Shown: positions 1-64,000 of the stretch, piece after piece
How the letters are laid out: every line of letters starts with the position of its first letter
Position numbering within the stretch: position 1 is the stretch's first letter
Assembly (NCBI GenBank): GCA_044892505.1
Contig: CM097883.1
Location: forward strand, 444,540,001 to 444,604,000
Origin: Schmidtea nova
Lineage: Eukaryota
Direction: 5' to 3'
Length of the DNA stretch: 64,000 bases
Notes under the pieces: model-generated
What the model was told of the DNA's origin: nothing
The model's database searches: none
What the model saw: only the letters and a program-made list of their open reading frames with translations
Program-made: the position numbers and the translations under genes

Positions 1-38
1 AGAAAATTAGACATAAAATAAATAATGCAGATTTATAA

Positions 39-248
39 TTAAATATCACTTCTTCTAGCTCTTCGCATTTGTTGATGTAATCCTCTTTCAGTGTATCCAT
101 ATTTATTGACTCCGGTGAAACGGTGAATCTCTTGTAGACGGGATTATTTATTTGATTATTCTCCCTGCTACGCTGGTTTGACTGAGACCGCTGTTTAGGA
201 TGAGTTTCTGTGTAGCTATCTATGTGATGATGCATCTCATTTATATCC
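39..248 (-). other. Open 3' fragment of an unidentified ORF running out of the N run (DINEMHHHIDSYTETHPKQRSQ...KCEELEESDI*)
   Basis: 70 codons with no internal stop, from the edge of the N run to TAA at 39-41, in locally higher-GC sequence; no recognisable motif. Confidence 0.25.
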
Positions 249-859
249 ANNNNNNNNNNNNNNNNNNNNNNNNNNNNNNNNNNNNNNNNNNNNNNNNNNN
301 NNNNNNNNNNNNNNNNNNNNNNNNNNNNNNNNNNNNNNNNNNNNNNNNNNNNNNNNNNNNNNNNNNNNNNNNNNNNNNNNNNNNNNNNNNNNNNNNNNNN
401 NNNNNNNNNNNNNNNNNNNNNNNNNNNNNNNNNNNNNNNNNNNNNNNNNNNNNNNNNNNNNNNNNNNNNNNNNNNNNNNNNNNNNNNNNNNNNNNNNNNN
501 NNNNNNNNNNNNNNNNNNNNNNNNNNNNNNNNNNNNNNNNNNNNNNNNNNNNNNNNNNNNNNNNNNNNNNNNNNNNNNNNNNNNNNNNNNNNNNNNNNNN
601 NNNNNNNNNNNNNNNNNNNNNNNNNNNNNNNNNNNNNNNNNNNNNNNNNNNAAAAGCAATAACGACAAATCTTGCAATTTCATAAAACTATTTCATCAAA
701 AAATCGTGTTTACATTAATAGCAAATGCACAGTGATTTCAACCCAATTAACGGGATCATATGCATTTTACTGGCAACATCATATGTGGAGTGTTCAAATT
801 TAAATACATTTTTTAAAAATATTTTTCATTGCCTTTACCGTTTAGAAAATTGTTATTTT

Positions 860-1593
860 TATAATATATCAATTCGACTAGTGTATTTCGACGAAATAGC
901 AGTTTCCCAGAAGCCAAGCACGTCATGTGCAAATTGTGGATGTCTGTAAGAAAATAAATATCTTACAACTCCATTGATAATTTTCATTATTGCTGATCAA
1001 CCTGCATGCAACCGGTCATCTTGTATAAGAATTCTATATGGAAAGATGAGATGCTTCCGGAATTACTTACGTTTTTTGTTTAATAAAGGATATTTACTAT
1101 TCCCAAATCCTTAATAAACTTAATTTAGAAAAAGAGTACCGAAAGCTCGAAAATGGGATTGGGAACCAATGGGGTACAAATGTACCCGAAATTCAAATTG
1201 AACTAAGAGTCAATATAATACTAAAATTAATTTAGATATTCATTTTAGAGCAAGATCTGTGATTAAAATGCATTTATCGCCATCGCTTTTCCCGAAAACG
1301 CAGTGCAGCAAGAGGAAGTCAGTAGCAAAAGTAAATAATAAATTTAAAAGTTGATAAGATGAAATGTATTTAATTACATATTGCTGATCTGTTTTACTTG
1401 AATATATCAGATAAAATTATCGATATAATTATTATTTCTTAACATATTTTAATTTATTTTCGCGTTTCATTCATTGGGATATATTTATAGATTACAAAAA
1501 ATATCAGATGGACATCACTAATATTTAACAAATGGTTTAAATAACAAGAATTTTGGGCTACAAATGTACCCCACGTAGTGTCGTGAAGGTTAA
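860..1593 (+). mobile_element. Probable piggyBac-like relic, right end
   Basis: Ends ...GTGTCGTGAAGG|TTAA (TTAA at 1590-1593); two subterminal GG(G/C)TACAAATGTACCC motifs (~1172, ~1556); Cys-rich degraded coding (TSCANCGC ... CNRSSC ... RCFRNY) near 900-1070. No left end found. Confidence 0.4.
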
Positions 1594-2378
1594 GGACCAT
1601 GATTACACTGTTTATATTTATTATATCAGTAGGGAAACCTTTGATTAAGTAAAATCCCTAATTAGGATTTTTTACATAACTTTCATAAATTGTTAAAATA
1701 TTTTCATCAAGTGAGATTAAAAACACTATTAGCATTTTTAACCTCTGACGGTATAATTTTCCAATCCAGCTCTTGTAAATTCCTTGTAATCAAAACTACT
1801 GATTCAAAATCCACCATAACCAAAGCTATTTGTTACATTTTCTGCATAAATACAATTTGAATTAACGATATTTTAATTCTAATTTAACAAAAAAATGCGT
1901 TTTGTTGAAAAGTATATCTTAATTAGCTCTTTCTGGAAGGATCTTTTTAAGAAAAATAAATATTCGAAAATTTTAATTATCCGATTATATTTTATTAATT
2001 CAATGTTAACTTTGGCATGAAACACTTAAAAACAGTTTGGTACACATTTTGAACACTTCGAGTAAATTGTTTTTTGAATGATATATTTATCGTAAAAACT
2101 TTTATTCATATGCATATGCCTTCTTTTATTTTATCAATAACATATTAATGTTTGTTATCAAAAATAAAATTCTAATTAAGCTCTTTTAAAAAAGGTAATA
2201 TCGAAAAATTCCAATCCGTAGACGAATTAGAGTAAATAAAACTGAAATTTAGTCGTTCCCTTCTAAACGGATTAATAAATATTGCTGTCAACAATTTGAA
2301 ATCATATTTTGAAAATGTTTAATTAATATTAAATTTTAAAATTAAATTTTCAAAAAAATTTAATTTAAAAAAATTTTA

Positions 2379-3667
2379 CGTGGTGCGCCCAATAAGTCGT
2401 GAGACTAATATAGAAATAATAATAGTAAAAAAATTGATACAGGCATATTTAAACTTCAACATATATTTTATAAATTTATTTTGTTTTAATAATCCATTGT
2501 TGTTTAAGTATATTTTTGCGAACATTCGAAGAATCCCTCTGGAAACTATTCAATACTGTAGCGTTATTCGCTTTCTCTTTCTGAAAGGAAAAAATAGAGA
2601 AGAGGTTCTTTTTGAACTGAAAGCTGTTTACCAACAAGGGTGCCCATCCACAGCAACAATTTATCGTTGGTTCAATTACTTTCAGAGTGGTAGAACCTCC
2701 GTGGTGGACGAAGAAAGATCTGGAAGACCCTCACAAATTGATGAAAAAATAACGCAAAAGCTGCAGACTATCGTGCAAAAATCGAGAGAAAAATAACGAC
2801 GAGAGAGCTCACAACCCGTCTAAATGTGAGCAAAGGCACTGTGCATAATCTCCTCACTGAAAGTGGTATTCGAATACTATGTGCCCGTTTTGTGCCACGC
2901 TTCTTATCGGTGGAAATGGGACAACGACGCTTGGAATGCTGCTTGAAGAATCTGCAGATCAGGACCAATGTTGGAGACCGTTTCATTGATAATATCATCA
3001 CTGTGGACGAGACACTGTTGTCCCTTTATGTCCCTGAATCTAAAAGAGAGTCTCAAGAATGGAAACTGCCAGGAGAAAGCAGCTCATTGAAAATGCGGTC
3101 CTCAACTTGCCACCAAAAGGCTCTCATGCTGACGATGTTTTGGGACGCCAATGGCATTATTCTGACTGACTTTTCTGAATCCGGTGTAAAGATCAATAGT
3201 TCTTACTACTCCAACACCGTGCAGCAAGCAAGGAAGGCACGACGCAAGAGCAGAGTGTGTGATCTCTATTTCTTACACGATAATGCTCACATCCACACCA
3301 GCAGCGTTTCCATGGCCAAAATTGAGCGTTGCGGGCTCAATTTGCTTCCCCATCCACCATACAGCCCCGATTTGCCTCCCTCCGTTTTTTTTCCTGTTTA
3401 ACCATCTTAAGAAGCATCTGCGGAGCCAGGTGTTTGCCAACAAACATGATTTAAGAGCAGCCGTGGAGAGTTTTCTGGGAGAAAAGTCTCCAGAATTCTT
3501 CAAAAACGCCTTCAAAAACCTCGTTATTCGCTGCGAAAATTGTATCAGTGCAGAAGGAAATTATTTTGAGAAATGATGCCTATTTACCATGCTTGTTCTA
3601 AATACAGTTTTGTGTTGATATATTAAGTCTTTCTATTTTAGTCTCACGACTTATTGGGCGCACCACG
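2379..3667 (+). mobile_element. Full-length mariner (Tc1/mariner) DNA transposon, 1289 bp
   Basis: Perfect 30-bp TIRs CGTGGTGCGCCCAATAAGTCGTGAGACTAA; TA on both sides (2377-78, 3668-69); transposase inside. Confidence 0.97.
2533..3576 (+). pseudogene. Mariner transposase, disrupted by two frameshifts
   Basis: HTH (SVIRFLFLKG...IYRWF...ERSGRP), TVDET, LHDNA, HPPYSPDLPPSVF (third catalytic D replaced by V), GNYFEK*; split over ORFs 2380-2796, 2826-3401 and 3259-3576. Confidence 0.93.
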
Positions 3668-3955
3668 TACTTTTAACATATCCTGCTTAAAACATGTGGA
3701 GTTTGCAATGTTAAAATAATTGAAAACCAAAACAACTTTTTAAAAATTTTTAAGGAACCCAATTTTGGAAATGCTAGCCTATACGATGATCCGCCCCTGA
3801 TAGTAAATTGTTTTCCGTTCAAGCACTTAAAATGTCTTCTAAGAATCCAAATGGATCCTGAAGGTCAATTTCACCAAAGAAATTTTCAACTCGGTTTACT
3901 ACAACAATCCATGTAACGAAAACTTTGTTTTCCGTCTGATTAGCTCCTATCCACT

Positions 3956-3956
3956 T

Positions 3957-4020
<64 letters not shown>
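3956..4020. repeat. (TA)n(TG)n compound microsatellite
   Basis: Seen directly. Confidence 0.95.
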
Positions 4021-4026
<6 letters not shown>

Positions 4027-7000
4027 TGGTTGTTTAACCATACAAGGAAAGATTAACATTGTCATAGATATGTATGCCAAATCTAAATCATTTGATAAGT
4101 CACTAATTTAATAAATAAAAAAGTGAATATTCGCGATGATTCACATGTGATACAAAAACAGTAATATTGAAAAATTCTTCAAAAGTTCTAGAAAAAAGAA
4201 AATTCGTTCAAAGTAAAACGCAGTTATTCAATAATTACGAAAATAATATTCCTCAGGCAGAAATCCATTTCAATAAAAAGTGAAAGCACATCAAAGGAAA
4301 AAGGAAACCTAATTAAGCATAATATTTTCTACATTGATCGCCTTATTAAAATGATATTTTCTACTAGGATTTAGCGATGGAATATTTCCTATTCAATATC
4401 ACATTAGTGAAACCTAGCTGTTAAATCAGAGTTATTTTCTCTCAGATTCACTCGAATTGTCATTGACAAACTGAGAAATTACCTTTTCACTTCTGGTATT
4501 TGTGAATTATTTCTCGATTTTCTACCAATAAATAAATCTAGAATACCGCCTGTTTCATGAGTGGCAATTCTTACGTTTTTCTTTTCCATTGGAAATGGTT
4601 ATCAAAATAACAAAGAAACCTACGTATATTACCTTTGATGGACACCGATTACTGCCGCTTTATACGTCCGACGTGCGCCTTTTTTTGTTTATGACACATA
4701 TATTTCGTAGCACGAGAAAACGAAAGAATAAAAATTAGTAATTTAACTTTATGATTTTCCAACAACGTTTCATTTATACATCATTTCCAAATCCAATCTG
4801 TTATAAGTAGAAAACTGTGTACACATCCCAATGCATGCACACATACTTACTAGTAAAATGCAGTGATAATTGCAGGAGAGCCCAAGAAATGGAAATTAAA
4901 TTCACCTGGATCTATGTATACCTATCAAACTTACAAATATTCACTCAACTATTTTTTACTGTTTCCAATCAATTACAAAAAGGTAACATGAGTGTAACGT
5001 ACAATTTTTCTTCTTTAATCAAATTCAACTTGGAAAGAGTATATGTCAAACTTTTCTTCTCAAATGTGTATCATGTTGAAAAAAAACTTTTTTTACAGTT
5101 GACAAAAGGAGAACAGTATATTAATAATCAGAGAAATGTATAAAAAAACCCATGCCTTAAAAATAACTCAAACCAATTATAAAATCTCGATTTCCTGAAA
5201 GATTATGACAGCTCATTATTTATATCCAATTTCTCGTTTATTTATTTTTTTCCATTTGATTTTTCAACATAAATTATTCCCTAATCAAGATTTACCAAAT
5301 GGGCTTTTTCACTTTATTGAAATTAAATGCTATCATTGATAATATTCTAGATATTTATCATATTCAATTATTTCATAGAAAATAATATTTGTAACCTTTG
5401 TATTTTTGGAATGCACTATTAAATGAAGGAACAAAACACAACCGTCCATTCACGTAACTAGAATAGGGGAGCAAAGCACTCTGTCCGGTGCAAATATATA
5501 AAGGATACAGAGCAAATTTTTGTTATTTTTCAGTTTAGTGAAAAACTTTTTGCGTACTTTTTATTTGTATTTTGATGACATACAAGAGGCTCTGTTCATG
5601 TTATTTGGAATTACCATTGTTGGACGCCAGTTATCAATATTTTCGTTTTCATACTAAGAACAACGGTTTATACGGCAGTGTGACAACTATTTGTTTTCCA
5701 TTCTCAAGTCCATGTTATGTTAGAAAAAAGGAAGTAAAAAAGACGAATATGCCGGGTGTAAAATAAATTGAATAAATTTTTTTTTTGTGATTTTTTAGTA
5801 TTTGTAATTTTATTTGATTTATGAAATATTTTTTATATACAAGTATTAAATTCGCTAATTGTTTTGTAGGATTTCTGTATCATATGCTTTGTATATTAGT
5901 AGATGTTTGGCTACATCTATATAGTAATTTTTATTTTATTTGTGATTTATTATTGTCTAAAATTAAATTCTCATATAACAATCTCTTTCTCTCATGCATA
6001 CTCTCTCTCTCTCTCTATCTGGCTCGTTTCGTCTCTCTCTGTCTCTGGTCACTGAATTCAGGGGGTCTCCAAAATATAGCCAGCAACACGATTGAAAATT
6101 ATACAAGACGATTAAAAAGTTTATTCCGTACTTTTATGTAGGCCAATAAAAATAATTTCCTATTACAAAATCTATTAAATTGCGGGTCTAATAAATTGCT
6201 TAGCACTTTTTGACCTTATTATTATATTTTAATAAACTCTGCTAAAGGCAAAATAATATACTTTAAAATCTAATACAATAATGACCGGTCCTTATGTTTG
6301 GTATAATTCCTCTTTCGACTTATCTCAGATTGAAATATTTTATCACTAGAAAATAAATTTTTTATTTTATTTTAGATCAATAAAATTTTTATAAACAATT
6401 TTTTATTTGTTTTAAGTACATAGGGGGCCACATATACTATCTGACCTGTTCTTTGTTCTAGTTTAATAGTTAAAAGTAGCCAAAAAATTATATAAAAATT
6501 GTCTAATTTTTTCAGTGTAGGGTGAAGAGAGTACAATATAGATTTGCTAGTGGCAAAATACGGTGCTGCAGCCGTCTTCGTATTTGCCAATGGAGAAAGC
6601 TTGTAGAATGTAACGAAAAGTTTATTAATTTTAGAATATAAAAAATTTGAATAACTTGGACTATTCCAGCAAACATGGACGCCATTATAAAATGTAACAT
6701 TTCCCAATTGAATTTGGCTAATAGAGATATCGGATTATGAACTCTCTTATAGACAGATGCATATGTGCTTATTAATGTATTCGTAATATTAAAGTTTAAT
6801 ATTATCCATGCCAGATTGGCAAGCTTATAGATAGTAAAGTTATTTTCTTTAAAAAAATTTTGCAAAAAAATGATTGGGGAAAGATAATTACAAATTTCAA
6901 ATTTAACCAATTAAACGAAACTGTTTAATTTCGTTATTTGGATTCGATTTAGAATTATAAATATAGCATCATTACAGACAAAAAAGCAGCTCCAATGACG

Positions 7001-8884
7001 AAAAAGAAAGATCCACAGTCCAGATTAGGCCTGTCGTTCTGTTTGAAGCGTATATGAAAAATGAATACTTAAAATAAAAAATTCAAATACTATATAATTC
7101 TATTAAGTTTAAAATTTCGGGATTGAAAATACTATATAAAGTAAGCAAAAAGACTCAGGCTTATGCATAGAGTTAAATAAATAAAGTTTTAAGTAGAAAA
7201 AAGTCTAATTATAAAAAATCAGTAGTAAAATCAGTGACGAAAATTAAAATATTAATATTAAAAAATTAAAATTTGGTCTAATCAGAGTTTTTAACAGTTT
7301 CAGTTTTTAAACTCCAATTTGTCAAAAGTTTGGAATATTTTAACTTTACTTTTTTTAAGAGTTTTGATGCCAAAAATCATTAGGTTATTGATAAAATAAA
7401 AAAAGCCAATGTATTGCCGTTTTAATTTTATATGAATATTTTTATGGGTAGTTTTATACGTGCAGAGTGCGATATTGGAACGTGCATACGAAACTGTTTC
7501 AAGTGTTTCATACCAAAAACAAATTAATAAAATATAATCAAAAGTTAAAACTTTTCAAACTTTTATTTTTTTAAAGAAAATCTCGTTTGCAAAAGGGTAC
7601 AAAAATTACGAAAATTTCTAATTTTTTTATTTAGTTTATTTATAAATTTTTCGATTTTATGTTAATTATTGGAATTATCTCATACTAAAAGAAAGTTATT
7701 TTTAATAAAATAAAAAATACTTCTTTTCTTTATTTGATGCTACATTTCTATAGATATTACAGACGATTTCCAAGCTAAATTAAAAAAGTTTTCTTTATCC
7801 TCCTTTCCCTATGTCATTTTTCTTTTGTGTTTAAACTAAAATCTTGAAAAATAATTAAATATCTTAATTTGAAATTCCAAAAAGTTAAGATTTTTAAGTA
7901 TAATTTTCGAATAAAGGTAATGTCGAAACCATCTGTACATGGGAAATTCTTAAATTTTGTTTCATTTTGAATTATTTCCATTTTATTTTTTTCAAACAAA
8001 CATTAATTTTGAAATTATTATTATAATGTCTGTCGAGCTTGTGAATTTCGCTAAACTACTTCGTTTTTCACATTTCTTCATACCTTTTTTTTGAAAACTT
8101 CAAGTAATTGCACTTCAAGTAATTATACTTTATTAATGAATTAATTTGGTATTATTATAGATGAACTTCAAATTTTACAAGCCACTGTATAGCTCATTAT
8201 TTCAATAATTTTAGAAATGTTATTATTAAATAAAAACATTCTAATCCTCCATTTATGGCTTTCCAATAATAGTTTATTATATAAATTCTCCAAAGTAAGA
8301 TTATTGATTTAATAAAATTTGTATAATTATTGCATAAATATAAAAATCAATTTATAATAAAATACACAATTGATAATATGCACATACTGAATAACAGTGA
8401 TCCTGGTTTTGAAATGCTTCATGGTGCTGCTTTTCATAACACAGTATTGGCAATGTCTTTCTGTCATTTGCCATTTTTGAACTGGAAAGTTTTCTTTCAT
8501 TTAATGGTTGCATTTGATATTTATTTTTTCTTTTGTTAAAAATATTTAAATAAAATTCGATAATTTCGAATTTTTAAATGATATTTTGCTACTACACATT
8601 TGCGATTCAACTTAAGTATTAAAACAAATGTTTGGAAATGAATTAAAGTTTTTATTTTATTTAATTAAACTTAAGTATTTTAAAAAATTTCGATTCTTTA
8701 AATATTTAATATGAACCCTAAATCCGAATTAACAAACGTTATCTATGAAATATTAAAATTATTGACTTTAATTTTAATTTTTATATTTCAAACAGTAAGG
8801 AATAATATTGTTGGGTTATTTTAATTTGTTTGAAGATCGGTTCGAATATCTAACTCCTCGTGTCCTTTATATTTAAATCAAATT

Positions 8885-9150
8885 AATTTAAATTAAAATC
8901 TTGCCCACATCAGTTTGTAAATTTTGAGGTTTTCCATCCGCAAATAATGTTTTTATAGCTTCAGCCATTTCATTTGCAGATTTAGTTTTTGTTGGAACTG
9001 CAAGTGCATAGCGACTAAACACGACAATACAAGTCAAAATATACTTGTTTCCATTAATTACTTTTGAAAAATACATCATTGCCATTAAATCCATTCACCA
9101 TAAATTTTCAACATTATTGTTTTATAACTACGTGTAGGAAATAGTTGGGC
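8885..9150 (-). pseudogene. Polinton/Maverick-type retroviral-like integrase (rve) fragment
   Basis: FPTRSY..NNVENLW*MDLMAMMYFSKVINGNKYILTCIVVFSRYALAVPTKTKSANEMAEAIKTLFADGKPQNLQTDVGK matches the W-Q-x-D-L...YKYILTCIDVFSxYAxAVPxKxK...PxxLQTDxG pattern of Polinton integrases; truncated after the second catalytic D. Confidence 0.8.
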
Positions 9151-10501
9151 AGAAACTAAGAGTTGTTTAAATGAAGCGGTAACATAGCACGTAGAAAGTG
9201 CGCAAGAAGGTAATTTAAAATTCTATGAGCCAAAACATCAAGTAAAACAGAATAATTACAAAACACTGAAATAATTAAATAAAGCACGTTTAAAAATTAA
9301 AATGAACAAAAATGCATTGAGTATACACAAGTGAAAAATAAATATATAACATAAAAACATCAATTATGTAATAAAATTACAAATTAGGAAAAATTTAAAT
9401 AATTTTGGAAAGAAAATTTCGAATTAATCTTAAAAATTCATAAAATTATGAAAGAAAATTATTTTTGTTAAAATTTAGCAAAGTAAATTAATTTAGGAAA
9501 AACTTTAATTCAAAAGTAAAATTTTTGATTAAAAATAAACTATTTAAAGTTTTATTAAAAGTCTATGCAAAATATTAATTTGGTTTTTAGTAAAATTGTT
9601 AAAATTAATTTTGGAAAAGTCGAAAATTCCTTCTAGAACAATTTGTTTTACTGCACCAATGGACACAACACACAGAACATCCTATATATACCGCCATCAG
9701 AATCAAAACCGTCAGAATTTGCGTCAGAATTTGCGTCAGAATTTGCTCGAAAATTTTGAGAAATTTCTGCGAAAGTGAGATTATGAAAGTTTTTACAAAA
9801 CCAATTGGGAAAAAATGATAAAGACGAACCCCTCGAAAAGTTCCAGAAACAATCAGTTTTCGACTTGCAGATTTCGGGGGTTTTGCAAAAATTCCAAGAC
9901 ACGCATGGGAGAATCTCGAATTTTTTCTATTATGCAGGCTAGTGAGTCATGCCCTCATTGCCCTCCCGTTGGTATTTTAATTGAACTTTCAGTGTGAATA
10001 TTGGTAATGCGTTATTATACGATTTAATATTTTATTCATGATTTTGTTTCTGGAATTATAATTTTTCTATTTAAATTTTCATTTTCGTTTTTGTCATATT
10101 TTCTCGCAATACTAATCTCATTTTATTGTTATTTATTTATTTAATCATATGCATATCTATATTTTTTTATTAAAACCACTTCCATACATTCTGACATCAG
10201 TCCGGCCTCGAGCTGTACTGATGGAAGTAGCCTAGGTGGATCGCTGTTCGGTTACTCACTGGTCAGCCCATATTTCTGCTATAGATGAAACCCACACATC
10301 CATGATCCTTTCATCCCATACATTGTTGTTGGGGAACAGTGGCTTGGCCAAGGGAAAATATTTTTCAAATTAATTTAACTTCTAGAATCCTATTACATTT
10401 TTATTAAAGTGCGATACGGTATTCAAAAACGCAAATGAATATTTTATTTATAGTATTGTATTTATTTATTATAGTATTTATTTATTATAGTATTGTATGT
10501 T

Positions 10502-10557
10502 ATTGTTTATAAAAAAAAATTTTGATCTATAGTCATTATGAGAATTATTGATAATAA
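10502..10557. mobile_element. Half copy of the hairpin MITE at 49074-49191
   Basis: ATTGTTTATAAAAAAAAATTTTGATCTATAGTCATTATGAGAATTATTGATAATAAT matches the right arm of the 49.1-kb palindrome. Confidence 0.8.
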
Positions 10558-11476
10558 TATTGTATTTATATTTATATCAAATTATATAACTCTTATAACT
10601 ACATAAAAATTCGGACATAATAAAAATAAATCGAAAATATACATTAATCTCGTAAATTGCCTTCGCGCAATGAACGTCGTCTTTACCTCGCTATGAAAGA
10701 AATATAAAAGTCCTTTAAGAAGTTGAATGTATTAAAAGCTCTTAAATAGCAACTCAATGGGTAATAAAAATGCCTATATTGTATTATACTTTCAGATTTT
10801 ACTCGATGTTATTCCATTGAATTTCGCTTCAAAATCACAACCATTAATAATAAAAACTTCTGAACATTTTATCACAAAACTTTTAACATTCGAAACTTCC
10901 AAAAGAAATCTTTTGAAATTTTATAAATATTTTCATCAAAGAATTCACATATGATCGAATCTCATTCTTATAAAAATAAATTTTAGTTTTGTGAATAATT
11001 ATGTAAAAATTTTGATTGAATTATTAGAATGTAAAAATTATAAATTTTATTATTATATAAATATTTAGAATTTTAAATTTATAAATATTATAACTTTTAT
11101 TTTACTTCTAAAATTATTTTATATATTTATTTTATTAAATACCCCTCACAAATTACGAAATAATTATATTTGTAAATAAATGCATCCATATCATTCATTA
11201 ACACATTAAATTTATTCATCTATTAATACACATATACTACATCATTTCATTCAATAAGACCTATCAGCATAACACATTCAAAAAATCTCCACAAGCACAC
11301 ACAATCACATCCATTATTGAATTACCTATTTTATTCAATATCATCTCATACATGCAATCACTACAATGAAAAATCCATAAAAAATCTATAAAAGTATATA
11401 CACATATCAACTTGCAATCACTACACCCCACATCACCAATTCATTTTAAATCACAACATCATATTATATATATAGT

Positions 11477-13401
11477 TGTGAATGCTATATAATTTTATCA
11501 GTTTTTTTGTTATTATCTTTATTGTTGATAGTACGTATTTTGTTACCACTCTGATCATGGTGGGCGTCCGTGTGGACATCGTTTAATCTCCTATGTTTAT
11601 TATATTATAATAACAATGAAATTTAAAATAATAAAAAAATTCAAATGAAATAGAAAATAAATCAATCCAAAAAATTGATTAAAAAAATAACGAAGGATAA
11701 ATTAAAAAATTAGAAAAAAACCTAAAACAATACTATTGCCCAAATTAAACATTGTAAATGCTCAACCGGCCTAAGCCAAACACAAGAAATCAAAACCAAA
11801 ACTTTCACAACAATAAAAACAAAGAAACTGGAAATAGACAAAAATTCTGGAAACCAGAAATCAGACTAGCAAATCAAGAATTTTGTTACTTCCTTAACAA
11901 ATTTGGAGAAAAGGCATTCAAATGCACAAAATCATGCAGATATAACGAAAAAAACTCAGAAAATTGAAAAGTTTGCCATTAGTTGCTCCTACATTTGACG
12001 AAACAAATACAAAAAACTGGAAACATTGCCAGTAGTCGCACACACATTTGGTGACAAAAATAATGCATTTATGGTGCAATCAAACGACACAGAATTTCTA
12101 ATTGACACTGGTTCTGTGATCTCCTTATTACCCCATTACCTGCACAAAAACTCAAAAAACGCAGAAAAACATTTAACCGCAGCCTATGGCACAAACATAA
12201 AAACATTTGGTGAACACACCCTAACTTTAACATTTAACTCAAAGAAATACAGCTGGACATTCTTAATCTCTGATGTTCAACAAGCAATAATAGGAGCTGA
12301 CTTCCTAGCACACTACAACCTCACAGTAGACTGCCGAAATAAAACACTAACCGAAAACACAAGTACAAACAAAGAAACCGTCAAAACCAAGGCGACAACC
12401 AATTGAAAAATAGACATTGGTGTAATCCAAATGGGTCCAACAAACAACAAATCAAAACAAAACCTGAATCATGGCCCAGAAATAAACACACTATTGGAGA
12501 AAGCCGACAACCTTATCGCACCAGTAACTTTCGACGAGAAAGCAAACATAAAAAACAACGAAGAAATAAACAAACAAATAACAACTAAAAACAGTGAGAA
12601 TATCGAAAACAAATTAAAAGGAATACTAAAAATGAGACTAAACTCAGAGAAGGATGGCAAGATAATACTAACAACTGATTACCTACTAATAAAGAAGCCT
12701 TGCACAAAAGGTTCCGAAGACAAATACGAAGGCCCATTCAAATTACTTGAAATTACCAAAAACGTGGCCACAATAATAAAAAACAACAACAAAATAAGAA
12801 TAAATATACGTAGAACAAAACCATATCACCACAATCAACAACTTCCATACAGGCCCCAATGCAACCCTTCACACAACGAAACCCAAACAAAAAAAAGCAC
12901 ATAACATTCAACAGCAGAAACACAATAAAAGAATTTGATAAAAACGCGATAATCACCCCATACAAAAAGCTATACAGCCAATGCCTCAAACAACACAACA
13001 CTACATAGCAGGCAAACATATGATCGTTGTATATTTTTATATTTTTGTCGAGAGTTGTCAAACAAAATACAGAAAACATACGACACAACATAGAACACAA
13101 ATCTAAATATGTACAGAACACGTTATTTTGTAAATAGTGTAACCTCCGGTTTTAAAGGGGGAAGTTATGTGAATGTGTATAATTTTATCAGTTTTTTTTG
13201 TTATTATCTTTATTGTTGATAGTACGTATTTTGTTACCGCTCTGATCATGGTGGGCGTCCGTGTGGACATCGTTTAATCCCCCTATGTTTATTATATTAT
13301 AATAACAATGAAATTTAAAATAATAAAAAAATTCAAATGAAATAGAAAATAAATCAATCTAAAAAATTGATTAAAAAAATAACGAAGGATAAATTAAAAA
13401 A
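11477..13401 (+). mobile_element. Internally deleted Ty3/Gypsy LTR retrotransposon (~1.9 kb, non-autonomous)
   Basis: ~233-bp direct repeats at 11477-11709 and 13168-13401 starting TGTGAATG; PPT AAAGGGGGAAG at 13154-13164; interior keeps the gag Zn knuckle (CYFLNKFGEKAFKCTKSC), protease (FLIDTGS...IIGADFL) and integrase tail (YEGPF...INIRRTKPY) but no RT, RNase H or integrase core. Confidence 0.88.
11758..12406 (+). pseudogene. Gypsy gag C-terminus plus aspartic protease remnant
   Basis: ORFs 11758-11967 and 12026-12406; DTGS active-site motif. Confidence 0.85.
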
Positions 13402-15151
13402 ACATAACTAAGAAATAAGGAATTGATTTTAAATATTCAAGCAATTTTGTTACCGAAAAAAACACCGAAAGAATCCAGTTAAAAAATACTGAGATAATCT
13501 CTAAATGGAATTTATTGAGAAAAAATTCAAAGTTGATGCCAAAAGACAATTGAATGGAAAATATGAAGAATTATTTATGACTATGTATCCACTGTGAGTA
13601 TTTGTTATTTTTATTCGTTTAATAAATACAAGTTGTAATTATAAATATTGTTTTGGTTTTATTATAATTTTTTACTAATTTGTCGTAATAAACACACACA
13701 AGCACACACGCATACACCCCAATTACATAACACGCACCCCAGCTGTCCCAAGACAGCATTTTCTACCGGTGACTCGGCTGGGTTCAACAAATTTCTTAAC
13801 ATCAAATATTAACACATCCATTACAATTCTATTTATAATACAAACCTCCAGAGCCATTTACAATAGTTATTACGCTTAGAAAAAGAATAAGGGACTTAGA
13901 TATCGATTTTAATTATTTACAGGATTTGACATTTCTCTCATTAAGATCCCCAACAAACCCAATACACATCATAGACGCAAAAAAATCTCAGGAGCCCCAT
14001 AACGAACCATTCGTCTATGTTCGAAACCTATTAAAATTTTTTTCTTAATTTAAATTTGCAAGATTGATAATGGCTAAAATTCATCATATTATAAGATATA
14101 TTAACTATCGGTTGTTATCATTAAAATTCTAATAAAAAATCCTTCATAAAACTTACAGAAAAAGAAAATCAACAATAAAATTCTATTTATTTTACATAAG
14201 GTCATGAATAGGTTAAAGGGTCTATCAACAAATCGTTTATTATAATTCCAATGTATTAGGCATTGGTCGAGCGTTACTGGTTATGCAACTTCACGATGAC
14301 GAAATAAGTAACAGAAAGTTCTCCTTTTGAATAATTAATCTGAAGTGATTCGAAATAACTCCTGAGAAACTTGAACTGAAGATCCAAATAGGAAATGATT
14401 CCACGCGTAGAAAATTCATGAACAACGACACGTGATAGTTATGAGACATTTAATTTTTCACGGAGAGCTCCCAGTAGAACAATGCAGTTGATTTTAGTTA
14501 ATCTCTAAGAAATTAGATCCAACTGAACGAGAGCACGAAAAATCCGCCAGAGGATTGTCAGGAAGGGTGTTACTCGTCCTGATGATCTTTCTTAATTGAT
14601 TGGGAGGTTATTTTGTGAGGGCGACAATTTTGACAAAACTTCGAATTGCCCCTTTGATTTGTATTGTCTGGCGATTGGAAAGTCAGTTGCGATTCCATCT
14701 ACTAATTTAAAATTTAACGAAATAAAATATTCAAGTTTGAATATATTACCTAAGTGCCAATATGGAAACTGAAATTGAGAGGAGAGCCGGTTTCTGACCC
14801 TATAGAGAGCTCCATTTTAAAATTACACAAATTATTAAATTAGATTTGGAGAAATCAATTACATAATATCAACAACCAATCAGGTTGAATTTTAATTATA
14901 AATGAATAAAGACGAAAAAGAATCACAAATATATATATATATGTATGTGTGTATATATAAATGTATACATAAGTGTGTACATAATACTATATAGTAGTCA
15001 AAAAATTTTTTAAAAAATATTTTATTGGTTAAGGGGGGTTCAGAAAATAATTTTTAATAGAACTTTTAGCTGCTGAAACAAGATAGAATAAGGCTATAAC
15101 ATAGTAAAACATTTTATTATTATTCAAATGTAATTGTCGATTGATTGTGTC

Positions 15152-15319
15152 TTCTTTTAAATGATTGAGTGATTATTTCTTCCTTTAGATATTGAGTGTT
15201 TATTTCTTCTTTTAGATGATTGAGTGTTTATTTCTTCTTTTAGATGATTGAGTGTTTATTTCTTCTTTTAGATGATTGAGTGTTATTTCTTCTTTTAGAT
15301 GATTGAGTGTTTATTTCTT
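15152..15319. repeat. 28-bp tandem repeat (TCTTTTAGATGATTGAGTGTTTATTTCT), about 6 units
   Basis: Seen directly. Confidence 0.9.
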
Positions 15320-16204
15320 GCTTGCTTTATTTTTGAATTCAGCTAAATGGAATATTTTTGGCGATTTAAACAATTTTGTTTTTTATAAATAAATCAATAT
15401 TTGATTTTAATATATAAATATAAAGATATAATATTTAATTAAATTACTGTAAATAAAAATATTGTACTTATATATAAATAACGGAGGCACTACAGAACTC
15501 AAAATTTTAAAAACATAAATAGCTTTTGAATGGATAGATGAAAGATCCAAAACATTAAATCTTGTTTAAATTTGCTACATTGTAACCGTTGCCATTGTCA
15601 AGGCCTCGGTGATAATTTAAAATTTTTAACGTTAAATTTATGGCAAAATCTAAATATAAGTTATAAAGCGAAATAGACAATAGGGTGAAGATACAAATAA
15701 AGCTTACTTAATTTTTTTTAATATTAAAAACATAACAAGTTGGAAAAATTACGAAAATAATAGTCATTTAGATAAAAAACGACGATCAAATATACCCGAG
15801 TACATGCGATCTTTAAAGGAACATTTGGACCCGAATTGAATAGTGATGATATGTTTAGGTATGAATTTGTAAACGTAATAAATAAAGGACGATGTTTTGT
15901 ATTTTGATATAATTTAACGTATATTAATTGAATATAATATTTAAATTTTAAACTTTATAGATTCGACGGTACCCTCGAATTTTAGACGAACAACATCGAA
16001 AGATGAAAAAACCAACCCCTTAACATTTTCCGGAAATGTTTGAACTGATATTATTTTGTTCATGGCTTGTATATGTGTTTTTGGGCATAATTTTGGAATG
16101 ATGCTTTAAACTGTCTATATTTTATTATTTACAATGATTAATTGGGACAAATTAATAAATTTTTATTGATGTAATTTATTTTATTTTGCTGATTTAAAAG
16201 GAAT

Positions 16205-16320
16205 ATCCGTAGATACATCATTGAGTAAGGGACAAAATAGGCATTAGACCTTCTATCGGTAGCCCTTGAACCCCGGAGACGTTCGGTCAATCATAATTTC
16301 GAATTCTTCGACTCTCATGA
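16205..16320 (+). repeat. Diverged dispersed repeat, inverted relative to ~41640-41760
   Basis: Shared GGACAAAA...CATTA.ACCTTCT.TCG...GCCCTTGAAC...GAGAC.TT.GGTCAAT.ATA.TTTCGA blocks. Confidence 0.55.
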
Positions 16321-16809
16321 TTGCAAATATCCACCAATTTGTTGCATTACCAGTTACATTGTGACGGGCAACAAGATGGTTAAACTAATGTTTTATGTGT
16401 TGAGTTGTTGATGTGAGCCATAACAGCGATCAACAACCCACCAAAATCTTTTCAACATTGGTTTACTTAAACTATATACCAATTGATCAGATTACCATTT
16501 TTGTGTATCTTTCTTTGAATTATTTACCCTTTGAAATTTTGTTTACCCAAGCAAACCCATCGGGATCTATTGGGTTTGTCCAAATCTTTTTCAATTGATT
16601 TTTGGTTAATTTTTCATTCTTTCTGGGGAAAATTTCCTTTATTGTAACAACAAGATGTTAATATATTTAAATCTAAATTATGTTTATCGGGTTTTGAATT
16701 TTTAGCTCCCATTTATGAATTTAACGATGAAATTGCACTTATAGCTGATAATACTATTGAAATTAATGTACATAGAAATCACAATTTGATTTATAAATGA
16801 TCTTTCGCA

Positions 16810-17130
16810 TAATATTGTGATTTTTAGTGTTGACTAGTGATAAACGAGATCTTTTGTCTTTTTGTAGTACTTATTTTATGGCTTCACTAATATTAACATT
16901 GCCACGGATTACATTGACAATAACTTTAAGCAAATCATCAATAAAAAATGGAGCAAAAGCCTGAAAAATCATCATACGTTTATTAATTGGAGCCTTTATC
17001 AAGGTTTTAAAATATTACTTTTATGTTACTATTTTTACAGCATTTCTTTTTAACATTATTCACTAATGAACAAGTTTTCATCAGACTACCCAGTCGCCAA
17101 CCAAAACCAAAGTCCGCCAACGGCAAACCG
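16810..17130 (-). pseudogene. Possible Ser/Thr kinase relic
   Basis: LADFGFG...LMKTC followed downstream by APFFIDDLLKVIVNVIRG..ISEAIK*VLQKDKRSRLSL..H, resembling DFG/activation segment and C-lobe; no HRD or APE motif seen. Confidence 0.3.
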
Positions 17131-17385
17131 CGCGGCAATTCATCGGTACAGATCCGAGTGAATGAACAACAAAACCAATTGTGACTACTTAATTTCACAA
17201 TCATATAACTTTAATTTATTTATAAAAATTGTTTTTTGCAATTCATTCTATCCATTTATCGTTCTAAATATTAGTTTTTATTTTTTAAATATTAATTATT
17301 AAATTTTGAATTGTGACTAATAATTTTTTTTTTCTATTTTTTCTCACGTTTACACAAATTTATTTTCTGATTCCACCAGCCCAAC

Positions 17386-17565
17386 AGTTGCAAAGAAACA
17401 ATTTACATCAACAACAGAATAACTCGTTTCCATTAGGCGTTTTAATCAATCGAATACAAGGATCAAGAACACCGGTTCATTAATATAATTATTCAGGGTT
17501 ATAAAGTAGTTGCAAAAGATGTTATAACTCCAATTTGGAGAATTGACAGTGTGCGATTTGCATAA
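17386..17565 (+). pseudogene. Decayed paralogue of the palindrome ORF-B C-terminus
   Basis: SCKETIYINNRITRFH*AF*SIEYKDQEHRFINIIIQGYKVVAKDVITPIWRIDSVRFA* aligns without gaps to ORF-B (38513-38929); 3' flank also homologous to ~17625. Confidence 0.9.
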
Positions 17566-17974
17566 ATGTTTTTTAATAAATTTTATTACTATCAATTTTA
17601 GTTTTTTCTTGTTCAAATTTTTAATATAGTGTCGATTTATAGACCAGTGTTAATTTTAAATNNNNNNNNNNNNNNNNNNNNNNNNNNNNNNNNNNNNNNN
17701 NNNNNNNNNNNNNNNNNNNNNNNNNNNNNNNNNNNNNNNNNNNNNNNNNNNNNNNNNNNNNNNNNNNNNNNNNNNNNNNNNNNNNNNNNNNNNNNNNNNN
17801 NNNNNNNNNNNNNNNNNNNNNNNNNNNNNNNNNNNNNNNNNNNNNNNNNNNNNNNNNNNCTTACCTTTACATTGTCTTTGTTAATATTGCAGCTTAATGC
17901 TGACTTAGAAAAAATTTTCAAGTTTTTTATATTTTACCTGCTAATTTTTGACATAAAAAAATTTGAAAACTTTA

Positions 17975-18325
17975 TCTGACCTACTTAATTTATCATCATC
18001 ATGACCTGAAATAGACCTACTTAATTCTGACAGATAAAATTTCGAAACTAACTTTTACCTACTTAATTTGACCTTAAATTCACCTTTAAAATATTTGACC
18101 TACTTAATTTGTCCTCATCGTGATCTGAAATTGATATATTTTTAATCTTAAAGTGTCCTTAAGCGACATTTTGCCCTTAAAGTGTCCTTAAAGTGTCATT
18201 AAAGTGTCCTTAAAGTGTCATTAAAGTGTCCTTAAAGTGTCATTAAAGTGTCCTTAAAGTGTCATTAAAGTGTCCTTAAAGTGTCATTAAAGTGTCCTTA
18301 AAGTGTCATTAAAGTGTCCTTAAGC
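17975..18325. repeat. Two adjacent tandem arrays: degenerate GACCTACTTAATTT units, then alternating 11-mers AAAGTGTCCTT/AAAGTGTCATT (18148-18325)
   Basis: Seen directly. Confidence 0.9.
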
Positions 18326-18804
18326 GAAAATTTTGATCTTAAGATGTACTTAAATTGACCTACATAAAAAAATTTTCTAAGGACTCTTGACCTATATCTT
18401 ATGGGCTCACATCCTACTACTGTGGTAAATATTATTTCATGTATATTATGCGTTAATTTGGATGATTTTAAGATTTATTTTAGTGAAAACACACTTGTTT
18501 AGTAATTTTATGATGATATTATTCAAACTACGGTCTGTTTATTTGCGTACAAGTTAGCTAAATATTATTTCTCAGAGGAAATTAATTCGGATTATATGCA
18601 TAACTAATTACCAAAACACATAAATTGTGATATAACCTGCAGTTGTATAACCTGAAGTTGTATGACATGCATCTGTATTGCAATATCTTTATTGTCCATG
18701 CGTGTAAGTTGCAATTAAGTTGCAATACTTGTCCAATCAAATTACAATACACGAGTAATACACATATATATCTTGGATAAATTTTTATAAATACTTGAAA
18801 ATTT

Positions 18805-19287
18805 ATGATTATTAATAAAATGAAACAAGAAATATTTATAATAAATTTGATTGATGGTCTGTTATCTAAAGAAAAAGATAATGAAATCATATCAAGTCTA
18901 CAAATCCTGGTATCCGATGCCGAGGAAATATATAATTCCAAGCCCATCGACTTTTCGTGGATTTTGAATCAAAAATCAACTACAGCAAGAAACATGAATT
19001 TATAAGCGTGTATTATTCGTTATTTGTGTCTGAAATGAAGTGGTCACATGTCATTATGGCTTTCATGTATATAAAACAAATAAGGGATAATTCGAGTTCA
19101 AATTATGAAAATTATTTTCAATGGTCAGCACAGGTCGTTTGTTTTTTATTTAATTTTATTATTAATATTATTTTAGATTATCAAAAGTGAAATATACCCT
19201 TGGGTTCAATAAAACAGGAAATGGAAAAAACTAATAGGATTGGCTGAAAATAGTAGGATTATTAGGAATTTATTAGGATTTATTAGG
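18805..19287 (+). pseudogene. Bcl-2-family protein pseudogene (frameshift, nonsense codon, 43-nt intron, 3' end abutting a Gypsy fragment)
   Basis: BH3-like LQILVSDAEEIY; BH1-like FISVYYSLFVSEMKWSHVIMAFMY (same spacing as [24 protein letters not shown]); after splicing the GT..AG intron 19134-19176, BH2-like WSAQIIKSEIYPWVQ*NRKWKKLI (cf. Bcl-xL [24 protein letters not shown]); frameshift near 18955. Confidence 0.75.
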
Positions 19288-22200
19288 AAAACCCAAACGT
19301 TAACCGTTACCAAAATAACCATAACAACCCCATAGAGCAAAATCCAAATTTTAACCGATACAATAACCCAAACAACAACTATGTACAAAATGGAAATTGG
19401 TGTTACTTTCACAATAGATTTGGGGACAAGGCTTTCAAGAGCAACGCACCTTGTACCTTCCACAACAAAAAGCCGGAAAACAATTAAAGTCGCCAATGAC
19501 AGCAACGACATTTGGTGACTACGAAACATTCACGGTGCAAAGCAACAATTTAAATTTCCTTGTTGATTCCGGTTCAATAGTTAGTTTGTTACCAAGTTAT
19601 TCATTCCAATCCTTAAAAGAAGGAAACTACAACCTGTGCGCAGCAAATGGCAGCAACATCAAAACCTACGGCAAACAACAATTAACCATTATTATAAACA
19701 AAACAAACTACAATTGGGAATTTATCATCGCTGATGTGAAACAGGCCATTTTAGGATCCGATTTCCTAGCGAAATACAACTTGCTAGTAGACTGTCGAAA
19801 TAAAAACGTTATACAAAATACTTTCAAAACAGGAAAATACCCAATCGACAAACCTAACGACAAAAACTTTATAAAAACCTTAACAAATTGTGATATCGGA
19901 GTAATAACCACAAACACAATCAAAATACAGTCAAAAGACTTACAAACCAAAAATACAACAAAATGCGAAAAAAAACACAGGCAATGCAATACCAAAAGAA
20001 ATCAAAGACTTGCTCAAAAACTACCCTACAATCACAGACAAACTATCAATTGAAACCACAAACAAATGCATAACAGAACACGCAATCATAACAAATGGTA
20101 ACCCAGTCCACGCCAAAGTGAGGCAACTAGACAACAAAAAACTCACAATAACCAAAGAAATTTTCGACGATTTACTGGAAAACAAAATTATTCAACACTT
20201 CAATTTAAACTGGTCATCCGCACTTATGCTAAAAGAAAAAGCAAATGGCGAATGGAGAGCATGTGGAGATTAGAGAGCTTTAAACAATATCACAATACCC
20301 GACAAATACCGCATACCTATAATTAACGACGTAATCAACAGGATACATAACCCAAATTATTTCAGTAAAATCGACCTACAAAAAGCATTCAACCAAATTC
20401 CGGTGCGTGAAGAAGACATCAAAAAGACCTCGATAATAACACCGATCGGGCTATATGAATACAACCGAATGCCGTTCGGTTTGAAAAACGCAGCCGCTAC
20501 TTTCCAAATGTTCATGGACCAAATTCTGAGAAACCACAGAAATACGGTAGCGTATTTAGACGACATTTTGATTGCATCAACAAACAGAATCGAACACATA
20601 CAAGACATCAATGAAGTCTTAAAAACCCTCAACAAGCATAATCTCAAAATCAATATAAAGAAATGCGAATTCCTAAAACACCAAGTTAAATTCCTCGGGC
20701 ATATCCTTAACGAAAACGGAACAAGACCGTTAGAGGACAAAATAAAGGCAATCAAAGAATTCCTACTCCCCAAAACAACAAGAGAATTGAGACGTTTTCT
20801 AGGCATGATAAATTTTTATCACAAACATATCCCATATTGCAGCGAAATCCTTGCACCACTTAAATGAGCTAAACAAAATCAAAAGAAACATAAAAATTAA
20901 TTGGAACAAAGACCTAGAAACAGCATTTGAAAAAGTAAAAACTAAACTGTCAAATACAAGCCTATTAAACTACCCTGACCCAAACTTAACCTACATTATC
21001 AACACAGACTGTTCAGGAATAGCTATGGGAGGCACAATATACCAAGAGAAAAACAACGAAAAACAACCCATTGCATTCTTCTCAAAAAAACTCAAAGTAC
21101 ATCAAATGCGATATTCCACTCTCGACAGGGAACTACTGGCAGTACATGATACAATAAAACATTTTCAATACCTTTTAGAAGGAAAAGAGTTCAAAGTGTA
21201 CACTGACCACAAACCTCTAGTAAACGCAATCAACATGAAATTACGGTCACCAAGACAAATAAGACAATTAAATTATATTTCACAATTTAATTGCGAAATA
21301 AAATATATAACAGGAGCAGCAAACATATGCGCAGATACCCTTTCACGAATTGAAACAGAAACAAACGCGATCAGCATGATCCCAATAGTGAATCAAGAAA
21401 CAATGAGAAACAAGCAAGAAACAAGCAAGAAAGAATAATAAAAAACTTTCCAAAACTCAACTCATTAATTCTAAAAGAGTTTGATGGAATTTGGTACGAT
21501 ATTTCAAACGAAAACAACATAAGACTAATAGTACCTGATGAACACAGAATCGAACTCATCAAACAATTTCACAACATATACCACCCAGGAACAAAAGCCA
21601 CATACGAACTCATGCACACAAAAGTGGTATGGCCAAACATGAGAAAGGACATCAAAGAATTCGTCAACTCATGTATAATCTGTCAGAAAAACAAAATAAC
21701 AACAAAAATCGAATTCCAAAAAACAGAATCTTTCCAAACAATACATATAGACATAGTTGGTTCATTACCACCTAACAACAAACACAAATACCTATTGACG
21801 ATAATAGACCGAAACACCAACTGGTTTGAGGCTATCCCAATCAAAGAAATATCAGCAGCAACAATTTGCAGGAAACTAGAAATAAACTGGTTTGCGAGAT
21901 ACGGATGTCCAAAAACAACTATTAGCGACCAAGGCAGACAATTCGAATCCGATCTATTCAAAGGACTATGCACAAAATATAAAATAAAAAAAGTCCGAAC
22001 AACAGCATACAACCCACAGTCAAACGGCAAAGTAGAAAGCCTTCATGGATCCTTAAAACAAGCGATACGGACTAAAGCTAATGACAGAAACTGGATAGAA
22101 AAACTGCCAGAAATACTAATCGGGCTACGAAATAACCCATCTTCGATAAATAACAAAAGCCTTAGTCAACTAACTTTCGGACATACAACAAACCTCCCAA

Positions 22201-22520
22201 ACTTAATAAAAAATATCGAAAACACTGAAAAAACATTCGAAGTCAATGCAAAACGAAACAAAATAAATTTTCGTAAATAGAAATGACAAACAAAAACATA
22301 TCTCATGGTCGAGTCGGTATTAATAAAAAAGCCATTCACCAGCGATTTCGAAGCAAAATACGAAGGTCCCTACAAATTAATCAATCTGAACAAAAATGTG
22401 GGCACCCTACAAATAAACAACAGGGAAATCAAAATCAACATTCGCAGGTTAAAACCTTACCAATATAAAAACCAAGTAAACAAAAAACCCCAAGAGCTTC
22501 CTAAAAAAAGATTAGGTGAT
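19288..22520 (+). mobile_element. Ty3/Gypsy retrotransposon, 5'- and 3'-truncated, pol disrupted
   Basis: gag knuckle CYFHNRFGDKAFKSNAPC; protease FLVDSGS; RT (MPFGLKNAAATFQ, AYLDDILI); RNase H (INTDCSG...YSTLDRELLA...VYTDHKPL); integrase (HHPG...CIIC, HIDIVG, ISDQG, GKVESLH); YEGPY tail; order PR-RT-RH-IN; several stops and frameshifts; no LTR. Confidence 0.95.
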
Positions 22521-23148
22521 AAAACTGAAGTACGGTCCATCAAAGTATCATCTACCCAACAATTCAAGGTCTTATACATTAGTGCTATTCTTCATGTAGT
22601 GTCGTAATAAATATTATATAATAACCTGTGATGATGTTTAACCATCTGGGATAATCAATAGAGGTTTAAAATGTCTGAAAATTGTTATTTTGTTGGTCAA
22701 GTAAAGCACGCTCGGAGTCAGAAAATTAATTGGTAATTTCATAATTCACGAACAACATAATAAATTTTGTATTGTTGTAAATAGGTTCAAGAAACTTTGA
22801 GAGAAGATTGAAATCGACAAAAAACTGTAAATGTTCTGGATTCTCTTTACGTATCACCCGTTTACCGAAAAATTTTGAATTCTAAGAGATTGTAAATTTA
22901 AGGAATTAATCAATTCTGAGGATAAATTAGAAAAGATAAATGAGGTTTGAGAGCAAATGGTCATACACGTTTCGTTCTTAATGATGCAGCAATCTGTAAC
23001 CGAAGGCAAATTCAAAGCGGTGAGCATTTAATAGAATCAAAAACAGTAAATTAAGACGAATAAAATTCACAGCGATTAATTTATTCATAAAAACAAGTAT
23101 AAAAACAGCTGAATATATACACAAATAGATAAATCGGTTTATCCAATT

Positions 23149-24250
23149 CTACCCGAGTCTGCTGTGAACTGATCCTTTGTTGCGATTGGTTTTCATCCGT
23201 TCAGTGCGATTCCTAAATGAGTGATGCTGAACAATCAATTGCCACAACAGCATTCAAACCTGTCAGGAATTCTATCACTATACAATCGCATGCTGGAAAT
23301 CATTTTTCTCCGTTTCCCAGATGATTTCTCGTCCTCCTCGTCGCTGTCATTGCTGCTACTTCTTTCTGACCTGGATTCATCAATTGATGAAACCGGTGAT
23401 GGTTTGCGACCGCTTTTCCTAACTGTAGATTTTTCATTGGTTACATTGTCATTATCGATCAATTCCGGTAAATCGTCATAACCAACTAATCGGGAATCAA
23501 TCTCATCTTCCTTATCCATTGTATTTCGTTTGCGTTTCAATTGTTCACGATAAGATTTCGACACAAATCCTTTCACGTTTCCATACCTAGGGTTGCCATG
23601 AGTGAGATAATATTGACTCTTTCTCTCCGATCCTTTTGTTTTTTCATCGCCTGAATAGTTTTATTAAATCACATTGTACCTATCACGAAATAACAAAAAT
23701 CTCTCAACTCGTATTAGCAATTCTCATAAACATTTTCCCAGCTGTCCCGTCCGGTAGATTTACAACTTGCCTCCAAATTCCATTGGATAAACAAAGCAAT
23801 TCCCGATTTGTTTCTTTTTCTTTCACATCGATTAATTCTTGATCTAACTCAAATTCTTCTGTGAAATTCTCAAAAACTTTAAAACAATTTGTAATTGAAT
23901 CGAAATTCAGATTACAACTGTCATCCGTAATCCATTCAATTTGAAATGGCATAAATTCTATTAGCCATTTTTCGAGGTCTTTAGATGATTTATCTTTGGT
24001 GCCCCACAAATGAATTGTGTTAATTCTCTGTTCACATGGAACGCTTTCGATGTTAGGAATTTTGAAATATTCCAATAAACTATCAGTAAAACCCTTAGTT
24101 AATGGTGAATTGATTTCACATCCACATATTTTTGACTAGTAATAAAATGTCTTATAATAATGGGCATTTAATTGAACTCACAATGCAATTACAGTGATTT
24201 AATTTATAATCAATATTATTGATTTTTGTTGAGATGACTGTTGTTTCCAT
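23149..24250 (-). CDS. NCBP3: Nuclear cap-binding protein subunit 3; exons 24250-24182, 24135-23709, 23650-23260, 23212-23149 (951 nt, 316 aa)
   Basis: IHLWGTKDKSSKDL...PFQIEWITDDSCNLNF RRM-like block; spliced MRIANTSDEKQKDRREKSQYYLTHGNPRYGNVKG matches the NCBP3 SQYY..YGNP.YG.MKG motif; C-terminal SVHSRLG*; three GT-AG introns (46, 58, 47 nt) keep the frame. Confidence 0.9.
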
Positions 24251-24769
24251 CTTTAAATTTTGCGGAAAAATACTATTTATAGGTATTTTATAAACAAAAT
24301 GAATATCAAAGAAATGGCTTTTTCTAGTAAATTTAAAACAATTTTTAATCCTTAATAAATTAATATAATAATTGAAGAAATTTTAATGTAAATTTTATAC
24401 ATTATTGATTTCATGTTATAAAAGTTAATTTCAAATTTTATATCATTCTTAAAAACTCATCATTTAACTATTAATGTTGAGTTAACTATAAATATTTGCA
24501 TTATAAAATAAATTTTGTGAATTACAAAGATACAGGGTTTATTTTTTAAAAAATCATTTTATATAATTTACAAACTTACGCACTGATTATAATATAAATG
24601 TAAATTAAGTAAAAAATTAATTTGTACAAACGTCATCAATGACATTCTTTGACAGCTAATAAATCATCTTGCAATAAAAAATAAATATTTTTAAATTAAT
24701 AAATGCAGATAGGTAAAATTGCTTTACAAAAACATTTAAAAATCATTTTAATTATTTAACTAATTTTAC

Positions 24770-24950
24770 TATCAATAATTCCCATAATGGTAAGACTAGA
24801 TCAAAATTTCTTTAAATAAGTACACAATATTTCGGCACAGCCTTTATCAAGTACACACTTGATACACATTTGACAAAGGCTGTACCAAAATATTGTGTAC
24901 TTATTTAAAGAAATTTTGATCTAGTCTTACCATTATGGGAATTATTGATA
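24770..24950. mobile_element. Hairpin MITE (181 bp, near-perfect palindrome, TA at both ends)
   Basis: TATCAATAATTCCCATAATGGTAAGACTAGATCAAAATTTCTTTAAATAAGTACACAATATTT inverted at both ends; related to 49074-49191. Confidence 0.85.
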
Positions 24951-25119
24951 ATAATATTTAAAAAGGATCAAATGTGAAACAAAAAGATAATTATGATATT
25001 TAACTAATTGAAAATAAAATTTCCATAAAACTTAAATACCCTTAGAATTTTGAATATATAATTCTGTTTCGTTGATGACATGAAATCCTTATTTATCTAG
25101 AAGTAGGCAGTTATGTGGA

Positions 25120-25390
25120 GCATGAGTCATCGCAGAACAAAGGAAGTGACGTCACCCCCCCGGGGGGGTAGGAAATTTTTTATGACTCGTCGATGACGTC
25201 ATCGATGACTCATCGCGATGACTCATCGGCATGACTCATCGATGACTCATCGGCATGACTCATCGATGACTCATCGGCATGACTCATCGATGACTCATCG
25301 GCATGACTCATCGGCATGACTCATCGATGACGCCATCGATGACTCATTTCAAATTTGAATTTTATGACGTCATCGATGACTCATTTCAAA
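25120..25390. promoter_or_regulatory. Terminal array of AP-1 (TGACTCA, 13 copies) and CRE (TGACGTCA, 3 copies) motifs plus a CCCCCCCGGGGGGG palindrome; shorter mirror array at ~40335-40555
   Basis: Motifs counted by eye; regulatory function is inferred. Confidence 0.65.
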
Positions 25391-25439
25391 TTCAAATTTT
25401 GAATTTGAATTTCCAAAGGTCAAATAAGGTCAAACCTTC

Positions 25440-26010
25440 AAACAAGGGTATCATTCGAAAGGTCTTTGAGAGGTGCACACAATGGTCATACCCTCGATGG
25501 TCTATGGTGTGTCATTAACCTTCAAAGGGTCAAAAACCTTCAGATTTTTCAAACCTTGTGTGTAATACATCATTCGAAAGGTAATACCGATGTGCACACA
25601 ATGGTCATACCTTCGAAGGTGTATGGTGTGTGCTCAACCTTCAAGGGGTCAAAATCCTTCAAATATTTTTAAACATTACAAGTTATATATCAAACAAAAG
25701 GTAATTGAGATTTGAGTATGATGGTCAACCCTCGAAGGTGGGTGGTCGACCCTTGAAGGGTCCAAGACTCAAAATTTTAAAAACTATATAATATATGTAT
25801 CAAACAAAAGGTAATTGAAGGGTGCACACAATGGTCATACCCTTAAAGGGTCCAAGGTTCAAATTTTTAAAACTATATAATATGTATATCAAACAAAAGG
25901 TAATTGTGAGATGAGTGTGTGTGTTACAATTTGCCAGACGAGTGTGTGTTACAAATCCTTATTCAAACCTTATAATATACATATCATTCGAAAGGTAATT
26001 ATGGTGTGTG
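25440..26010. repeat. Subterminal degenerate ~90-120-bp repeats (about 6 units, core TCA(TTCG/AACA)AAAGGTAATT...ATGGTCATACCCT); mirror at ~39715-40285
   Basis: Seen directly. Confidence 0.8.
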
Positions 26011-26140
26011 TGTGTTATAATTTTTTCTATTTCCTACCTGAATTACAACAAAGACATTGCAATCCATGTGCAACGAAACAAAGACTAATAAAACTTGTAA
26101 TAATAATTTTTGCACACGTATCTTAGTGTTTAATAAGGAT

Positions 26141-26246
26141 CACAGTACGCATTGAACGCGCGTGGAACGCGCGTTCTTCTCCTCTTGTTGTTTAAGACAA
26201 ATAACAGTACGCATTGAACGCGCGTGGAACGCGCGTTCTTCTTCTC
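26141..26246. repeat. ~60-bp CG-rich tandem repeat (CAGTACGCATTGAACGCGCGTGGAACGCGCGTTCTTCT...) running into an N run; mirror at 39478-39585
   Basis: Two units visible in each arm before the Ns. Confidence 0.8.
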
Positions 26247-27223
26247 NNNNNNNNNNNNNNNNNNNNNNNNNNNNNNNNNNNNNNNNNNNNNNNNNNNNNN
26301 NNNNNNNNNNNNNNNNNNNNNNNNNNNNNNNNNNNNNNNNNNNNNNNNNNNNNNNNNNNNNNNNNNNNNNNNNNNNNNNNNNNNNNNNNNNNNNNNNNNN
26401 NNNNNNNNNNNNNNNNNNNNNNNNNNNNNNNNNNNNNNNNNNNNNNNNNNNNNNNNNNNNNNNNNNNNNNNNNNNNNNNNNNNNNNNNNNNNNNNNNNNN
26501 NNNNNNNNNNNNNNNNNNNNNNNNNNNNNNNNNNNNNNNNNNNNNNNNNNNNNNNNNNNNNNNNNNNNNNNNNNNNNNNNNNNNNNNNNNNNNNNNNNNN
26601 NNNNNNNNNNNNNNNNNNNNNNNNNNNNNNNNNNNNNNNNNNNNNNNNNNNNNNNNNNNNNNNNNNNNNNNNNNNNNNNNNNNNNNNNNNNNNNNNNNNN
26701 NNNNNNNNNNNNNNNNNNNNNNNNNNNNNNNNNNNNNNNNNNNNNNNNNNNNNNNNNNNNNNNNNNNNNNNNNNNNNNNNNNNNNNNNNNNNNNNNNNNN
26801 NNNNNNNNNNNNNNNNNNNNNNNNNNNNNNNNNNNNNNNNNNNNNNNNNNNNNNNNNNNNNNNNNNNNNNNNNNNNNNNNNNNNNNNNNNNNNNNNNNNN
26901 NNNNNNNNNNNNNNNNNNNNNNNNNNNNNNNNNNNNNNNNNNNNNNNNNNNNNNNNNNNNNNNNNNAGATAATTATGATAATAATAATAATANNNNNNNN
27001 NNNNNNNNNNNNNNNNNNNNNNNNNNNNNNNNNNNNNNNNNNNNNNNNNNNNNNNNNNNNNNNNNNNNNNNNNNNNNNNNNNNNNNNNNNNNNNNNNNNN
27101 NNNNNNNNNNNNNNNNNNNNNNNNNNNNNNNNNNNNNNNNNNNNNNNTATAAAAATTCAAACAATCAAAAACTAAAATTGAAATTACTAAATTTTATTGA
27201 ATATAACATTTATAAAATAACAG

Positions 27224-27640
27224 TTATGCATATCGTGCACTGTCAATTCTCCAAATTGGAGTTATAACATCTTTTGTATCGATTTTATATCCCTGAATGA
27301 TTATGGTAATAAACCAATTTTCTTGATCCTTGTATTCGATAGATTGGAAAGCATCATGGAAACGTGTTTTTCGGTTGTTGATCCATATAGTTTCCTTGCA
27401 ACTTAAATTGTTATTGATTTTAAATAAAATTTTATTTAGTGCAACAACATCTTCTTTACATAGATTTGCAGCTAAATTGTCATACAATGACTTTGTTAAT
27501 TTCACTGGATACGACAAACGAAACGGTATTTCTTGTACCAAGAAATAAATTTTGTAATCGTAATACATTTGCACTGGTTTCAATTCATTATTGATTTTTC
27601 TTTCTTCACTGATATCATAAGTTGATTTACGTGCTGGCAT
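27224..27640 (-). CDS. Palindrome ORF-B, left-arm copy (138 aa, unknown; possibly OB-fold-like)
   Basis: Intact ORF in both arms; TATAAATA ~40 nt upstream; diverged paralogue at 17386-17565 with many third-position changes. Confidence 0.75.
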   Translation of the reverse strand: MPARKSTYDISEERKINNELKPVQMYYDYKIYFLVQEIPFRLSYPVKLTKSLYDNLAANLCKEDVVALNKILFKINNNLSCKETIWINNRKTRFHDAFQSIEYKDQENWFITIIIQGYKIDTKDVITPIWRIDSARYA

Positions 27641-28226
27641 TTTTGAAATTGTGACAATCTCTACTAAATGTCTTTGTATTTATAATGATGAGTAATACCT
27701 TTGCCCAATCAAAATGATGCATTCTAACTGCACATGTTATGCATGTCTTCATACATGTCTTTGTTGCAAGCATGTCGTTGTTGCAGGTATGTCTTTGTTG
27801 CATGTCTTTGTCGTGTGTTAATTATACATGTATGTTTATTTTGTTGAAACTGGTTATATAATACATGACTTTGTTGTAATTAATTGATGCATATGCATTT
27901 ATTATTGAAATTGTCTTTATTTATAAAAATTACTATTAAACATAATTCATTTAAATAAAACTTATTTAAAACTTAATAAAAATTACTAGTAAACCTATTT
28001 CATTTCAAAAAAAAAAACTAATTAAAAATTATTTTAAAATTATTTAAAAAATTTATTTAAAAACCGAATAAATAACTCATTAACAAAATAAAAAAAAAAC
28101 TGAAACAGAAAAAACTAAAATAACAATAATAAAAGATTTATTAAATAATAAAATGTGAATACATAAAATGTGTCTACATAAAAAGAAAATACACAAATAA
28201 ATAAAAACATATAACATTTATAATGT

Positions 28227-28919
28227 TTATTCTGCAATCTCTATATTTGAAAGCTTGCGATGGCATTGATCGCAATCAGGCAATTGAGGCGATTCAATAC
28301 ATTTGTTTTCGTCGGATTGATCCATAGCAGTCCAACAACCAAAAGATAATTGTAATTCTGGCAATTCATCTAAATGATCAGGTGAATTATCGCAATCATG
28401 CGATTTATCGCAATCATGCGATTTATCGCAATCATGCGATTTATCGCAATCATGCGATTTATCGCAATCTGGCGATTTTTCATCATCCGACGCTTCGGGT
28501 GTTGAATTTGGCCATTGCTTTGGAATCTCGTCCTCCTCGTCAATTTTTTCCAATTTCTTGGAATTCATTTCAAATTGATGGAGGGCGTTTCGTAACATCC
28601 AGACCCGATACTTCTGTATACGGTCCATACAATGGCCGCATTGGTATGCGCACAAGATGTGCTCCGCCATATATGGCATTTCACTGTCCCGATTAGCCAG
28701 ATGATCCAGTAAGACCTGATGAATATCGATCCCAGTCAGGCATTGAATTTTGTAGGGAAAGAGCTCCGGTGCTGCATAGGTCAGCTTCGGCATCAGCATC
28801 GGATAGATTTCCTCAAGTTTACCGTAAAGTACGGAAATTAATTTCTCTAAAATGAAAAAATTATAAAAATGAAAAAATAGTAAACTTTAAAATTTACCAT
28901 ATTTCATTATCTCGGGCAT
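28227..28919 (-). CDS. Palindrome ORF-A, left-arm copy (exons 28919-28898 and 28846-28227; 213 aa; Cys/His clusters, acidic region, CDKSHD x4)
   Basis: 51-nt GT-AG intron joins MPEIMKY in frame to EKLISVLYGKLEEIYPMLMPK...; upstream TATA and two CCAAT boxes; GC-rich relative to flanks. Confidence 0.78.
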
Positions 28920-29299
28920 TTTGTGATTGTGAATATAAATGATAGCAAAATGTTAATTGTATATATACGATAGAAACACAAGACATGTACAAAATATTAC
29001 ACACTGAACCAATCAGATTCGAGTATGCATAACATGTATTTATTATCGAAATATACATTGGACCAATCAGAATAGTGCATTAATATTGCAGATTTATTGC
29101 AATCATGAGTCACATGTTATTATAAAATCAACAAAGGCTTTATCTTCGATAATTTATTTTATATCGATAATAATATTATCAACTATATTTAAATAATCCC
29201 TAGTTTTTAAACCTAATACAACTACTTTACCACTTGCAAATATACTAACTCACATGTGGTTATATTTTATATATCTCAAAGCTGGAAATATTTTCAGGT

Positions 29300-31970
29300 T
29301 CGTAAACACACTATTAATTTAGACTAATAATGTGAATATCATCACACTGAGCAGGTAAATACATGACAAATTATCATACTATACAGATCCTTACACAAAT
29401 TATTTTTATACTAGAGTACAAATATATCAAAAATATATGAAATATATATATACATGAAATATCAGAACAAAGTATCTTTAAATACATCAAATATTATTAT
29501 ACTATTATGCAAACTACATACAAAATGTCATACTATAGTTTAATAACATAGAAAATCATTAAAAATACACACAAAATATCAAAAATACATATAAATTCAT
29601 CACATACACATATAAAATAACATTACATATATGAAATATTATTACACAAAAGGTTATCACATGAAAGAAATATCTACGTACTATTGAGAATCATACACAC
29701 AAAATATATAGAAATTCATCATACACACACATGAAATATTACTACACAAAAGATTATCACATGCACAAAATATTATCATACTATAATGCAAAATACACAC
29801 AAAATATCATTACATGAAATATTATCACAAAGTAACGTTATATACATGAAATATCATCCGATACATGAAATTTCATCACAAAAAATCATCATACACACAA
29901 ATTATATACAAAGTTTATCATAAATACTAGAAATACAGACAATAATAATCATAAAAAGAAATATTATCACACTAGTGGAAATATATACACAAAAGCTTAT
30001 CAGATGTACGAAATATTATTATTGTACCATAATGCAAAATACAAATAAAATGTCAAAATTAAAAGCATATACACAAAGTATTATCACATTATAGTGTAAA
30101 AACATTAGAAATACATACAAAATATATGAAGTGTCATCACAAAATATCCAAGATTCACAAAGAAAATATTAAAAATACAAACAAAAGATTATCATATTAT
30201 TGTTTGATAACATAAAAATACATAGAAAATCATCAAAATACGTACAAGTATCATTACATAGATAAACTATAATTATCACATACATGAAATATCTTCATAG
30301 AAAATATCAAAAGTACATAGAAATAAATCCTATACACAAAGGATATCATTACACATGTGAAATATCTTTACATACATAAAATGTCATCATGCTTTAATGC
30401 AAATACGGACAAGAAATATCTTCATGTTATAATGCAAATACACATAATATTAAAAGTTATATCATATACACACACAAAGGGTATCATACACATGAAAAGT
30501 TGTCATGTTATAGTCAGTCAAATGAATGAAATATTATCATACTAGTGTAAAATACATACATAATTTCAAAGAATGCATCATACAAAGGATATCATCACAA
30601 TATATCATCATACTATAGTGCAATTACATAGATAATCATCAAAAAGATACAAAAATTAATCAAATTCACAACAATAATCATTAAAGAAATATCTACATAC
30701 ACAAAGAAAATCATATACACATACTTAGAAAATCATCATGTACAAAATATCAAAAGTTCATTACACATACAAAATATAATCACATATATCATAAATCTAT
30801 AATGTAACAGTAATAAATGTTCAAGTAATGAGCTTTTGCACATGAAAACCATCACAAAAGATGTTATGCTTCTAGGGTTCTGATAGCAATGTTCTGTTCG
30901 CAATGTTCTGCTACTGTATAAAATTAATGAAAATTATATGAATGAAAATAAATCTTTCAAACATTACAGTAAATTCTACTTTAAAATGAGATCGAATGCA
31001 TGAAATGTCATCATACTATAGCGAAAATACATGAAAATATTCACAAAGTGACATTAGATACATCAAATATTATCTTACTAGTTTGATAACATTGAGAAAG
31101 AAAATATATAGAAATCATCAAAAATATACACACAAAATATTAAAAATAAGTCATATGAAATGTCATCACAAAATACATAGATATTCATGACACACGTACA
31201 AAATATCAAAAATACAAACATACACAAAATATTATCACATTATAGTGCAAAAATATTAGAAATACATACAAAATATGAAATATATATGAAATGTCATCAC
31301 AAAGTATCATTAAATACATAATATATCATCATGAAATATCATTACATACATGAAATATCATCCTTCTATAGTGCAATTACAAGAATATACCCACACAATA
31401 TCAAACATATATTGAAATTCATCAAAATACATAGAAATTCATCAAACAAGAAATATTCACATAATAATTGTCATTAAAAGTGTATCAGTAAATGTAATAT
31501 GCTTTCACAATTTGTCTGTTACATTGATCGAAGCTCATATGATTAAGCTAATGATTGTTATTTTAGTATATGTGTGAATAATAAACTTTTGCACATAAAA
31601 ACCATCACAAAAGATGTTCTGTTACTAAAGGTTCTGCTAGCAATGGTCTGTTAGCAATGTTCTGCTACTGAATAAAATTGATGAAAATATAACAATAATG
31701 AATTATGAGTGAAAATAAATCTTTCAAACATTACAGTAGGTTCTACTTTAAAGTGAGAAAAACCAATAGATATTTTAAAAGCAATGTAGAAAATATTAAT
31801 GGGTGAGAATATTAGAACAATTAATGTTGAATGAAGTTGAATTGTAACAGTAATAATTAAATAAATGTTCGAGTAATAAGCTTTTGCAGATAAAAACCAT
31901 CACAAAAGATGTTCTGCTACTAGTGTTCTGTTAGCAAGGTTCTGCTACTAGGGTTCTGATAGAAACGTTC
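29300..31970. repeat. ~2.6-kb A/C-rich degenerate low-complexity tract with three copies of a longer subrepeat (~30830, ~31585, ~31875); mirror at ~34220-36890
   Basis: Recurrent AAATATCATCA/CATGAAAT/ATACACA(C)AAAA words; TTTTGCA.AT.AAAACCATCACAAAAGATGTT occurs three times. Confidence 0.75.
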
Positions 31971-32068
31971 GACTACTTATCATATTTCAAGTCTGAATTG
32001 TTGATATAAATCACTGTGACGCATGTTTGAAACACTTGTACTGTCATGTTATGCATGTGTCATGCACT

Positions 32069-32190
32069 TGTATTGCAACTTGATTGCATTTGTATTGCAA
32101 CTTGATTGCATTTGTATTGCAACTTGATTGCATTTGTATTGCAACTTGATTGCATTTGTATTGCAACTTGATTGCATTTGTATTGCAACT
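32069..32190. repeat. 22-bp tandem repeat TGTATTGCAACTTGATTGCATT x5.5; mirror at 33998-34119
   Basis: Seen directly; lies ~500 bp upstream of the inner core promoter. Confidence 0.9.
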
Positions 32191-33135
32191 TAATTACACT
32201 TGTATTTCTTGTGTCATTCACTTGTGATATTCAAGAACATGTATATTTTCTTTCATTTTCCTTAAATATTAATCATTTTTACATAATTTAATTATTTTCA
32301 GAGTAAATTTAATACAAAATAGTAAAGATATTGACAATTCCTGTATTTATTAAGCAATGATTTTGGATACTTTGTGATGATACAAAATGGTTGTAAAATG
32401 ATAAAACATTATTTCCTCCGTAGAAGTGTATAAAACTATAAATTGATTCAAGGAAATATTCAATGGATTTGTCTAATAAGTTAAAAAAGTTGTATTTTAA
32501 TCAAACTGTACATATTGAATCATAGTTTTAAGAGTCAATTTCTTGCAAAAACAAAGCGGATTTTCAAAATTCATGTTATAGTTCTAAATCAAACTTTAAA
32601 ATTTAAAATACCACAACGTAAAATATTTTTAAAGTACCACAACGTAATAAAAGTTGGTATATATCTATTAGAATTTTATAAGTAATTCATTTGAGATAAT
32701 AAATATATTACGTTAGTGGATAATGCCAGATGTTTAAAAAACTCCAACATTAGAAAAAGTATCAAGCAAGTTAACCTTATTCCAAAAAAAAAAAAAAAAA
32801 AAAAAAATATTTATATACATGATAAGGTTTTTCTCTTCAAACTTTTGAATATTTTATAATTTCTTGGAAGATCAAAAAAAAAAAAAAAAATAAAATAAAA
32901 TAAAATATGGTCTGAAATAATATATGAATTAACTCTATTATTTCGTCTCTTCATATTTTTAAATAGCCACAATATTATATATTCTCAATAGCTTTACTAT
33001 AAATAATTTATTTATAAATATTCAAAACGTTTTCCCGTTATTTACTTAATTTTTATTATTCAATAATTACTACAATAATAATAAAAAATTAAATCGGATG
33101 ATAAAAGTCAAAAACTCTTAAAATAATTTATTTCA

Positions 33136-33489
33136 TTAAAATTCTTTAGCTTCTCGCATTTGATTCATCAATTGTTCATTTTCAATTTTCAATTTTAGTA
33201 TTTCTAAATTCTTTCTGCGAAGCTTCAGTATCATTCTTTCCTTTGATTCCCGGTAGAGATTGATCATTTTCTCTAGTTCCTCCATTCGACTCTTAATGTG
33301 AACCTTTGAACCATTGACCTTTGGAATTTCATGACTTTTTCCTAATAAATGTAATAATAATAATAATAAATTTAGAAAAATAAGTATAATTTTACTTGAA
33401 CTTTTAGAACTTTCAGGTAGCGAACTTCCATGTACCGAGATTGATTCATTCTCTGCGTTATTATTATTGCTAGTTTGTTGAGTGTTCAT
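33136..33489 (-). CDS. Palindrome ORF-C (central, single copy); probable 54-nt intron 33395-33342 gives a 99-aa protein with a basic coiled-coil C-terminus
   Basis: ATG 6 nt from the inner end of the right arm; the apparent hydrophobic stretch is an AT-rich GT...TTAG segment; heptad-like RMEELEKMINLYRESKERMILKLRRKNLEILKLKIENEQLMNQM. Confidence 0.7.
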   Translation of the reverse strand: MNTQQTSNNNNAENESISVHGSSLPESSKSSSKIILIFLNLLLLLLHLLGKSHEIPKVNGSKVHIKSRMEELEKMINLYRESKERMILKLRRKNLEILKLKIENEQLMNQMREAKEF

Positions 33490-36400
33490 TGTTTAAAATG
33501 AATTTCTTATAAAATTCTAATAGATATATACCAACTTTTATTACGTTGTGGTACTTTAAAAATATTTTACGTTGTGGTATTTTAAATTTTAAAGTTTGAT
33601 TTAGAACTATAACATGAATTTTGAAAATCCGCTTTGTTTTTGCAAGAAATTGACTCTAAAAACTATGATTCAATATGTACAGTTTGATTAAAATACAACT
33701 TTTTTAACTTATTAGACAAATCCATTGAATATTTCCTTGAATCAATTTATAGTTTTATACACTTCTACGGAGGAAATAATGTTTTATCATTTTACAACCA
33801 TTTTGTATCATCACAAAGTATCCAAAATCATTGCTTAATAAATACAGGAATTGTCAATATCTTTACTATTTTGTATTAAATTTACTCTGAAAATAATTAA
33901 ATTATGTAAAAATGATTAATATTTAAGGAAAATGAAAGAAAATATACATGTTCTTGAATATCACAAGTGAATGACACAAGAAATACAAGTGTAATTAAGT
34001 TGCAATACAAATGCAATCAAGTTGCAATACAAATGCAATCAAGTTGCAATACAAATGCAATCAAGTTGCAATACAAATGCAATCAAGTTGCAATACAAAT
34101 GCAATCAAGTTGCAATACAAGTGCATGACACATGCATAACATGACAGTACAAGTGTTTCAAACATGCGTCACAGTGATTTATATCAACAATTCAGACTTG
34201 AAATATGATAAGTAGTCGAACGTTTCTATCAGAACCCTAGTAGCAGAACCTTGCTAACAGAACACTAGTAGCAGAACATCTTTTGTGATGGTTTTTATCT
34301 GCAAAAGCTTATTACTCGAACATTTATTTAATTATTACTGTTACAATTCAACTTCATTCAACATTAATTGTTCTAATATTCTCACCCATTAATATTTTCT
34401 ACATTGCTTTTAAAATATCTATTGGTTTTTCTCACTTTAAAGTAGAACCTACTGTAATGTTTGAAAGATTTATTTTCACTCATAATTCATTATTGTTATA
34501 TTTTCATCAATTTTATTCAGTAGCAGAACATTGCTAACAGACCATTGCTAGCAGAACCTTTAGTAACAGAACATCTTTTGTGATGGTTTTTATGTGCAAA
34601 AGTTTATTATTCACACATATACTAAAATAACAATCATTAGCTTAATCATATGAGCTTCGATCAATGTAACAGACAAATTGTGAAAGCATATTACATTTAC
34701 TGATACACTTTTAATGACAATTATTATGTGAATATTTCTTGTTTGATGAATTTCTATGTATTTTGATGAATTTCAATATATGTTTGATATTGTGTGGGTA
34801 TATTCTTGTAATTGCACTATAGAAGGATGATATTTCATGTATGTAATGATATTTCATGATGATATATTATGTATTTAATGATACTTTGTGATGACATTTC
34901 ATATATATTTCATATTTTGTATGTATTTCTAATATTTTTGCACTATAATGTGATAATATTTTGTGTATGTTTGTATTTTTGATATTTTGTACGTGTGTCA
35001 TGAATATCTATGTATTTTGTGATGACATTTCATATGACTTATTTTTAATATTTTGTGTGTATATTTTTGATGATTTCTATATATTTTCTTTCTCAATGTT
35101 ATAAAACTAGTAAGATAATATTTGATGTATCTAATGTCACTTTGTGAATATTTTCATGTATTTTCGCTATAGTATGATGACATTTCATGCATTCGATCTC
35201 ATTTTAAAGTAGAATTTACTGTAATGTTTGAAAGATTTATTTTCATTCATATAATTTTCATTAATTTTATACAGTAGCAGAACATTGCGAACAGAACATT
35301 GCTATCAGAACCCTAGAAGCATAACATCTTTTGTGATGGTTTTCATGTGCAAAAGCTCATTACTTGAACATTTATTACTGTTACATTATAGATTTATGAT
35401 ATATGTGATTATATTTTGTATGTGTAATGAACTTTTGATATTTTGTACATGATGATTTTCTAAGTATGTGTATATGATTTTCTTTGTGTATGTAGATATT
35501 TCTTTAATGATTATTGTTGTGAATTTGATTAATTTTTGTATCTTTTTGATGATTATCTATGTAATTGCACTATAGTATGATGATATATTGTGATGATATC
35601 CTTTGTATGATGCATTCTTTGAAATTATGTATGTATTTTACACTAGTATGATAATATTTCATTCATTTGACTGACTATAACATGACAACTTTTCATGTGT
35701 ATGATACCCTTTGTGTGTGTATATGATATAACTTTTAATATTATGTGTATTTGCATTATAACATGAAGATATTTCTTGTCCGTATTTGCATTAAAGCATG
35801 ATGACATTTTATGTATGTAAAGATATTTCACATGTGTAATGATATCCTTTGTGTATAGGATTTATTTCTATGTACTTTTGATATTTTCTATGAAGATATT
35901 TCATGTATGTGATAATTATAGTTTATCTATGTAATGATACTTGTACGTATTTTGATGATTTTCTATGTATTTTTATGTTATCAAACAATAATATGATAAT
36001 CTTTTGTTTGTATTTTTAATATTTTCTTTGTGAATCTTGGATATTTTGTGATGACACTTCATATATTTTGTATGTATTTCTAATGTTTTTACACTATAAT
36101 GTGATAATACTTTATGTATATGCTTTTAATTTTGACATTTTATTTGTATTTTGCATTATGGTACAATAATAATATTTCGTACATCTGATAAGCTTTTGTG
36201 TATATATTTCCACTAGTGTGATAATATTTCTTTTTATGATTATTATTGTCTGTATTTCTAGTATTTATGATAAACTTTGTATATAATTTGTGTGTATGAT
36301 GATTTTTTGTGATGAAATTTCATGTATCGGATGATATTTCATGTATATAACGTTACTTTGTGATAATATTTCATGTAATGATATTTTGTGTGTATTTTGC

Positions 36401-37268
36401 ATTATAGTATGATAATATTTTGTGCATGTGATAATCTTTTGTGTAGTAATATTTCATGTGTGTGTATGATGAATTTCTATATATTTTGTGTGTATGATTC
36501 TCAATAGTACGTAGATATTTCTTTCATGTGATAACCTTTTGTGTAATAATATTTCATATATGTAATGTTATTTTATATGTGTATGTGATGAATTTATATG
36601 TATTTTTGATATTTTGTGTGTATTTTTAATGATTTTCTATGTTATTAAACTATAGTATGACATTTTGTATGTAGTTTGCATAATAGTATAATAATATTTG
36701 ATGTATTTAAAGATACTTTGTTCTGATATTTCATGTATATATATATTTCATATATTTTTGATATATTTGTACTCTAGTATAAAAATAATTTGTGTAAGGA
36801 TCTGTATAGTATGATAATTTGTCATGTGTTTACCTGCTCAGTGTGATGATATTCACATTATTAGTCTAAATTAATAGTGTGTTTACGAACCTGAAAATAT
36901 TTCCAGCTTTGAGATATATAAAATATAACCACATGTGAGTTAGTATATTTGCAAGTGGTAAAGTAGTTGTATTAGGTTTAAAAACTAGGGATTATTTAAA
37001 TATAGTTGATAATATTATTATCGATATAAAATAAATTATCGAAGATAAAGCCTTTGTTGATTTTATAATAACATGTGACTCATGATTGCAATAAATCTGC
37101 AATATTAATGCACTATTCTGATTGGTCCAATGTATATTTCGATAATAAATACATGTTATGCATACTCGAATCTGATTGGTTCAGTGTGTAATATTTTGTA
37201 CATGCCTTGTGTTTCTATCGTATATATACAATTAACATTTTGCTATCATTTATATTCACAATCACAAA

Positions 37269-37925
37269 ATGCCCGAGATAATGAAATATGGTAAATTTTA
37301 AAGTTTACTATTTTTTCATTTTTATAATTTTTTCATTTTAGAGAAATTAATTTCCGTACTTTACGGTAAACTTGAGGAAATCTATCCGATGCTGATGCCG
37401 AAGCTGACCTATGCAGCACCGGAGCTCTTTCCCTACAAAATTCAATGCCTGACTGGGATCGATATTCATCAGGTCTTACTGGATCATCTGGCTAATCGGG
37501 ACAGTGAAATGCCATATATGGCGGAGCACATCTTGTGCGCATACCAATGCGGCCATTGTATGGACCGTATACAGAAGTATCGGGTCTGGATGTTACGAAA
37601 CGCCCTCCATCAATTTGAAATGAATTCCAAGAAATTGGAAAAAATTGACGAGGAGGACGAGATTCCAAAGCAATGGCCAAATTCAACACCCGAAGCGTCG
37701 GATGATGAAAAATCGCCAGATTGCGATAAATCGCATGATTGCGATAAATCGCATGATTGCGATAATTCACCTGATCATTTAGATGAATTGCCAGAATTAC
37801 AATTATCTTTTGGTTGTTGGACTGCTATGGATCAATCCGACGAAAACAAATGTATTGAATCGCCTCAATTGCCTGATTGCGATCAATGCCATCGCAAGCT
37901 TTCAAATATAGAGATTGCAGAATAA
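37269..37925 (+). CDS. Palindrome ORF-A, right-arm copy (exons 37269-37290 and 37342-37925; 201 aa; CDKSHD x2)
   Basis: Mirror of 28227-28919; the unspliced frame hits TAA inside the intron; differs by an in-frame 36-nt repeat indel. Confidence 0.78.
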
Positions 37926-38512
37926 ACATTATAAATGTTATATGTTTTTATTTATTTGTGTATTTTCTTTTTATGTAGACACATTTTATGTATTCACATT
38001 TTATTATTTAATAAATCTTTTATTATTGTTATTTTAGTTTTTTCTGTTTCAGTTTTTTTATTTATTTTGTTAATGAGTTATTTATTCGGTTTTTAAATAA
38101 ATTTTTTAAATAATTTTAAAATAATTTTTAATTAGTTTTTTTTTTTGAAATGAAATAGGTTTACTAGTAATTTTTATTAAGTTTTAAATAAGTTTTATTT
38201 AAATGAATTATGTTTAATAGTAATTTTTATAAATAAAGACAATTTCAATAATAAATGCATATGCATCAATTAATTACAACAAAGTCATGTATTATATAAC
38301 CAGTTTCAACAAAATAAACATACATGTATAATTAACACACGACAAAGACATGCAACAAAGACATACCTGCAACAACGACATGCTTGCAACAAAGACATGT
38401 ATGAAGACATGCATAACATGTGCAGTTAGAATGCGTCATTTTGATTGGGCAAAGGTATTACTCATCATTATAAATACAAAGACATTTAGTAGAGATTGTC
38501 ACAATTTCAAAA

Positions 38513-38929
38513 ATGCCAGCACGTAAATCAACTTATGATATCAGTGAAGAAAGAAAAATCAATAATGAAGTGAAACCAGTGCAAATGTATTACGATTACA
38601 AAATTTATTTCTTGGTACAAGAAATACCGTTTCGTTTGTCGTATCCAGTGAAATTAACAAAGTCATTGTATGACAATTTAGCTGCAAATCTATGTAAAGA
38701 AGATGTTGTTGCACTAAATAAAATTTTATTTAAAATCAATAACAATTTAAGTTGCAAGGAAACTATATGGATCAACAACCGAAAAACACGTTTCCATGAT
38801 GCGTTTCAATCTATCGATTACAAGGATCAAGAAAATTGGTTTATTACCATAATGATTCAGGGATATAAAATCGATACAAAAGATGTTATAACTCCGATTT
38901 GGAGAATTGACAGTGCACGATATGCATAA
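38513..38929 (+). CDS. Palindrome ORF-B, right-arm copy (138 aa)
   Basis: Mirror of 27224-27640 with 3 conservative amino-acid differences (V/L, D/E, M/I). Confidence 0.75.
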   Translation: MPARKSTYDISEERKINNEVKPVQMYYDYKIYFLVQEIPFRLSYPVKLTKSLYDNLAANLCKEDVVALNKILFKINNNLSCKETIWINNRKTRFHDAFQSIDYKDQENWFITIMIQGYKIDTKDVITPIWRIDSARYA

Positions 38930-39184
38930 ATGTTATTTTATAAATGTTATATTCAATAAATTTTAGTATTTTCAATTTTAGTTTTTTGATTGTTCTATTT
39001 TTTATANNNNNNNNNNNNNNNNNNNNNNNNNNNNNNNNNNNNNNNNNNNNNNNNNNNNNNNNNNNNNNNNNNNNNNNNNNNNNNNNNNNNNNNNNNNNNN
39101 NNNNNNNNNNNNNNNNNNNNNNNNNNNNNNNNNNNNNNNNNNNNNNNNNNNNNNNNNNNNNNNNNNTTATTATATTTTTTATAA

Positions 39185-39263
<79 letters not shown>

Positions 39264-42184
39264 TTTTTATAAGTTTCTATTNNNNNNNNNNNNNNNNNNN
39301 NNNNNNNNNNNNNNNNNNNNNNNNNNNNNNNNNNNNNNNNNNNNNNNNNNNNNNNNNNNNNNNNNNNNNNNNNNNNNNNNNNNNNNNNNNNNNNNNNNNN
39401 NNNNNNNNNNNNNNNNNNNNNNNNNNNNNNNNNNNNNNNNNNNNNNNNNNNNNNNNNNNNNNNNNNNNNNNNNNNNNGAGAAGAAGAACGCGCGTTCCAC
39501 GCGCGTTCAATGCGTACTGTTATTTGTCTTAAACAACAAGAGGAGAAGAACGCGCGTTCCACGCGCGTTCAATGCGTACTGTGATCCTTATTAAACACTA
39601 AGATACGTGTGCAAAAATTATTATTACAAGTTTTATTAGTCTTTGTTTCGTTGCACATGGATTGCAATGTCTTTGTTGTAATTCAGGTAGGAAATAGAAA
39701 AAAATATAACACACACACACCATAATTACCTTTCGAATGATATGTATATTATAAGGTTTGAATAAGGATTTGTAACACACACTCGTCTGGCAAATTGTAA
39801 CACACACACTCATCTCACAATTACCTTTTGTTTGATATACATATTATATAGTTTTAAAAATTTGAACCTTGGACCCTTTAAGGGTATGACCATTGTGTGC
39901 ACCCTTCAATTACCTTTTGTTTGATACATATATTATATAGTTTTTAAAATTTTGAGTCTTGGACCCTTCAAGGGTCGACCACCCACCTTCGAGGGTTGAC
40001 CATCATACTCAAATCTCAATTACCTTTTGTTTGATATATAACTTGTAATGTTTAAAAATATTTGAAGGATTTTGACCCCTTGAAGGTTGAGCACACACCA
40101 TACACCTTCGAAGGTATGACCATTGTGTGCACATCGGTATTACCTTTCGAATGATGTATTACACACAAGGTTTGAAAAATCTGAAGGTTTTTGACCCTTT
40201 GAAGGTTAAGGACACACCATAGACCATCGAGGGTATGACCATTGTGTGCACCTCTCAAAGACCTTTCGAATGATACCCTTGTTTGAAGGTTTGACCTTAT
40301 TTGACCTTTGGAAATTCAAATTCAAAATTTGAATTTGAAATGAGTCATCGATGACGTCATAAAATTCAAATTTGAAATGAGTCATCGATGACGTCATCGA
40401 GGAGTCATGCCGATGAGTCATGCCGATGACGTCATCTACGAGTCATGCCGATGAGTCATCGCGATGAGTCATCGATGACGTCATCGATGAGTCATAAAAA
40501 ATTTCCTAACCCCCGGGGGGGTGACGTCATTTCCTTTGTTCTGCGATGACTCATGCTCCACATAACTGCCTACTTCTAGAAAACAAAAATAAACGGTAAT
40601 GTTTATTTTTTTAACTTGATCTCTATGACTGTTTATAAACTATGTTGATTTTAATTAAATTATGGCTTTGCAAAATCAATTTGTTGGGGTTAGTATAAAA
40701 ATCACAAAAGTAACAAGAAAGAATAGTAAAAGCAAAGAAATATCAAAATAAATAAAAGTGCAAAAATTGATTAAAATTTATCAAAAAATTATCAAAAAAT
40801 TATCAAAAATTTAAAATTAATATTCATCGGGGGAAATGTGTATGGTTGAATGCCAAATCAAAAGACTAATCCAAAAAATAATAATAGAAATTTAGTAAGG
40901 ATTCTCCAGAGAAAGTTATATAATAAAATCAAACTAATTAAAATTTATTAATAGCTCAATAGGAAGCCCAAGACAATGGGAAACCCGAGCGATGAGGAAA
41001 GGCCGAGCGCAGTAGAGACCCGAGAGATCAAAATCGGGAGATTGCGCAGGGCAATTAAAGAAAAGCCACCCGAGCGCAATCACAATAATTTGTTGGTAAG
41101 TCATTTAAGCCCGGGATTGGGTAACGTTTAGTTATCGATAAAACTTAATTGTCATTTGCGAGAGATATAAAAGACAGCGCAAAGCAGAGGACGAGGCCGA
41201 CGAACTGAGAGTTGAAAACAGAAAGTATTAAAAGTTCCTGAAAAATAACAAATAGAGATCTTGAGGAAATGGAAAGAGACAAAGTGAGGAGAATAATTTA
41301 TAACCGTCATAACTAGAGAAAAAAATCTGAATCTGGAAGAGAGGGCAAATTTGTCAGGCATGTACTTAACAGAAGTTGTAATTTGTGGTAATCGTTAAAT
41401 AAATTGTTCTGTGTTGGGTTCATTGATTTCGATAATTAAAGAACACGAGGAGTCAGGTCAGTAAACCGATCTTAAACAGAATAATAACCCAGCAAATTTA
41501 ATTAAACACAACCATTAAATTGATAGGTTGCTGGTAAAAAAATAATTCTAACTGTTGCTATGGCTCCATTCTTCAGCAACCCTACATATAAACCTTGCAA
41601 AAACACATTGCTATCCATCATGTAGTAATATTTTCAAAAAGTGAGGTTCGAGGGGGTCGAAACTATAATTGACCAAATGTCTCGAATAAGTTCAAGGGCG
41701 ATCGACAGAAGGTATAATGGTAATTTTTGTCCAGCACTTAATCTATCTCCTATAGCAATTTGTTCAAATTCTCTTAAAAATTGAAAATAAATATTTATAA
41801 ATCAATTATAAATAAATAACTAAATAAATAATTGAAGATTGACTCGATACTTGATTTCTAGAGTGGTTCAAATATAATGCACTTAAGTAAAAAAGTATTC
41901 GATTTAATAATTTCGTTTCGATGGTTAAACTCGCGAACTATTGTAGGGATTTATCTTGAATTAAATGTTAATTTAATAAATAAGTAAATAAAATAAGTAA
42001 ATAATTGTATACATTGAATTGAAGCTATATAAACTACACATTCATAACATTATTCATGCAAAAAACAAAGCAAGTTTTTAATTCCATGGACACACGAATA
42101 AATGAAATCAAATATCATAGGGGAAGTCCAATTTTATTTCAGATTTTGTAGACTTTCAGTAAAACTAATTTAATTTTTTGAGGA

Positions 42185-42690
42185 CTATTTTAATTGTCCC
42201 ATGAGCCTTGCTTTTAATCTGCGCCGACGTCGTGCTTGAACCGCTTTGCTTGACTTAAATCTTTTAGGTTTTGCCATGACACCTGTTATTTCGATTCTGC
42301 TCCAAATCCTGCTTGGAGGAAATAATTTCAAGTTATTACTCAACGCAATTGGTAGTAGAGCGGTGTTAAGTCCAAATTTCACTTGACTGAGGGCTATCTA
42401 AGCTTCAATTTATCGAATTACTAGCTCTAACGCATAATTTTCCGTCGCTTCTTTTGCCGCTTGCTTTCGGAGTAGTTGGATCTGATTTTTTTGCAATTGT
42501 CCATCTTATCGGCGCTGAACCATGTCACTTCCACGGTACGGCAGTGTGACTAGAACTTCTCCTGGCGCTCTCCTAGCGACTTATTTTCTGTGCGCAACAA
42601 CTTCTTCTCTTCTACCATATCAACCAATCTGAGATTGATATTTCTCACACTGACTTCGATGTTCCGCATGGATTTGACCAATTGATCCGT
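42185..42690 (-). pseudogene. Degraded coiled-coil/basic coding relic of unknown origin
   Basis: TDQLVKSMRNIEVSVRNINLRLVDMVEEKKLLRTENKSLGERQEKF*, then frameshifted QIQLLRKQAAKEATENYALE... and ORF 42185-42382; GC-richer than flanks. Confidence 0.3.
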
Positions 42691-45193
42691 TTTGGTAGCT
42701 TAAAATCTTAATTATATATCGATGCGTCAGTTATCATTCAACATCATAAATATATACCGGTAGAAACAATTTAATCAGGCAAATCATACCGTCATCAATT
42801 TTCTATATAGAGTTAAATTAAACTATTTTATTCGACCAAACGTACTCATTTATTTATCATTCGTTTATTTCAAACAATATAGTACCACCTCATAACTTGG
42901 TGCGCAAGAAAAACATCAGCTGAATCCTTACAATAATTTGCGTTAATTTCTGAGTTGTATTGTTGAGGTCTAGAAATTCGGGACCTCAACGTGCTCTGGT
43001 TGTTATAGATAAAATGAAATAAGTCAATTGTTTTATGAAAATTTATTAGTAGGAGGATATGAGGTATCTGGATCCGTACCAGTTATCGCACATGCATATT
43101 TCGGCGGGATTTTTGAAATGTGTTTTGTTTTTTTAAATTTATTAATTTAATTAATTTACTAATTAATTTTAATATTATTATTCAATTATTTATATTTGTA
43201 TTTTTAAATATTAAACTAAATATTTTNNNNNNNNNNNNNNNNNNNNNNNNNNNNNNNNNNNNNNNNNNNNNNNNNNNNNNNNNNNNNNNNNNNNNNNNNN
43301 NNNNNNNNNNNNNNNNNNNNNNNNNNNNNNNNNNNNNNNNNNNNNNNNNNNNNNNNNNNNNNNNNNNNNNNNNNNNNNNNNNNNNNNNNNNNNNNNNNNN
43401 NNNNNNNNNNNNNNNNNNNNNNNNNNNNNNNNNNNNNNNNNNNNNNNNNNNNNNNNNNNNNNNNNNNNNNNNNNNNNNNNNNNNNNNNNNNAACAAGAAA
43501 TAAATTTCCTATCGAAGCGGAAATGTTAAAAATTAAATTGTTATAAATGAAATCAAATTCATAACAAAAAATTTTCTTTAACTCCAAATGGGAATTTCAT
43601 TCCCGCTAATAAATCATTTACTGCGATAAAAAAAATTAAAAACAATTTCAATAACAAAAATTAAACAGACTTTACTATTTCATGTCAATTTGATTCATCT
43701 GGTGAAGAATAAATGACTAAATCTTTTCGAATTTATTTTCGGGATTTCTAATATATTTAAAATCAAATTTAAAAATTCTTTATTCTTCTTTAGTTTTGAT
43801 GTTTTTCCAATTTTATTTTTTTTCATTCTTTTTAAACAATAGATAAAAAAAACTTTGGTCTGCTGAAAATTTTCAGCCTTCCTTTTCAAATGAAAGAAAA
43901 CGATAAAAAATTAATTAAAAAATTAATTTTTTAATAAATTATTTTAGTAACATATAGCATCAGATAAATAAAATTCCTGAAGATAAACATAGATTTAAAA
44001 ATTTTTTTTCGCTGATCTCAACCGATCTCTGCATAGCGGATTCAACGTATTATCTACGCATTATGCTCTCAGCTAGGGGTGAGTAATTATTCTTGCCAAA
44101 TGCTCATGAAAATTAAATTTGTTTGCAGGACCTCATGATAATTTTCTGGGAGTTTGGAGAAATTTTAGAAACAAAATTTGTCTTAGATAAAGGTCTCGTT
44201 GGCCGCAAGTGGTCAACCCCTGTTGAAACATATTCTTTGCATTTCAATTGTGAGGATTTGAATTTGCACTAACTAGTGAGTTCAAAATAATTCAGAACCC
44301 AAAAAATAGTAAAGTTTTTTTTATCATAAATTCACACGATCAGTCGATATCAAACCTTTCCGAAATTGAATTTACCAACAGTGAACTACTCAAAGGATAT
44401 TTGAAACTGTTGATGCATTGGAATGAAACAACTATGTCGAAATAGCTACCAAGGAATCACCATTTTATACTTATTTCGACAATAATTTTTCTTGTCTAGG
44501 CTTTACGAACTCCCTACAATTTTTTTCTCTTTTTGTATATGATTTTTCTCTGGTCTGATCTGGTTTTTATACTATTTGATATAGAACCGAATTATTTGCA
44601 AAATCCCAAAAATCAACAGGATTTGCACAAAGATAGATCTAAATTAGATGATCATTCTTCCACAACAATGATTCCCGATCTCTAAAATAAATCTAATTAT
44701 CTACTTTTGAGCCTGAACCTGACAAGCCATCATTGCGTCTGTCACATTAGGTAATTTGTTTTCCTTACAGGATTATCAAAAATTTTCTTTGAGAAATTAA
44801 TTATTTTGGGTTGTTGATGAAGTATAAAATAACCAATTAACTACCTGCCTCCAAGTGTGCTTTATTTGGCCAGCAAAATAACAAATTTTAGTCAATAAAA
44901 ACCTTTATTAATTATCAAAATAGAATAAATAATAATAATAATAAAATGAAATTTTTAAAAATAAAATAGGAATAATTATNNNNNNNNNNNNNNNNNNNNN
45001 NNNNNNNNNNNNNNNNNNNNNNNNNNNNNNNNNNNNNNNNNNNNNNNNNNNNNNNNNNNNNNNNNNNNNNNNNNNNNNNNNNNNNNNNNNNNNNNNNNNN
45101 NNNNNNNNNNNNNNNNNNNNNNNTAAATATCGTCATCGGTTGTTATACAGTGCTTATTACTGTAAATATGAAAAAAGCACTATTTGTATAACA

Positions 45194-45919
45194 CAGTGTT
45201 TCTCAACCTGTGTGTCTCGACACACTAGTGTGTCGCGAGATTTTGCAAACATATTTAAAATTCCTAGTTTTTGAGATCTGAAATTATTTTGAAATTTTAA
45301 AATAAAGTATAGCAGAATGTTTTATATTATAAAATTTATAATATAATAAATTTAGAAATAAATTAATAAATTTATTAAATTAATAAATATAATATTTAAA
45401 TAAATATAAATTTAATATTTAAATTAATATTAATATTTAAATTAATAAATTTATAATAAATTAAGACTGACAAACACTGGCGAGTTTTTGTTTTGATTTA
45501 TCATATAAAATTTATAATATACAAATTCTATCAAACAACGTTCACGAACAGGACTTTGGAAGAATTCTGGCTTGCAGTTATGAAAAATTATCATTTAATC
45601 AGTTTGAAAGCAGTCAAAATTCTGTTGCCATTTTCATCTTCTTGGTTCTGTGAAATTGGCTTTTCTGCATTAACTGAAATCAAGTCCAAGAAGCGAGTGA
45701 GACTCCTCAGAATTGATGATGAGATGTGGGTTTGCTTGTCAACTTTGGAGCCGCGATGGAATATGATCTGTTCCCTTAAGCAGGCACAGCCATCACACTG
45801 AATTAACATGTACAAAATTAAATCATTTAAATAAAATAACTTTAAAATATTGTGGTGTGTCGCGAAAATTCTCGGATATTTTTAGTGTGTCGTAAACCAA
45901 AAAAGGTTGAGAAACACTG
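45194..45919 (+). mobile_element. hAT (Charlie/Buster-like) internal-deletion derivative, 726 bp
   Basis: 15-bp TIRs CAGTGTTTCTCAACC; retains the transposase C-terminus LEEFWLAV...KILLPFSSSWFCEIGFSAL..IKSKKR...KQAQPSH* (hAT dimerisation region); 8-bp TSD not preserved. Confidence 0.9.
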
Positions 45920-46827
45920 AAGTAAATCAATGACTTCATTTAAACTTTATTAATGTAGGTCAGAATTCTTTTAAACTCTAGAATTTTTATAATTATCATA
46001 TTTTTATTATTATTTTTATAATGATTATTATTTTTTATGATTATTATTATTACTTTTAATAATAATTATTATAGAAATCCTTTCAAGATTAGAGATGTCA
46101 AGGTAAATAAGATGTGCTTTAATATTGTCATTTATAAGGAGTGGTAATTAAACGCCTGTGCCTAAAAGACATGCTGGCAAGTTATCGCGTCGACAAAGGT
46201 CGTTGTTGCCACCCGCAAAATTGAGGTCAATAGGACCTGGGCATCAAAAGTTATCTATCTATAGCGATCATGTCTTTTCTAGTCGAAGATAATCAGCTTC
46301 AAAGACATCATCTACGCAGTAGTTTTTCATATACCATGAATTTATTGGTAATTCAGCGTCATAAACGCTATGACCGAAATTAATTAATGTGTTGTAAAAA
46401 ATTAATTTAAAAAAGTAGAGAAAATCATCGAGGAATCCTCAATTAGAATATAAATAGCTGAATTAAACCAAAGAATATTAAAGAAATTTACAAAAAGGTT
46501 TTAAAAGAAAAAAAGAGAATAATCAAAAAGCTTTGACGAAAACATCAAAATAATTTAGAATGAAAATTTTAAATTGAACGATTTAGTAGTCAGTGAAAAT
46601 AAGAGGAGTAATTTTTATTAAAATAAATTTTTAAAATTATTTTTCTTTGTTTTCATTACTTTATTGAATTATATTTATTTTTCCATGTGATTATCAAACT
46701 TAAAATTTGATGAAATGTAGAGGTTTTATTTAAAAACACAATTATTTCTTGATTATTAGATTCCCATATAAAATGCAACTATTATATTAGATGTTTTTTT
46801 GTCTTTTCTTTTCATCCCTTTGGACTA

Positions 46828-46988
46828 CCGTATTTTCCCGCATATATCCCGCGGGTTATACCAGAATTTACAAACCCGCAGGGGGGTGCGGGCTATATCA
46901 AACTTTGTTTACAAGTTTTTATATAGCCCGCACCCCCTACGGGGTTTGTAAATTCTGGTATAACCCGCGGGGTATATGCGGGAAAATA
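46828..46988. mobile_element. Palindromic MITE with a Tc2/pogo-like TA|CCGTATTTTCCC end
   Basis: ~70-bp near-perfect inverted arms, GC-rich; the last bases of the right end are missing. Confidence 0.8.
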
Positions 46989-47349
46989 TTAACATTATTT
47001 GGCAAAATATAATAAATCGAAATAAATGATTAAAAAATGAATTTTTCCATCCGAGTATTAACGAGGCCTTTGCCTGCTTAAGTTTAATAAAAATAAATAT
47101 TCAATACCGTCGCGCCAACAAAGTGAAGAAATAATGAAAAGCCTGTCGAAATGTCATTTACAATTCATACGCAATTAATATTAGCCAGAGGTTAAATATA
47201 AAGGTCACAAATATAGGTAATATAAACACACATAACTAGGTTATGTAAACTCACACAACTATGTCATATAGACACATGCGTGACTTGACCTTAAAATAAA
47301 TTGTCTTTAAATGACCTACATTCTTGATTACCATAGTATCAATATATTT

Positions 47350-47956
47350 GTCATGGTAACCTTTGACCTATTTTAAAAAATTGCTGGGAGATTGATCTAT
47401 ATCGGATAGGCTCATCTATTACTACTCATGTCAGCCGTAAGAAATCTTGGCACAAATCGTGAACACAGTTTCCTAAAGCCAATTTCATTCAACAAGTTCA
47501 GCAAGATATCTTTGCAGATGTTTTGCCATTGTTCCAAGTCTCTTATTACAAATCGAAGGTCTGTCATAATGATTGTCAACAACATTTCTTATTTCTAAAT
47601 TCTACAGATCTGTCAGGGTTTACTAAATCAAAAACACGAGTGCGTGCACTTTTTGAATCACGAATTCAATCGTATATAATTGCTTTACAAGTGCACTCAC
47701 TCATATAAACATCCTGCAGTTGCATAATAATTTCTTGGCTTCTAGTTTTCAAAAGCAGAAATTTTATAACGCTTCTAAATTCAACATTATCTAACATTTT
47801 CTGACACAATAATCAAATAGCGCAATTTGTTTTCCAAACAAGAATAGCTTAGAAAAACAAAAACACTATACATATATGTGTAAAATCGCCTGAAATATAT
47901 TCTTATAAAGTAATTATTTCTTGTCGAGTCTAAGTACTTATTGGACGCATCATGCG
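47350..47956 (-). mobile_element. Mariner relic (5' TIR plus transposase N-terminal half), related to 2379-3667
   Basis: TA|CGCATGATGCGTCCAATAAGTACTTAGACT resembles the TIR at 2379; MLDNVEFRSVIKFLLLK... from 47797; RKLCSRFVPRFLT; stops and frameshifts. Confidence 0.85.
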
Positions 47957-48069
47957 TATTTAGACGCTTTGAAACCTGAAGATGTTAGTTTTCTGTTTAA
48001 ATATAATATAGAGAAATATTTATAATTGTCGTTCTTATTTGATTTTATTATTATTATTATTATTATATT

Positions 48070-49015
48070 ATTATTATTATTTAATACATAACTCAACACA
48101 CATGGCACTAAAATAATTAAAAACAAACGCCAATCCAAATATATATTTTGCACAATATATTTCGAGAACTTAATTCTCTTCATCAGGTGCTACCCAATCT
48201 TACATTAAACTATGAATCAAATAAATCGATTTTTTCAAACAAAATTATATTAATTTTTAAAATAAAATGTATATTATAAATTTTATATATCAGTCAAAAA
48301 ATTTTAAAACGATTAAAAATATTTTTAATTTAAATAAATTTATCTTAAAATATAATATTCTTTTAATTACAAAAAAATATTTTTTTTATAAGAATATATT
48401 ATATATATTTCATATTTATAAACAACAGAATGACTGAAAACAAAATCCATAATCCTCAATTGAAAATCCTCTAATACTCGAGTACAGAGTATGTGGCATT
48501 TCACCCATGACGTTTGAAAAATTAAACGAGTATAGAACACAAATCAAAAGAAGAAAATAAACATCATCAACAATCACATCAGTTAATTTACTTAAACCGC
48601 AAAAAATGAGGCCAACAAATTCACCCAAAACTCTCACACTCACATATTTACAAACATCGACATGACTGAAAACAACGCTAAATCCCATTAATTGACTCCG
48701 CTCTGAAACTCGAATACAGAGAAGACGGGCAGTCTTTTCCAATGTATGTGGCATTGCACCCATGACGTTTGAAAATATAAACGAGAACAGAGCAAAGAAC
48801 AATCCAGAAAACTCAGAATCACCAACAATCACATCAATTAATTCATAAATAATAGAATAAGAGAAGAAATATATTTCATTTTAAAAATTAATATAATTTT
48901 GTTTGAAAAAATCGATTTATTTGATTCATAGTTGAATGTAAGATTGGGTAGCACCTGATGAAGAGAATTAAGTTCTCGAAATATATTGTGCAAAATATAT
49001 ATTTGGATTGGCGTT
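48070..49015. mobile_element. Non-autonomous element with ~140-bp TIRs; second, inverted copy at ~61350-62155
   Basis: ~48122-48270 is inverted at ~48878-49015; the interior matches 61.4-62.1 kb on the opposite strand (the overlapping ORFs 48416-48832 and 61243-61629 share sequence). Confidence 0.75.
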
Positions 49016-49073
49016 TATTATTATTATTATTATTATCATAATTATCTTTTTTCACCTTTGATCTTTTTTTATT

Positions 49074-49191
49074 ATTATTATCAATAATTCTCATAATGAC
49101 TATAGATCAAAATTTTTTTTTATAAACAATAACAATTGTTTATAAAAAAAAATTTTGATCTATAGTCATTATGAGAATTATTGATAATAAT
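49074..49191. mobile_element. Hairpin MITE (118 bp), same family as 24770-24950 and 10502-10557
   Basis: Near-perfect palindrome TATCAATAATTCTCATAATGACTATAGATCAAAATTTTTTTTTATAAACAAT. Confidence 0.85.
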
Positions 49192-50504
49192 TATTATTAT
49201 TATAATTATTATTATAAAAATGGATATTCTTAAGTTTAAGTAATATTTCGAGACAGAAGTCAGTAGCAGATAATTTTTTCATTTACTGTTTCCCGTATTT
49301 CTTTTATGTTAATATTAAAACACTGCCACTTCCGAAATAAATTTCATTCAGTAAATAAATGAAAATTTCGCTTAGCGCGCGCTATTTGAATAAATCCAGC
49401 TATGGAAAATCAGCTTGATTGAGACATTTCATACTTGAATTTATTAAATTTATCATTTAAAATTTTAATTTATTTTTTTGTTTGCATAATTGATTTTTGT
49501 TTTACTAATATTATCAAATAAATAACAACCGAAATACAGATTCGTTTAAGTTTATTAATTATTAATCAAAAGGTTAAAATATAATGCTGATCACTTGTAT
49601 TTAAAAGAATTTTTTTGAAAAAGTTTTTTAAAGTCAAACATAAAATAATTCTAAAAAATTGGGAAAATTTTTCAGAAATTCCTGGATAAAAAATGAAATT
49701 TAATTAAGTTTCCAATGAAACTTAGTCACTCGTCAGATAATCATACGACTCTTAATCACAATTCAATATTAAAATGAATTCTAAATAAAGCGAACAGAAA
49801 ATTAACTGTCGGTCGACCATCAATAATTAATATAGAAAATAAAAACAAACATTATTATACTCATACCTAGTTATACGGCCATCATAATCTTGATAAAACC
49901 CAAAACAAATAATTCGTAACAAAACGAGAACCGCTGAGATAATATTTGGATTGCATCGCTATGCCGCATTCTGTATGACGCCCAATTTCTTAGAAACGCA
50001 TCTGGGCCAGTAAGACGAGGCATTGATGTACTGCTAATAAACCCTTTGCCAATCTACCGGGCCAACGAAAGAATACTAATTAAAAACATTGTGCAATTTA
50101 TAATTGGCAGGAGAAAATTTTATCTCTCTTTCACATCGGAAATTAGACATGAAATTTGGGCATATTTATATTTGAAATTGCACGTCTTGTCCAATAATAA
50201 CCCAAAGATATTGTTGATTATTTCGACTTCCTTCTGTCTCTTATTTATTGTCAATTCTTTGTTTTCCCATGCTTTATAGACAGTTGTTATAAATTGCTGA
50301 CGCCTCCCAGTTTCCCACTGACGTAAATTAGATTATGAAATAGTGAAATATAGTAATGTATAGGAAAGTGTATGCTATTTTTTGTAGCAAAACAAATTGA
50401 AATGTGTTAATAAGAATCAAATTTAGACCGCTAGTTGCTCCGGGAAACATCGCCCAAAAACGTATTAGACTTCCTATTCTATTTTTATATTTTAATTTTA
50501 AATG

Positions 50505-50701
50505 AACACAGTAGACCATATCCTTTAACGACTCTCATTTTTTTTTCACAACAAACAAATAAAACAACACCACACATAAAGACAAATGGCATCGTACCAA
50601 CAAAATCTAACAAACAATTCCCAAACACACAACAACAAAACCACACCCAATCAACAAGAGAACACCAACTATTATTACACCCCTGAAAACCATCACACCA
50701 T
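50505..50701 (+). repeat. Duplicate of the Gypsy 5'UTR and gag start (copy of ~51778-51975)
   Basis: High identity by eye, including the ATGGCATCGTA start; stops exactly at the foldback left end. Confidence 0.9.
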
Positions 50702-51662
50702 ATTTAATTGAGCATTAATAATATATTGAATGAACATTAATAATATATTAAATGAGCATTAATAATATATTGAATGAGCATTAATAATATATTGAATGAG
50801 CATTAATAATATATTGAATGAGCATTAATAATATATTGAATGATCATTAATAATATATTGAATGAGCATTAATAATATATTGAATGAGCATTAATAATAT
50901 ATTGAATGATCATTAATAATATATTGAATGAGCATTAATAATATATTGAATGAGCATTAATAATATATTGAATGAGCATTAATAATATATTGAATGAGCA
51001 TTAATAATATATTGAATGAGCATTAATAATATATTGAATGAGCATTAACATAATATATTGAATGAGCATTAATAATATATTGAATGAGCATTAACATAAT
51101 AAAGCTTTGGTGTGTGGAAGACAGGTACTTGTACCTGTCATGCATTTCTAAAGGGCTACATTTGCAAACATGTGGTTGGTATGGCGATAAGATTAAAGTA
51201 TTGCAAACCACAGCCAGAGGCAAAAAATGTCTATATTGGAACATAGATTAAGAAAGAAAGACCTTTGAAAGCTTTACTAAGACAATGACAATTTTATAAA
51301 TGATGATCTGTGATTTTTTTTCAATTTCAAAATAATATTATATAATGGTCTTTCTTTGTCTAATGTTTTTTCTTAAATTGATTAATGTATTTTTTCAATA
51401 AAATTAATGTAGTTCTTTTAATAAACTAATGCTCATAAATAATTTCTATAATGCTATTAAGTTAATACTAAAGCTTTATTATGTTAATACTCATCAATAA
51501 ATTATTATTGCTCATTCAATATATTATTAATGCTCATTCAATATATTATTAATGCTTGTAGGACTCTCTCGGGCTCTACAATATTTCACTTATTAACACA
51601 AAATCTATCAACAACCTACAAATAACTATACTTAGTAATTAAAAAGTTAGACCATAATAAAC

Positions 51663-51674
51663 TGGTGTCAGAAG
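51663..51674 (+). promoter_or_regulatory. Primer-binding site, complementary to a tRNA 3' end ...CTTCTGACA-CCA (tRNA-Leu type)
   Basis: TGGTGTCAGAAG upstream of gag; tRNA identity is from recalled tRNA-Leu(CAA) ends, not checked in this species. Confidence 0.7.
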
Positions 51675-51860
51675 GTAAAAACAGCAGTACATAATCGCGA
51701 TTTACTTTTGTTTTTCAAACGGAAAATCTTTTAGCATACCTACTATAGAGGTATAAAGACTACCGTCTCTGTTGGTCGAACACAGTAGACCATATCCTTT
51801 ACCGATTCTCATATTTTTTTTCACAACAAACAAATAAAATAACACTACACATAAAGACAA

Positions 51861-52928
51861 ATGGCATCGTATCAACAAAATCTAACAAACAATTCCCAAA
51901 CACACAACAACAAAACCACACCCAATCAACAAGAGAACACCAACTATTATTACACCCATGAAAACCATCACACCATAAATTCAATAATAAACCCCAAGGC
52001 AAACATTCCCAATTACTTTACAGACGAGAACGGCACACCCCAAAAATGACTAGAATTCTCAAAACTAACGTTGACACTTTCGGGAATCAAATCGACCAAA
52101 AGCTTATGCTCCCAAATAATAGCCGCCCTACCCAGCAATATTTTAAATGAAATCGCAGACCGAATAGACGAAATAGCGAAAAGCGAAGACCTATTCAACC
52201 TACTATATACAACCTTATTAAATAGAAATAATGTGAACAGGAGAGAAGTATTGGAGTCTTGCTTAAAAGATATACAGCTTGGAAATGACAAACCAAGCGA
52301 ATTTCTGCGAAATCTGAAGAGCAAATTAGAATTTTTACAACCCAAAATCATAAGTGCGGGTCAAAATAATTTCGTAAAAGACCTATTCATGAGGGCAATG
52401 CCACAAGAAATAAGACGAATCTTAGTTGCAAATGAGTGCACAGACCTCGACAAAATAGCCGATATCGCGGACAAAATAAATGACGAAATATTCCCAACAG
52501 TTTGCAAAACATATCGAAAACAGCACCCGTGGGAAATTAAACAGGAAAACCGTCAAGAACGAGATAACCCTAATAACGATACCAATCTTCTACTGAACTC
52601 ATTAATAAAGAAAGTCGACGAGGTCTTAATAGAAAAAAAGAACCTCCAGAACAATTTACAAGAGGTACAAGCGAGAGAAATGAAAAGAAACCAGCTCAAC
52701 CAAAACAATCAAAACAACCACACAGAACAAAACCCAAACGTTAACCGTTACCAAAATAACGATAACAACCCAACAGAGCAAAAACCAAATTTTGACCAAT
52801 ACAATAAACCAAACAACAACAATGTACAAAATGGAAATTGGTGTTACTTTCACAATAGATTTGGGGACAAGGCTTTCAAGTGCAACGCACCTTGTACTTT
52901 CCACAACAAAAAGCCGGAAAACATATAA
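51861..52928 (+). pseudogene. Gypsy gag with one in-frame TGA (52047-49)
   Basis: IIAALPSNILNEIAD...LGNDKPSEFLRNL...LFMRAMP; knuckle CYFHNRFGDKAFKCNAPC; 51861 and 52071 are in the same frame. Confidence 0.9.
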
Positions 52929-52934
52929 AGTCAC

Positions 52935-55230
52935 CATGATCGCACCGACCATTAGTGACAGCCAAACATTCACGGTGCACAGCAACGGTATTAACTTTCT
53001 CGTTGATACCGGTTCAATAATTTCCATATTGCCGAACTACCTTTACAAAAACACAAAAGCAGAAACCACATGTTTATGTACAGCAAACGGCAGCCCTATC
53101 AAAACATTCGGAAAACAAACAATCAACATTTCCGTCAATAATATACAATACAATTGACATTTCACCATCGCAGAAGTGAAACAAGCCATATTAGGAGCAG
53201 ATTTCATCGCAAAATACAACCTATTAGTCGATTGTAAAAATGGGAAAATTATACCAAACAATTCAAATAACTCAACCAACAAAAGTAACCAATCAACAAA
53301 ACAAATCAACTGCGACATTGGAGTGATAACAGCTCAACATGGTGAAATAAAAACGAATGGGCAGAAACTAAAATCAGAAAATAAAGACGGGCATATACCT
53401 AACGAAATCATGAAACTGATTCAAACAATGCCAAACATAACAAAAAAACTACAAGCAAATAGCGAAACAAAATGCATAACTGAACACGCAATAATAATCA
53501 AAGGAAATCCAGTTCATGCAAAAGTCAGGCAGTTGGACAAAAATAAACTCGAAATAACAAAGAAAATATTTGACGAACTATTAGAAAATCAAATCGTCAG
53601 ACATTCTAATTCAAATTGGTCTTCAGCTCTCATGCTTAAAGAAAAAGCAAATGAGGAATGGCGTGCTTGTGGCGACTGCAGAGCACTAAACAGCACCACA
53701 ACAGCTGACAATTATCCAATTCCAGTCATAAATGATATAATTAATAGATTCAACAAACCCAAAATCTTCATCAAAATTGACTTGGAAAAAGCCTACCATC
53801 AAATTCCCGTCAGAGCGGAAGACATAAAAAAAACAGCGATCATCACACCCTTAGAACTCTTCGAATACAACAGAATGCTTTTTGGTTTAAAAAACGCAGC
53901 GGCAACGTTTCAACGTTTTATGGACCAAATCCTACGAAACCAACGAAATACAGTCGCTTACCTAGACGACATACTTATTGCGTCCACAACCAAATCGGAA
54001 CACATCGAAAACATAAAAATTGTGTTGGAAATACTCAACAAACATGAACTAAAAATTAATACAAAAAAATGCCAATTTTTAAAAACTGAAATACAATTTT
54101 TGGGTCACTTGTTGAATGAATAGGGAACAAAACCACTAGATGACAAAATAAAAGCAAACAATAACAGAGTCCCCGAGGTTGAACTCGCTCAAATTGGAAG
54201 AAATAGACTGAGTCTGGTACGACACGGCTAACGACAATAATAAAAGAATCATCGTACCACCCGAATTCCGCGAACATTACCTGCAGAAATACCACAACAT
54301 TTACCACCCAAAAAACAAAGTTACATATGAACTATTGCACACAAAAGTAATCTGGCCTTACATGAGAAGGGACGTAAAAGCATTCGTTAGAAACTGCCCA
54401 CAATTTCAAAAAACAAAATAACAAAAAAAACTATTTAAAACAGCAGAGGTACAATTTCCAAGTTCGGAGCCATTTGAAACAATACACATCGACATAATCG
54501 GACCTCTACCACCCAATAACAAACACAAGTATTTGTTAACAATTATAGACTGCATAACAAACTGGTTTGAAGCCATACTCATAAAAAAAATATCTGCAGC
54601 AAAGATTTGCAAACAATTAGAACTAAATTGGTTCGCACGGTATGGTTGTCCAAAGACAATAATCAGCGATCAAGGTAGACAATTTGAATCCGACATTTTT
54701 AAAGGTCTTTGCAACAAATATAACATTGCAAAAAGCAGAACAACAGCGTACAACCCCCAATCAAATGGAAAAGTGGAAAGATTGCACCGATCAATAAAAC
54801 AAGCAATCAGAACAAAAACGAACAATAACAATAACTGGTTGGAAAAATTACCAGAAATCTTGATAGGATTGCGCAACAACCCTTCAAGCTCAAACGATAA
54901 AAGTCCTAGCCAATCGGTATTTGGACAAAACACAAACCTTCCAAACTTAAAAGACGAAACAGAAAACAAATTAACGACAAACAACAGAACCAACGTGCTA
55001 CAAATAACTAAACTAAAAGGCATTCTGAGAAACAAAAACATTCAACAAACACAAAACCAAACCAGACTAATAATAGACAAAGTCTTAATAAAGTAACCTT
55101 TCACAAGTGGTTTCGAAACAAAGTACGAAAGTCCATACAAATTACTAAATATATACAAAAACGTCGGCACAATCGTAAAAGACAACAAATCAATTAAAAT
55201 AAACATACGCCGATTAAAACCATTTTATGA
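52935..55230 (+). pseudogene. Gypsy pol (protease, RT, integrase); RNase H deleted near 54155
   Basis: FLVDTGS; AYLDDILI; RT end (GHLLNE*GTKPLDDKIKA) joins directly to the integrase zinc-binding region (YHPK...WPYMRRDVKAFVRNC); HIDIIG, ISDQG, GKVERLH; the 19-22 kb copy retains RNase H here. Confidence 0.9.
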
Positions 55231-57151
55231 AAACAAACTACCACCATCCAACAATGACCACAATCAAACACCTCCAGACAAATCTCCAACAAAACAAAAA
55301 CATATAAAATTCAGCGAGAAAAACACAATAAAAACATTCGACAAAAACACAGAAATCACATCAGAACAAAAACGATACAGCGACTGCTTCAAATAAAAAA
55401 ACACAACCATACACAAGCAAAACAGATGCACAAACAAAGTTTATTGTACAGTTTTTATTTCTTTGTAAATATGTAAGTTTTATGGTTAAATCGTTGTATT
55501 ACACAAAACAAAACAAAAACAAAACAAAATAAAACCAAACAGAAAAAAAGGTTTCAGGTTACTGTTGATGTAAAAATGTTAATTTTTATATTTTTATTAT
55601 TCATGTTAACCTCTGGTTTTAAAAGGGGGAAGTTGTGTGATGTTTGCATTTTGTGTTATTTTTTTCCGGCTCGTTGGATATTTTAATTGGTCAAAAACGA
55701 TGGATGATCTCCCTTGAATATTTTCCTAATCTAGTATATTCGATTATTATTTTTTATTCCTAGGCAAATTCCGTCTTCTTTAATAATATCAAATTCGCTT
55801 CTTAATTTTTTTCAATTTATTAACCAATATATTTTATTTGTATTTTGGCTTACTATAGTAATTTACTATAGTAAGCCAAATTTAAATTTAAAACTGAAAT
55901 TTAACTAATTTCATAAAAAATAAAAAATTAATCACAAAAAGGAGAGGGGGGGAAATAACCTACAAGTAAAAAAAAATCACACAAATAGCAAACATCACAA
56001 TGCTTATTCAATATATTATTAATGCTCAATTAAATTTTTCTCACTTCAAATTTAGAGATTTTTAACTGAATAATTATGCACTAAACTCGTTTTTTTACAG
56101 TTGTTTGCGAAAGTCGGTAATAATTTCTGACTTCTTGCTCTTATTTTTCAAAGTCAACAATACCCAACTCAATCACTTTTATTTAAATAATATTACAATC
56201 AATGACACTTTTTCTTTATCTGCACTTTTCTCGCGTTCGGGATAAGTCTTCCAATGGGAGATCGCCGTTTCTGGTATGCATCAATTGATTTGATTTGACC
56301 GATATTATCTTCTTTACACGGTCTAATTTTACTAAACTCTTTTGAATTTACTTGAATCACTCTGAAAATTTATCTTCGACCAAATGGCAATATTGAAAAT
56401 TTGTTTCCTCCTCTTATAATATTTTCTTAATTGCCTTTTTCTACAGTTTTGATTTAATTGCTGGCAGGCGCTTCTCACGGGTCATCTATTCTAATAACCG
56501 CTTTTCTCTTTCCTCGGGCTTTTTATTCTAATATAATTTTAAAATAAATCAATATAATGAAATTTCGGGTTATCTCTACCTCTCGGGGTTTCCTTTTATA
56601 TCGGGGTTTCCATACAGTTAATTTGTGCGGTGCAATTGGAATATTTGTTGACAACTAGACAGTCCCTTTAGTTGTTTAATTTCCTTAAGTAATTAAATAA
56701 TTTTGTTGATGACTCCTGGGTTTTTCATTAGTTCAGGTTTCCCACTAGGTAATTAACTTTTAAATTTGTTTGTATTTTTTGCATATATTTTCTGGGAACC
56801 CCCATTGATGTTTTATTATTATATTTGGATTCGTCTCATAATTTAGCATTCACTCATACCCGTTTCCCCGCAAAATATTTATTTTCAAGTTTTTATATTA
56901 ATTTTTCACTTTATTTGTAACAGTCTGAATTTCGTTATTTTACCAATTTACACTCAATATTTTGTGAATTTAATTTTTGTTCTTGTTTAAACAAATCCCA
57001 TTAAATTGTTTTGAAATAACACTGTCCAAAAAATAATAAATACTATATTTTTGCACCAATAATTTGTTTTAACACGACTTTTAAATTACGCATTTAATTC
57101 ACATCAACATATTTATGTACAAATAACATAATCTAATTTGTTGACCCTCTA

Positions 57152-57888
57152 CCGTCTTTCCCCGAATACAATGCGCGCATTGTATTCGGTTTTCATTTTT
57201 ATTTCAAGTTTTCAAAAGTTTAATCATTTATTTATAATAGAATGTGCATTCGAATATAATGCGTACTCAAATACAATGCGCTTTTTCCATGCTTTATATA
57301 AGGTTGCTTTCTATATATATGTGTGTGCCACAAAATTACAAATCAATTTTTTAGTGCTTTTCTCTCAACCGATTCACTTCAAATTTTGCACACTTGCTCA
57401 CTTCCGGTGACAATACATGGAAATTGATAAATTTGACCAAAAAAAGTTAATTAAGTTAACTAAATAACAATTTGAATTTCCCCATACATTTAACAATGGA
57501 CGAGAGGTAAATGTGTTGGTGTCTTCAGAGAAATTTTGCGTGTAAATGTAATATAAATTGCAAAAAAAAATTTCTCAGCCAAGTGGAGTTCTGCTCGCAT
57601 AAAGCATGGATTTGAAAAAAGAATTTTTTTTGATTTACTAGTTAATATTCAAATAAAATGTACACCCGAATACTATGCGCTCTCAAAAATTCAAATTTAT
57701 TATTGGTTTTCCGCTAAATATTTGATTTAGATTTATTTTGAATAAATTATGAATAGACAATAGACATTTTTTATATTTGAAATTTGATTTAATTTACTTT
57801 ATTTAAATTTTTAAAATTGGTTATAAAACAAAAGTTTTAAAATTACATTCAAATTCAATGCGCGCTTATTGTATTCGGGAAAAGACCG
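57152..57888. mobile_element. Tc2/pogo-like non-autonomous element, 737 bp, TA-flanked
   Basis: TA|CCGTCTTTCCCCGAATACAATGCGCGCATTG versus the reverse complement of the right end TA|CGGTCTTTTCCCGAATACAATAAGCGCGCATTG. Confidence 0.7.
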
Positions 57889-59585
57889 TAGTTAGTATCT
57901 GTTACTCACATTAAAGTAACATAGTCAAATTTTACTTATTCAAAGAACACCATTTCCACACTCGACAAACGATGTGCTCTTAAATTTAGACGGGACCCAC
58001 ATATTTGTTCAGCAGAATATCAGAAACTGTATACTACTTACAAAACCTAAAATCAGTAGCTAATATCACAAAATGTTAATAGCGAACAAAAGTCTTCATT
58101 GGATTCAAACTCATTAAGCGTGTTGGGCATTTTTCGTCGCTCATATTAGGTGAGAGCTAATTTTAAAATAGCAATGAATAATTACTGAATAAGATTTTTA
58201 CTTGAATTACAAATTTTCTTATGAACTAAAATTTGTATGTTACCAATTTTATCTTTTCTAAATAAAAATATCTAAAAATAATGCTTTGTAAGATTTTTCA
58301 TCTTACACAGTTTTTTATCACATCTTCAATTTTACTATGTGCAGTACGTCTTTTTTGACGATTTTTGTCGGAACGTATCTACCGTGTAAAAATTGAGTTG
58401 GGTGCATGTAAAATTAAACGCGTACCAATTTTCTGAAACATTACGTAATTACCATTACACAATTATTAGACATGGAACATTTCATATTTTTAATTGATAG
58501 CATAATATTTTATTTTAATGGTACCTAAAAATCGACTTTTATTTATCGAATGATATAAAATTTGTCCAATTTCAAGAAATATTTCTTTAAAAACTGTCAT
58601 AATATGTTCAAAATCTAAAAGGTGATTTTAATTAACTTTAACTTATTGATTTGAATTTTTGTCAAATAGTCATAGCTAACGGTAAATAAAATTGATAAAT
58701 CATATAATCTACATATATAATTTCCGATGTATGTTCGTTTGTTTGTGTGTACCGCTGTTTTCGCTAACTCATAATTTTTTCATTTCTTAAGATAGAAAGC
58801 TCAAACAAAAAGTATTTTAAATATCTTTTCAAAAGATTTTCAACGGTGTATAGTACGTTTTATCTAATTCCAAATTTTGATGGTTTTCTTTACATGACAG
58901 TTTTATTTTTGACATTTTTTTATTATTCATCTGTCAATATCTTCCTGAGCCAGTCTTCGCTCATGTACAGTTGAATGTTGCTTTAACTCGAGGGAGAAAT
59001 CATGAAAATCTTAGAGTATTCATTAAAAATACATTCCTTCAAGGAGATTTACTTCATAATGAGAGAACATACACAAAAAAATGTTGTAATTAAGGAATTG
59101 TTGAACTAAAATAAATGAAATTTTTGTATTAAATTATTTGTTTATTCTGATTTGTAACCTTTCAAAATTTATTTTATTTCAGCTGAAATATATTTATTTG
59201 GAAAAATGCCGTCATTTTTGACGGGTAACACACTAGTTTTAAATAATTAAAGGTGTTTGAGAAGTAATTTAGTACATTTTAATATTATTATTTTTATTTT
59301 TATTATTATTAATATTAGTATTATTTTTATTATAATTATATTTATTACAATTAATTATTTTTTAACTCTTTCTTTTAACTTCCAATTTCTGTTTGTTTTC
59401 TTGTCAAACTTTGGATCGATTTTTAACCCACTTCCCGATATCCAATCGATCTGAAAATTTGCGAGCAGACTCGTGGTGGCCCACAAATTATTCCATTGAA
59501 AAATTGAAAAATTGAAAAATTTTGAAACAATGTGATTTTTCAATTTACTGTTGCCAAGAAACTACCAAACAATGAAACAACAATA

Positions 59586-59808
59586 AAATTAACCGAGAAC
59601 ATGAGAAAAAGAAAGAGTTACATTAAAAACTTGTTTTTATGGGTTCCTTTTTTCTAGGCCTCATTTCAACCGCCATATGACGAGTATTTATATTAATTTA
59701 AATTAACCGAGAACATGAGAAAAAGAAAGAGTTACATTAAAAACTTGTTTTTATGGGTTCCTTTTTTCTAGGCCTCATTTCAACCGCCATATGACGAGTA
59801 TTTATATT
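59586..59808. repeat. Tandem duplication, period 114 bp
   Basis: Two essentially identical units starting at 59586 and 59700. Confidence 0.92.
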
Positions 59809-61349
59809 GCGCATAAGCACTAAATATTATTATTTTTATTTCGCGCTGAAAATTGTTCGCTTCGAATTATCCAGCTGCGAATTGCCCTAAAACTGAATTC
59901 CATAATTTTTTAATCTTAAAATATTTACCCCAATACCTAGGAATTTAATTAAGAAAATTCTTATAAATATTCCAAATAAAGCAACTAACGAAAGGCAAGC
60001 AAAATTGTTATTAAATAAACATGCTAAACTGTATTTTTGTTGACAAATAAGCATAAATAATTTTCATTTGACAGGAGTTGATAACATTGTCAGTGGTAAC
60101 CAGATGGGGAAATTCTTATTCATTAAAAGATGAAGGCTCCATAAGAATTCTTTTTCTCGATCTGCCTTGAACTGACAGATCTTTTTAACAATATTCATAC
60201 ACATTTTACCCTTGAGAAATAAATTAATCATTAAACAATTAAACAAAAACAAACACAATAACAAATATTTTGAATAATTTTTTTCATTTAACCAAAAATT
60301 CGAATGTTCTTTTTGTGTCTGAAAATTTGAAGACAAAAAAAGTTTGTCAAACCTGCTAAAATCAACATAATATAGACTTACCAATATCAACTTCCTCATT
60401 TTGTCTGTAGCATTATTATTAAATCTTATTCCTCGTGTTCTCAACTAATAAATTAATAATTGACACCCAACAATAAACTATTTTTTATCACAAAAAATAA
60501 AATAAAATTTCCCTAATCACAAGTCAATTGTAAAACTTAGATTTTTGAAACAGTAGAAATTGTCTGAAAGAATATCTAATCCTATTTTTGAATTTCCCTA
60601 ATGAATAATAATTCAGTAACACAATATACGCTTTTCGTATTTTAACCAAGCTCAAGCAAATTTTGTTGATTTGTTTTTCTTTATATATCATTAATTATCG
60701 TTAACCATCTCCAGGGTCCATGATATTTTGCGGCAAAAATATAAAATCTCCGAATCATAGTTTTGATATTTTTACCGTGTTATTTAAGCGACACCATAAT
60801 TTGACATAATAAAAGTCCAAGTCATTTATTTATATCAAAAGATACAAGTTCTATAACTAATTAAAATATAATAAGCAATACGAGCGCAGGTTAGTTTTGA
60901 AGAGATGTGTAAAAAGGAATAGTACTGAGAATTGGCGAGTGTCACTACCTGTATCGTAAAAAAACTTATCGTAATTATATTTTTTCCTTTATAAAAATAA
61001 TAATAATTATAATAATAATAGTTGTAATAATATAAAATGGCGATTCATTGGTAGCAGCATTAAGTATTAAATTTTCGATTATAATGATTACAAGGATTAT
61101 TTTATAATCGAAAATTTTCTCACTTAATAAAATTGTTTTTGCAGCAAAGACTTATTTTGTTACTTATTTATTAATTTATTTAGTAGTAATAATAATAATA
61201 ATAATCTTATAAATAATATTAATGATAATAATAATATAAAGTTTGTCTAGGAAAAAGTTTGTATTTAATTTTTATAATTCTAAATGTATAGAGTTTTATA
61301 TTGTCAAATTAGTATTTCGATTTAATGATGAGGTTTACATTCGTGCTGA

Positions 61350-62155
61350 TTCCTTCTCTTATTCTCTTATTTATGAATTAATTGGTGTGATAGTTGGCGA
61401 TTCTAAGTTTTCTGTATTGTTCTTTGCTCTGTTCTCATTTATATTTTCAAACGTCATGGGTGAAATGCCACATACATTGGAAAAGACTGCACGTCTTCTC
61501 AGTATTCGAGTTTCAGAGCGGAGTCAATTAATGGGATTTAGCGTTGTTTTCAATCATATCGATATTTGTGAATGTGAGTGTGAGAGTTTTGAGTGCGTGT
61601 GTTTGCCTCATTTTTTGCGGTTTAAGTAAATTAACTGATGTGATTGTTGATGATGTTTATTTTCTTCTTTTGATTTGTGTTCTATACTCGTTTAATTTTT
61701 CAAACGTCATGGGTGAAATGCTACATACTTTGGGCTACATTCGTCTTTTCTGTACTCGAGTATTATAGTATTTTCAATTGAGGATTATGGATTTCGTTTT
61801 CAATCATTCTGTTGTTTATAAATATGAAAAAATTTATAATATATTCTTAAAAAAATATTTTTTTGTAAAAAAAGTATTACATTTTTAAGATTAATTTATT
61901 CAAATTAAAAAAAAATTTTTAAAAATTTTTACATTTTTTGACTAGTATATAAAATTTATAATAAACATTTTATTTTAAAAATTAATATTAATTTGTTTGA
62001 TAAATCGATTTATTTGATTTATATATTAAATAAAAGATTGAGTAGCACCTGATGAAGAGAATTAAGTTCTCGAAATATATTTGGATTGGCGTTTGTTTTT
62101 AATTATTTAATTGCCATTATTTAAGTGCCATGCTTGTTGTATTATGTAATAATAA
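61350..62155. mobile_element. Second copy (inverted) of the 48070-49015 element, one TIR only
   Basis: Shared TTTTCAAACGTCATGGGTGAAATG duplication and GTAGCACCTGATGAAGAGAATTAAGTTCTCGAAAT terminal block. Confidence 0.75.
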
Positions 62156-63159
62156 TATAGGTCAGCTTTTCTATTTTACGATATAAGTATGGCCCCAGAA
62201 TTGGCTATAGAATGACAATTGTACAACTCAATAGACGTAATGCAATGAATATTACAGTCTTTCGTTAAAGTATGGTTAATTTAATTTAAATTATCTAGTT
62301 TGTTTTTTAATTTAAATTGATAATTAAAATGATCTTTTAGTAAATAATATATATATATTATTCAAATTTTATAGAAAAACATGAATATTAAAACAAACAT
62401 ATTCAATGTAATTTAATATAAATTATCTAGTTAAATTTTTTAAAATTAACATAAGTTTTTTTAAATAAAGTTCTTAATTTTGAAAAAGCCAATTTCTTCT
62501 GATTTATTTTCAAAAGGCTTGTTTTCAAATGTATTAATATTTGTTTGAGGCTTAATAATTTTAATGCATGATTTTCAAGTTGAATTTTTGATTATTAACA
62601 ATAGATTCTTGATTAATATTCAATAAAATTTTAATAGATTTTCAAAAGTTTAGACAAAATTTGGAATTTCGCGTGCTATGGAAATTCGTGAGACCTAATT
62701 ATTTCGGTTGTCAAAATATAAAGAAAAAGAACATTGATTTCTACTGTTAGACAGACAGCAGTCAAAATGGAAATTTATTACATGTTTCGAAAAAATTATC
62801 GGATTAAAAAAAACTTTTAATTGATTAATTAGTTTATTTTTTAAAATGATCTACTGATTTTAAATTATTATTTTTTAAAAGAGACAGATACAAAATAAAT
62901 TCTGACGATGACTATTCAACACGTACTTATAAAGCTTTTCGTTGAATATCATTTAAAAAGGGAATTTATTGGTTTACTTATTATTGATACAATTTACCTG
63001 CGATCACATGTAAATACCACCATTCAAATATTTTTATAAATTTTTAAAAATATTTTCTTTTCTTTAATTTACAAAATTTTTTCTGAACCTTTTTGTACAA
63101 CACCTAAATAATATTCTTCATTATAAATTTTCACTTGCTTTTTTGCGAATAGTATACAA

Positions 63160-63752
63160 TACTATTTTCTTTATTACATTAGATGAAAAGTGGGTTTTAT
63201 TTTGTAATTCTAGTGGAGGTAAACCGTGGCTTCAACTTGGCCAGACAAATCACCAAGTATTTTCTCCAGGTAACTTCGAAAAAAGGTGATGTTTTGTGTT
63301 TGTTGGAATTATGAAGGACCTGTGCATGGGAACTTGCCCCGGATGGTCAAGCTTTCGATAGTAACCTTTATGTTGAACAACTACAGCGAGTTCATGATGC
63401 TTTGAACACTCGCTACCCAGGTCTGTTGAATCGCGACAGAGCAATCATACAACATGACAATGACCCAGCTCATACATCACTAAGAGTTAAGCAGACAATT
63501 TAAGAATCGCAAGGCATCTCAATTACATTACCCCATTCAATGAAAATTTCAGACCTTGCTCTTGCTGACTATCATGTTTCGGTCCTTTCACACTTTTTAG
63601 GAAGACGCTTTGGTTCGGAGGAAGAATACAAAACTGGAATCGTCGAAATTTTCACCTCCAATACACTAGAGCGGTATCACCATGGGATCGAGCAATTGGC
63701 AGAAAAATGGCTTCGAGTAATTAAAAATGACGGACTGTATTTCGAGGAATAA
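63160..63752 (+). pseudogene. Mariner transposase catalytic-domain relic (different subfamily from 2379-3667)
   Basis: ITLDEKWVL...KVMFCVCWNYEG...QHDNDPAH...DLALADYH...AEKWLRVIKNDGLYFEE*; frameshifts and a stop. Confidence 0.9.
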
Positions 63753-64000
63753 TATGACCAGTGTTAAAACATATTGTGTAGATAAATTACTCAACTCAAC
63801 CTGGAATAACCTCTCGAGGTTATTTCAAAGTTTGTAGATTCAGTTTTTGCTGCCCATAGTGCTTTAAATCCTATGTTATTTTCAACTTTTTCTTTCACAA
63901 AAAGGAGTAGGTTATCCCTACCTTTAAAAATGGAAACATTATTCAATTCTATTCGCCTATATAATTAGAAAATATATTTCTTTTTCGGTACTTCAAAGCA

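Follow-up and report, generated by a model that had tools for sequence, protein, structure and literature searches.

By its sequence, the segment at positions 18805–19287 of the 64,000-nt stretch of Schmidtea nova DNA that we analyzed (the window) is a Bcl-2 homologue, now a broken pseudogene. Our preferred reading, to which we give a probability of roughly 0.62, is that it derives from a small two-exon Bcl-2-family gene, one of a multicopy family that Maverick/Polinton-type elements spread through the genome of this animal. The surrounding sequence is AT-rich, animal-type DNA in which Gypsy, mariner, and other repeats crowd the window.

The gene is on the plus strand and begins with an ATG at 18805. 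Exon 1 (18805–19133) carries N-terminal and BH3-like helices in one frame and the BH1 region in another; the first frame stops at 19003–19005, the BH1-bearing frame is open from 18975, and the frameshift between them lies near 18960–19000. A predicted GT-AG intron of 43 nt (19134–19176) follows, about 14 codons before the BH2 tryptophan. Exon 2 (19177–19287) holds BH2, with a TAA at 19210–19212 where Bcl-xL has the E of WIQENGGW, and a hydrophobic, tail-like stretch in another frame that includes a short tandem duplication and a stop. The mean hydropathy of this stretch is 0.94, compared with 1.04 for the tail of the intact relative P0005 described below, and a second frameshift is probable after BH2 and before the membrane-anchor-like tail. 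A first-pass annotation of this DNA had reported the TAA correctly and had counted one frameshift; that frameshift is confirmed, but the probable second one had been missed. The window copy is dead and makes no protein.

The 43-nt intron proposed in that annotation was recovered as the best of 17 GT-AG pairs when aligned to P0005 (score 160). The runner-up uses a donor 3 nt later, at 19137, which would give a 40-nt intron, and scored 155. A joint at 19134–19176 was not seen among the 15 of 311 joints listed, which come from contigs only, in the four runs of one study described below. We found no GT after the BH2 tryptophan codon in the window copy, so it has no intron at the BH2 GGW tryptophan. 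Pro-survival genes have a conserved intron at that position according to the available text of PMC8998228; the window intron lies about 14 codons earlier.

Homology to Bcl-2 was established through an intact relative. Used alone, none of the four window pieces matched Bcl-2 in Pfam, and the 53-aa middle piece had no match among PDB sequences or in the ESM Atlas. This piece (18975–19133) found two matches in a full HMMER search against 1.84 billion proteins, one of which was P0005 (E 2.3e-4). The top match of the search, P0004, is a tandem-repeat leafhopper protein aligned in five weak stretches, and it was dropped. P0005 is an intact 166-aa protein that matches the Pfam Bcl-2 family (PF00452) at E 1.3e-11, with 45.3 bits against a cut-off of 31.4. 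The suggested Pfam check failed on the pieces directly and succeeded on the intact relative. Against PDB sequences, P0005 matches Bcl-xL structures at E 1e-8, and the best 60 of 117 matches are all Bcl-xL or Bcl-2. It falls among Bcl-2 clusters in the ESM Atlas (0.95) and has one close relative, P0006 (76%). Both are JGI entries known only as proteins from short contigs, of 927 and 1405 nt.

Joined with an X at each break, the window pieces are collinear with P0005, with 42 of 113 residues identical and a score of 178; the maximum among shuffles was 73, and 0 of 2000 shuffles reached 178. The order and spacing of the BH3-, BH1-, and BH2-like segments are kept, as the first-pass annotation had claimed, in an alignment to P0005 residues 11–128 with two short gaps. 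The middle piece had been the query that found P0005, so independent evidence comes from exon 2 and from the gain in score on removal of the intron. Exon 2 alone scores 44 against P0005, with a shuffle maximum of 41 (0/2000), and the joined pieces score 178 when spliced and 150 with the intron kept. The first piece, which covers the BH3 region, is not significant alone, as its score was reached by 111 of 2000 shuffles. Scores against P0005 and P0006 were 178 and 182, compared with 70 and 67 against two canonical Bcl-2 proteins. Together, the Pfam match of P0005 and the significant alignment of the pieces uphold the proposed membership of the Bcl-2 family. Like the window copy, P0005 and P0006 have “KWS” in BH1 and a hydrophobic C-terminal tail, and they are collinear with it at 37% identity over 113–120 residues; unlike it, they are intact, and their sequences have diverged too far for one element to have given rise to all of them as copies.

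The fold model of P0005 has eight helices and low confidence (pLDDT 47). The PDB structures listed as matches to this model all belong to the Bcl-2 family, with none at E 0.001. A fold search in BFVD likewise gave 0 of 434 at E 0.001; its list includes a lancelet adintovirus Bcl2 entry, a match that is not significant. A search of viral and metagenome contigs with P0005 produced one locus each (L001 and L002), which are distant canonical Bcl-2 genes with no bearing on the element and were set aside. L002 is an intact, unrelated Bcl-2-family ORF (170–730) in a short metagenome contig, with a second ORF directly after it. An alignment of P0005 and P0006 used as a query of contigs gave no matches.

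In BH1, the window copy reads KWSH, P0005 reads KWSQ, and P0006 reads KWSR, so the glycine of NWGR is absent in all three. Since the intact relatives also lack it, loss of this glycine is a family trait and not a product of decay. The arginine of NWGR is also gone in the window copy and P0005. In the available text of PMC8998228, changes of this kind in BH1 reportedly alter the BH3-binding groove or leave it non-functional. The BH3-BH1-BH2-tail order is otherwise the same as in pro-survival Bcl-xL and Bcl-2 (PMC8998228), and P0005 retains WIQENGGW in BH2. Of the anti-apoptotic cargo role suggested in the first-pass annotation, what stands is the likeness to Bcl-xL; the BH1 glycine is missing from the window copy and both intact relatives. 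We infer an anti-apoptotic role for the family from this sequence likeness, and it is a putative one.

Copies of the gene were sought in contigs from four runs of one study (X1–X4), which contain 34–42% of the words of 17860–19290. One contig is identical to 18488–18685; therefore, the source organism of the runs is the same or a very close one. Contigs were aligned to 15000–19600, with 32 of about 38,000 pieces listed, and the summed depth is not a copy number. At position 19056, a letter other than that of the window is found in 74, 30, 47, and 51 contigs of runs X1–X4, respectively. The listed pieces of 220–325 nt over the Bcl-2-like gene each have 26–46 differences. These contigs represent dozens of copies at 10–20% divergence (four runs, one study), and the Bcl-2-like gene family is multicopy and old. 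The window copy differs at several places from nearly all other copies.

The link to Maverick/Polinton-type elements starts from a 15.5-kb palindromic element at 25102–40574. Its junctions read TCTAGA|AGTAGG ... CCTACT|TCTAGA, giving AGT...ACT inverted ends and a 6-bp target duplication on both sides. Both the AGT...ACT ends and the 6-bp duplication are characteristic of Mavericks and occur in the vertebrate ones described by Barreat and Katzourakis 2021 (PMC8097293, available text), although the vertebrate ends are (AGT)2 or (AG)3 and the palindrome has AGTAGG. Over 4291 nt, the two inner arms have 13 differences. On the plus strand, the element encodes ORF-B (38513–38929; 138 aa), which belongs to no known family, with 0 matches in Pfam and further protein searches and an unusable fold model (pLDDT 35). 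Comparison with Bcl-2 proteins found no Bcl-2 match in the readable sequence of the palindrome. The element is young, and its outer arms carry unequal N-runs. Its unpaired center of 781 nt contains a broken reading frame at 33136–33492 on the minus strand. A mirror-image ORF, at 37302–37925 (+) and 28227–28886 (−), has CXXC-like motifs and a weak zinc-ribbon hint in Pfam (E 0.2); an 18-nt repeat within it has three units in one arm and five in the other.

A paralogue of the 3′ half of ORF-B lies upstream of the Bcl-2-like gene on the same strand (17386–17608). It is 83.5% identical to 38750–38973 (E 1e-62) and has two internal stops. From its stop to the Bcl-2-like ATG is 1,240 nt, matching the 1.2 kb given in the first-pass annotation. 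On the minus strand at 16444–16612 is a relic with one frameshift and one stop, which in a six-frame reading looked like the N-terminal domain of a Maverick integrase. We collected 120 rve integrases, many with a chromodomain, and built a profile from the 16 that have the N-terminal domain; these were picked with a pattern that follows background knowledge of the domain, and the position of the break (X) was set by eye. On this profile, the relic scores 25.8 bits. In comparison, 48,340 other two-frame joins in the window reached at most 11.4 bits and 1,994 scored shuffles at most 10.8. It is also the best single-frame match to integrases in the window, but a weak one (iE 0.029). The catalytic core is absent from the relic and was not found in the decayed region by tblastn with the 120 integrases. 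The chromodomain layout is described for adintovirus integrases in the available part of PMC11071296. Three pattern scans of viral contigs gave one usable core integrase (L034) and none with the N-terminal domain.

The integrase relic is 0.8 kb from the ORF-B paralogue and at most 2.2 kb from the Bcl-2-like gene. Its proximity to the paralogue ties the family of ORF-B to a Polinton integrase. Divergent from the relic is a broken reading frame on the plus strand (16690–17010) with no Pfam family of note, and a run X2 contig from another copy covers 16562–17004, bridging the two. This frame had been considered as a second Bcl-2 relic and was rejected, as there is no Bcl-2 match there. The relic is cut by a very-high-depth repeat (16227–16422) with a 73% inverted match to 41628–41732, in which a few residues may resemble Penelope-type reverse transcriptase. 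A left element end at 16403–16424 was dropped, since those bases are part of this separate repeat. The integrase relic beside the ORF-B paralogue and the multicopy state support the earlier description of the locus as a decayed relative of the palindromic element, but in the decayed region (16444–19287) we found no terminus pair, no target duplication, and no partner of the palindrome’s terminal 1.1 kb.

A run of 198 N (17662–17859) separates the ORF-B paralogue from the Bcl-2-like gene, and it is followed by dispersed and tandem repeats (17860–18421), including an 11/22-nt array at 18175–18323, that end in CCTACTACT at 18413–18421. This is a candidate right-hand Maverick end, and (ACT)2 is a described right end in the available text of PMC8097293. 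The integrase/ORF-B element could accordingly stop there, leaving the Bcl-2-like gene in a different, non-Polinton multicopy repeat that the element merely adjoins or had inserted into, in a transposon graveyard. Placement after a repeat array fits such an end, ORF-B points toward it as in the palindrome, and one X1 contig aligns only from 18425 onward; the N-run and the absence of any bridge from ORF-B to the Bcl-2-like gene among the 32 contig pieces listed are consistent with it. However, no inverted partner or target duplication of 18413–18421 was found within the window, it resembles the palindrome’s end no more than expected by chance (rank 60 of 457, z 1.2), and the window contains 11 instances of ACTACT. 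A repeat motif shared with the palindrome also lies on the Bcl-2 side of the boundary. This is a cluster of TGCAAY-type short repeats (18631–18767, plus strand) that is related to the palindrome’s inner repeat and is possibly promoter DNA; three such motifs also precede each of the palindrome’s two larger ORFs. It includes the 16-mer at 18713–18728 that the first-pass annotation had noticed, which does recur at 33993 and, inverted, at 32180. The 16-mer is weak alone, since two unrelated 16-mers with at least four G/C are also common to the palindrome, but it is embedded in a match to the palindrome of 42–56 nt at 79–83% (E 1e-5 to 1e-6). Furthermore, the repeat cluster has six TGCAAY motifs in 205 nt, and of 923 overlapping bins examined outside the palindrome, no other is like it. 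We regard an element ending at 18413–18421 as rather unlikely, and a link of the Bcl-2-like gene to a Polinton-type element as likely. The earlier placement of the gene within one element with ORF-B is putative: the N-run, the candidate end, and the lack of a Bcl-2 match in the readable palindrome weigh against it, as do the intronless genes of intact vertebrate Mavericks (PMC8097293). The six frames of 14400–19300, read with X, matched none of the Pfam families for PolB, ATPase, protease, or capsid in an insensitive scan that missed the Bcl-2 piece too, and Rfam had no matches in 15000–19400.

Two further explanations place the gene outside Polintons. It could be a decayed paralogue from an expanded host Bcl-2 family that came to lie beside Polinton debris by chance, as might be suggested by its intron, by P0005 and P0006 being known only from short contigs, and by a host-like gene 4 kb away. 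That gene, on the minus strand at 23238–24135 between the Gypsy fragment and the palindrome, has an NCBP3 domain (Pfam E 2.3e-9). Dozens of copies at 10–20% divergence are easier to reconcile with a mobile family, host pro-survival genes keep their conserved intron at the BH2 GGW (PMC8998228) and the window gene has its intron elsewhere, and the upstream motif is common to the palindrome; a host origin is accordingly improbable. The remaining explanation, in which the gene and the Gypsy sequence after it both belong to a giant Gypsy retroelement of the Burro kind, has a precedent in planarian Burro elements, which carry BCL2-like motifs (PMC6431247, available text), and the Gypsy fragment is on the same strand and in direct contact. 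However, Burro BCL2 is a domain of the gag-pol polyprotein (PMC6431247), whereas the window gene starts with an ATG of its own and is interrupted by an intron. A retroelement would lose such an intron. As the first-pass annotation stated, Gypsy sequence starts at 19288, where homology of 94% to 52729–52936 begins and the Bcl-2-like gene is cut off. The element (19288–22520, plus strand) is 5′-truncated and frameshifted, with Pfam matches to PR, RT, RNase H, and IN. Its break corresponds to codon 227 of a gag-like ORF (52050–52928) in a fuller copy at 52050–55630, and upstream of the break point the fuller copy has ordinary gag and no Bcl-2. Because the Gypsy piece starts mid-gag and the fuller copy has no Bcl-2 upstream, the junction at 19288 comes from truncation and is no fusion of the Burro type. 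The junction largely refutes this explanation, which we consider very improbable.

Under our preferred reading, in which Maverick/Polinton-type elements spread the family, the Bcl-2-like gene would be an accessory gene, carried either by the ORF-B/integrase element or by a nested relative. We would expect intact members to be tail-anchored helical-bundle proteins of ~160 aa, like P0005, located on mitochondria, where they may keep the host cell from Bax/Bak-type death for as long as the element is replicating or integrating. Viral Bcl-2 proteins delay host-cell death, according to the available text of PMC11209288. With Ser in place of the NWGR Gly in BH1, ligand choice would probably differ from that of Bcl-xL. 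An element that is nuclear and chromosome-resident could afford a spliced gene. We also entertain, as a speculative and rather doubtful extension, that a nuclear Maverick/Polinton lineage, including giant palindromic non-autonomous forms, amplified a spliced Bcl-2 gene with the Gly-to-Ser BH1 to a very high copy number in this animal; the intron would have been gained at its new position after capture, and live copies would jointly set the host’s death threshold, perhaps in cells that the element needs to survive in, such as stem or germ cells.

That Bcl2 and IAP genes occur in adintoviruses and Polintons is already published (Starrett et al. 2021, PMC8502044), which limits the surprise of Bcl-2 cargo here; the maps in the available part of the supplement label Bcl2 three times. 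In that system as in ours, an animal genome has a Bcl-2 homologue associated with an element of the Maverick integrase type. The window gene differs in being a pseudogene with a predicted intron and candidate cargo, in a fragment in which PolB and capsid were not found. Neither a flatworm nor a close sequence relative is among the Bcl2 supplement matches in the available part of PMC8502044. Intact vertebrate Mavericks have intronless genes and eight core ORFs, unlike the window gene with its predicted intron, but they resemble the case here in that most loci are degraded fossils and accessory regions flank the core (PMC8097293, available text). Planarian Burro giant LTR retrotransposons (PMC6431247) are similar in being transposons with BCL2-like sequence and different in lacking a separate, intron-bearing gene, as far as the available text describes them. 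The literature searched, with most subscription journals uncovered, held no spliced Bcl-2 in an invertebrate Polinton and no palindromic Polinton with Bcl-2. Within that literature, the combination of an unusual intron position, a non-NWGR BH1, and high copy number is new. The dead copy itself does nothing and marks a multicopy family. If intact members ride Polinton-type elements, a spliced, non-NWGR Bcl-2 would join the known apoptosis-control cargo, and one could test in a concrete case whether an element that resides in the chromosome tunes the death of host cells.

Other repeats of the window include an internally deleted Gypsy-like element at 11477–13400 with two near-identical LTR-like repeats, which is kin to the Gypsy sequences at 19288 and 51500–55640. 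At 48100–49040 and 61350–62120 lie two inverted copies, ~90% alike, of a 0.8–0.9 kb element that carries terminal inverted repeats of its own and has a duplication inside. Lastly, a frameshifted mariner/Tc1 transposase (Pfam HTH_48 and Transposase_1) is on the plus strand at 2323–3576.

What the first reader, a model, noticed from the sequence alone, without database searches (positions are those of the whole stretch)
25096..40580. 15.5-kb palindromic Polinton-ended element with ~7-kb gene-bearing arms and no replication or capsid genes
Seen: two ~7.1-7.6-kb inverted arms around an 803-bp spacer, AGTAGGCAG...CTGCCTACT termini, and TCTAGA on both sides with unrelated flanks. Established: Polintons/Mavericks have 6-bp TSDs and AG-starting TIRs, normally a few hundred bp long, and encode pPolB, integrase and usually capsid proteins. 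None of those genes is visible here; only small spliced unknown genes are. Inference: a non-autonomous satellite or copy-back (snap-back) defective genome made from one end of a Polinton-like virus. It would keep both cis-acting ends and be mobilised in trans, much like a defective-interfering genome fixed in a chromosome.
Basis: partly seen in the sequence, partly recalled or inferred. Interest (0 to 1): 0.92.

Follow-up and report, generated by a model that had tools for sequence, protein, structure and literature searches.

The report
Palindromic gene-poor element with Maverick-type ends
A 15.5-kb stretch of an AT-rich, probably invertebrate, chromosome is a near-perfect palindrome whose two ends look like those of Maverick/Polinton virus-like transposons, yet it carries none of their genes, so it is most likely a defective, helper-dependent derivative made from one end of such an element.

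Summary
Arms 25102-32692 and 33496-40574 are reverse complements, about 99.9% identical in their unique inner 5 kb. They surround an 803-nt spacer and are bounded on both sides by TCTAGA next to AGTAGG.

No polymerase, integrase or capsid gene is present. There are only two well-supported orphan ORFs per arm (138 and 190 aa), both pointing outward, and one doubtful ORF in the spacer.

New evidence favours Maverick/Polinton-type ends:
- Vertebrate Mavericks carry (AGT)2 end motifs and perfect 6-bp duplications (PMC8097293).
- A decayed third end of the same family lies in the window (17350-18421). It has a broken copy of the 138-aa gene, an 11-nt subterminal array, and AGTAGTAGG plus the same next motif as the main ends.
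- That third end has a different flank, so TCTAGA is probably a target duplication and not part of the repeat.
- The total length of 15,473 nt lies within the size range of intact vertebrate Mavericks.

Weak points:
- TCTAGA is itself a palindrome.
- The outer and inner parts of each arm are joined only across N runs, at an (AAT)n microsatellite.
- The host genome, other copies and any autonomous partner could not be reached.

A foldback transposon of another class, or a scaffolding error, remains possible.

Verdict: a real and unusual variant of a known kind. The mechanism is inferred.

The parts
25096..25101 (.). Left TCTAGA, candidate 6-bp target-site duplication
   Evidence: It is identical on the right side. 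TCTAGA is a palindrome, as are 2.8% of the window's 6-mers. The third end of the family has a different flank.
40575..40580 (.). Right TCTAGA, candidate 6-bp target-site duplication
25102..32692 (+). Left arm (7,591 nt including 875 N)
33496..40574 (-). Right arm (7,079 nt including 356 N), reverse complement of the left arm
32693..33495 (.). Unique 803-nt spacer (the loop of the palindrome)
   Evidence: The two arm/spacer junctions are distinct sequences, and the arms differ by one base 10 nt from the junction.
25102..25181 (+). Left terminal unique segment: AGTAGG end motif, then a short C-run/G-run palindrome
   Evidence: The end motif is compared with (AGT)2 of vertebrate Mavericks.
40496..40574 (-). 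Right terminal unique segment, mirror of 25102-25181
25182..25347 (+). Left subterminal array of 11-13-nt repeats (unit ATGACTCATCG, 24-nt super-unit)
   Evidence: One search counts 13 + 3 copies of the 7-mer and 8-mer cores in the terminal 355 nt, against 3 + 0 in the other 63 kb.
40377..40495 (-). Right subterminal array of 11-13-nt repeats, 47 nt shorter and with a different mix of the two core variants
25327..26246 (+). Left series of longer tandem repeats (37, 119, 89 and 62 nt); mirror at 39478-40397
26247..27147 (.). Left unread stretch (two N runs around a 26-nt (AAT)n island)
   Evidence: Not filled.
39007..39477 (.). Right unread stretch (two N runs around a 115-nt (TTA)n island), the mirror of the left one
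   Evidence: Not filled.
27224..27640 (-). ORF138, left copy, pointing to the left end; orphan
   Evidence: No Pfam hit (11), no homologue (16, 71, 86), no solved relative (36), and a useless model at pLDDT 33 (49). It is open for 151 codons, a length reached by the longest ORF in 1 of 300 shuffles (82).
38513..38929 (+). ORF138, right copy (97.8% identical protein), pointing to the right end
28227..28799 (-). ORF190, left copy, pointing outward; holds an in-frame 18-nt repeat (5 copies); possibly preceded by a short 5' exon (seen by eye, not predicted by a tool, not joined)
   Evidence: No Pfam hit (11), and 0 hits among 1.84 billion representatives (23). The only PDB match is non-significant, E = 0.21 (37). 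The model has pLDDT 36 (50). It is open for 219 codons, a length reached in 0 of 300 shuffles (82).
37389..37925 (+). ORF190, right copy (178 aa; 3 copies of the 18-nt repeat, still in frame)
29100..32250 (+). Left inner arm: A-rich degenerate minisatellite, three copies of a ~250-nt unit, and a 22-nt array x6.5. It has no credible ORF. Mirror at about 33938-37088.
   Evidence: The 82-codon ORF here has no Pfam hit (54).
33136..33489 (-). ORF117 in the spacer, starting 7 nt from the right arm; doubtful gene with a low-complexity and a heptad-rich tail
   Evidence: Its 118-codon length is reached by the longest ORF in 10 of 300 shuffles (82).
17350..18421 (+). Decayed solitary end of a related element: gene fragment, N run, 11-nt array, then the terminus reading AGTAGTAGG on the minus strand
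17350..17562 (+). Broken paralogue of ORF138 (C-terminal 71 residues only, 70% identical, 3 in-frame stops)

Best explanation
This is an integrated, non-autonomous derivative of a Maverick/Polinton-type element, built almost wholly from one end of a parent.

Shown:
- Two 7-kb reverse-complementary arms meet around an 803-nt loop.
- Both arms end at the family's terminal motif.
- A 6-nt duplication-like flank bounds each end.
- No enzyme or capsid gene is present.

Inferred origin: during replication or end repair of a linear parent, the copying strand turned back on itself about 0.8 kb beyond the present arm. This is a copy-back or snap-back event, or equivalently replacement of one end by an inverted copy of the other. 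It gave a unit-length molecule with two identical ends.

Inferred way of working:
- The AGT-AGG terminal repetition would serve protein-primed initiation with jumping-back.
- The dense 11-13-nt subterminal arrays would be binding sites for a replication, packaging or integration factor.
- The two identical ends would be joined to the chromosome by an integrase of the retroviral type, supplied in trans, leaving the 6-bp duplication.
- Polymerase, integrase and capsid would all have to come from an autonomous relative.

The two outward-facing orphan genes are probably accessory genes of the parent's end region.
For: - Palindrome and its limits.
- Identical ends next to TCTAGA, with unrelated flanks.
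- Published defining features of vertebrate Mavericks are (AGT)2 or (AG)3 end motifs, perfect 6-bp duplications, inverted repeats of 46-1,447 bp and sizes of 12.7-24.6 kb. The terminal repetition is interpreted there as serving jumping-back in protein-primed replication (PMC8097293). This element starts AGTAGG and measures 15,473 nt.
- An independent, decayed end of the same family lies at 17350-18421. It has an ORF138 paralogue in the same outward orientation, an N run at the same relative place, and an 11-nt subterminal array. Its terminus reads AGTAGTAGG followed by the same short motif as the main ends. The joint pattern has 3 matches in the window against 0 expected, although I chose the pattern after seeing the sequences. 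Its flank is not TCTAGA.
- So both arms stop exactly where the family's end lies. A host-driven duplication would have no reason to do that.
- No core genes are present.
- Gene-bearing inverted repeats of about 2 kb, and polintons that lost the polymerase gene yet kept spreading, are reported in butterflies (preprint 10.1101/2025.02.07.637071).
- The arm differences (single bases, repeat copy number) and the distinct arm/spacer junctions show two physical copies, not one sequence printed twice.
Against: - No sequence homology to any Polinton gene or repeat was obtained. The link rests on a 6-nt end motif, a 6-nt flank and architecture.
- TCTAGA is a palindrome, so the duplication is not proven by this copy.
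- The third end belongs to a diverged relative (about 81% identity in the gene, barely alignable ends). It is a weak witness for the exact boundary.
- The end motif is documented for vertebrates, and the host here is an unidentified AT-rich genome.
- More than 3 kb of each arm is degenerate minisatellite, which is odd for a size-limited virus genome and typical of foldback transposons.
- Outer and inner arm parts are linked only across N runs.
- No other copies, no parent and no helper could be reached: searches were all empty.
Confidence: 0.5

Rival explanations
1. A foldback-type DNA transposon of another or unknown superfamily. It would have very long, internally repetitive inverted repeats and a short middle segment, be moved by a cut-and-paste transposase encoded elsewhere, and resemble Maverick ends only by chance.
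For: - The arms begin with a graded series of tandem repeats (11-13, 24, 37, 119, 89 and 62 nt) and continue with degenerate minisatellite. This is the hallmark of Foldback, Galileo and similar elements, described as having long internally repetitive inverted repeats (PMC3573991 abstract).
- There are few genes and no enzymes.
- The window holds another small foldback-like structure at 50700-51556, so such elements exist in this genome.
Against: - From my own knowledge, not tested here, Foldback and Galileo make 9- and 7-bp duplications. Here only 6, 4 or 2 nt are possible.
- The AGT-type end motif with a 6-nt flank fits Mavericks specifically.
- The inner 5 kb of the arms includes two intact genes, not only repeats.
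Confidence: 0.2
2. An assembly or scaffolding artefact. Copies of a repeated family were wrongly linked across the N runs, or a chimeric or amplification-derived molecule produced the central turn-around. In that case no 15.5-kb palindrome exists in the chromosome.
For: - Each arm is broken by N runs at a microsatellite, so the outer 1.1 kb with the flanks is tied to the inner palindrome only by scaffolding.
- The gap length estimates for the same segment disagree, 875 against 356 N.
- The family is repeated.
- The inner 4.3 kb is nearly identical in the two arms, as expected if one sequence had been placed twice.
Against: - The stretch 27148-39006 is uninterrupted sequence through both inner arms and the spacer.
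- The two arm/spacer junctions differ, with a base difference 10 nt from the junction.
- The two outer contigs are distinct sequences joined to different flanks: 10 mismatches and a 47-nt repeat difference.
- The order gene, microsatellite gap, arrays, end recurs in the diverged third copy.
Confidence: 0.17
3. A host-made inverted segmental duplication, by fold-back repair or template switching at a break, of chromosomal DNA that happened to contain one end of an old element. It would have no mobility of its own as a palindrome.
For: - Large palindromes with a short unique centre are a common product of break repair (own knowledge).
- The near identity of the arms indicates a recent event or gene conversion.
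- ORF117 with its upstream region continues from the right arm into the spacer, as expected if the right arm plus spacer is the original.
Against: - Both arms end at the same base, exactly at the family's terminal motif as defined independently by the third end.
- No flanking DNA is duplicated beyond 6 nt.
- A host duplication should overshoot or fall short of the element's end.
Confidence: 0.08

Closest known systems
Maverick/Polinton elements (as characterised in vertebrates, PMC8097293; general features PMC8969392)
   Same: - Ends of the AGT-repeat type.
- A 6-nt flank compatible with the 6-bp duplication.
- Terminal inverted repeats.
- A total size of 15.5 kb, inside the 12.7-24.6-kb range.
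- ORFs of unknown function next to the ends, where vertebrate Mavericks have accessory regions.
   Different: - It has no protein-primed polymerase, integrase, ATPase, protease or capsid genes.
- The inverted repeats are about 7 kb, against 46-1,447 bp.
- Only 5% of the element is unique.
- The arms are rich in tandem repeats.
- It has no detectable sequence homology to Mavericks.
Butterfly polintons with ~2-kb gene-bearing inverted repeats, and polB-less polinton derivatives (preprint 10.1101/2025.02.07.637071)
   Same: The inverted repeats are long enough to duplicate genes. Derivatives that lost the polymerase gene but appear to have kept spreading are reported.
   Different: There the duplicated genes are core genes (hexon, adenain) and most of the element is unique. 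Here the duplicated genes are orphans and almost nothing is unique.
Copy-back and snap-back defective viral genomes (review PMC13506859)
   Same: The two halves are reverse complements derived from one genome end, with little or no coding capacity and dependence on a helper. By the review's definitions the near-full-length palindrome is the snap-back form.
   Different: Those are described mainly for negative-strand RNA viruses and as free replicating molecules. Here the structure is DNA, has an 803-nt loop and sits in a chromosome.
Left-end-derived DNA in incomplete adenovirus particles (Daniell 1976, as cited in PMC5033970); from my own knowledge also palindromic deletion derivatives of protein-primed linear plasmids of yeast
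   Same: They are protein-primed linear replicons that yield defective molecules made from one end. The adenovirus packaging domain is a series of short repeats just inside one inverted terminal repeat, which is formally like the subterminal arrays here.
   Different: They are not integrated. That those defective molecules carry long inverted duplications is my recollection and could not be checked (the paper is not held). No homology was tested.
Foldback-like transposons (Foldback, Galileo; PMC3573991)
   Same: Long, internally repetitive inverted repeats, a short middle segment and non-autonomous copies.
   Different: The duplication length and end motif differ. The arms here also contain two intact genes and are several-fold longer.
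Tlr1 elements of Tetrahymena (PMC5499653)
   Same: Polinton-related integrated elements with inverted-repeat ends that lack the protein-primed polymerase. They have sometimes been called non-autonomous polintons.
   Different: Tlr1 still encodes capsid proteins, a packaging ATPase, an integrase and a helicase. This element encodes none of these.

Membership tests
Maverick/Polinton | [quoted passage not shown] | tested here: not met
   No ORF of the element has a Pfam hit. No ORF exceeds 219 codons. The N runs are at most 0.9 kb per arm by estimate.
Maverick/Polinton | Encodes a retroviral-type (rve) integrase | tested here: not met
   The rve hits in the window lie at 21354-22277 and 54422-55093, next to RT or RNase H domains of Gypsy-type elements outside the finding.
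Maverick/Polinton | Encodes the capsid morphogenesis module (major and minor capsid proteins, ATPase, protease) | tested here: not met
   No family hits. ORF138 and ORF190 have no homologues. Their models were too poor for a fold search, at pLDDT 33 and 36.
Maverick/Polinton | Perfect 6-bp target-site duplication | tested here: inconclusive
   TCTAGA lies on both sides, but it is a palindrome and so also extends the inverted repeat. The third end has another flank, which favours a duplication. No empty site is available.
Maverick/Polinton | Conserved repeated end motif, (AGT)2//(ACT)2 or (AG)3//(CT)3 (PMC8097293) | tested here: met
   The main ends read AGTAGG, 5 of 6 positions. The third end reads AGTAGT followed by AGG, a perfect match. 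The motif is documented for vertebrates, and the host here is unknown.
Maverick/Polinton | Terminal inverted repeats of tens to hundreds of bp (46-1,447 bp in vertebrates) | tested here: met
   Inverted repeats are present but about 7.1-7.6 kb long, five times the published maximum.
Maverick/Polinton | Element size about 12.7-24.6 kb | tested here: met
   15,473 nt, including 1,231 estimated N.
Snap-back / copy-back defective genome | Two halves reverse complementary and derived from one genome end, with a small or absent loop | tested here: met
   The loop is 803 nt, 5% of the length.
Snap-back / copy-back defective genome | A parent genome exists that shares the end and continues into unique genes | not testable with these tools
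   The host genome is not available. Terminal pattern and protein scans of the public collections were empty.
Foldback-type transposons | Long inverted repeats built of tandem subrepeats around a short middle segment | tested here: met
Foldback-type transposons | Duplication length of the known families (9 bp Foldback, 7 bp Galileo; own knowledge) | tested here: not met
   Beyond TCTAGA the flanks share no direct repeat. Only 6, 4 or 2 nt are possible.

The most novel reading that the evidence does not exclude
The element is an endogenised snap-back defective genome of a Maverick/Polinton-like virus. It would be a unit-length palindrome formed during protein-primed replication, carried on with the help of a complete relative and inserted through the normal integration route. 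It would be a chromosomal record that these elements replicate as free linear molecules and generate defective-interfering-like forms, and an example of a new kind of non-autonomous partner for them.
Probability: 0.3. Interest if true: 0.8.

Novelty: new variant of a known kind. Interest (0 to 1): 0.6.

Why it matters
Whether Mavericks/Polintons of animals really replicate as linear, protein-primed virus genomes is still argued from gene content. A chromosomal copy with all four of the following would be indirect but concrete evidence for that way of life:
- the shape of a snap-back defective genome;
- the family's ends;
- a 6-bp duplication;
- a near unit length.

It would also show that such elements, like ordinary transposons and viruses, spawn gene-less parasites of their own. 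The phrase 'non-autonomous polinton' occurs in only one paper of the library searched. The library holds only Creative Commons PubMed Central papers and bioRxiv preprints, so this shows little mention there, not that such derivatives are undescribed.

For genome annotation, it warns that Maverick-derived DNA can escape every protein-based search.

Tried and rejected
- Homologues of ORF138 were sought in the word-index search of 5.8 billion proteins, in metagenome contigs and in viral contigs. None was found.
- ORF190 was scored against 1.84 billion representatives. There were 0 hits.
- Exact-protein look-ups of five ORF versions found nothing on record.
- The PDB sequence search found nothing significant.
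- AlphaFold models of both ORFs came out at pLDDT 33 and 36, so no fold search was run.
- The terminal 24-mer is absent from the IMG/VR and JGI metagenome collections.
- Rfam and tRNA scans of the window found nothing.
- Naming the host failed. The NCBP3 exon search was empty, and the best relatives of the Gypsy reverse transcriptase are only 56% identical and unnamed.
- A full-text search for the terminal string returned only unrelated primers and siRNAs.
- A paralogous empty site within the window was not found.
- A left partner for the third end was not found.
- Idea rejected: TA or CTAG as the duplication, which would point to a Tc1/mariner-like or other class. This is possible on symmetry alone, but the third end shares the sequence only from AG(N)AGTAGG inward.
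- Idea rejected: the arms as two independent insertions. The inner ends show no terminal motif.
- Idea not supported: an XbaI-site cloning chimera. TCTAGA is absent inside the element, but with roughly 1-2 sites expected in its unique sequence at the window's observed rate this is not significant.
- Kapitonov & Jurka 2006 and Daniell 1976 could not be read, as they are not held.

Full report
**1. What is there**

The window is AT-rich (28.8% G+C over read bases) and full of transposon debris:
- Gypsy-type pol pieces at 19.4-22.6 kb and 52-55 kb;
- a mariner at 2.3-3.6 kb;
- one host-like exon with an NCBP3 domain at 23707-24135, about 1 kb left of the finding.

The host could not be named. No contig looked human.

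**2.

- The arms are 25102-32692 and 33496-40574. They are reverse complements around an 803-nt spacer, 32693-33495.
- In the unique inner 5 kb they differ at about six bases. Twelve further mismatches cluster in the 500 nt beside the gap and nine in the terminal 500 nt. The big indels (47 and 36 nt) are copy-number changes in tandem repeats.
- Both ends read TCTAGA then AGTAGGCAG... and the flanks are unrelated to each other and to anything else in the window.

**3. The N runs, tested first**

- The unread stretches of the two arms lie at exactly mirrored positions (left 26246/27148 against right 39478/39006).
- Their small read islands are the same (AAT)n microsatellite once mirrored.
- No genuine ORF crosses them. 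The long 'ORFs' listed there are runs of X.
- The length estimates for the same segment, 875 and 356 N, disagree, so they carry little weight.
- By those estimates they are too short to hide a polymerase.
- They do mean that the outer 1.1 kb of each arm, with its flank, is tied to the central palindrome only by scaffolding.
- I did not fill them.

**4. Anatomy of an arm, from the end inward**

- About 80 nt of unique sequence, beginning AGTAGG and holding a short C-run/G-run palindrome.
- An array of 11-13-nt repeats.
  - Its 7-nt and 8-nt cores occur 13 + 3 times in the left terminal 355 nt and 7 + 5 times in the right, against 3 + 0 in the other 63 kb.
  - From my own knowledge these cores resemble binding sites of bZIP factors of the AP-1 and CREB types. 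That is a lead, not a test.
- Tandem repeats of 37, 119, 89 and 62 nt.
- The unread microsatellite.
- ORF138, then ORF190, both reading toward the end. By eye each has TATA-like and CCAAT-like motifs upstream and an AATAAA downstream (the motif names are own knowledge).
- About 3.2 kb of A-rich degenerate minisatellite, three copies of a ~250-nt unit and a 22-nt array.
- About 0.45 kb of unique sequence up to the spacer.

**5. The ORFs**

- ORF190 (open for 219 codons) exceeds the longest ORF in all 300 block shuffles. ORF138 (151 codons) is matched in 1 of 300. ORF117 in the spacer (118 codons) is matched in 10 of 300 and is doubtful.
- Both arm copies of both genes are intact. The 36-nt difference in ORF190 is two in-frame repeat units.
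- None of the three has a Pfam hit, a homologue, a solved relative or a usable model.
- A possible short 5' exon of ORF190 is only my reading of the sequence.

**6. A third end of the same family**

The C-terminal half of ORF138 has a decayed paralogue at 17350-17562. It is 70% identical in protein and 81% in DNA, lacks the N-terminal part and has three in-frame stops. Downstream of it, in the same order as in the arms, come:
- an N run;
- other sequence;
- a clean 11-nt tandem array, 13.5 copies;
- about 85 nt further on, a terminus that reads on its own strand AGTAGTAGG followed by the same short motif that follows AGTAGG in the main ends.

The combined pattern occurs three times in the window, at exactly these three ends, with none in 100 shuffles. 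I designed the pattern after seeing the sequences, so the figure overstates the case. Its position and orientation relative to the gene fragment were not chosen by me, however.

This copy gives two things:
- It defines independently where the family's end lies, and both arms of the palindrome stop there.

No left partner of this end exists in the window.

**7. Comparison with what is known**

- Vertebrate Mavericks have conserved end motifs (AGT)2//(ACT)2 or (AG)3//(CT)3, perfect 6-bp duplications, inverted repeats of 46-1,447 bp and sizes of 12.7-24.6 kb. The terminal repetition is read as the basis of jumping-back in protein-primed replication (PMC8097293). The 6-bp duplication and repeats of hundreds of nt are also the textbook description (PMC8969392).
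- The main ends match 5 of 6 positions of (AGT)2 and the third end matches all six.
- The length of 15,473 nt falls in the published size range. That is what one would expect if a defective molecule still had to fit a capsid. This is an inference.
- Long gene-bearing inverted repeats (~2 kb) and polymerase-less yet spreading polintons are reported from butterflies.
- By the definitions of a recent review, a near-full-length palindrome derived from one end is a snap-back defective genome (PMC13506859).
- In adenoviruses, incomplete particles carry left-end DNA, and the packaging domain is a set of short repeats just inside one terminal repeat (PMC5033970). This is a formal parallel to the subterminal arrays.
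- On the other side, graded tandem repeats in very long inverted repeats are the signature of foldback-type transposons such as Galileo (PMC3573991).

**8. Mechanism**

Shown:
- the palindrome;
- the family-specific ends;
- the 6-nt flank;
- the absence of enzymes.

Inferred:
- a turn-back of the copying strand, or replacement of one end by a copy of the other, on a linear parent about 0.8 kb beyond the present arm;
- replication primed at the AGT-type ends;
- recognition of the arrays by a factor supplied in trans;
- integration by a retroviral-type integrase supplied in trans.

ORF117 starts 7 nt from the right arm, with its upstream region inside that arm. This suggests that the right arm plus spacer is the original order and the left arm is the copy.

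**9. Rivals**

These are a foldback transposon of another class (0.2), a scaffolding or chimeric artefact (0.17) and a host inverted duplication (0.08). They are set out in their own sections.
- Against the artefact: the distinct arm/spacer junctions and the distinct outer contigs.
- Against the host duplication: both arms end at the family's terminal motif.
- Against the foldback reading: only the end motif and the 6-nt flank.

**10. Verdict**

The structure is real as far as the sequence can show. It is an unusual variant of a known kind, with an attractive but unproven origin. Everything decisive needs the rest of the genome.

**11. Conduct**

The consensus line printed by the alignment tool was not used.
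- I counted but did not locate the breaks of the decayed gene copy.
- The 7- and 8-nt cores counted are substrings of the repeat units the tools printed from the window. Only their factor names come from memory.

Noticed in passing
window 19418-22604 (+) and 52050-55093 (+): Two stretches of Ty3/Gypsy pol (protease, RT, RNase H, integrase domains) split over several frames. The best outside relatives of the RT are only 56% identical.
   Followed up: partly
window 2323-3573 (+): Mos1-type mariner transposase (HTH_48, Transposase_1/DDE_3) spread over at least two reading frames.
   Followed up: partly
window 23707-24135 (-): An exon with a nuclear cap-binding protein 3 (NCBP3) domain, the only host-like gene piece seen. 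The element lies about 1 kb upstream of it.
   Followed up: partly
window 24762-24958; also 49034-49214 and 10507-10561: A 197-nt hairpin (89-nt arms, 19-nt loop) with related copies elsewhere in the window. It looks like a miniature inverted-repeat element.
   Followed up: no
window 11502-11709 and 13193-13401: Direct repeats of about 208 nt (98-99% identical), 1.69 kb apart, around protease-like ORFs. Probably a small or deleted LTR element.
   Followed up: no
window 50700-51094 and 51484-51556: A 22-nt tandem array (17.8 copies) and its reverse complement (3.4 copies) about 390 nt apart. This is a second, small foldback-like structure. By eye the middle encodes a Cys/His-rich motif.
   Followed up: no
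window 32063-32206 versus 18640-18760: The 22-nt array of the arm weakly resembles (83% over 42 nt) a stretch lying just outside the presumed end of the decayed third copy. Unexplained, and possibly chance.
   Followed up: no
window 25096-25450 and 40226-40580: The two terminal arrays differ in which core variant dominates: 13 seven-nt and 3 eight-nt cores on the left, 7 and 5 on the right. The ends are therefore the least similar part of otherwise near-identical arms.
   Followed up: partly
window 59586-59808: A perfect tandem duplication of a 114-nt unit.
   Followed up: no
window 18820-19005 (+): A short ORF of about 61 codons with TATA-like and CCAAT-like motifs upstream, read by eye just beyond the third end. 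Not tested.
   Followed up: no
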